A stretch of 38,580 nucleotides of DNA from an uncultured Planctomycetales bacterium (GCA_964550865.1 CAZKCX010000002.1:1-38580), one strand, 5' to 3'. Counted from the first letter of the stretch, positions 1 to 38,580 are shown. Numbers and translations: made by a program. Notes: generated by a model from the letters alone, not told the origin.

Positions 1-2
1 TG

Positions 3-488
3 CAGTTCCCGATGCTGCTCGCGGGGAGGCCCTTCACGGGCGAGCGCGCGATGATCCCGGGGATCGAGTATCCCCCCGAGGAGCGGTGCTTCTGGACCCG
101 GCACTGCCGGGCGATCTGGAAGCATTATCGGGAGCATCCGAACGGCCCGCATACGTACGGCTGGTGGGACTCGTGTCCTGGAAGGCCCGAGGCCAGGCCC
201 ACGCATCGCAAGTGGCTTGAGCAGTATCTGCCGATGGTCGAGGAGGGGACCTGGGCATACCTGGAGATCAACAAGGGCGATCTGTTCACGCAGCCGCTGC
301 CTGAGGACGTCGTCGCCTCGGCCTTCGCGAATCGCGATTTGTTCCTGGCGCTGGCGAACTACGGCCGCAGTCCGGCCACGGTTGCCACGCAGGACGAGTT
401 CGTCTCGGTTACGGGGCCGAAAGAGACCGCGGCAAGGGAGTGGAGGATCGGCCCGCGTCAGCTACGGATCCTAAGGAAGAAGGCATGA
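3..488 (+). CDS. hypothetical protein, C-terminal fragment (5' end outside the window)
   Basis: The frame is open from the window edge, with no stop before the ATG at 12, and ends at 486-488. Composition is protein-like (W/Y/H/E-rich), unlike the Arg/Ala/Pro-rich shadow ORFs. I recognise no named motif. Confidence 0.5.
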   Translation, partial: QFPMLLAGRPFTGERAMIPGIEYPPEERCFWTRHCRAIWKHYREHPNGPHTYGWWDSCPGRPEARPTHRKWLEQYLPMVEEGTWAYLEINKGDLFTQPLPEDVVASAFANRDLFLALANYGRSPATVATQDEFVSVTGPKETAAREWRIGPRQLRILRKKA

Positions 489-509
489 GTACGTTGGGAC
501 CTGCGTCTT

Positions 510-1001
510 CTACTCCTCCAGCCTCATCCAGTATCGTTGAAAACCGATGATGGGTTGGAAGCCGGCCCGCTCGTACATGCGTCTGGCCGGGGCATGTTTC
601 TCATTGGTGGCCGTCTGGACCTCGGCGATCTTCATGCCGCGCCGCCGCATCTCGTCCAAGATGAACTCCAGCTGTCGCGTGCCGTATCCCTTGCCGCGGC
701 AGTCGGGTCGCACGCCGTTATGGCCGACCTCGCCGATGCCGGTGCTCGGGTCCATCAAGAGACAACAGAAGCCGATGACCTGGCCGTTCACCTCGGTGAC
801 GTAGCTGTTGCCCGGCTGGGCGAAGAGCTCGGCGTAGATCTCCGACGTCTTGTGGTGCTGCCACGGCTTGCCGCCGATCTGATAGCCGTACGTCTGCTCG
901 CGCCAGTACGACAGGCCGATGTCCCAGATCTGCTCGACGATGTCCTTGATGGCCGGCCAGTCGTCTTCGTGGACCGGCCGAATCGTGCCGTCATCGGTCA
1001 T
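510..1001 (-). CDS. GNAT family N-acetyltransferase
   Basis: Acetyl-CoA binding block 'VRPDCRGKGYGTRQLEFILDEMRRRG' and C-terminal 'ARRMYERAGF'. The ATG at 1001 (MTDDGT) is preceded by GAAGGAAGGG. The longer ORF start at 1040 has no comparable RBS. Confidence 0.85.
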   Translation of the reverse strand: MTDDGTIRPVHEDDWPAIKDIVEQIWDIGLSYWREQTYGYQIGGKPWQHHKTSEIYAELFAQPGNSYVTEVNGQVIGFCCLLMDPSTGIGEVGHNGVRPDCRGKGYGTRQLEFILDEMRRRGMKIAEVQTATNEKHAPARRMYERAGFQPIIGFQRYWMRLEE

Positions 1002-1049
1002 GGAATCCGCCCTTCCTTCGCGTCCGAGGGTCCTCAACAAGTCCGACGG

Positions 1050-3866
1050 TTATCGAGGTTCGGCGTTAATCTCGATCACGCTTCCCGCGGGGACGGCTCG
1101 CACGACGGAGGCCTTGCCCGCCGCGTCCCACGTGATCTCGACGTATTCCGTCTTTGGCGGAGGGCGGATCGTTTGCCCCACAACCTCAACGCGCCTGGGT
1201 TTGCAGGCGGCAAGGCGAACGGGTCGGCCGCCCTTGCCGAGTCGCGCCAAGAGCAGTTCCCCTTGGAAGCGCAGCTTCGAATCGGGTTGCACGACGACCG
1301 CATCGGCCGTCCACGCGGGCGTTCGGGCGAGCGGGTTCTCCGTGTCCATCGCCAGGAGGACGTCGCGGCGACCGTCCGCGAGACACACCTCGACAGCGAC
1401 GTGGTTCTCCGCGAACGTCTGCCCGTCCTCTGTCTTGAGCGACAGACGTCGGATCCCAGCGAGGTTCGAGGCCTTCTCGTACGGCTCGATCACGGAAACG
1501 AAGGTCGAGGCGAGGGGGGCCTGCTTCGCCCGACGTCGGACCAGGACACGAGGCACCCACAGCTCCTGGGCCGAGTTGTAGATGCCGGCGACGATCCAGG
1601 CGTCGCAGAGCGATGCCGACGCGCCGTGCGTGAGCTCCGTCAGCCGAAGATGCACGTCGCTGCCCTCCGGCAGAAAGCCGAGCAAGTCCTTGACCTTCCA
1701 ATCGGCCGTCCACCCGGGGTTGGGGGATGGATCGGTCCTGAAGTTTCGCATTTCCGTGTTGTGGCCATAGTCGGGGGAGGGCTTCAGATCCAGGTCGGGC
1801 GTAGAGACCGTGCCGAAATGCCCCGTCATGAATCGTGCGTGGTCCGTGCCTCCGACCACGCGGAAGACGTCGAGCAGGTAGGAGTCGGCCTCGGATACGT
1901 CCACGACGGCGACGGTCCGCTCGTACTGCTTGGCGACCTTGTACATCTTCGGACCGGAGGTGCGGATCGCGCGGAAGCGATCGCCGATGGCCCAGAGCGT
2001 GCATGCCCCGACGGTCCGCGCCTGATCCTGCCCGTCGACCACGACCGTGTTGTGGGCGGCCGTCCGGGTATACCAACGTGCCCGCGGACTTCCCCACCCG
2101 CCGAACTGCACGGGCGGGTAGCCGTAGTCGGGCATGAGATCGAGGCCCTTGGCGAAGAGGCCGACGTTCAGCCCGTCGTAATGGCTATGTCCGCCGTGGG
2201 AGTCGTAATCGACCCAGGCGGCGCGGCGATGCGGCTTCCGGCCGGTGCGAAGCACGGCGATTCGCCATTCCCGCTTGTTGACGCTGTCGAGCTTCGGTCT
2301 CGGTCCGTGCTCGGCGACGACCTTGGCGACTCCCTCCTGCATCGCCTGCGGATCGGCGATGAGGATGTCGTACGGCAGGCCTTCGACCTTGTCGCCGTTT
2401 TCCCGATAGACGATCTGCACGAAGGCAGGATCCCTGGTGAGCTGGAACATCCGCCACAGGAACGTCCAGCCGGACGGCGAGAGGGAGCCGGGTTTGTCGA
2501 GGCTGACGCCGAGGTAGTCCGGGTACTTGCAGGCGAAGTGCCCCGTATCGCCCACGCGCGGGTAGTACTCGCCGAGGCACTGCATGTCGATGTGGAACCG
2601 GAACATGTCGTGAAGCCTAGGGTGACGCTTGTAGACATCCGCCAGAAAGGTCCGTTCGAGACGTGCCAGGCGACCGAGGAGCTCCGACACCGCCCGGGGT
2701 CCGATGACGCTATAGCCGCTGAGGCCTTTCTCGCCGGTCATGCCGTCGACGGCCGTTGCCTTCTTCAGGATGCCGTCCAGCAGGCCGTTGATCTCCGCGC
2801 GGTTGTGCGGCCAAGCGAGCACCGCCTTGGCCACGAGCAGTGCGACGTCGGTCCGCGGGTAGTTCGATTGGATCTTCCCACGGTTCTTGATCGTGTCCCG
2901 GAGGATGCCGTTCTCGATGTTGCGTTGAATGTCGGCGAAGGAGGTCTTTGGGTTCCGGAGCTTGACCTCCTTGGCCTTGGCCGACAGGAACCGCACGAGC
3001 GATTGGTCCTTCTTGAGGGCGTCGAAGACCATGTCGTATGCCAGCGTGATCGCTCGGAATTCCTCGCAGGCGTCGTGCCAGGTGGAGACGTAGCCGCGGT
3101 CCCCGCGTCGCTCGTAGACCCACCCCTGCTTGCCGAAGTCGTGGGCGGGATACAGATCGGCCACGCGATCGAGGAGGATGCCGGCCTTGTGGGCATAGTT
3201 CGGGTCGCCGGTGACGACGTAGGCGTCGGCGAGCTTGCTGATGCCGCCGACGACAAGCTGCTTCCAGTGGCCGTAGATCAAATAGCAGCCGATGAAGCGC
3301 CAGCGCTTGTTGCCCTCGACGTAGCCCGTCCCGTCGTCGACGCCGAAGCGGTGCTTCGGGTCACTCGGATCGGGGTGCTCGGTGTTGAAGAGGAGCTTGC
3401 GATCGGCGCGCTCGGGATCGAACACGCCGTGCTCGTCCAAGCCCGACGTGTAGAAGGCATGGAAGTCGTTCTTCGGGAAGAGCTCCTTGCAGTGGGGGCA
3501 GCGGACCTTCCAGGGACGCCTTAGCGCGTCGATTTCCCAGTTGTACATCGGCACGCCCTTGCCGCAGGCCGGGCAGTGGCCGTTCGACCAGACCATCCAC
3601 GAACGCTCGATGGTCGCGCCGAACATCATGGACCACAGTTCGTCGTCGGAGTATTGGGTATACGGCTTGGCCGCGGCGACGATGCGGACGCTGACCTCCT
3701 TGGCCCAATCGTACTTGGCGGCGTTCGCGCGGGCGTTGGCGACCAGATCGGCGGGGAACAACGAGCTGGCCGCCTTGCGGGACGGGCCTGCGGTTTGATC
3801 CGCCGCCCAGAGCACGGAGGCGAAGCAGCACAGCAGAAGGGGTGAGGGTACCCGTGAGGCCTTCAT
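1050..3866 (-). CDS. secreted heparinase II/III-like polysaccharide lyase family protein
   Basis: ATG at 3866 with AAGGAG 8 nt upstream. Signal peptide MKASRVPSPLLLCCFASVLWAADQ. C-terminal blocks 'DYDSHGGHSHYDGLNVGLFAKGLDLMPDYGYPP' and 'AAHNTVVVDG' are typical of the heparinase II/III-like domain. The track ORF start at 4040 adds 58 non-protein-like residues. Confidence 0.8.
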   Translation of the reverse strand: MKASRVPSPLLLCCFASVLWAADQTAGPSRKAASSLFPADLVANARANAAKYDWAKEVSVRIVAAAKPYTQYSDDELWSMMFGATIERSWMVWSNGHCPACGKGVPMYNWEIDALRRPWKVRCPHCKELFPKNDFHAFYTSGLDEHGVFDPERADRKLLFNTEHPDPSDPKHRFGVDDGTGYVEGNKRWRFIGCYLIYGHWKQLVVGGISKLADAYVVTGDPNYAHKAGILLDRVADLYPAHDFGKQGWVYERRGDRGYVSTWHDACEEFRAITLAYDMVFDALKKDQSLVRFLSAKAKEVKLRNPKTSFADIQRNIENGILRDTIKNRGKIQSNYPRTDVALLVAKAVLAWPHNRAEINGLLDGILKKATAVDGMTGEKGLSGYSVIGPRAVSELLGRLARLERTFLADVYKRHPRLHDMFRFHIDMQCLGEYYPRVGDTGHFACKYPDYLGVSLDKPGSLSPSGWTFLWRMFQLTRDPAFVQIVYRENGDKVEGLPYDILIADPQAMQEGVAKVVAEHGPRPKLDSVNKREWRIAVLRTGRKPHRRAAWVDYDSHGGHSHYDGLNVGLFAKGLDLMPDYGYPPVQFGGWGSPRARWYTRTAAHNTVVVDGQDQARTVGACTLWAIGDRFRAIRTSGPKMYKVAKQYERTVAVVDVSEADSYLLDVFRVVGGTDHARFMTGHFGTVSTPDLDLKPSPDYGHNTEMRNFRTDPSPNPGWTADWKVKDLLGFLPEGSDVHLRLTELTHGASASLCDAWIVAGIYNSAQELWVPRVLVRRRAKQAPLASTFVSVIEPYEKASNLAGIRRLSLKTEDGQTFAENHVAVEVCLADGRRDVLLAMDTENPLARTPAWTADAVVVQPDSKLRFQGELLLARLGKGGRPVRLAACKPRRVEVVGQTIRPPPKTEYVEITWDAAGKASVVRAVPAGSVIEINAEPR

Positions 3867-4233
3867 GGGAACATCTCCTTGCGGTCCGTGGCTTCGTACG
3901 ATGCACGCGTATGACACGCGAGTATCGGCGAGAGCGGCGCGCCGATCAAGCACGGCCGGTTGCGACAGAGTATGGGCCTGGGGTCTTGAAGGCCCCGGGT
4001 CTCGAGCTGTGGCTCCCCAAGCTACGACTCGGTGTACCACGGCAAGGACATCGCCACAGGGCCGCGCGCCACAAACACCGGAGGAGGACCTCGGGCAACC
4101 GGGACGCTGGGCAAAGCGTAGACTCCGAGCGGAAAGGCTTTCGCCGAAGTCGTTTCAGCGGTAGGATATGGGTGTGAGGCTCTCCAGGTCCGATTAGGAA
4201 ATCACAGAGGCCGGGCCAGAGGGGTGGTGAACC

Positions 4234-4458
4234 ATGCAATGGGAAGATCTCATCGAAGAACACTCCGAGGTTATGTTGGGTAAACCGGTCTTTCGGGGAA
4301 CGCGTATCACCGTGGAGCATGTCTTAACGGAGCTTGGGCGAGGAGTGACTGAGCAAGAGCTGCTCAAAGGACATTCAAGGCTGACGCCGGACCATATCCG
4401 TGCCGCGATGTCTTACGCGGCTGCCGTGATTAGTCTCGAGCAGGTGATTCCCGAGTGA
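4234..4458 (+). CDS. DUF433 domain protein (antitoxin-like)
   Basis: 74 aa. 'GKPVFRGTRITVEHVLTELGRGVTEQELLKGHSRLTPDHIRAAMSYAA' matches the DUF433 helix-turn-helix-like family. It is paired with the DUF5615 gene 10 nt downstream. Confidence 0.85.
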   Translation: MQWEDLIEEHSEVMLGKPVFRGTRITVEHVLTELGRGVTEQELLKGHSRLTPDHIRAAMSYAAAVISLEQVIPE

Positions 4459-4468
4459 GTGTCGATCG

Positions 4469-4879
4469 GTGCGATTCCTCATCGACGAGAATATTCACAC
4501 CGATTTCGTATCCTGGCTCAGGTCACGGGGGCAGGATGTTGCTTACGCGGCTGAGTTGTCTCCTGGACTTTCTGATGAACGACTGCTGGCTCTGGCGGAA
4601 CGCGAGAGGAGAATCCTCGTCTCCGACGACAAGGACTTTGGCGAACTGGTCTTCCGACGTGGGCTGGTGTGTCCAGAAGTCATCCTCCTTCGTCTTGGAA
4701 ACCCCTCCATCGATGAACGAATTCGGCGTATGGAGGAGGTCTGGCAGGTCATCCAAAGGAAGGCGCCGGGACACTTCGTCGTGATCGCTGAGGAGCGGAT
4801 ACGGATTCGTCCGTTAGGGAGGCGGGGGTGTAGCTTCTTGTCGAATTCCGGCGGTTTGCGGCCTTTGGGTTTGACCTAG
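4469..4879 (+). CDS. DUF5615 family PIN-like (Mut7-C-like) protein (toxin-like)
   Basis: GTG start at 4469. 'MRFLIDENIHTDFVSWLRSRGQDV...ILVSDDKDFGELV' is typical of the DUF5615 partners of DUF433. The last ~20 aa are possibly a read-through tail. Confidence 0.8.
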   Translation: MRFLIDENIHTDFVSWLRSRGQDVAYAAELSPGLSDERLLALAERERRILVSDDKDFGELVFRRGLVCPEVILLRLGNPSIDERIRRMEEVWQVIQRKAPGHFVVIAEERIRIRPLGRRGCSFLSNSGGLRPLGLT

Positions 4880-4964
4880 CCGGGGAACTCGGCTAAGGTG
4901 TCGGGGCATTTCAGCCGTGCGAACGGGTCTGCGCGGTCACGTTTGTTCGCTAAGAGGAGGCACA

Positions 4965-5444
4965 ATGATGTTGGCAAAGCTAGCTCGAGTGGGAGTGGTG
5001 ATGGTGGTGTTCGCGCTGGTCGGATGCGAGCAGCCCGTCAGTTGGACGATCCAGCAGAACATGGAGCCGGATCCCGTCAAGATCGGCCAGAAGTTCACGG
5101 CCCAATGCAAGCTGACGGGCGAGATGGAGAAGGTCGGCTGGGTCAGCGCGGTGCCCATTGTCGCTCCGGAGTTCACCATGGAGCTCAAGGACGACGGCAC
5201 GCAGGGCGACGCCAAGAAGGGTGACAACATCTTCACCGTCACCGGCACGCCGCCGATGGAGGCGGAGCCCGGCCTCTACGAGATCGAGTTCGTCGTCTAC
5301 GACAAGAACGGCGATCCGCTTCAGGTGCCGAGCTTCAAGGTCCTCGACAAGGACAACAAGATCATCAAGGAAGTCAAGCCCAAGGAGGAGGCCAAGGACG
5401 CCACCGTCGAGTTCTCCGCGATCGTGACGGTGACGCTCGAATAG
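4965..5444 (+). CDS. lipoprotein, function unknown
   Basis: GAGGAGG lies 5 nt before ATG 4965. Lipobox 'FALVGC' follows the hydrophobic signal MMLAKLARVGVVMVVFALVGC. The mature part is beta-rich and Ig-like in composition. Confidence 0.75.
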   Translation: MMLAKLARVGVVMVVFALVGCEQPVSWTIQQNMEPDPVKIGQKFTAQCKLTGEMEKVGWVSAVPIVAPEFTMELKDDGTQGDAKKGDNIFTVTGTPPMEAEPGLYEIEFVVYDKNGDPLQVPSFKVLDKDNKIIKEVKPKEEAKDATVEFSAIVTVTLE

Positions 5445-5561
5445 GCCTTCGGTTCGGGCCATCGCCCTTTGGGAATCCGACGCGGCAGCACGGGCCGACA
5501 AGCGCCCGCGCTGCCCGTCTATCTTTACGAGACGACATCATCGGAATGTGGAGCAGCGGGA

Positions 5562-7211
5562 ATGGGCGACCTCAAGCCGCTTAGCGCGCTGATCAGCGTG
5601 TTCGACAAGAAGGGAATCGATGCCTTCGCGCGGAGCCTCTCGGAGGAGTTCGGCGTTCGGATCATCAGCAGCGGCGGGACCGCCAGGGTCCTCTCGGAGG
5701 CCGGGATCCAGGTACGTGATGTCAAGGACCTCACCGGTGCGCCCGCCATCCTGGGCCATCGCGTGGTGACGCTCCACCCGAAGGTGCACGGGGGCATCCT
5801 CGCGATTCGAGACGACGCCGAGCACCAGGCGGATATGAAGGAACACGGCATCGAGCCGATCGACATCGTCGTCTGCGGGCTGTACCCGTTCGAGCAGGCC
5901 ATCGCCAAGCCCGATTGCACCTTCGAGCAAGCCATCGAGATGATCGACATCGGCGGGCCGACGCTCGTCCGCGCCGCTGCGAAGAACCACAAATACGTGG
6001 CGATCCTCACGAAGCCGGAGCACCAGCAGCTCGTCCTCGACGAGCTGCGCGAGCGGGGTGGGATCAGCGAGGCGACGCGGCTCTCGCTCGCACGGCAGGC
6101 CTTCGAGTTGACGTGCCGTTACGATGTGGCCGTCAGCACGTACTTCCAGAGGCAAGAACGCATCGCATGGCCCGACGTGGTGACAATGGCCGCTCAGAAG
6201 GTGCACGAGTGCAAATACGGGGAGAATCCCCATCAGCCCGGCGCGGTCTATTCCTTGCCGGCGCATACGTCCGAGCCGTCACTCGTTCGGGCGGCGCTGC
6301 CGGGCGGCAATCCGATGTCGTTCAACAACTATGTCGACGCCGAATCCGCCTTTCAGTACATGCGCGACCTACACGCCCTCGGCGGCGGCAAACCGGTGGT
6401 GACGTGGATCAAGCATACGAACCCCTGCGGCGCGGCCATCGCCGACACGCCGGAGGAGGCCTACCGCATCGCGTACCTGGGCGATCCGGTCGCAGCGGCG
6501 GGCGGCATCGTCGCGATGAACTTCCCCGTGACGGCCGAGATCGCCGAGATGGCGATGAACACCTATTCCAGGTGGGGCAAGGCGGCGGGCGCGGCCTTCT
6601 TCAAGCTCGACGTCTGGGTCGCACCGTCCTTCGACGACGACGCGCTCAAGATCATCACGACGCCGAGCGAGAAGCGAACGTGGGGAGCGAACTGTCGGCT
6701 GGTTGCCGTCGGTGATCCGGGCGGGCCGGCCGATGCGACCGAACTCGACATCAAGAAGGTGGCCGGTGGTCTGCTGGTCCAGGCAAGGGATCTGGTCGGC
6801 CTGAACGAGGAGCAATGGAAGGTCGTGACGAAGCGCCGGCCCACGGAGACGGAGATGGTCGGGCTGCGGTTCGCCTGGCTGACGGCCAAGCACACCAAGA
6901 GCAATACCATCATCGCGGCGCGGGGCCGAACGCTGCTCGGCACCGGCGCGGGCCAGATGTCTCGCGTGATGTCGGCCAAGATCGCCGTCGAGCTGGCGAC
7001 CGAACACGGTCATCTCGCCGAGGATAAGACCTTCGTGGCCGCCTCGGATGCGATGTTCCCCGTGCCCGACGGTCCGACCTGGCTGATGGAGGCCGGAGCG
7101 ACGGCCATCATCCAGCCCGGCGGCGCGAACCGCGACCAGGAGGTCATTGCAGCCGCGGACCAACGCGACGTGGCTATGGTCGTGACGGGCACGCGCCACT
7201 TCAAACACTAA
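5562..7211 (+). CDS. purH: bifunctional AICAR formyltransferase / IMP cyclohydrolase
   Basis: N-terminal MGS-like block '[18 protein letters not shown]...ISSGGTA' plus '[13 protein letters not shown]', '[16 protein letters not shown]' and C-terminal '[13 protein letters not shown]'. Start chosen at MGDLKP. The 31 upstream codons of the ORF are not PurH-like. Confidence 0.95.
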
Positions 7212-7259
7212 GCTGTCCGCAACGGTGTTTGCACAGTTGAGCAGCCTTGCCTTCTGTGG

Positions 7260-7285
7260 CCCAGCCGCCCTCGGCTGGGGCTTTC
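7260..7285 (+). terminator. terminator-like hairpin downstream of purH
   Basis: CCCAGCCG (7260-7267) pairs with CGGCTGGG (7272-7279) around a 4-nt loop, followed by GCTTTCGG (short T run). A second perfect 8-bp hairpin, CACGGCCG/CGGCCGTG, lies at 7293-7312. Confidence 0.4.
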
Positions 7286-7548
7286 GGCAGTTCACGGCCG
7301 GGGGCGGCCGTGCCACACTGTTCGATCTTTGTTGCAGGCAGCTTAGGAGAGGTCCGGGGCGGCAAGGGGAGTCTGCGATGCAGGGATCCAGACCGCGAAC
7401 GCGATGCCTCGTGCCGTGCTTCATTGCTTGCTTCTGCTGCGATGTGCTTCCGGCGGCCGAGCGGTCCGGACGACTGTGGCCGATCGGTGAGGCGCATGTT
7501 CGCGCCTGCGAGACCGTTGAGCAGGCCTAGGGGTCGCGGGGAGTTCGC

Positions 7549-8445
7549 ATGCCGAGTGGGGAAATCGAACCTGGTCTAAAGGAAGGCGTGGACCGCCTCG
7601 TCGACTGGGCCCTGACCGAGGACGGCGGCGGCGTAGACGTCACCAGTGAGCTGGTGGTGCCCGCCGCCGCACACGGAACCTATCACCTCGTGGCCCGCGA
7701 ACCGGGCGTGTTCTCCGGGCTGGCCGTGCTCGACGAATTCGCGCTACGCTTCGCGGGCGAAGGGTTGGCCGTCTCGCTCTGCGTCAGCGACGGGGAGCGC
7801 ATCGACCGCGGGCGGGTGCTTGCGACGCTCGACGGGCCGACGCGTCTACTCCTTCGCATCGAGCGGCCGATGCTGAACTTCCTCCAAAGACTGTGCGGTG
7901 TGGCGACCATGGCCCGCCGGTTTGTGGACGCCGTTTCGGGCACCGGCGCGACCGTTCTCGACACGCGAAAGACGATTCCCGGGTGGCGCGAGCTGGACAA
8001 GTACGCCGTGCGTTGCGGTGGCGGAACGAATCATCGCGCGGGCCTGCACGATGCCGTGCTGGTCAAGGACAACCACCTTGCCGCCGTACCGATCGAAGCG
8101 CTTTGCGATGTCGTGACCGAGCTCGTGGCGAAGGCTCGTACGCGACAGCCCCCGCTCGACTTCGTCGAGATCGAGGTCGATTCCCTCGACCAGCTCCAAG
8201 CCGTCCTCGCGGTTGCGGGCGTGGATCGCGTGCTGCTGGACAACTTCGCGCTCGAGGACATGCAGGAAGCGGTTCGGCTTCGCGACCGTGGGCCCCATCC
8301 CGCCATTCGGCTGGAGGCCAGCGGCGGGATCGACCTCGATACCGCTCGGGCCGTCGCGGAGACGGGCGTGGACTTCCTCTCCGTCGGCGCGCTGACGCAT
8401 TCCGTTCGATGCCTCGATTTGGCCCTCGATGCGGCCGAGACTTGA
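7549..8445 (+). CDS. nadC: nicotinate-nucleotide pyrophosphorylase (carboxylating), quinolinate phosphoribosyltransferase
   Basis: 'LDTRKTIPGWRELDKYAVRCGGGTNHRAGLHDAVLVKDNH' and 'LEASGGIDLDTARAVAETGVDFLSVGALTHS' are canonical NadC blocks. Confidence 0.95.
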   Translation: MPSGEIEPGLKEGVDRLVDWALTEDGGGVDVTSELVVPAAAHGTYHLVAREPGVFSGLAVLDEFALRFAGEGLAVSLCVSDGERIDRGRVLATLDGPTRLLLRIERPMLNFLQRLCGVATMARRFVDAVSGTGATVLDTRKTIPGWRELDKYAVRCGGGTNHRAGLHDAVLVKDNHLAAVPIEALCDVVTELVAKARTRQPPLDFVEIEVDSLDQLQAVLAVAGVDRVLLDNFALEDMQEAVRLRDRGPHPAIRLEASGGIDLDTARAVAETGVDFLSVGALTHSVRCLDLALDAAET

Positions 8446-8464
8446 GGCAGACCAAGCCAGCCTC

Positions 8465-9580
8465 TCAGGAACGAAGGGCCTCCAGGGCGGCGTCGAGCTC
8501 CGGTGCAAGGTTTGGCCAGAAGAATCGTTTGACCTTGCGCCGCGCACGGTGCGAGTCGTCTTGCCATAGGTCCCCTTGTCCAACACGCTCGGCCAATTCC
8601 ATGAGCCGCTCGGCCAACTGCTGCGGGCTCCCGTCGTAGAAGAACTCGTTTGCGTGCGGTGCTTCGTCTCTCCCGAGGATCTCCGGATACGCGAGGCGGA
8701 TGGGCAGGAGAGGATACGCGCCGGCGGCGATGGCCTCCACGACGCTGATCCCAAAGAACTCGTGCTGGGCGGTCGAGACGAGGACGTCGGATATGAATAG
8801 GGCGGCCTGATAGTCGCTGCGGCTCTCCTGGTAGCCCCATCGGTCGACGTGGTCGCGAAACATCTCCACGGCTTGATCGAATACCGGCGGAGACTGACGG
8901 AACTGTTCGCCGACGACGTTTAGCCGGAAGTCCACGCCCCGTTCGCGCAAGCGCTCGATCGCCGAGAAGAACGTGTCCGGGTCCTTGTCGTGCTCCCACC
9001 GGGCGGCCCAGAGGATCCGCAGCGGTCCCGCGGCTCGATCGCCGCGGGGCGGGAACGCGTCGACGCCGGGCGGTCGGATGGCCGACTTGGCCCGTATGCG
9101 GGCCGCCGCGTCTTCAGGCGGATGGTCGGGCATGCGAGCGAGAAACCGCGGCAGCGCATCGAGAAACTCCAAGCGATGGAACGCGGAGTTGAACCATACC
9201 TGCGTCGCCGCCAGCCCCGTCGTCATATTCGTCAGCACATAGTGGTAGTCGCGCTCATCTTCATGCTGAACCGGGTACGTGAGCTGGTTCTCGTGGAAGT
9301 ATGCCACCGAGGGCAGGAGTTGCGCCTCGCTCGGCGCAAGGCCGAGAAACTCGGCTAAGTTCAGCATGTCGGAGCAGAAGAGGAGATCCCAGGTCTCTCC
9401 GGCGTTTATGCGCCGGCGAACCTCATCGGCGAAGGTTACGGCGGCGTGCCGCATCCGCCACTTCCATTTGTAGGGCGGCAGGGGGAGGATCGTCCAGTCG
9501 TGCCGGCTTCGGGACGACCAGCCGTCGAGGAACGCGCGGTGGCTGCCACCATAGTAGGGTTCGAGGGCGAGGATTCGCAT
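8465..9580 (-). CDS. DUF3524 domain glycosyltransferase (GTDC1 / tRNA-queuosine mannosyltransferase-like)
   Basis: Start at MRILALEPYYGGSHRAFLDGW (ATG 9580). 'EPYYGGSH' and 'LPPYKWKWRMRHAA' parallel the human GTDC1 N-terminus as I recall it (EAFYGGSH, LPAKKWHWRAR). The C-terminal half is GT4-like ('HEFFGISVVEAIAAGAYPL'). The 96 upstream ORF codons were rejected. Confidence 0.75.
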   Translation of the reverse strand: MRILALEPYYGGSHRAFLDGWSSRSRHDWTILPLPPYKWKWRMRHAAVTFADEVRRRINAGETWDLLFCSDMLNLAEFLGLAPSEAQLLPSVAYFHENQLTYPVQHEDERDYHYVLTNMTTGLAATQVWFNSAFHRLEFLDALPRFLARMPDHPPEDAAARIRAKSAIRPPGVDAFPPRGDRAAGPLRILWAARWEHDKDPDTFFSAIERLRERGVDFRLNVVGEQFRQSPPVFDQAVEMFRDHVDRWGYQESRSDYQAALFISDVLVSTAQHEFFGISVVEAIAAGAYPLLPIRLAYPEILGRDEAPHANEFFYDGSPQQLAERLMELAERVGQGDLWQDDSHRARRKVKRFFWPNLAPELDAALEALRS

Positions 9581-9613
9581 CAGGTACACTCTGGCCGGGG
9601 AATAGCCGTGATC

Positions 9614-9641
9614 TTGTTGCGGGACCACCAGGCGGTATACT
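9614..9641 (+). promoter_or_regulatory. candidate sigma70-type promoter for the 9726 membrane-protein gene
   Basis: TTGTTG (9614-9619), a 16-nt spacer, then TATACT (9636-9641), about 85 nt upstream of ATG 9726 in the divergent intergenic region. Confidence 0.35.
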
Positions 9642-9725
9642 GACGCTCGCCGCGACCCACTGTCAACAACCGGGCGGCCGATCCGTCCCTCGCCCGTCCA
9701 GAGCCCGCCGAAAGGACGACGAACC

Positions 9726-11717
9726 ATGGCCGAGACGACATCTCCTGCGCTCGCCGAAGGGAAGCCCCCGTTGGCCGGTCTGACGGGTCGGATGGTCTTG
9801 CTGGGCGCGCTTTCCTTGGGCATCGGCTGGGGCATTCGCGGGAACTTCGGCCACGAATACGGTGCCATGATCGCGGGGACGCTCGCGGCGATGGCCGTCG
9901 TGCTGGTCTCCGGCCGGGAGGACTGGCATCGCCGTATCGCCTTCTTCGCGTTCTTCGGCGCCCTCGGGTGGTCGTTCGGCGGGACGATCTCCTATATGCA
10001 GGTCATCGCGTACACGCACAGCGGCCATCTGCCGTCGCAGGTCTACGGGTTTGCGAATCTGTTCGTGATCGGTTTCGTGTGGGCCGCGATGGGGGGGCTG
10101 GGAACGGCCGTGCCCGCATGCCTGGATCGCGAACGATTGACGGAGCTCGTCCCGCCGATCATCGCCGTCTTCCTCGCGTGGTTCCTGCAGGACGTCGCCA
10201 TGTGGTGGAACCTGACGGATCAAGGCGACTTCCGTCATGAGGACAGGCTGTACTGGCACGATACGGACTGGGTCGCCGCGCTGCTGGCCATCGAGGCCGT
10301 GCTGGTCTATGCCGCCGTCCGCGGGCGGTTCGGCATGGGTACGCGGCTCGTGCTGTACGCGTCGATCGGATGGTGGGCGGGTTTCCTCGGCCTGGTCGAG
10401 GTCCTCGGGCTTCGCATGACGCCGCCACGCGGCGACAACTGGGCGGCCATGGTCGGCATGACGGCGGGGCTGTTCGTGTTCTGCATTCGGTATCGATTGT
10501 GGCCCATCCTTCTAGCGGGGCTGATCGCGGGGTTCATCGGCGGCTTGGGGTTCCCCACGGCGCAGGCCATCAAGCTGCTCTGGATCAAGACCGGCCTGCA
10601 GACCAACTGGCATAGCGTACTCGAGCAGACATACGGGGCGTTCAACGGGATCGGCATCGCGGTGGCGATGGGCGTGCTCGCGTCGCGCATCGGGCTTCTC
10701 CGCGAGGCGCCCGCCTCGGTGACCGAAGAGGGCGCGTCATTGCATGATCGCGCGTCGGAGGACGAGGCCGGGTCCGCTCTCGGCGGATTCACCCGATTCA
10801 TCCTTGGCGTCCTGACGCTGATCGGAGTGCTTCTGATCATCGTCGGTGCGACGGCCGCGCTGCTGGGCCTGGCCGGGATGTGCTATCACGTGGGCCTGCA
10901 CCGTCACATCCGTGAGGGCGTCATGGGGCTCAATCCGCAGGTGGATCTGCTGCTGGGTGATCCGACGTGGAAGAAGTTCGTCTTCTGGATGAACGGTCAT
11001 TTTGCGGGGTTGTTCTTCCTGACGTTCGGACGCGTCCTCGCCCGTGTCGGCAGGCTCGCGCAGGAAGGAGACGCCGTTTCATCCGCCCGCGTCCCGGCGC
11101 GCCGGTGGACCGAGGCCTTCTGCGTCGGCTTGGTCATGATCGGGCTGACGTACGTGAACCTCGTCAAGAACGTGGAGACGTGGATCAAGCACGAGGCGAT
11201 GCCGGCCGAGATGTACGGCCTGCATGCGTACTGGTGGTTCACGATCGGTTACGTGGCCGTGCTGATCGCCTTCGTGGTCCTGGCGGTGCGACACCATCGC
11301 CGCCCGCTCGGCGTGATTCCCGATCGTTGGGTCGGCAGGGCCCAGCTTCTGTATCTCACGTTTCTGTGGGTGATGGTGATCGGCAATCTGATGCGTGCGA
11401 TCCCGCCGTTCCATCCGCAACGGCTCATCACCGAGGGCGTGATCATCATCAACGCCATCGTGTGCACGGTTCTTGTGCTGATCTTGGGGGAGACCCTCCG
11501 CTGCGGACCCGCCGCACCAGCTCGAGGCTATGGGCGGTTGCTCGGAAAGACGCTGCTGGTCGGTGTCTTCAGCTTCATCGCACTGTTGGGAGCCCAGACG
11601 GCGATTGCGCGACTGTGCTACGGCGATGAGCATGCGCCGGGAGCGGGCAAGCACATCCGGTTCGGCCCGGACGCGACGACCAGCCCCGCGCCGAAGGAGG
11701 GGCAAGCACATCCGTGA
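9726..11717 (+). CDS. polytopic integral membrane protein, unknown function
   Basis: 663 aa with more than 12 hydrophobic segments, for example 'MVLLGALSLGIGWGI', 'IAFFAFFGALGWSFGG' and 'WWFTIGYVAVLIAFVVLAV'. Coding-like composition throughout. I recognise no family. Confidence 0.7.
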   Translation: MAETTSPALAEGKPPLAGLTGRMVLLGALSLGIGWGIRGNFGHEYGAMIAGTLAAMAVVLVSGREDWHRRIAFFAFFGALGWSFGGTISYMQVIAYTHSGHLPSQVYGFANLFVIGFVWAAMGGLGTAVPACLDRERLTELVPPIIAVFLAWFLQDVAMWWNLTDQGDFRHEDRLYWHDTDWVAALLAIEAVLVYAAVRGRFGMGTRLVLYASIGWWAGFLGLVEVLGLRMTPPRGDNWAAMVGMTAGLFVFCIRYRLWPILLAGLIAGFIGGLGFPTAQAIKLLWIKTGLQTNWHSVLEQTYGAFNGIGIAVAMGVLASRIGLLREAPASVTEEGASLHDRASEDEAGSALGGFTRFILGVLTLIGVLLIIVGATAALLGLAGMCYHVGLHRHIREGVMGLNPQVDLLLGDPTWKKFVFWMNGHFAGLFFLTFGRVLARVGRLAQEGDAVSSARVPARRWTEAFCVGLVMIGLTYVNLVKNVETWIKHEAMPAEMYGLHAYWWFTIGYVAVLIAFVVLAVRHHRRPLGVIPDRWVGRAQLLYLTFLWVMVIGNLMRAIPPFHPQRLITEGVIIINAIVCTVLVLILGETLRCGPAAPARGYGRLLGKTLLVGVFSFIALLGAQTAIARLCYGDEHAPGAGKHIRFGPDATTSPAPKEGQAHP

Positions 11718-11750
11718 CGCCCAGCGGCCGTTGCGACGTCGAGGCCAGGA

Positions 11751-12524
11751 TCACTTCTTCTCGTTGTAGATCCGGTCCGCCGTCTTGCGCCAGATTTCGA
11801 TGTCCTTCTTAAGGGCTTCGTCGATGCTGCCGCGCACCCACGGACCCCAAGGGGCGTACCAGGCCACGCCCTCCTTCAGCGAGCTATAGAACCGCCTGGC
11901 GCCGGCAAGCGTCTGCTCGATCAGCTTGGCGTATTGCTCCCGCGAGTAGTGGTGACGAATCAGTGCGCGGAAATCCTGCACGTCCGCAGGAAGAGGGGAT
12001 AGAACGAGCTTGCGGTAGAAGGGGAGCCAGACCCTGGACTCGATTCGATAGGCCTCGATGATTCCGCTCTTGAGGTCCTTCTCGTCGTAGTCGATCCATT
12101 CCTTGCTCGAGCGGATGCTGCCGAGGACCTTCTGGAGTTTGCGCCGCAGCATCGCGTCGAGCGCATGCTTGGGGACAGACCCGGCCTTGGGGTACTTCAG
12201 GGCGAGATCCATGTCTTCTCGCCGGAGGGAGGTGTAACGATCGATCACCTTCTCCTTGCTCATCTCCTTGAGGAGGTCGGCCACATCCGTGTCGCGTCCG
12301 TCCACCTTCTGCATGTTGTTGATGTACTGCAGCTCGAACCAACGTATGAAATCAACGGCGAGTGCTTTCGCTCGTTCAAGATCCGTTGTGCGGCTCGTCG
12401 GGCGGCTTGACGGTGTTGTCGGTTTCGCCTCTTGGGCCGCCGCGCGCGACAGGCAAATCGTCGTGCAGAGCAGCATGAAAATGAGCCTTCCTGCAATGGA
12501 GTTCTCTAGCTTGGACCGGTCCAT
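11751..12524 (-). CDS. secreted hypothetical protein
   Basis: ATG 12524 (MDRSKL) with AAGGAGG 9 nt upstream. Signal-like 'IAGRLIFMLLCTTICLSRAAAQEA'. The mature part is helical and K/E/R-rich. The track ORF extends to 13292 only as an antisense shadow. Confidence 0.7.
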   Translation of the reverse strand: MDRSKLENSIAGRLIFMLLCTTICLSRAAAQEAKPTTPSSRPTSRTTDLERAKALAVDFIRWFELQYINNMQKVDGRDTDVADLLKEMSKEKVIDRYTSLRREDMDLALKYPKAGSVPKHALDAMLRRKLQKVLGSIRSSKEWIDYDEKDLKSGIIEAYRIESRVWLPFYRKLVLSPLPADVQDFRALIRHHYSREQYAKLIEQTLAGARRFYSSLKEGVAWYAPWGPWVRGSIDEALKKDIEIWRKTADRIYNEKK

Positions 12525-12701
12525 AAAGGTAACCTCCTTGAAGGGTGAAGACGTGAAGGGGTTCATTATACGCGCTTCGCCCCCGACCGCGACGACGCCT
12601 TCCGTCGATTCCGATCGACCGCTGCACCATGAATCCACGCCGCGTCCGCCGTAGAATCCCCTCGACAGGACCCTCGGATCCGAAAGCGCGGAGCGACGAC
12701 G

Positions 12702-13172
12702 ATGAACTACAGACCTACCGCCGGGACCTTGAAGGACAGCTGGGTGTTCGTGAAGGACGAGGAAATCCACCTCTTCTTCCTGGCAGATCGCAGCGGCGGG
12801 AGGCCGCGATGCGTCGGTCACGCAGTCAGCACGAACTGGATCGATTGGACCGCACTTCCCGTTATCGAGATGTGCGGTCCGAAAGGGGCCTGGGACGATG
12901 GCCGGTGCGGCACCGGCCACGTGTTTCGATACGAAGACGGCCGATACTACATGGCCTACACCGGACGTCACAAGGAGGTCGAGCACATCGGCTTGCTCAA
13001 CAAGCGAAGGTCCGTCTTCGGCGCGAACCTGTGCGCGGTGCTTGATACCGTGTACCGAAGTGCGTTCCACCCTTCCCAGAAGAGAGGCCCCATTCCGGGA
13101 CCGTGGAGCGCGTACCCAATGCGAGCTCTGTCCGCAAGGTGCGGACGGTGCGGACGTCTCGGACGACGGTAG
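12702..13172 (+). pseudogene. truncated five-bladed beta-propeller glycosidase (GH32/GH43-like) remnant
   Basis: The first ~95 aa ('DSWVFVKDEEIHLFFLADR...VGHAVSTNWIDWTALPV...GTGHVFRYEDGRYYMAYTG') look like the first two blades of a GH32/43-type propeller. After 'EHIGL' the sequence becomes Arg/Cys/Gly-rich noise, and no other frame continues the similarity. Confidence 0.4.
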
Positions 13173-13267
13173 CGGCAGCGGTCGACCCGGTGGATGGCCG
13201 CCGGAATCGGCGGTAAGGTGTTCGGCGCCGCCTACGCAATCATACATAGCTGGAAGGAGTCTGAACC

Positions 13268-13705
13268 ATGAACCAGCCACGAGTGAATCCACTGGTGCTT
13301 ATGGGGCTGATCGGGGTTTTCACGATTGGCTCCAACTTCGCCGTGCAGGTATACCGAGCCTATTGGGGAAACCAGGGCAACTGGTGGACGCCCCGCACGA
13401 AGTCGCTATCCCTGGAGGAGTCGCGGGACGTTGTCCGCTTGTCCATCAGCGGCAAGCGCCTGCAAGAGCATCTGGAGGACGGGAGTCTCTTCGCACGGGA
13501 CGACGAGGGCAACTCGTATCGGGTGGTCGCGCGAGACGTTTCGGTCCGCGTGAACAACTGGCACAAGGTCAAGGCGTCCATCTTGACGAACGCCTTGGTT
13601 ACGGGCGTGGCCTTCGGCGTGGTCATGACCGTCTTGGTCATCGGTCTGGTCCAGGTGATCCGCCGGAGGGGTGCCGCGGACGGATCGGAGGGCGGCTACG
13701 CCTGA
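13268..13705 (+). CDS. small membrane protein (two predicted TM segments)
   Basis: AAGGAG lies 8 nt before ATG 13268. N-terminal TM 'LVLMGLIGVFTIGSNFAV' and C-terminal TM 'ALVTGVAFGVVMTVLVIGLV'. Confidence 0.65.
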   Translation: MNQPRVNPLVLMGLIGVFTIGSNFAVQVYRAYWGNQGNWWTPRTKSLSLEESRDVVRLSISGKRLQEHLEDGSLFARDDEGNSYRVVARDVSVRVNNWHKVKASILTNALVTGVAFGVVMTVLVIGLVQVIRRRGAADGSEGGYA

Positions 13706-13788
13706 CGGTGCATGCCTCGGCGAAGAACACACCGCGCAAGCACTCCGAACACGGCTTGTGTCGCTGAGTCGGTCACTCGGCAACCGCG

Positions 13789-15513
13789 TTAGCCGATGAT
13801 GAAGCGTCGTCGCTTGATGTAGTCCCACACGACATAGCGGTCGAGGTCGCGGCCGCCGGTGAAGAATACGCGGCCTTGCGTTGCCTCGGTCATGCGGTAG
13901 GCGAATTGCACGTCCTCGCTGGTCTGCCCCCAACTCGGTAGGAGGAAGATATTCATGGTGATGCCCTGCTTGGCGCAAATTTGGGCCTCGCGCATCGTCG
14001 CCTGTTCCGTGAGCGGGTCGGGCGGATAGAGGAGGTAAAGGAACTCGTCCTCGAAGTGCGCCGTGGGCAGGCCGTCCGTGATCAGGATGATCTGTCGGTT
14101 CGGTGTGTCCTGCACGGTAAGGAACTGCCGCGCGAGCTGCAGGCCTCTCTGGATGTTCGTGAAGTGCGGCGGGATCTGGAACTCGCTCATGTTGGGGTTG
14201 CTCATGTCGGCCTTCAGGCGAACGACCGGGTCGTACACCATCACCGGCTTGGGCATGAGCTCGGGGATCTCGGAGATGTGCCGCGGCTTGGCGAAGCTGT
14301 AGATCTCGATGAATTGCACGAAGTCGCCGGGGTATTCCGTTCGGATCAGACCGTGCAAGGCCAGGGCCATCCGTTTCGCATTGACGTACTGCGAGCCGTG
14401 CCGCATCGAGCCGCTCATGTCGATCAGGACGGCCGTTGCGCATTTGGGGTTGTTCCGCGTGCGATGGATCTCGATGTCGTCGGGTTTCATGCGGACCGGC
14501 AGTGACGCGCCGTCGCGGAGCATAGCGTTGATCATCGACGCCGGGATGTCCATGTGCGTGATCGAGTCGCCGAACTCGTACGGCTTGGTCTGTTGCATCT
14601 CGATCGCGCCTTCGCCGGCAACGGGGCCCTGATGGCGCCCGGATCGCGCGGCCTCCAGCTCGCCGAAGATCTCCTCGAGCAGGCGCGATTGAAACAGGCG
14701 GAAGGCCTTCGGCGTGAGCGTGTACTCTCCGCCGGATTGCTCGAGGCCCTGCCGCTCCGCCAGCTCGCGCATGTAGTCCTGGATATACTGCTGGAGTTCG
14801 CTGAGCTTCTCCATGTCGCCGGGCTCGGCGTATTCCGCCAGCGCGTCCATGTCGATGACGGCGATCTGACCGGTCTCTTCCGCCTCCTCGAGCTGCTCGA
14901 GCAGCCTGTCGATTTCCTCGAGCTCTTCCTTGATGGCCAGGGCCTCGGGAATCGTCATCCCGGTGCGGCCGGTGAATGCGTACTTGGCGGCCAGCTCATC
15001 GACCTGATACTTCTCGCCGAGGGCATCCATGAGCTGAACGAGCTGCCGTGCGAAGAGGTCCCGCTGGTTCTTCGAGTGATACCACAGGCCTTCGAGGTCA
15101 CGGAGCTGCTCGAGACGGACGGCCTCGTGGTACCGCCGCGCGGCCTTCCGCGGCGGACGGATCTCCCTTGCCATGCCGTGGAACTGCCGCGAGGCCTCTC
15201 CCTGCACGGTATCGGTCTCGTACGTCTCCAGGATCTTCCGCTTGCGCTCGAGCAGGAGCGCGCGGAGCGCATCGATGCTCGGACCCAGTCCCGCGATCTG
15301 GCTGGGGTCGATGTCGATGGCTCGGGCCAACTCCTCCTCCGTCAGGTGACGCATGCTCCCGAAGTACATCATGTGCTCGAACGCCTGAGAGACGAGGTCC
15401 GGCTGGGGCGCGGTCGGGCTGGGAAAGCTCTTCGGATCGTACTTCTGGTACGTGTGAACCACGCCGCCGTACCGCTGGTGCTGTGGTTTCAGGGGCGTTT
15501 GATCAGAACTCAT
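13789..15513 (-). CDS. VWA domain-containing protein (partner of the upstream AAA+ ATPase)
   Basis: MIDAS motif '[10 protein letters not shown]' and a C-terminal VWA fold ('[10 protein letters not shown]'), plus a long helical N-terminal region. ATG 15513 (MSSDQT) overlaps the stop of the ATPase gene by 11 nt. Confidence 0.85.
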
Positions 15514-16921
15514 ACGTGATCCTGCCGTGATGCTCGGACCGGGAGATCTTGTCCTGGACATACAGACCCGCGAGGACGAACTCGACGCACGACGCCCGGA
15601 CGGCGGGATCGTCCGCGGGATTGACCTCGAAGGCCTTCTCCCACGCAGGGGGAACCCGCTTGAGACGCTCGGCGTAGTGGGCCGAGGACAGCATGTCGCC
15701 GACCTCCACCTTCACGCCGTGGCCGAAGATCTCGGCGATCTCGGCCAGGCCATGCTTGTCGACGTACTCGTCGAAGACCGTGTTGATGGCCTCGGCCTGG
15801 ATCGCATCGAGGACCTGTCGTTCGCTCATCTGATGGCTGCCCATCATGTCCAGCTCCAGCTTGCCCAGCGACGACGAGTGGCAGTGGCTCAGGTCGCTGA
15901 TCCGCGGGACGGCCGGGCTCTCCCCGAGGACGGCCGCCCGCTGTCTGGCGCTGGCGATCATCGTCCGGTAGTTCGCGATGCTGAACCGCGCGCTCACGCC
16001 GGATTGCTGGTCGACGTACTTCGACTTCCGCGCGGCGATGCTCATCTGCTCGATGATCTCGTTCATGAACGGCGGGACGACGACGGGCAGCTCCCCGTTC
16101 CGGCTGATCGCCGCCTCCTGCTGCATGATCTCGATGCCGAGCTCACGCGTGCGCGGATAGTGCGTCTGCACGAGCGAGCCGATGCGGTCCTTGAGTTGGG
16201 GGATCACCTTGCCGCTGCGGTTGTAGGTCGCGGGGTTCGCCGAGAAGAGGATCAATACGTCGATATCGAACCGGATCGGGTACCCGCGGATCTGGACGTC
16301 ACGCTCCTCGAGGATGTTGAACAGGCCCACCTGCACGAGCTCGTCCAGTTCCGGCAGCTCGTTCATGGCGAAGATCGCGCGGTGCATTCGGGGAATGAGA
16401 CCGAAGTGCAGGGCGTCCTCGGCGGACATGCTCGTGCCGCCCGCCAGCTTGGCCGGGTCGATCTCGCCGATGATGTCGGCGAACTTCGTGCCCGGGCTCA
16501 ATCGCTCCGCGTAGCGATCGTCGCGATGCCACCAGGCAATCGGGATCCGGTCCTCAGCCTGTTGGGCGATGAGCTCTCTTCCCTGGCGCGTGATCGGCCG
16601 ATACGGATCCTCGTGGACCGGGCAGCCTGTGATGTCGAGGTAGGGGACCTCTTCGTCGAGGAATTCAGCCAGCAGCCGCATCAGGCGGCTCTTGGCCTGC
16701 CCCTTCTCGCCGAGGAAGAGCATGTCGTGCTGGGCGAGAATGGCGATGTTGATCTCCGGAATCACCGTGTCGTCGTAGCCGATGATCCCGGGGAACAGCC
16801 CATCCCGGTTGCGAAGCCTTCGCAAGAAGTTGTCGTGAATCTCCTTCTTGACGGGCTTGGAAACCCACCCGCTATCCCGCAATTCCTTCAGCGTGCTTGG
16901 CTTCGTACCGCTTTGAGGCAT
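15503..16921 (-). CDS. AAA+ ATPase, ChlI/MoxR-like (Mg-chelatase subunit I-like)
   Basis: Walker A 'GEKGQAKS'. '[47 protein letters not shown]' aligns by eye with the ChlI/BchI Walker B to sensor region. Start is uncertain. ATG 16921 (MPQSGT) has GGAGGG 10 nt upstream, and alternatives are 16945 and 17011. ATG 17011 overlaps a perfect TATAAT on the minus strand (17010-17015), which argues against 17011. Confidence 0.8.
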
Positions 16922-17220
16922 GCTCGCTTGCCCTCCAGACGCCATATGGCTATCGTCGGAAGCCTTCTGCGCTTCCTGATGACGAGCTTTCACCGTTGTC
17001 CGACTATTCATTATAGGACACGCAGGCCCGCCGAGTTCGGTGACTTCGGCAAACGGTCGCAGGCAGGACCACCCCGTCCCTGTACTTGGATGCCTGAGCA
17101 AGGCCGCGCGTCCTTGACTTTCCAGCCTGGGCGTCCCATAAGCCAAGCCTTGGGAAGGTCTTGGCAACGTCTAAGCCCACAGCCGCGGGCGCGAAGCCCG
17201 AGAAGCTCGGAGACAACACG

Positions 17221-18525
17221 ATGAGGCAAGCATTCCGCCTGCTCCCGGCAATCTGTCTTGCGCCTCTGATGGGTTTGGCCTCACCCGAGGTGTCAGAGGC
17301 CGAGAAGATCCCGACATATCGTCAGGTCGAGGCGCAGATGTTCCGCGAGCGTCGGGGCATACGCAACACGATCGACAAGCTCGCGAAGGGCGGAGAGGTC
17401 CGCGTCGCCTATCTCGGCGGGAGCATCACCGCGCAGAACGGATGGCGGGTCAAGATGACCGACTGGTTCGGCCGGACCTTCAAGAGGCCGAGGATCCGCG
17501 AGATCAATGCCGCCATCGGGGGAACGGGAAGCGGGCTCGGCGTGTTTCGCCTCGACCACGATGTTTTGCGTCACAAGCCCGACCTGCTCTTCGTCGAGTT
17601 CGCCGTCAACGACGGCGGCGCATCGCCGGAAGACATCTGGCGCGGTATGGAGGGGATTGTCCGCAAGACCTGGCGGCACGATCCGATGACGGACATCGTC
17701 TTCGTGTACACTTTCCGCGTCGGCTACGAGAAAGACCTCGACAAGGGGCTCTGCCCCCGATCCATGTCCGCCATGGAGTTGCTGGCCGACCACTACGAGA
17801 TCCCGACGATCAACATGGCGCAGCACGTCGCCGAGCTCGCACGAAAGGGCAAGCTCCAATTCGACACGCGAGACGGAAAGAAGCCGCCGAGCGACGCGAG
17901 CGTGATCCTCTTCTCCAACGACGGCGTGCATCCGCTTGACGCGGGCCATGAACTCTACAAGCAGGTCATCACGGGCGCGATCATTCGGATGACCGAGTGC
18001 AAGCTGCCGCGCGGTCCACATGAGCTTGGCGCGCCATTCATCGCCGACAACTGGGAGCGAGCGAGGTGGGTGCCGCTCCAACCGTCCATGCTTAGCAACG
18101 GCTGGAAGCGCATGGACCGGTCGAAGGGTTTGGCCAAGCGTTTCGGCCGACGCATGCCGGAGCTCTGGGAGGCCGGCAAGCCGGGCGAGACGATCGCCTT
18201 CAAGTTCAAGGGCACCATGGCGAAGCTCTACGACCTGCTCGGCCCGGACGGCGGGCAGGTGATGATCACCGTCGACGGGAAGGCCCGCGGACCCGTGCCG
18301 AGGTTCGACCGCTATTGCACGTATCACCGCATCGCGACGCTGGGCCTCGCACGAGGCCTCGAAGACAAGGTACACACGGTGAAGGTCGAGATTCATCCCG
18401 AACAGCCCGACCGAAGCTCCGTATTGAATCGGGTGAAAGGGCAGAAGGGATTTGACCCGGCAAAGTACGATGGTACGAAGCTCCGTGTGGCCGGCGTCAT
18501 GGTCGTCGGCGAGGTGGTGGAATAG
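17221..18525 (+). CDS. SGNH/GDSL hydrolase family protein, secreted
   Basis: Signal '[27 protein letters not shown]'. SGNH blocks '[14 protein letters not shown]' (Ser), '[10 protein letters not shown]' (Asn) and '[12 protein letters not shown]' (Asp/His). GGAGA lies 7 nt before the ATG. Confidence 0.85.
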
Positions 18526-18604
18526 CACCAGGTCGGCTAGACTCACGGGTTACCGGAGTGGCATCCAACAGACCTCAACGGTGAAGAATCAGGAGAATCA
18601 GGCC

Positions 18605-19249
18605 ATGAGCAGAACGCTGATCTGCGTGTTGTGCGGTATGGGATTGATGCTCGCCGGGTGCAACGACTCGAGCTCCTCGACGACGACGGACAGTGAGGAC
18701 GCCGCCAAGCCCGAGCCCCGGGCCGCCAAGCCCTCCGCCGAAGTCGAGAAGGATCCCAAGCCTGTTGTCGTCATGGAGACCACCAAAGGCACGATCACGA
18801 TCGAGCTGGATCGGACGAAGGCCCCCGTGACCGTGGCCAACTTCCTGCAGTATGTGGATGACGGCTTCTACGCCGGGACGATCTTCCATCGCGTCATGCC
18901 GGAGTTCATGATCCAGGGCGGAGGCTTCACGCCCGGCATGAATCGCAAGCCCACGCGTCGTCCGATCAAGAACGAGGCCAAGAACGGCCTGAAGAACAAG
19001 CGCGGCACGATCGCGATGGCGCGGACGGGGGATCCGCATTCGGCCACCGCGCAGTTCTTCATCAACGTCGTGGACAACGCCGCCCTTGACTACCCCTCGC
19101 GGGACGGTTGGGGCTACTGCGTGTTCGGCAAGGTCGTCGACGGCATGGACGTGGTGGACAAGATCAAGTCCGTCGAGACGGGAACGGAGGGGCAGTATAA
19201 GAATGTTCCGAAAGAGGACGTCATCATCAAGAGCGTCAAGCGCAAGTGA
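18605..19249 (+). CDS. peptidylprolyl isomerase, cyclophilin type, lipoprotein
   Basis: AGGAG lies upstream of ATG 18605. Lipobox 'LMLAGC' is followed by a Ser/Thr/Asp linker. Cyclophilin blocks '[14 protein letters not shown]' and '[21 protein letters not shown]'. Confidence 0.9.
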
Positions 19250-19311
19250 GCCAATCCAGCGGCGCGATCGGGCAAGGCGTGCCGTGCAGCCGAGCAAGAA
19301 GGGAGTCGAAG

Positions 19312-19815
19312 ATGGCAGACGGAAACCCGACCGTGGTCATGGATACGTCGATGGGCAAGATCACCGTCGAACTGGACGAGGTCAAGGCCCCCGAAACGGT
19401 CAAGAACTTCCTGGCCTATGTGGATGAGGGGTTCTACGACGGAACCATCTTTCACCGCGTCATCCCGAACTTCATGATTCAGGGCGGAGGCATGGAGCCG
19501 GGCTTGCAGCAGAAGCCCACGCAGTCTCCCGTCAAGAACGAGGCCAACAACGGCCTGAAGAACCGCAAGGGCACGATCGCGATGGCTCGCACCGCGGATC
19601 CGCACTCGGCGACCGCGCAATTCTTCATCAACGTCCGGGACAACGACTTCCTCGACTATCCCGGCCAGGATGGCTGGGGCTATTGCGTCTTCGGTGAGGT
19701 CGTCGAGGGTCTGGACGTGGTCGAGAAGATCAAGGACGTGCCCACAACTACCAAACGCCCGTTCGAAGACGTACCGGTGGACGACGTCGTCATTCAGTCG
19801 GTGCGGAGGCAGTAG
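19312..19815 (+). CDS. peptidylprolyl isomerase, cyclophilin type, cytoplasmic
   Basis: '[14 protein letters not shown]' and '[21 protein letters not shown]', with no signal peptide. Start at MADGNP (ATG 19312). Confidence 0.9.
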
Positions 19816-21853
19816 GCTTTGCGCTGGTTCGGGTCGTTCCTCCCCCGAGGAGCTCGCCCAGGGTGCGAGTTCTTTCCGCGAAGAGAGCGTTCGTCGGGGC
19901 GGACTCGGTGAGACGCTTGTAGAGACGTCGCGCCCGCTCGAGGGCGTGGCGGTTCCGGCATGCCTGGCCGAAATGAAGGAGCTTCTCCGCCACGAGAACG
20001 GGTCGCGTGCCCGTCGATTCCGCCTCCAGTCGCCCAACCGCCTCGTCGGCCAGATCGCAACGGTTCACCGAGACGAACAGGTCCACGAGCCGGCCCAGCC
20101 ACTCGGGGTCGCTCTCCCCGCTTGTGAGCATCTGCCGACCCGCCCAGATCGCCTCACCATCCCGACCTCGTTCGAGGTAGTAGGGCAAGAGCAGTCGCAT
20201 CGGATGGCAGTGATCCAGGAGCAGCGTGGTATTGCTGCGACGACCGTCGCGTTCGTACTCCGCCAGCCGAGCGCGGAGGTCATGCTCGAAGTGCTCCAGG
20301 GCGCGATCGAATCGCGCCTGATCCTCGGAAAGCAGACAGGCGACCGCATAGGCGAATCGAAGGTACGGTTGATGCGCTTCGCGATAGCCGAAGAGGTCCA
20401 GATTGCTCAGCGGAGCGAGCAAGGCCAGGGCCAAGAGCGCGACGCCCAACCTGCGGGGGTTCGTTCGGTTCGCCGCGAGTCGAAGGATCTCCACCACGGC
20501 ATAGGCGGCGAAGAGGACCAGCAGATGGACCATCGGGAGGCGGAAACGCGTGTTGACGATGAAGAGAATGGCGGGCAACGCCAGCGACGCGACCATCGCG
20601 GCGAGGTAGATCACACCGGTACCCCGCGGCTTGCGCGTCAGGGCCAGGCCGATTCCCACCAATCCCAGCGGGGCGACGATGCCGTAGTGAAAGTACGATA
20701 AGGCCGTCAGCACCTCGCTGAAACGGAGGAAGTGGTAGAGGTCCTTGTTGCTCGGGTATTCGTAGGCGTTGAAGAGCCAGCAGAGCCGTCGCAGGGCATG
20801 TCGCGCGAACCAGCCCGGGTGTTCACGAAGGTACGCGAAGCCCTCTCGGGCGAGCAGCGCGCTGAACTCACCTCGTGTCGGCTCGCGGCCCAGCTTTGCC
20901 TCCGTGTAGCGGTAGGCGTTCGCGAAGTTCAGACAGCACCGGGCCCACGGTTCGTTCGTATCGAGCGTCGATTCCTCGAGGAAGACCGATTCGTCCACGA
21001 GCAGCGGCCCGTCCTTGCTGTCCGAATGCGGGTTGTTGGCCACGTGGACATTAAGCCCGCCGTAGGCGCCGAGAAGGACCCACTCGCCGCCGACGATGCG
21101 GTTTCGGAGGGTCACGGGCAGCACGGCGGCGCAGCATCCGACGGTCAGCAGACCCGCGGCGAGGACGCCTCGCCCGAACGTTCCACCGCGGGCGGAAGAC
21201 ATCCCCTTCGTTTCGTCGGACGCGGCGCGGTGTGTCTGTCGTCCTCGACGCCACGGGTGGACAAAGACGATCAACGCCAACAGCGGCGCGTACGCCAGGA
21301 TATTGGGCCGCGTGATCGCGCCCAGTCCCAGCACGGCTCCGCAGCACAGCCACTTCCAACGGCTGCGATCGTCCCACGCCACCAAGAGGTAGGCCAAGAG
21401 CATATAGAACAGACAGGCGAGGGCGGTATCGAGCAACTCGGCGCTGAAGAACACGAACGTCCAGAAGACGGCCGTCCAGAGGCCCGCGATGAGTCCGACG
21501 ATCCACCCGAACAGATGCCGCGCCGTCAGGCCGGCCAGCATCGGCGTCAGGGAGACCAGGATCGTCTGCACAAGGCGGGCGCGGTTCGAATCCTCCCCGA
21601 ACACCGCATAGACACCGGCCAGGAAGTACGTATACAGCGGCGCCTTGTAGTAGCTCGCCTCGGGCACACGGTCGTGAAGGATCGCCAGGGCGAACTCGTG
21701 ATTGCCGCGCTCGTCGAGCGTCGGGTGCTGATAGAGCGGGTCGTCGTGGACCTCATGGAAGACGGCCAGTCGAATGGCAACCGCAACGCCGAAGAGAACA
21801 ATGGCGAGAATCAGCGTCCGGCCGACAGAGCCGTTCAAGCTAGCATTGGCCAT
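19790..21853 (-). CDS. GT-C fold glycosyltransferase (GT39/PMT-ArnT-like) with C-terminal TPR-like helical repeats, copy 1
   Basis: Multi-TM N-terminal domain with the first-loop acidic motif '[12 protein letters not shown]', plus '[18 protein letters not shown]' and '[17 protein letters not shown]'. The C-terminal ~230 aa are a soluble helical repeat. ATG 21853 overlaps the stop of the upstream rSAM gene by 14 nt. Confidence 0.8.
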
Positions 21854-23273
21854 CACGGTGGAAGAGCCCTTTGGTGATGCGATGTGCGTAGATGGGCAAG
21901 TAATAAGGCAGCCGCAGCGGCTGCGGGTAGTCGCGCGCAATACGGTAGATGCGCGCGGGATTCAAGAAGAACTGGCGGTTGGCCTTTCGCTGATACGCGA
22001 ACAGCACCTCGTCCGGGACCTCGGACAGGTTGACGTTGATGAGGGCGAAGTCCGTGTCGTCGTAGTTCACGTGAGCCAACTTCTCGGGGTGCAGGCGCTG
22101 GACCTCTTCATACAATCTCGTGTTGGGGAAGGGCATGACGGTGAAGAACGAGGCCGTATGCAGCTTGGAATTGCAGGCCACGTCCAGCGTCATCTGCAGG
22201 TCTTCCTCGGTCTCCGTCGGAAAGCCCAGCATCGCGAAGCCGTTGGCGAAGACGCCGCGCCGGACGGCCATCTCGACGCCTTCGAGGAACCTCGGGATGT
22301 TCAGGCGCTTGCCGGTGTACTGCTGTACCCGCGGTGAGCCGGCCTCCAAGGCGAAGCTGGAGAAATACAGGCCCGTATCCACCAACGCGTCGACGACCTC
22401 TTGCGTGAGGATGTCCGTTCGCACCGCGTTCGGAAAAGCGATCTTGAACTTCAGGCCGCGGCGCTGCGCGGTCTCGGCGAACTCGATCACACGCTGCTTG
22501 TCCAGATTGAAGATGTCGTCCACGAACTCCACGTCGTCGATGCCGTAGGCCTTCTGGTAGTGCTCGATCTCGTCCACAATGCGCTCGGCGGAGTGCGCGC
22601 GAAAACGCTTGCCGAAGATCTTGTGGCACCACATGCAGTGGTAGGGGCAGCCGCGGCTGCTCGTCAGCGAGATGTACTTTCGCCGCACGATCGGGGGCAT
22701 GGACTGGAGCTTCCAGTAGCGGGAAACGTCGATCAGGTCATAGGCGGGAAAGGGCAGGGAGTCCAGATCCTCGATGAGGGGGATTTGCCCTTGATTGCGT
22801 ACGATGTCGCCGTCGGGGGTTCGCCAGATGAGCCCGGGAATCTCGGCGAAGTCTCCCCCCTCATATCGTGCCCGGAGGATCGCCTCGAATGCCCGCTCAC
22901 CCTCGCCCACCACGGCAGCGTCGGCCACCGTATCCTCGAGCACCCGCTCCTGGAATGAGGAGGTATGGGGCCCGCCGACCAGGATCAGGGCTTCCGGCAA
23001 GGCCCGGCGGATCTTCTCGGACATCGGCCCGACGGTGTGGGCGCACGTCGTGATGGCGCCGAACCCGACGATGTCGGCCCCGAAGTCGATGGCCTCTTGG
23101 ACGATTTCGTCCTCGGTCTGGTCCTCGGCCCGCTGGTTGATGAGCCGGACGTCCAGGTCGAACCGCTCACGGAGGTAGCCGGCCAGGTAGAGGATGCCCA
23201 TCGGCGGTGTCGTAAACGGATAGGTCACCGTACGGTGCCCGACGTTGACCAGAAACAGTTTCAACCGCCTCAT
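21840..23273 (-). CDS. B12-binding-domain radical SAM protein (class B-like), copy 1
   Basis: N-terminal B12-binding-like block 'TTPPMGILYLAGYLR...ILVGGPHTS'. Radical SAM cluster motif 'SSRGCPYHCMWC' (CxxxCxxC). No SPASM-type Cys clusters. ATG 23273 (MRRLKL) is preferred over GTG 23282. Confidence 0.85.
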   Translation of the reverse strand: MRRLKLFLVNVGHRTVTYPFTTPPMGILYLAGYLRERFDLDVRLINQRAEDQTEDEIVQEAIDFGADIVGFGAITTCAHTVGPMSEKIRRALPEALILVGGPHTSSFQERVLEDTVADAAVVGEGERAFEAILRARYEGGDFAEIPGLIWRTPDGDIVRNQGQIPLIEDLDSLPFPAYDLIDVSRYWKLQSMPPIVRRKYISLTSSRGCPYHCMWCHKIFGKRFRAHSAERIVDEIEHYQKAYGIDDVEFVDDIFNLDKQRVIEFAETAQRRGLKFKIAFPNAVRTDILTQEVVDALVDTGLYFSSFALEAGSPRVQQYTGKRLNIPRFLEGVEMAVRRGVFANGFAMLGFPTETEEDLQMTLDVACNSKLHTASFFTVMPFPNTRLYEEVQRLHPEKLAHVNYDDTDFALINVNLSEVPDEVLFAYQRKANRQFFLNPARIYRIARDYPQPLRLPYYLPIYAHRITKGLFHRDGQC

Positions 23274-23412
23274 GGAAGGCACCTAAGGCAGCATTGCCCG
23301 TCGACAGATGAGCAACGTTCAGCAGATGCGGTTAAGGCTCGCCCCCAGGCACGAGTCGCCCAAACGCAAGAAAACGTGCATAATCCGATGGTAGTTTTGG
23401 GCCCGTCCAGAG

Positions 23413-25407
23413 TCAAGATTGCCCCTTTCGTGCTGCAGCGCGATCGGACGGGCTCGTGGTGGAGAACCGCTCCGCCGCGAGCAAGCTGCGAATCTCCTCC
23501 AGCCGTTCATGATACTTCAATTCCGCGGGATACCTTGCCACCAGCTGCTTGAAGCACCGCCGGGCCTCGAGGAGCGCCTGGCGATCCTCGTACTCCCTGG
23601 CAAACTCCAGGAGGGCCTCGGCCACGAAGCTCGGATCCGCCGGCAACGCTCCCTGATTCAACAAGGCAAGGAGGTTTCGGGCCGCCGTCCGACTGTCGGC
23701 CTTCATCAGCGTGCGGAAGGCTCGAGGGGCGGCATGGGCGTCGAGGCGTCGCGTCTCGATGAGCCTCTGCGCGTAGTGGACGGCCTTGGAGAGAGGCCCG
23801 TTCCGATCGAAGTAGTCGTACAGACAGAAGAGCGCGTGGCCGTGCCTGCCCCCACCCTCGACCTGCATCGCCATGGAGGTTTCGATGCGCTCGATCATCT
23901 CCGCCATCTCTTCCCCTCGTCCCGTCGCGCCGCACGCCGCCGCGTAGATGAACATGAGATACGGGTGGCAATGCGGTCGGTAGCCGAAGAGATTGGCGTT
24001 GCTGAAGACGGCGGCTCCGGACAGAAACGCGGCGGCGAAGAAGGCCTTGCGACGTTGGACGCGCGGTCGACACCACTGCACGGTCCGCACGAGCCCGTAC
24101 GCTCCCAGGGGCGCGAGCATGCACACGATCGCCACACGAAACCGCGCGTTCACCAGAAAGAACATGCCCGGCACGATGAGCCCAAGGAGCGTTACCCAGT
24201 AGTAGACCAGGTGATTGGACCGGACCGCTCCGGCGACGGCCAGGGCGAACCCCAAGAGGATGAAGGGACACAGAACGCCGTAGTGAAACCAGCTCAGCCC
24301 GGCCAGCAGCGAGGAGAACTCGCGGAACTGGTACAGGTCCTTGTTGTCGGCGAACTCATAGGCGTTGAAGAACCAGCACAGGCGCTTCAGCGAATCGGTG
24401 ATGAACTTGTCCGGGTGGTTGCGGATGTACCGGGCGCCGAGCCGGAACATCTCCTCGTTCATCTCCCCTCGCGTGCAGGGGCGCCCCAGCTTCTGGCTCG
24501 TGAAGTCGCATCCGCTGCGATACGTGAAGCAATGGACGTTGTACGGATCGTTCGCGTCGAACACGCCCGACGGCTCGTAGTTCGGTAGGCCGAAGAGCTC
24601 GACGTTCTTGGCGTCCGCCTCGACGTTGTTGGCCAGATAGAAGTTCACTCCACCGTACGCGCCGATGAGCACCCACTCTCCGCCCACGACGCGGTTCCGA
24701 ATCGTCACGGGCAAGACGACGAGACAGCAGCCGAGCGCCAGTCCCAGAACGCGCTTCGCCGCCGGCAGCACCCACACTCGCCGCAAGCCGCGGAGATCTC
24801 GCCAGGTCGTCCCCACGACGGTGATCGCCAGCAGGGGCGCTACAGCCAGGATGTTGGGCCTCGTGATCGCGCCGAGCCCCATGGCGATGCCGCAGAGGAG
24901 CCATTTCCACCGATGGTCATCCGGCACGCGGACGAGCAGCACGACGGTCAGCAGGTAGAACGCGCCTCCGATGGCCACGTCCAGCAGCTCTACGCTGAAG
25001 AAGACGAAGGTCCAGAACAGCGTCCCGAGCAGCCCCGCCACAACGTCGGTCGGGCGCCCGAAAAGGGCCTGGGCGATCAGAAACGTGAGCGGCGCCCAGA
25101 GCGCCGCGACGAACACCTGGAGGAGACGCGCGATGTCCGGCTCGCGACCGAAGGCGTGGTAGACGCCCATCAGGTACCACAGGTACAGGGGCGCCTTGAG
25201 ATAGGCCTTGGGTGGGGCCGTGCCCTCAAGATGGGCCACCGCGACATGGTGGTTGGTCTTCTCGTCGAGCGTCAGCCATTCGTAGAGGGGATTGTCGCCG
25301 ACTTGCCACAGGTAGACCAGGCGGACGGACAGCGCGAGAACGTAGATCGCCAGAAACCACAGAAGCGTTCGGCGTCGTGACGAAGCGTTGCTAGCACTGC
25401 TTGTCAC
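23413..25407 (-). CDS. GT-C fold glycosyltransferase (GT39/PMT-ArnT-like) with C-terminal TPR-like helical repeats, copy 2
   Basis: Paralogue of 19790-21853, sharing 'WLTLDEKTNHH', 'LKAPLYLWYLMGVYHAFG', '[17 protein letters not shown]' and 'NRVVGGEWVLIGAYGG'. GTG start at 25407 overlaps the stop of the upstream rSAM gene by 17 nt. Confidence 0.8.
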   Translation of the reverse strand: MTSSASNASSRRRTLLWFLAIYVLALSVRLVYLWQVGDNPLYEWLTLDEKTNHHVAVAHLEGTAPPKAYLKAPLYLWYLMGVYHAFGREPDIARLLQVFVAALWAPLTFLIAQALFGRPTDVVAGLLGTLFWTFVFFSVELLDVAIGGAFYLLTVVLLVRVPDDHRWKWLLCGIAMGLGAITRPNILAVAPLLAITVVGTTWRDLRGLRRVWVLPAAKRVLGLALGCCLVVLPVTIRNRVVGGEWVLIGAYGGVNFYLANNVEADAKNVELFGLPNYEPSGVFDANDPYNVHCFTYRSGCDFTSQKLGRPCTRGEMNEEMFRLGARYIRNHPDKFITDSLKRLCWFFNAYEFADNKDLYQFREFSSLLAGLSWFHYGVLCPFILLGFALAVAGAVRSNHLVYYWVTLLGLIVPGMFFLVNARFRVAIVCMLAPLGAYGLVRTVQWCRPRVQRRKAFFAAAFLSGAAVFSNANLFGYRPHCHPYLMFIYAAACGATGRGEEMAEMIERIETSMAMQVEGGGRHGHALFCLYDYFDRNGPLSKAVHYAQRLIETRRLDAHAAPRAFRTLMKADSRTAARNLLALLNQGALPADPSFVAEALLEFAREYEDRQALLEARRCFKQLVARYPAELKYHERLEEIRSLLAAERFSTTSPSDRAAARKGQS

Positions 25408-27049
25408 GTTTCAGGAACCCCTTGGTCGCGCGCTCCAGGAAGATGGGCAGATAGTACGGAAGCAACAGCGGCTGCGGGTAGTCGCGAACGATGCGGAGCA
25501 TGCGCGACGCCCTCAGGAAGAACTCGCGGTTCGCCTTCCGCTGGAAGCTGAACAGGACGTCGTCGGGCTCGTCGGAGAGGTTCACGCGAATCGTCGCGAA
25601 GTTCGTGTCGCTGTACTGAATCGGCTTGAGCCGTTCGGGCGTGCGTTCCTTGACGAGCTGGTACAGCCGCGTATTCGGAAACGGGGTGACGGTGAAGAAC
25701 GAGGCCGTGTGCAGTCGGGAGTTGACCATCGTGTCGATGGTCATCTGCATCTCCTTCTCGGTCTCGGTCGGGAAGCCGAGCATGGCGAATCCGTTCGTGA
25801 ACACGCCCTTCTTCTCCATCATCTCGACGCCGTTCAGGAACTTCGGGATGTTGAGCCGTTTGCCGGTGAACTCCTGAAGCCGCGGGGAACCGGTCTCCAG
25901 GGCGAAGCTGCACCAGAAGAGATCCATGCTGGCCAGCGCATCGACCACGTCTTCGGTGAGGATGTCCGTCCGAACGGCGTTCGGCAGGGCAATCTTCACG
26001 CGCAGGTTCTTCTTGTGGACCAAATCGGCGACGTCCACGACGCGCTTCCGATCCATGTTGAAGATGTCATCGAGGAACTCGACGTCGTTGATGCGGTACT
26101 TCTTCGTGAAGTACTCCATCTCGTCGACGATGCGCTCGGCCGAGTGGGCCCGAAAACGCTTGCCGAAAATCTTGTGGCACCACATGCACTGGTACGGACA
26201 ACCGCGGCTGCTCACCAGCGAGATGTATTTGCGCCGGGCCACGGGCGGCATGGACTGGAGCCGCCAGTACGCCGGGACGCTCAGCAGATCGTAGGCGGGC
26301 ATGGGCAGCGAATCGAGGTCTTCGATCATCGGCATCTGACCGGAATTGCGGATGATCGTGCCGTCCTGGTCGCGCCACATCAAACCAGGGATCGTGCTGA
26401 AGTCGCCGTTGTCGTCGAGATACGCGTTGAGGATCGCTTCGAAGGCCAACTCGCCCTCGCCCATGACGGCGGCATCCGCATCCGCCTGCTCGAAGACCTT
26501 CTCCTCGAACGCGGAGGTGTGGGGCCCGCCCAACAGGATGAGTGCGTTGGGCCTCCCCTGGCGAATGGTCCGAGTGAGCTCGCTGATCTGATGTGCGGCC
26601 GGGGTCATCACGGTGAAGCCGACGACATCCGGCTCGAACTTGATGGCTTCTTGGGCCAATTCCTGGGTGGTGTAGTTCTCGACCTTCTGGTTGATCAGTT
26701 TGATCTTCAGGTCGAACTTCGTCCGCAGGTACGCCGCCAAGTAGAGAATGCCCATCGGCGGCGTGGTGAGGGGATACGTCGTGCTTCTTCGCGCGACGTT
26801 CGCGAGAAAGAGCCGCAGCGGTCGCGTGGCCCTGGCCGGTCGCTTGGGTTGTGTCTTGCTCATTCTCGCCGCGCTCGCCGGGCTTTCGTCCGAAGACGAT
26901 TTGTCAGTGGTCTCACTGGGAGTCAGCGCGTTCGTGCCGCCATGCGTACCCGAATGAATCAAGCGAGTCCTCGCCTCAGCGAAAACCCGATCGACGTCCG
27001 CATCGACCGATCGCACGGCCCGTCTTCCCGCCTTGGAGTCATCGGTCAT
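25391..27049 (-). CDS. B12-binding-domain radical SAM protein (class B-like), copy 2, with N-terminal extension
   Basis: Paralogue of 21840-23273, with 'TTPPMGILYLAAYLR' and 'SSRGCPYQCMWCHKIFGKRFRAHSAERIVDE' nearly identical to copy 1. ATG 27049 (MTDDSK) has GGAGAGGAGGG 6 nt upstream. Alternative internal start at 26863. Confidence 0.85.
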   Translation of the reverse strand: MTDDSKAGRRAVRSVDADVDRVFAEARTRLIHSGTHGGTNALTPSETTDKSSSDESPASAARMSKTQPKRPARATRPLRLFLANVARRSTTYPLTTPPMGILYLAAYLRTKFDLKIKLINQKVENYTTQELAQEAIKFEPDVVGFTVMTPAAHQISELTRTIRQGRPNALILLGGPHTSAFEEKVFEQADADAAVMGEGELAFEAILNAYLDDNGDFSTIPGLMWRDQDGTIIRNSGQMPMIEDLDSLPMPAYDLLSVPAYWRLQSMPPVARRKYISLVSSRGCPYQCMWCHKIFGKRFRAHSAERIVDEMEYFTKKYRINDVEFLDDIFNMDRKRVVDVADLVHKKNLRVKIALPNAVRTDILTEDVVDALASMDLFWCSFALETGSPRLQEFTGKRLNIPKFLNGVEMMEKKGVFTNGFAMLGFPTETEKEMQMTIDTMVNSRLHTASFFTVTPFPNTRLYQLVKERTPERLKPIQYSDTNFATIRVNLSDEPDDVLFSFQRKANREFFLRASRMLRIVRDYPQPLLLPYYLPIFLERATKGFLKRDKQC

Positions 27050-27270
27050 CTGATTCCCTCCTCTCCGACCACCGACGATTTGAGGGGCCGGTCCGTTGAC
27101 TTCGCGGGCCAAGTCCACGCCGGTGTACACACCGTGCGATGCGCCGATACCACCGCCCTATACGAAGTTCATGCTCTGCCATTCGGTTGCGGTGGGTGTT
27201 TCCGGTGGGTTCCTTCCCCGCGCACCGGCGCAACTCCAGTCGGCTCCGCCCAGGAGATGTGGCACATATG

Positions 27271-27299
27271 ACTCTATGCCTAACACCCGTCTCTGTCAA
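27271..27299 (-). promoter_or_regulatory. near-consensus sigma70-type promoter for the rSAM/GT-C array
   Basis: On the minus strand: TTGACA (27299-27294), a 17-nt spacer, then TAGAGT (27276-27271). It lies in a locally AT-richer patch about 220 nt upstream of ATG 27049. Confidence 0.55.
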
Positions 27300-27461
27300 G
27301 AATTCCCCACCGACGGCGATGCGCGCTAACTGATTATCGGCGGAAAGGATACGCGTTGTCTCTCCCCACGGACTTCTGCACGTACTCCCCAGACGCGACT
27401 GCGGAGTCGTCTGATCCGTTGCCCGGTTCCATTCGTGACGCGTTCCCGCGCACCTGATAAG

Positions 27462-28217
27462 ATGAGGAAGGATCCCAAACGCTTCCGAACCGAGCCACCG
27501 GGGCAAAACGTCATGAGTAAGCGCAGACGTCGGAAAAAGAAGGACGCCCGGAAACCTCGACCTCGTCGGGGCGAGCACTCCTCACAGGAGAAGGCCAGGC
27601 TCCTCGCGGAATTGGCTGCGAAGATGGAAACGACCGACTCGTTCCCTTCGGAGGAGGAGCAACCCCAAGACGGGGACTTCCTCAGCGGCGCGATGTCCTA
27701 CGCCCACCGGAAGCGCATGGCCGCGCTTTGGAAGGCGCGCTCGGCCGAGGCCGACCAAACCGGCGCTTCCCACGAGGAGGAGGCCAAGGAACACGCGGAA
27801 TCGCCCGGCCTCCCACCCGATCCCGACGCGCAGATCGGCTTCGACGACGAAGAGGACGAGCGAACCGCGACTGTCATGGAAGAGCACCCGGAATACCACG
27901 AGTACTTCGACAACCCCGATCTCCTGGGCGAAGACGGCACGACGCCCGACGGAACCAACCCGTTCGCGCATGTCAGCATGCACGTGATCGTCGAGAACCA
28001 GCTCGCCTCGGCCGATCCGCCCCAGGTCCGCCAGTATCTGGAGCGGTTCATGGCGACCGGTCTTTCCCGCCACGAGGCCGTTCATCATATCGCCCGCGCC
28101 GTGAGCACGATGGTGTTTCACGTCCTCTCCGAGCAGCGTCCGCACGACGACGACCTGTATCTGGCCACGTTGGAGGAAATCGCGGCCGAGGTCGAAGGCG
28201 ACGCGAGCCCGGAGTGA
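27462..28217 (+). CDS. DUF1841 domain protein with polybasic/acidic N-terminal extension
   Basis: The C-terminal ~100 aa ('NPFAHVSMHVIVENQLASADPPQVRQYLERFMATGLSRHEAVHHIARAV...') match DUF1841. Start is ambiguous between ATG 27462 and ATG 27513 (MSKRRRR). A weak promoter-like GTGACG-N17-TAAGAT at 27435-27463 would favour 27513. Confidence 0.65.
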   Translation: MRKDPKRFRTEPPGQNVMSKRRRRKKKDARKPRPRRGEHSSQEKARLLAELAAKMETTDSFPSEEEQPQDGDFLSGAMSYAHRKRMAALWKARSAEADQTGASHEEEAKEHAESPGLPPDPDAQIGFDDEEDERTATVMEEHPEYHEYFDNPDLLGEDGTTPDGTNPFAHVSMHVIVENQLASADPPQVRQYLERFMATGLSRHEAVHHIARAVSTMVFHVLSEQRPHDDDLYLATLEEIAAEVEGDASPE

Positions 28218-28344
28218 GCCGGTTGCGTCAGCGTTCTGCATCCCTCCCACGCCCTTTTGAGGTCTCTCCCGAACTGCTACACTACCGAATCTTTGGCCCA
28301 CCGTGGGGCCATCGAGTGTGTGTCGGCTTGTGAGGGGTATCTTC

Positions 28345-29388
28345 ATGGCGAAGAGTGACGTGCGGGTGGTGATTGTGGGATGTGGCGGCATGGGCAACGT
28401 CCATGCCAGGGCCTGGCAGAAGCTTCCCGGCGCCAAGATCGTGGGTTGCTGCGACTCACGACGGGCGACCCTGAAGAGTTTTGCCGAGGCGTACGACGTG
28501 CCCGAGACCTTCCGCGAGGTCAAGAAGGCCGCGGCGGCCGAGGCAGACATCCTCGACGTCTGCACACCCAACAACGCACACCTCTCCGCCGTGCTCGTGG
28601 GGTTCGCTCACAAGAAGCACGTCCTCTGCGAGAAGCCCCTCGCCATCACGCCGAGGGAGGTGACCCGCATGATCGAGGCCTCGCGCAAGGCCCGGCGCCT
28701 TCTCATGTGTGCCCAGCACATGCGGTTCGACGGCATCAGCCAGGCGCTCAAGAAATGGATCGGCGCGGGGCATATGGGTGAGATCTACTACGGCCGGGCC
28801 TGGCACAACCGTCGTCGCCTTCTCCCGGCGTGGGGGCTGTTCCTGAACAAGAAGGCCTCCGGCGGAGGCCCGTGCGTAGACGTCGGCGTCCACGCCCTGG
28901 ACCTGACGATGTGGCTGATGGACAACTTCGAGCCCGTCAGCGTGTCCGGCGTCGCGCCTTGCAAGATTGCCAAGAAGCCCGGCATCTACAACGCCTGGGG
29001 AGACTTTAAGCCCAAGCAGATGGAGGTGGAGGACTTCGCCGCGGGCTTCATCCGTTTCAAGAATGGTGCCGCCCTATCCCTCGAGGCCAGCTGGATGATG
29101 AACATCCATTCCCGCAGCGACGTAGCAACGTGGGTGTACGGTACGGATGCCGGTGCGAAGTGGCCTGATCTGGAAATCGTCGAGGAGCGAAAGGGCCTGA
29201 TCGTGCAGGGCAAGATCGACAACCCACCCGAGGCCGAAGGCCACGAGGCCGAGATCTCCGCCTTCTACGATGCGGTGGTCAACGGCAAACCCTCCCCCGT
29301 GCCGCCGAAGCAGACCTTGGCCGTCATCAAGGTGCTCGACGGGCTGTACCGAAGCCACAAGAGCGGCAAGGAAGTCTCGCTTCGCTGA
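28345..29388 (+). CDS. Gfo/Idh/MocA family oxidoreductase
   Basis: Rossmann motif 'VVIVGCGGMGNVHA', the 'LCEKPLA' motif, and the C-terminal alpha/beta domain typical of the family. Confidence 0.9.
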   Translation: MAKSDVRVVIVGCGGMGNVHARAWQKLPGAKIVGCCDSRRATLKSFAEAYDVPETFREVKKAAAAEADILDVCTPNNAHLSAVLVGFAHKKHVLCEKPLAITPREVTRMIEASRKARRLLMCAQHMRFDGISQALKKWIGAGHMGEIYYGRAWHNRRRLLPAWGLFLNKKASGGGPCVDVGVHALDLTMWLMDNFEPVSVSGVAPCKIAKKPGIYNAWGDFKPKQMEVEDFAAGFIRFKNGAALSLEASWMMNIHSRSDVATWVYGTDAGAKWPDLEIVEERKGLIVQGKIDNPPEAEGHEAEISAFYDAVVNGKPSPVPPKQTLAVIKVLDGLYRSHKSGKEVSLR

Positions 29389-29447
29389 ACGGGATGGATG
29401 GGGCGAGCGCATGAGCGTTCGTTAGCCGATCGAGGAGACGTTGGTCG

Positions 29448-31157
29448 ATGGGATGTGGATGCGTGGACGGCAGAGCGAAGGCCTTCGCCCTGGCGCGAGT
29501 GGTGTGCCTGGTGGGAATCGCGTATGCCCTGTGCGGGTGCAACGGACCGATCCATCTCCGCGTCCAGGAGCACGTCGCCACGCCGAACCCCCGCGTCGTG
29601 ATGTTCTTCATCGACGGGATGAACCGCAGTCACTACCGAAAGTGGCTCGCCGAGGGCTCGTTGCCGAACATCAAGCGGTATCTCGTCGATCGTGGCACGG
29701 AGGTCGAGAACGCCGTGTCCTGCCTGCCGTCGATCACCTACGCGAACATGGCCGCCATGCTCACGGGGCGGCGCCCCGGTCATCACGGGGTCATCTCCAA
29801 CAAGTGGTTTGATCGCCAGCGCTTGTTCTACGAGGATTGCACCTACGGCGAGACCTACCGCCGCATCAACAACGACGTCCGTGGGAAGACCCTCTACGAG
29901 ATGCTCTCGGACAAGTTCACCGTGAGCATCCAATGTCCGCTGACCCGAGGCGTCGATCGCACGTACTACAACGATATCACGGCCTCCATCACGTGGTGGC
30001 TCGGGCTGCTCGACTGGACCGACCGGCTCATGCCCCTTCGCTTCGAGGAGATCGCGCTGGAGGCCTCCGCCAAACCGGACGGCACCTGGCCGAGCTTCAT
30101 TCATAGCTACTTCCCCGCCGTGGATGAGTACGGCCACTTGTACGGGACGCGAGGCTGGCCGTACAAATACGCGGTCCAGAACGCCGACCACCAGATCGGG
30201 CGGATCTGCGGCGGGCTCGAAGCCGCCGGGTTGCTGGAGAAGACCACACTCCTGCTCCTGGCGGATCACGGGATGGTCCATGTCGAGCCGGGTCAGAAGT
30301 TCTATGTCCATCGCGCGCTTCGTGATCGGTTCGAAAAGGTCGTGCCGCATACCTGGCCGGAGTTCGTGACCGACTATGAGCTTCGCCGTGCCCACCTCGA
30401 GCGCTACGACACGATCGTAACGCCCGATGGCGGCCGGAAGTGCTCGGTCTACTTCCGGTTCGATGATCACTGGCGAGACAGGCCGGCGAACGTCGAGGTC
30501 GCGAGGACCTGTACGCTGGAAAGGCACAAGGTGCGATCGATCCTTCACCCGGGACCGTCCGTCCGGAAAGTCGCCCGATGGCTTGCGTCGCAGGAGGCTG
30601 TCGTCGTCGCAGCCGTTCCGATCGGTCCGGATTCGGTGGCGATCTATGGCCGCGTGGGCGAGGCGGTGATTGACCGAAGGGGTACCGGCAGGCGTGCGAC
30701 CTATCGGTATCGGATACGCCGGGGCGGCGATCCGTTGGGCTATGTGTTCGACCCACAGGCAAGCCGACTGATCGACGACCAGTACCATTCGGCCAACGCG
30801 TGGTTCGACGCCACGCTGAAGACCGACGCGCCGGACTTCCCGGGCCAGATCTGCGAGGTCTTTGATACTTCGCGAGCCGGCGATATCATGTTGTTCGCCG
30901 CCCGAGGCTGGGCCTTCTCGTGGAAGGAGCGGGGCGGACACGGTTCGATCACGGCGGACGACATGTTCGTGCCGATGGTGTGGGCGGGTCCCGGCATTGC
31001 CGTCGGGGGCAAAGTGGAACGGGCGCGTACGTGCGACGTCATGCCGACCATTCTGGATGTGCTCGGGGAGTTGGACCGGCTCGAGCGGCATGAGCCGATC
31101 GACGGGAGGAGTCTGCTCCCCGAGCTTCGTGCGAGGCGAGTAGCGCGAACCCGATGA
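29448..31157 (+). CDS. alkaline-phosphatase superfamily nucleotide pyrophosphatase/phosphodiesterase (NPP)-like lipoprotein
   Basis: Lipobox 'YALCGC'. Metal and nucleophile blocks 'MFFIDGMN', 'LPSITYANMAAMLTGRRPGHHGV', 'AVDEYGHLYG', 'LLADHGM' and 'GGHGS'. Confidence 0.85.
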   Translation: MGCGCVDGRAKAFALARVVCLVGIAYALCGCNGPIHLRVQEHVATPNPRVVMFFIDGMNRSHYRKWLAEGSLPNIKRYLVDRGTEVENAVSCLPSITYANMAAMLTGRRPGHHGVISNKWFDRQRLFYEDCTYGETYRRINNDVRGKTLYEMLSDKFTVSIQCPLTRGVDRTYYNDITASITWWLGLLDWTDRLMPLRFEEIALEASAKPDGTWPSFIHSYFPAVDEYGHLYGTRGWPYKYAVQNADHQIGRICGGLEAAGLLEKTTLLLLADHGMVHVEPGQKFYVHRALRDRFEKVVPHTWPEFVTDYELRRAHLERYDTIVTPDGGRKCSVYFRFDDHWRDRPANVEVARTCTLERHKVRSILHPGPSVRKVARWLASQEAVVVAAVPIGPDSVAIYGRVGEAVIDRRGTGRRATYRYRIRRGGDPLGYVFDPQASRLIDDQYHSANAWFDATLKTDAPDFPGQICEVFDTSRAGDIMLFAARGWAFSWKERGGHGSITADDMFVPMVWAGPGIAVGGKVERARTCDVMPTILDVLGELDRLERHEPIDGRSLLPELRARRVARTR

Positions 31158-32317
31158 CAAACCTACGAGTTGCCGATTGCGTGCGATGGAGCTTGCTGGT
31201 GGTCTGCGCGACGTCTTCCGTCGCGTGGGGACAGACCGTCGGATCCCGGGCCGCCTTTCCCGCGGCGTCCAGCAACCGCTACTACGGTGTCGCCATCCAG
31301 GTGGACACCAGCAAGAACCCCGTGGCCATGTTCGGGCCCCTGATCCGCGAGGTGGCGGGACTCGGGGCGGATACGGTCTTGCTCGGCGCCGACGCCTACC
31401 AGAAGAACGCCAGCAGCGGCAAGGTCTACATCGACCCGAAGAAGACCCCCACCTGGGGCCAGTGGAAGCGCCTCTTCGAGATCGCTCGGAAGGAGTGCGG
31501 GCTGAAGGTCATCCTCGCGCCGAAGATCCTGCTGAGCGATCCGATCGGGACGGAGTGGCGCGGCGTCATCCAACCGCCGAGCTGGCGGAAGTGGTTCGTG
31601 CAATACCGCGAGATCATGAACCACTTCGCCGACATCGCCCAGGCCGGCGGCGCCGACGTCCTCATGATCGGCAGCGAGATGGTCAGCGCCGAGAAGCACA
31701 CCACCGAGTGGCGCGAGGTCATCCGGCAGGTCCGAGCGCGCTTCAAGGGCAAGCTGAGCTACTCAGCCAACTGGGACCACTACCAGCCCGTGAAGTTCTG
31801 GGACGAGCTGGATCTCATCGGCATGACGACGTACTACAAGCTCGCGGATGAACCCGGCCCAACGGTCCAATCGCTCGTCGAGGCGTGGAAGCCCATCAAG
31901 GAGAAGATCCTCGAGTGGCAGCAGACGATCGGCAAGCCGATCCTCTTCACCGAGGTCGGTTGGTGCAGCCAGGAGGGGGCGTCCATCGAGCCGTGGAACT
32001 ACTACCACAAGCAAGAGGCCACCCCCAAGGGCCTGGAGGAGCAACGGGCCTGCTACGAGGCCTTCATCCGCGTCTGGGGCGACGATCCCCAGGTCGGCGG
32101 CGTCATCTGGTGGGAGTGGACCACGTACGGCGGGGGTCCCGATTGCTACAACTACACCCCGAAGGGCAAGCCGGCCGGCAAGCTGCTCCGCAAGTGGTTC
32201 GCGCGAAAGGCCCATCCCCGCACGGGGCAATCCCGGCGCGCCAATGGGTCATCGCAGTTTCCCCCGATCCGCCTGCCCGGCGAGGCACGACGGCGCGGCG
32301 TCCGCGTGACGAGATAA
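31154..32317 (+). CDS. secreted TIM-barrel glycoside hydrolase-like protein (clan GH-A-like)
   Basis: ATGA start/stop overlap with the NPP gene. Signal 'WSLLVVCATSSVAWGQ'. Candidate catalytic Glu residues in 'LMIGSEMV' and 'ILFTEVGW', spaced as in (beta/alpha)8 glycosidases. The basic C-terminal ~35 aa tail may be read-through. Confidence 0.6.
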   Translation: MTNLRVADCVRWSLLVVCATSSVAWGQTVGSRAAFPAASSNRYYGVAIQVDTSKNPVAMFGPLIREVAGLGADTVLLGADAYQKNASSGKVYIDPKKTPTWGQWKRLFEIARKECGLKVILAPKILLSDPIGTEWRGVIQPPSWRKWFVQYREIMNHFADIAQAGGADVLMIGSEMVSAEKHTTEWREVIRQVRARFKGKLSYSANWDHYQPVKFWDELDLIGMTTYYKLADEPGPTVQSLVEAWKPIKEKILEWQQTIGKPILFTEVGWCSQEGASIEPWNYYHKQEATPKGLEEQRACYEAFIRVWGDDPQVGGVIWWEWTTYGGGPDCYNYTPKGKPAGKLLRKWFARKAHPRTGQSRRANGSSQFPPIRLPGEARRRGVRVTR

Positions 32318-32376
32318 ACCACGGTTGCTTGCTCGGGAAATACTCTACCGTGGCTCAGCGCGGTCGACGCCGGGTC

Positions 32377-32502
32377 GGCAAAAGGGGGACAGGCTACTTT
32401 TCTTGGAAGCTCCTCCTCTGGCACCGCGCCTCATTGAGCGACGCGTGTGACTGCAGCCGGGGAGAGTACGTCCCAAGAAAAGTAGCCTGTCCCCCTTTTG
32501 CC
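32377..32502. repeat. perfect 30-bp inverted repeat pair flanking a 66-nt spacer
   Basis: GGCAAAAGGGGGACAGGCTACTTTTCTTGG at 32377-32406 has its exact reverse complement at 32473-32502. It lies between the convergent 3' ends of the glycosidase gene (stop 32317) and the MCP gene (stop 32516). Confidence 0.95.
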
Positions 32503-32515
32503 CGCTTTTGCTCGC

Positions 32516-34882
32516 TCAGAAGTCGTTCAACGAGCCGCTCCTGTGCTCTTCCTGCGACTCATCTTCCTTCTGACTCGATTCGGCGAAGAGCTCGTCGCCA
32601 CCGCCTTCGGAGGCATAGGCGTTGACGTGTTGCGGAGCCCTCTTCGCCGGCTTCCGGGATTGGCCTGCCCTTGATGTCTTCGTGCTGGACCGCGAGCCCT
32701 GGCCGCCCACGAGCGTAACCAGGTCGGCCACCATTCCGCGGACGTTCTCGGCCTGGGCGGACATCTCCTCGGCCGCGCTGGCGGATTCCTCGGCGCCGGC
32801 CGCGTTGGACTGCGTGACCTTGTCCATCTGCGAGACGGCCGTGTTCACTTGCTCCACGCCCTGGGCCTGCTCGCCGGACGCCTGCGTGATCTGGGCGATC
32901 AGATCCGCCACCTTGGTCGCCGACTCGCCGATCTTGGTGAAGCTCTCCGTCGTGCTCTGGTTCAGCTCGACGCCGCGGCGGACGCGACCGACGGTTTGCT
33001 CGATGAGCGTTCCCGTCTCGCGGGCGGCCTCGGCGGCGCGCTGGGCAAGGTTGCGCACCTCGTCGGCTACGACGGCGAACCCCTTCCCGTGCTCGCCGGC
33101 TCTTGCCGCCTCGACGGCCGCGTTCAGGGCCAGCAGGTTCGTCTGGAACGCGATCTCCTCGATGACCTTGATGATCTTGCTGATCTGGTCGCTGGCCTCG
33201 GAGATGTCGTTCATGGACTGGCTGGCCTCCTTCATGGCTGAGTCGGCCTCGGTGATGACCTGCGTGGCCTCGGACATGAACTGATTGGCCTGCTCGGCGT
33301 TGTCGGCGTTCTGCCGCGCCATGGCGGCCATCTGCTCGAGCGCGCTCGAGGTCTCCTCCAGGCTCGAGGCCTGCTCCGACGCCCCCTCGGCGAGGCTCTG
33401 GCTGGCGGTCGAGACTTGGCCGGCCGCGTCGTTGACCTGCTCGGCCCCTTCGTTGAGGCCGACGATGATGACCTTCAGCGCCTTGGTAATGCCCACGGCG
33501 ATGATAATCGCCAGGACGATTCCGATCACCGCGGCGATCACCCCCACGATGGTCACGTTCCGTTTCGTGCCCTGCGCCGCAGACAGCATGGCCTCGTCGG
33601 TCATGACGTTGGCCTTGACCTCGTCGCGGACCTTGTTGAGGAGTTCCTGCACCTTCTCCAGATTCGGCTTGGTCTGGGCCGCGAAGATCGTGTTGGCCTT
33701 GTTCATGCCCTTCAGGCTGTTGTTGGCGTAGTCCTGGCACGCCTTGAGGGCCTTACGCGTGTGCTCCAGAGCGGGCACGGTCTTGTCCTGATAGATATGC
33801 TTCGCCTTCTCTTGGGCGGCGACGAGTGCCTGCTCGGCCTGGATCGCGGCGGTGAAGTGTGCGGCCACCCCGTCGAGGGCGGGGATGGTCTCTTCCGTGT
33901 AGACCTTCTTGGCCTCGTCCACCTTGCCCGCGGCCAGGGCCTTCTGGATCTTGGCCGCCGAGGCGTGCAGTCGATCGTGCGGTTCCCGGCATGCCTCCAG
34001 CTCTTCCTTCAGCTTCCCAAAGCCCTCGCACCACTGCTTGCATTGCTCACTTTCGAGGAAGTGCCCGAAGGCGCACTTCGTCGGATCCGTCTCAATCTTC
34101 AGATTCTTGTCCCCGATCACGCACGCCTTGCACACCTTCGCCATCCACTGACGGTGGTCGTCAAGTCGATCCTTGAGGGTATCGGCCAGACCGGGATGAC
34201 ATTGCTTCCACTCCTCGGCGATGTGCTTGGCGGACTGGTGCAGCTCGTTGTGCGGCTCCCGGCAGGCCGCGAGCAGCTCGGCGAATTTCGGGTCGTGCGC
34301 CGCCAGCGCCTTGGCCTCCGGCCCGTCCATCCACTGACCGAACGCGCACTTGTGCGGATCCGTCTGCACGTGCAGACTGTCCTGGTTCTCCAGGAACAGC
34401 TCACCGACCTCGTGCGCCCAGTGGAGATGGTCCGTTTCGCGAGCGGCCAGCAGGCCCGGCAACATCGCATCCGCCTGCTGGAAGGATGCCTTGATGTCGG
34501 ACGCGGAGTCGTGAAGGGACTTGTGGTAGGCCTCGATTTCCTTGAGATAGGGGGCGATGGACGGTACGGCCCTCTCCGCCTCCTTGCGGGCGTCGCCGTA
34601 CAACCATTTGCCGAACGCACACTGCGTGTGGTCCAGCTGGACGTCCAGCTTGGTGACGCTGTCGTCGGTGAGAAGCGCGCTGACCTTGTTGGCCCAATTG
34701 AGGTGGTCCACCTCCTTCTGGGCCATCTCCCCGTCGAGCTTGTTGCCCGTGATGACCTCGCTCGCATTCTCGACGATGCCTCCGACACCCGTGTAGGACA
34801 GCCCCCACACCACACCCAGCAGCACCAGGATCGTGCCGAAGCCCAAACCAATACGCTTACCGATCGTCATGTTGCGGAACAT
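32516..34882 (-). CDS. methyl-accepting chemotaxis protein with triple CZB-motif periplasmic sensor
   Basis: Start [10 protein letters not shown] (ATG 34882, GGGAG 7 nt upstream). TM1 '[18 protein letters not shown]' and TM2 '[23 protein letters not shown]'. MCP signalling hairpin '[39 protein letters not shown]'. Three Hxx[W]..CxFGx[WF]..HxxxH units lie between the TMs. Confidence 0.9.
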
Positions 34883-35151
34883 ACCGCCGCTCCCTAGATG
34901 TACGCCCTTGGTTAAACGATTACCCACACCCGTGCGTGTGCAGGGCGCTACCCGTGAGATCAGGGATTTGCCCTTTGCCTAGTCAGCCACTGGATCGGCG
35001 CCCTGTTCCCCCCAGTTCATTACCCGACGAGGATTAGACTATCTGCCTATATGGGGTAGAGGCCAAACCTATTAGGGTCTTCCCCAATGCTTGCCGCAGG
35101 AAGGGGTCGAAAAGGGCTTTCGGGGCTGGAATACAGCCAGAATCCGGCGCG

Positions 35152-35184
35152 AAAAAAAGAAGCCCAGCCGGACTGGGCTGGGCC
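35152..35184 (-). terminator. intrinsic terminator downstream of cheW
   Basis: Minus strand: GCCCAGCC, loop CAGTCC, GGCTGGGC, followed by TTCTTTTTTT. It lies about 95 nt after the cheW stop. Confidence 0.75.
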
Positions 35185-35278
35185 GATAAGTGGTTGTCGG
35201 ATGGGAGGACGGAGAGTCGGTTCTCGGCGCGCGGCATGCCTTCGGTCAGCAGAGACGCGCGCCGGATCGCCTCGAGGA

Positions 35279-35794
35279 TTACCCTTGAGCCAGGGCCTCG
35301 ATCTCTTCCATCTGCTCGGTGCCGAGGATGCAGTCGATGTCGAGCAGGATCTTGACGCGCTCGCCGATCTTACCCATGCCGAGGATGAATTTCGTATCGA
35401 CCTGGGATCCGACCGACGGCGGGGGCTCGATCTGATCGTCGGTGATGTCCAGGACTTCCTGGACGGTATCCACGACGACGCCCATTTCGGTACCGCCCAC
35501 GTTCACGACGATGATGCACGTCTCGTCGGTGTACTCGGCCTCGGGGAGACCGAACTGTAGGCGGAGATCGATCACGGGGATCACCATCCCTCGAAGGTTG
35601 ACCACGCCCTTGACGTACGTGGGCATCTGGGGCACCGAGGTAATGTCCATGATCTTGACGATCTCGCGCACCTTCAGGATTTCGAGTCCGTATTCCTCGC
35701 CGGCCAATTGGAAGGTGAGGTACTTCCCGCCCAAATCCGTCGTGTCGTCGGTGGTCGTCGTCTCTCTGGCCTTTGTGGTCGCTTGCTCAGTCAT
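35279..35794 (-). CDS. cheW: chemotaxis coupling protein CheW
   Basis: 'YLTFQLAGEEYGLEILKVREIVKIMDITSVPQMPTYVKGVVNLRGMVIPVIDLR' and 'GVVVDTVQEVL' are canonical CheW-like domain blocks. GGGAGAG lies 9 nt before the ATG. Confidence 0.92.
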   Translation of the reverse strand: MTEQATTKARETTTTDDTTDLGGKYLTFQLAGEEYGLEILKVREIVKIMDITSVPQMPTYVKGVVNLRGMVIPVIDLRLQFGLPEAEYTDETCIIVVNVGGTEMGVVVDTVQEVLDITDDQIEPPPSVGSQVDTKFILGMGKIGERVKILLDIDCILGTEQMEEIEALAQG

Positions 35795-36189
35795 CGCTCA
35801 AAGCTCTCCCTAGGGCAGGCAACGTCCGTCGCAGTGCCCGCGCACCCCAACGGTGTCGTTGTAGGGTTCCCGCAGAAAAAACCGCCCTGACTTACGTCGC
35901 TTCTATCGTCGCTGCCATGGCGGCTGTTGAGGTAAAACTTGTCGTCATCGAGTTACCGGACTAGGTGACGTTCTTCGGCCGTCCGGACCGAAACCAATGT
36001 GTCAACCCCGATTGGCGATACTGGGATCGCGGGAGGTCGGCGGCCTCCGGAGAGTTCGGCCCACCGGCCTTGACCAGTCGGTGCCGCTGCGGCAGGCTTT
36101 GGGCAATAGGCGGTGCGGCCGGCGCGGCTCGGCGCTGCCTGCGGATACGGAGGCGTGAGATTTCCAGCGAGGACGAATGAGGTGATACC

Positions 36190-37194
36190 ATGACGACGCG
36201 GTCCACGAGACGGGAATGGCTCGAAGCCGCCTGTGGTCTGGCCGGGGTGGCCCTGCTCGGGAGGGACCCGAGTCCGGCCGACGCCACGGTCGCCAAGCCG
36301 CCGAGTGGGGAGGGCAAGCTCCTGCCCAAGTTTGACTACGCCAAGATCAAAAACCCCGTCTGGCGCCTTCCGAGGATGCACCTCCGCGATCCGGCCGCCT
36401 TGGTCCACAATGGAAAGGTCCATCTCTGGTTCACGTACTACGACCCGAAGAAACGGACATGGCATATCGGCCAGTCGGCGACCGAGGACTTTCTCAGCTT
36501 CGAGAAGATCCGCATCGTCTCGCCGAACGGCTATGCCTCTCCGGGCAACGTGATCCGCGTCGGTGAGGAGTGGATTCTGTGCTATCAGCAGTACCGCACG
36601 TTCCCGCACTACCTCTGTATCGCCCGCTCGAAGGACCTGAAGAACTGGTCCGAGCCGGAGAAGATCTTCAACACGGGCCCCGATAACCAGTGGAACATCG
36701 ACAAGCGAACGATCGATCCGTTGATCGTTCGTTGGAAGGACACCTTCTATTGCTACTATACGGGTTCGACTCGCTGGGGCCGGAAGTCAGGCCACAACCT
36801 GATCGGCGTCGCCGTCAGCAAGGACCTCAAGCAATGGAAGGACGCCTCGCCGGACAAGCCCGTCATCGGCGCGGACCGGCCGTACGAGCAGCCCGACGGC
36901 AACGAGAACAACTGGGTCCTTCGCCACGAGGGGCGTTGGTTCATGCTGTATTCGGCGAGCCTGCGACATCAGAAGATCGCCTATGCGCTGAGTGACGACC
37001 TGATCCACTGGGAGAAGAAAGGACTGTGCAACGTCAAGGCGTTCCCAGAGTCGAGCGAGCGCTTCGGCGCGCCGGTCGTGCTGGAGGGTCTCGGAGAGCC
37101 GGGGACGTACCACATGCTCTTCCAGGGCCAGGACAAGACGGGCCATATGAGTTTCCTCTTGCTCCAGAGCCGGAACCTCATCGACTGGGCGTGA
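36190..37194 (+). CDS. Tat-signal five-bladed beta-propeller glycoside hydrolase-like protein (GH43/GH32-type fold)
   Basis: Twin-arginine signal 'TRREWLEAACGLAGVALLG'. Repeated blade-like blocks 'RDPAALVHNGKVHLWFTYY', 'GNVIRVGEEWILCYQ', 'IDPLIVRWKDTFYCYYTG' and 'NNWVLRHEGRWFMLYSA', each followed by 'S.DL..W'. Confidence 0.65.
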   Translation: MTTRSTRREWLEAACGLAGVALLGRDPSPADATVAKPPSGEGKLLPKFDYAKIKNPVWRLPRMHLRDPAALVHNGKVHLWFTYYDPKKRTWHIGQSATEDFLSFEKIRIVSPNGYASPGNVIRVGEEWILCYQQYRTFPHYLCIARSKDLKNWSEPEKIFNTGPDNQWNIDKRTIDPLIVRWKDTFYCYYTGSTRWGRKSGHNLIGVAVSKDLKQWKDASPDKPVIGADRPYEQPDGNENNWVLRHEGRWFMLYSASLRHQKIAYALSDDLIHWEKKGLCNVKAFPESSERFGAPVVLEGLGEPGTYHMLFQGQDKTGHMSFLLLQSRNLIDWA

Positions 37195-37237
37195 GCTGCC
37201 TGCAAGAATCTTTGAACAGTCAGCGGAACTTGGGTGG

Positions 37238-37313
37238 CCCACCTCTTCACTTGTACCGAGCTTCGTCGAGGTAGAGGTGGGGGACACGAATTCGACCGGG
37301 GATTCGCGTCCCC
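37238..37313 (+). other. two adjacent strong stem-loops in the 285-nt spacer
   Basis: CCCACCTCT (37238-37246) pairs with AGAGGTGGG (37273-37281). GGGGACACGAAT (37280-37291) pairs with ATTCGCGTCCCC (37302-37313) with one A/C mismatch. A weak CCCG-GAGA-CGGG hairpin followed by GCTTTTCT follows at about 37359-37378. Confidence 0.5.
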
Positions 37314-37479
37314 AACGGCTCCTTCGGCTGCGCTCAGGACAAGTAGACCCATGGGCCACCCGGAGACGGGGCTTTTCTGACGCACTGTTCAGTCTTTCTT
37401 GGAGGTAGCTTAGCTTCGTCGACTGTCCCAATACCCTTGCTGGTAGCTTGGCGACGATACGAAAAGGAGACCGGTACTG

Positions 37480-38502
37480 ATGAAGGCCATTTGCGCGGAG
37501 GAACCGTTCCAGGTCGGCGTCGTCGACGTGCCCGAACCCCAGCGCAAACCGGGCTGGGCGCTGCTCGACGTCAAGGCCGTAGGCATCTGCGGCACCGATC
37601 TGCATGCCTATCGAGGCCTGCATCCCTTCCTGACGTACCCGCGCATCCTGGGCCATGAGCTGTCCGCCGAGATCGCTGAGATTGACGCCGCCGACGCGGA
37701 CTCCACCGGCCTGGCCGTCGGCGATCACGTCGCCGTCGAGCCGTACTTCCACTGTGGCGAGTGTCACATGTGCCGATCGGGTCGGAGCAATGCGTGCATG
37801 CACCTGGAGGTGCTTGGCGTGCATTGCGAAGGCGCGATGTGCGAGCGGATCGTGGCGCCCGCGAACAAGATCTATAAGGCGCCGGGGGCGTTGCCGGACG
37901 ACCTGCTTGCGCTGGTCGAGCCGATCAGTATCGGCGCCCACGGCGTGCGACGGGCGCGCGTCGCGTCGGGCGAGGCGGTGGCCGTCATTGGGGCCGGGCC
38001 GATCGGCATCTCGGCGATGCTGATGGCCCGCTTGGAGGGCGCACGGGTGGCCGTCGTCGACCTCGTGTCCGATCGGCTCGACCGCGCGAAGCGGCTCGGC
38101 GCCGAGTTGACCGTGCAGCCGGATGAGACGGACGCCGACGAGGCGCTGCGGGAGTTCTCTGATGGGCTCGGGCCGGACGCCATTATCGAGGCGGTCGGCC
38201 TGCCGGTGACGATCAAGCAGGCGCTCGACTGGACGCGTCCCGGCGGGCGGGTGGCCATTGTCGGCCAGAGCAACAAGCCGCTCGATTTCAGCTACGGCCC
38301 GATGATGAGGAAGGAGCTGGACGTGCTGGCCTCGCGGAACAGCGTGGGTGAGTTCCCGGGGATCCTGCAGGCCATGGTCGACGGACGGCTCGCGCCGCAG
38401 GAGATGATCACCCACCGCGTCGCCATCGACGACGTCCCCGCCGCCCTGGCAGAGATGCACGAACGACCCAGCGAGTATTGCAAGGCAATCGTGATGGTTT
38501 GA
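37480..38502 (+). CDS. zinc-dependent medium-chain alcohol/polyol dehydrogenase (MDR family)
   Basis: 'GICGTDLHAY', 'GHELSAE', the structural Zn loop 'CGECHMCRSGRSNAC' and the NAD motif 'VIGAGPIG'. AAAGGAGA lies 9 nt before the ATG. Confidence 0.9.
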   Translation: MKAICAEEPFQVGVVDVPEPQRKPGWALLDVKAVGICGTDLHAYRGLHPFLTYPRILGHELSAEIAEIDAADADSTGLAVGDHVAVEPYFHCGECHMCRSGRSNACMHLEVLGVHCEGAMCERIVAPANKIYKAPGALPDDLLALVEPISIGAHGVRRARVASGEAVAVIGAGPIGISAMLMARLEGARVAVVDLVSDRLDRAKRLGAELTVQPDETDADEALREFSDGLGPDAIIEAVGLPVTIKQALDWTRPGGRVAIVGQSNKPLDFSYGPMMRKELDVLASRNSVGEFPGILQAMVDGRLAPQEMITHRVAIDDVPAALAEMHERPSEYCKAIVMV

Positions 38503-38526
38503 AAAAGGGGGACAGGCTACTTTTCT
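38503..38526 (+). repeat. third copy of the AAAAGGGGGACAGGCTACTTTTCT repeat core
   Basis: A 24-nt identity with 32381-32404, starting 1 nt after the dehydrogenase stop codon. Confidence 0.9.
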
Positions 38527-38527
38527 A

Positions 38528-38553
38528 GACGCCCCCCTCAGAACGGGGGCGTC
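38528..38553 (+). terminator. GC-rich hairpin following the repeat copy (terminator-like, no T tract)
   Basis: GACGCCCCC (38528-38536) pairs with GGGGGCGTC (38545-38553) around an 8-nt loop, with no U-run afterwards. Confidence 0.35.
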
Positions 38554-38580
38554 ACCGACTCGGAGCCAACTGGGGACCAG

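Follow-up and report, generated by a model that had tools for sequence, protein, structure and literature searches.

ORF calling in the 38.6-kb window (the whole stretch of 38,580 nucleotides that we analysed) found four consecutive genes at positions 19790-27049, all on the minus strand, which encode two radical SAM proteins (rSAM) and two glycosyltransferases of the GT-C fold. They form two rSAM/GT-C pairs, as described in an earlier note on this DNA. Pair A consists of rSAM-A (25391-27049), a radical SAM protein with a B12-binding domain and 552 aa as called, and GT-A (23413-25407), a PMT_2 glycosyltransferase of 664 aa with a C-terminal helical-repeat domain. Pair B consists of rSAM-B (21840-23273; 477 aa), with the same domains as rSAM-A, and GT-B (19790-21853; 687 aa), a PMT_2 glycosyltransferase whose C-terminal domain is TPR-like. 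Within each pair the stop codon of the rSAM gene lies beyond the start codon of the GT-C gene, with an overlap of 17 nt in pair A (25391-25407) and of 14 nt in pair B (21840-21853). A minus-strand spacer of 139 nt (23274-23412) with a weak promoter-like site at 23416-23388 separates the pairs, and the 3' end of GT-B overlaps a convergent cyclophilin gene by 26 nt.

Upstream of rSAM-A, a consensus scan found a promoter-like site on the minus strand (TTGACA-17-TAGAGT, 27271-27299) with 10/12 consensus matches, and both of its hexamers are kept in the homologous intergenic regions of two relatives, L081 and L082. It is followed, ahead of rSAM-A, by a conserved leader of ~60 nt (about 27170-27270), for which three sequences suggest a hairpin with some compensatory changes. 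Rfam gave no match in this leader and no B12 riboswitch upstream of the gene. The rSAM-A reading frame is open up to 27130, with alternative starts at 27130 and at an ATG at 26863, and the first ~75 aa as called have no equivalent in rSAM-B or in the orthologues.

The radical SAM proteins

The two rSAMs share 65% identity over 477 aa (E = 0), and the two GT-C proteins 37% over a full-length alignment of 683 aa (E = 2e-141); with such E-values, the paralogy is far beyond chance. Both rSAMs match PF02310 (B12-binding; 82 and 78 bits) and PF04055 (Radical_SAM; 64 and 68 bits) above the Pfam gathering scores, and the sequence motifs quoted before are present (TTPPMGILYLA, SSRGCPY[HQ]CMWCHKIFGKRFRAHSAERIVDE, NGFAMLGFPTETE and DYPQPL.LPYYLPI). 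The CxxxCxxC site corresponds to C209/C213/C216 in rSAM-B. Outside this triad, each rSAM holds only 2-3 scattered cysteines, so that neither a SPASM nor a twitch cluster is present; the C-terminal auxiliary Fe-S cysteine motifs of SPASM/twitch RiPP maturases are lacking, and Pfam gave no match to PF13186 (SPASM). Class B is marked by a Rossmann-type B12-binding domain at the N-terminus, joined to a radical SAM core with the CxxxCxxC site, and by this predicted architecture the rSAMs are class-B-type radical SAM proteins, as proposed earlier, which may use cobalamin.

The AF2 model of rSAM-B (pLDDT 92.5) combines a Rossmann domain with a partial TIM barrel and ends in helices, and its best Foldseek matches are MgmA, OxsB, TsrM, AprD4, CysS and TokK. 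No transmembrane (TM) segment is predicted in either rSAM. The nearest PDB structures share 15-21% identity with them. The best PDB sequence match is AprD4, the apramycin 1,2-diol dehydratase (PDB 6FD2; E = 1.8e-23, ~21% identity), which also gives rSAM-B its best TM-score (0.71/0.74); the two have in common a radical SAM barrel preceded by an N-terminal B12-like Rossmann domain. With its sugar substrate, AprD4 is a precedent for a sugar-acting rSAM; this substrate is a soluble intermediate of the aminoglycoside, and the AprD4 gene stands in an antibiotic cluster and not beside a GT-C gene. AprD4 is not known to have bound cobalamin. The other five, MgmA, TsrM, TokK, CysS and OxsB, share the three-domain architecture of rSAM-B (Foldseek E ~4e-22 to 1e-18, TMq 0.65-0.72) at 15-19% identity with the rSAMs; their substrates are protein glutamine, tryptophan, carbapenem and polyketide intermediates and a nucleoside, and none is tied to a membrane glycosyltransferase.

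Do the rSAMs belong to a known class-B family? All NCBIfam equivalog models stayed far below their cut-offs: ApyD, the top match (165-172 bits against a cut-off of 750), HpnJ, among the better full-length matches (138 bits against 577.6, in an alignment that covers almost all of rSAM-B), BchE (131 against 481) and AprD4 (84-90 against 500), and likewise the Sden_1168 P-methylase, HpnR, KedN5, MgmA/MJ_0865, BzaD, PhpK and the ladderane rSAM. Across these profile and structure matches, modifiers of peptides and proteins (ApyD, RiPP C-methyltransferases, MgmA) score like modifiers of sugars and lipids. Members of the family itself score 593-433 bits and are followed by a gap, the next class-B rSAMs reaching at most 347 bits; identity across phyla is 55-60%. 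By these sequence comparisons, the rSAM family is tight, uncharacterised and in no characterised orthologous group.

The GT-C partners

PF13231 (PMT_2) is matched by GT-A at 32.5 bits and by GT-B at 54.8 bits (cut-off 26.1). Of the profiles that the earlier note had expected, PF02310, PF04055 and PF13231 were thus recovered above cut-off, while PF02366 (PMT) and the Pfam TPR models gave nothing at E <= 0.01. MIR domains were likewise not found at this threshold, and without PF02366 and MIR the proteins were not assigned to GT39 proper, the PMT protein O-mannosyltransferases. Close homologues are labelled 'glycosyltransferase family 39 protein' by NCBI, which is an automatic name only. NCBIfam gave no match to the ArnT equivalog, and PF08409 (DUF1736) was not matched either.

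Structure prediction and sequence alignment bear out the description of the partners as GT-C proteins that carry a first-loop acidic motif and end in a helical repeat. The AF2 model of GT-B (pLDDT 92.2, pTM 0.90) matches STT3, AglB, PglB, Pmt4, ArnT, ALG9/12, DPY19 and AftA in Foldseek, all with a probability of 1.00. The first-loop TLDE motif and the [11 protein letters not shown] block are present, and an alignment of 46 sequences, outgroup PMT_2+TPR proteins included, shows no exception to D47 of TLDE, the acidic residue of the first extracytoplasmic loop. Residues 496-670 of GT-B are modelled as nine paired helices (pLDDT 92) that match TPR proteins in Foldseek, namely P58IPK and designed CTPR proteins; judged by this model, the C-terminal helical repeat is real and TPR-like. 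Hydropathy and the positive-inside rule predict 11 TM helices for GT-B, with the N-terminus inside and the C-terminus outside, and the TLDE catalytic loop and the TPR-like domain most likely face the periplasm. This prediction agrees with the established topology of the TMTC proteins, which have ~11 TM helices and non-cytoplasmic C-terminal repeats (PMC7801869). TMTC1-4 and other PMT_2/GT-C transferases that end in TPR domains also resemble GT-A and GT-B in their polytopic GT-C domain, first-loop acidic motif and C-terminal helical repeat (PMC7801869), and differ from them in that GT-A and GT-B lack DUF1736 and have repeats that the Pfam TPR models miss.

The GT-C subfamily is narrow (~69 clusters at 90% identity); its E-values break off at 1e-85, and the next relatives, canonical PMT_2+TPR proteins, follow at 1e-48 or worse. 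In neighbour-joining trees, which carry no support values, GT-A falls beside the GT-C that comes first in L081 and L082, and GT-B clusters with members of unpaired arrays and not with GT-A. From these sequences, rSAM-A and rSAM-B are sister paralogues and GT-A and GT-B are not, so that to speak of a duplicated module simplifies too much.

Conservation and limits of the pairing

In Phycisphaerae relatives the four-gene layout is kept. The 17- and 14-nt stop/start overlaps are found again in L082/L083 and, of the two pairs in L081, in one, and the spacer between the pairs has practically the same length in L082 (141 nt) as in the window (139 nt). In L081 and L082, the first rSAM shares ~80% identity with rSAM-A and the B-type rSAM 81-83% with rSAM-B; in three genomes, an A-type rSAM always stands with a GT-A-type protein and a B-type rSAM always with a GT-B-type protein.

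Our sample comprised ~25 loci, with the genes neighbouring the rSAMs in fetched loci called by a crude ORF heuristic. At ~8 of the ~20 loci from outside the Phycisphaerae, in Hydrogenedentota, Desulfosudaceae and several metagenome contigs, the rSAM orthologue (45-61% identity) lies directly downstream of another, non-orthologous GT-C/TPR membrane protein, co-directionally and frequently with 4-nt overlaps. GT-C genes make up well below 1% of the genes of a genome by our estimate. The gene order is reversed with respect to the window, and at least three different GT-C/TPR families are involved: an 11-TM protein in L002, L003 and L094, with a weak PMT match and 49.9 bits to the LA_3751/2 glycosyltransferase family (far under its cut-off of 200 bits); a PMT_2 protein (29.8 bits) in L093; proteins with a membrane domain and TPR in L092, L095 and L098; and a PMT_2+TPR protein in L126 that is related to the GT-Cs of the window (E = 1e-27). 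L003 and L094 also hold, 1-2 genes from the rSAM, a GT2 gene like AglJ, ArnC, a Dol-P-hexose transferase or PpgS, and in L098 an NTP_transferase-GT2, two GT-C/TPR genes, the rSAM and a GT2 form a co-directional, partly overlapping cluster. The earlier note had named two outcomes that would speak against its reading, an rSAM inside a characterised group and an adjacency confined to this genome; with the rSAMs in no characterised group and the adjacency conserved elsewhere, neither was found. Like its author, who knew of no such pathway, we found no published description of a radical SAM/GT-C transferase pairing.

The pairing is neither obligate nor 1:1, contrary to what had been suggested. Solo rSAM orthologues at 50-60% identity occur in L001, L004, L005, L007, L084, L096, L097, L099, L100 and L125, and about half of the rSAM orthologues outside the Phycisphaerae have no adjoining glycosylation gene. 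In L081, four rSAMs accompany two GT-Cs. Conversely, genes of the GT-C subfamily stand in tandem arrays of 5-7 without an rSAM, even in the genome to which L081 belongs.

A possible role in envelope glycosylation

In the ArnC-ArnD-ArnE/F-ArnT pathway of lipid A modification and in Gtr-type three-component systems, a GT2 makes a polyprenyl-phosphate monosaccharide that a GT-C transfers in the periplasm, and in ArnC-ArnD-ArnT a cytoplasmic enzyme tailors the undecaprenyl-phosphate sugar while it is lipid-linked, before this transfer. We tentatively favour a similar logic here, at somewhat below even probability: the rSAM would tailor a polyprenyl-phosphate-linked sugar in the cytoplasm, and its cognate GT-C would transfer it in the periplasm. 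L003 and L094 have ArnC-like GT2 genes together with those for the rSAM and the GT-C, and genomic context favours a role in making or modifying a polyprenyl-linked donor or an envelope glycoconjugate. The tailoring enzyme of the Arn system is a deformylase and here would be a radical SAM protein. The window does not hold an Arn/Gtr-type gene set, as neither a GT2 polyprenyl-phosphate-sugar synthase nor a flippase was detected with the GT-C genes in its 38.6 kb. The rSAM orthologues without glycosylation neighbours, the rSAM-free GT-C arrays and the similar scores of peptide and protein modifiers also speak against this scheme.

The four genes would then form one minus-strand transcription unit of two cognate pairs, each of a cytoplasmic class-B-type rSAM and a polytopic GT-C. 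On the cytoplasmic side of the membrane, a housekeeping GT2 encoded elsewhere would attach the sugar to polyprenyl phosphate, and the rSAM would modify it by means of a 5'-deoxyadenosyl radical, with or without cobalamin; candidate reactions are C-methylation, deoxygenation or dehydration as in AprD4, and epimerisation. Once the tailored, lipid-linked sugar has been flipped, the translationally coupled GT-C would pass the sugar on to a protein or glycan of the envelope, an acceptor that it would recognise through its TPR-like domain. Pairs A and B might be ancient paralogous versions that differ in their specificity for the donor, the acceptor or both. Substrate, reaction type, use of cobalamin and acceptor are, in this scheme, what we infer. 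Radical SAM enzymes have been proposed to remodel sugar head groups on membrane lipids, HpnJ in hopanoid cyclitol-ether formation and Cds as calditol synthase (PMC13459092), and they would resemble the proposed enzyme in acting on a sugar that is already attached to a lipid. HpnJ differs in working with a GT2 (HpnI) instead of a GT-C, its type of ring contraction would abolish glycosyl-donor function, and the window holds no hopanoid genes. The occurrence of the rSAM family beside GT-Cs in several phyla points to an undescribed step in the building of cell-envelope glycans.

Could the rSAM instead modify the acceptor, a peptide or protein that is methylated, epimerised or cross-linked in the cytoplasm, exported, bound by the TPR-like domain of the GT-C and glycosylated by this enzyme? 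TPR domains usually bind proteins and the TMTC enzymes are protein O-mannosyltransferases (PMC7801869). The top NCBIfam match is the RiPP enzyme ApyD, models of RiPP C-methyltransferases match as well, and the best Foldseek match of rSAM-B, MgmA, is a protein glutamine methylase; all these matches to RiPP and peptide enzymes, however, lie far under the family cut-offs. SPASM-type rSAM genes adjoin family members in L095 and L125 but are not mutually orthologous, and in L125 two family members flank an ORF of 51 aa. In the window, L081 and L082, no conserved small ORF accompanies the genes or lies in the spacers. Moreover, enzymes that follow rapidly evolving peptides seldom keep 55-60% identity between phyla; this conservation and the tightness of the family speak more for a universal substrate, a small molecule or a lipid-linked one, than for a variable peptide. 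We consider an action on the acceptor unlikely.

A membrane lipid as the substrate appears similarly unlikely. The rSAM would methylate, cyclise or join by C-C coupling acyl or isoprenoid chains or the polyprenyl carrier, and the GT-C would glycosylate the lipid or merely be co-regulated in envelope remodelling. Lipids are substrates of many class-B rSAMs (PMC13459092); HpnJ, HpnR, BchE and the ladderane-associated B12 rSAM match at similar strength, and solo rSAMs in many apparently anaerobic lineages would suit a general lipid function. Yet no equivalog cut-off is approached, and the genes that recur beside family members are those for GT-C, TPR and GT2 proteins, not those of lipid synthesis.

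It is quite doubtful that the rSAM serves as a dedicated maturase of its partner GT-C by modifying a cytoplasmic loop post-translationally, as MgmA and Mmp10 do on methyl-coenzyme M reductase. The A-A and B-B pairing that is stable across genomes, the translational coupling and the top structural match to MgmA would fit such a role, but ~58%-identical orthologues stand without an adjoining GT-C, other lineages pair the rSAM with GT-Cs of different families, whose loops differ, and the array GT-Cs of the same subfamily have no rSAM partners. Finally, a gene-order accident specific to Phycisphaerae, bringing together two families from unrelated processes, is just as improbable: each family occurs independently, and a first search for the window's GT-C subfamily beside orthologues in other phyla found nothing, but the overlapping stop and start codons are conserved and the adjacency recurs in several other lineages, in the opposite gene order and with at least three GT-C/TPR families.

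Gene arrangement and protein families of the four-gene unit

Within 19790-27299 of the window, which at 38,580 bp is apparently a complete contig, we found the four consecutive minus-strand ORFs that the earlier note had proposed: the B12-binding-domain radical SAM protein rSAM-A (25391-27049) with its partner PMT_2 GT-C glycosyltransferase GT-A (23413-25407), followed by rSAM-B (21840-23273) with GT-B (19790-21853). The stop of each rSAM gene overlaps the start of its GT-C partner gene, by 17 nt in pair A and 14 nt in pair B, and the two pairs are separated by a spacer of 139 nt. One flank holds genes for a DUF1841 protein, a GFO/IDH/MocA oxidoreductase, a phosphodiesterase and a GH113 protein, the other those for two cyclophilins, a GDSL lipase and AAA/VWA proteins. 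Because the flanking genes are on the opposite strand, with the exception of the AAA/VWA pair (13789-17167, minus), the four genes look like one self-contained transcription unit.

A promoter-like TTGACA-17-TAGAGT (27299-27271, minus), conserved in two related genomes, precedes the first rSAM gene together with a leader of ~60 nt, so that both elements are common to three genomes (window 27170-27299, minus; 4545-4650 and 9870-9975 of the homologous Phycisphaerae loci L081 and L082). The leader contains a predicted hairpin with some compensatory changes, as judged from only three sequences; it gave no Rfam match, and neither a B12 nor a SAM riboswitch was found upstream of the unit. Downstream, two tandem cyclophilin-type peptidyl-prolyl isomerase genes (18452-19815) overlap each other by 4 nt, and the second is convergent with GT-B, with an overlap of 26 nt; these genes are arranged syntenically in L081. 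The GDSL lipase gene (17161-18525) was rejected as a part of the system, being unrelated to the GDSL gene inside the operon of the Hydrogenedentes locus L126 and absent from the L082 neighbourhood. The MoxR-like AAA gene and the VWA-domain gene further downstream (13789-17167, minus) are probably unrelated to the rSAM/GT-C finding; the AAA/Mg-chelatase-like gene is syntenic in L081.

rSAM-A and rSAM-B are 65% identical over 477 residues, and both match PF02310 and PF04055 above the Pfam gathering scores, as predicted. Every motif quoted in the earlier note is present. Since each protein carries only 2-3 scattered cysteines beyond the single CxxxCxxC triad, they lack SPASM-type clusters, as had been noticed, and also a twitch cluster. 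The AF2 model of rSAM-B is confident (pLDDT 92.5) and shows a class-B architecture, with MgmA, OxsB, TsrM, AprD4, CysS and TokK as the best structural matches (15-21% identity); AprD4 is also the best PDB sequence match (E = 1.8e-23). Characterised equivalogs were rejected as an identity for these enzymes, every NCBIfam score being far below its cut-off (ApyD, the best, 172 bits vs 750; HpnJ 138 vs 578; BchE 131 vs 481), and the expectation that they fall outside characterised orthologous groups was thus borne out. An amphipathic, membrane-anchoring C-terminal helix on the rSAM was not supported, the hydrophobic moments being unremarkable. The N-terminal ~75 residues of rSAM-A (26825-27049) have no counterpart in rSAM-B and are missing also from the L081 and L082 orthologues, which are 477 aa long; the true start is uncertain, with alternatives at 27130 and 26863, and the ATG at 26863 may be the real one. 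Extensions occur on some homologues as well (P0028, P0031).

GT-A and GT-B share 37% identity over their full length (E = 2e-141) and match PMT_2 (PF13231) above the gathering scores, as anticipated. The model of GT-B is confident (pLDDT 92.2, pTM 0.90), and Foldseek aligned it with the GT-C enzymes STT3, AglB, PglB, Pmt4, ArnT, ALG9/12, DPY19 and AftA. Its last ~190 residues match TPR proteins, in agreement with the helical-repeat region described before, and D47 of the acidic first-loop TLDE motif is invariant in an alignment of 46 sequences including outgroup PMT_2+TPR proteins. As PF02366 (PMT), MIR, DUF1736 and the Pfam TPR models gave no match on either protein, the description 'GT39-like' is correct only if taken loosely, for membership of the PMT_2/GT-C clan. 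From hydropathy and the positive-inside rule, GT-B is predicted to have 11 TM helices, its N-terminus lying inside and its C-terminus outside, a topology established for TMTC proteins (PMC7801869).

Distribution of the pairing

Is the association of rSAM and GT-C genes restricted to this genome? Within Phycisphaerae, the four-gene layout is identical in the homologous loci L082/L083 (overlaps 17 nt, spacer 141 nt), L081 shows the order rSAM-GT-rSAM-rSAM-GT-rSAM, and rSAM orthologues occur together with members of the narrow GT-C subfamily on at least 12 further contigs. In a neighbour-joining tree without support values, the paired rSAMs cluster in a single clade that splits into two orthologous groups, A and B. 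Each group is ~80% identical across genomes and the two are 65% identical to each other, which argues that the duplication is older than the Phycisphaerae lineages compared and that both copies were retained.

The rSAM family itself reaches further. A word-indexed search yielded 3,878 relatives at E <= 1e-20; the top 120 all share at least 55% identity and, where labelled with an organism, come from Phycisphaerae, Hydrogenedentes and Spirochaetes; the nearest named homologues belong to Phycisphaerae (Planctomycetota) metagenome-assembled genomes. Scanning species-representative genomes extended this range to Nitrospirales, Desulfosudaceae, Desulfobacterales and Ignavibacteriae (47-61% identity). 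In an exhaustive HMMER search against 1.84 billion representatives clustered at 50% identity, the family resolved into four full-length clusters (593-433 bits), followed after a clear gap by a large cloud of class-B rSAMs with ~37% identity and at most 347 bits. On account of this gap we regard the family as an orthologous group of its own, strongly conserved and as yet unnamed. Among more distant proteins, P0253, P0263, P0267 and P0290 (3,500-7,500 aa) each contain four stretches that match this class-B rSAM at 31-34% identity and appear to be multi-rSAM megaproteins.

The GT-C subfamily of the window is narrow, with ~69 clusters before an E-value gap from 1e-85 to 1e-48, and neither tblastn nor a subfamily HMM placed it next to rSAM orthologues of other phyla. 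This first suggested that the adjacency is not conserved beyond Phycisphaerae, a view that was overturned when inspection of the neighbours revealed GT-C-type or TPR membrane proteins of different families encoded immediately upstream of the rSAM, in the same orientation and frequently with an overlap. In L002/L003/L094 this is an 11-TM protein with a weak PMT match (17.8-22.1 bits vs a cut-off of 22.7) and a match of 49.9 bits to the LA_3751/2 putative glycosyltransferase family, well short of the 200-bit cut-off, in L093 a PMT_2 protein (29.8 bits), in L092, L095 and L098 membrane-plus-TPR proteins, and in L126 a PMT_2+TPR protein related to the GT-Cs of the window (E = 1e-27), in the order GT-C, rSAM, GDSL hydrolase, second GT-C paralogue. 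Further glycosyltransferases lie close by: in L003/L094, GT2 genes resembling AglJ, ArnC, Dol-P-hexose transferase or PpgS follow the rSAM at a distance of one or two genes; L098 is a co-directional cluster of an NTP_transferase-GT2 gene, two GT-C/TPR genes, rSAM, GT2 and a further rSAM; and giant GT4/GT1 genes adjoin in the spirochaete locus L124. Taken together, a GT-C-like gene is the immediate upstream neighbour in ~8 of ~20 non-Phycisphaerae loci, a small and opportunistic sample with genes called by a simple ORF heuristic. By our own estimate, well under 1% of the genes in a genome encode GT-Cs. As partner families and gene order differ between lineages, we interpret this as a recurrent association and not as inherited synteny. 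A SPASM rSAM was rejected as a conserved second partner, the SPASM neighbours in L095, L125 and L098 being only distantly related to each other. Just past the L126 operon we observed an Acido-Lenti-1 sRNA match (10837-10882, 45.4 bits, gathering score 37).

The obligate 1:1 coupling and the simple duplicated module of the earlier note are not supported. Many rSAM orthologues are solo or in unrelated contexts (L001, L004, L005, L007, L084/85, L096, L097, L099, L100), and L125 (431-4610) carries two family rSAMs flanked by a SPASM-type radical SAM gene, with no GT-C. Conversely, there are tandem arrays of the Phycisphaerae GT-C subfamily that include no rSAM: five genes in the L081 genome (L123, 1624-12121), seven in L087 (1-14235), and four to five in L086 (2008-22268) beside three YfhO-type GT-C genes and a sulfatase; a solo copy adjoins Wzy_C in L122. 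In a neighbour-joining tree without support values GT-B groups with array members and not with GT-A, and it is 47-49% identical to these unpaired proteins vs 37% to GT-A, so that duplication of the pair en bloc is not the whole story. The arrays show position-wise orthology between Phycisphaerae genomes and represent a large unexplored expansion of GT-C enzymes.

Possible role in tailoring lipid-linked sugars

GT-C enzymes serve in the assembly or decoration of lipid A, O-antigens, arabinogalactan, teichoic acids and glycoproteins, and the prevailing view is that ordinary cytoplasmic enzymes tailor their donors. With a need for SAM and a reductant, and with no TM segment predicted, the rSAMs must act in the cytoplasm. 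GT-C catalysis would take place at the periplasmic side, and the simplest link between the two would be a shared lipid-linked intermediate. We tentatively infer that the rSAM acts first, tailoring a polyprenyl-phosphate sugar that is then flipped and transferred by the cognate GT-C, a logic resembling that of ArnC-ArnD-ArnT. The strong conservation of the rSAM across phyla would fit a universal small substrate. Radical chemistry on a sugar has a precedent within this fold in AprD4, and HpnJ and Cds are precedents among radical SAM enzymes proposed to act on sugars linked to lipids (PMC13459092).

Alternatively, the rSAM could modify the acceptor, a peptide or protein, which we consider improbable. 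L125 could represent a peptide-related context for the family, with a 51-aa ORF (MGIEHIPLGCEAF...) between its two rSAMs, or this ORF could be spurious; a RiPP cluster was not supported, as the rSAMs of the window lack an auxiliary cluster and no conserved precursor ORF was seen in the window, L081 or L082. Modification of a lipid has a similarly small probability. It is quite unlikely that the rSAM matures the GT-C itself. That there is no functional link at all, as the solo orthologues might suggest, we likewise give very little chance beside the recurrent association.

In its broadest form, the donor-tailoring reading is more doubtful: an unrecognised, widespread branch of GT-C systems in which a dedicated cobalamin-type rSAM would perform C-H chemistry (C-methylation, deoxygenation or epimerisation) on a polyprenyl-phosphate-linked sugar prior to transfer, giving radical-tailored envelope glycans or glycoproteins in Phycisphaerae, Hydrogenedentota, Desulfobacterota and other, seemingly mostly anaerobic lineages, with the two pairs of the window as two specificities. 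Both component superfamilies and analogues of the system logic are known already; a full-text literature search returned no description of a radical SAM enzyme paired with GT-C, GT39 or PMT_2, and a review from 2026 on radical SAM enzymes that modify lipids names nothing of the kind. If true, a radical SAM step in GT-C operons would be new chemistry for envelope glycan biosynthesis, would assign a function to a tight, widely distributed, unnamed class-B family, and would open a way into the expanded, so far unexplored sets of GT-C enzymes in Planctomycetota (at least 7 paralogues per genome). As the minimal unit comprises only two genes, the hypothesis is directly testable, and we regard the pairing as a good lead.

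SGNH/GDSL-type hydrolases recur near family rSAMs, fused to TPRs in L004 (6931-9033) and L007 (3739-6096) and stand-alone within the L126 operon (7434-8534), a hint that this envelope pathway may include an esterase or acyl-transfer step.
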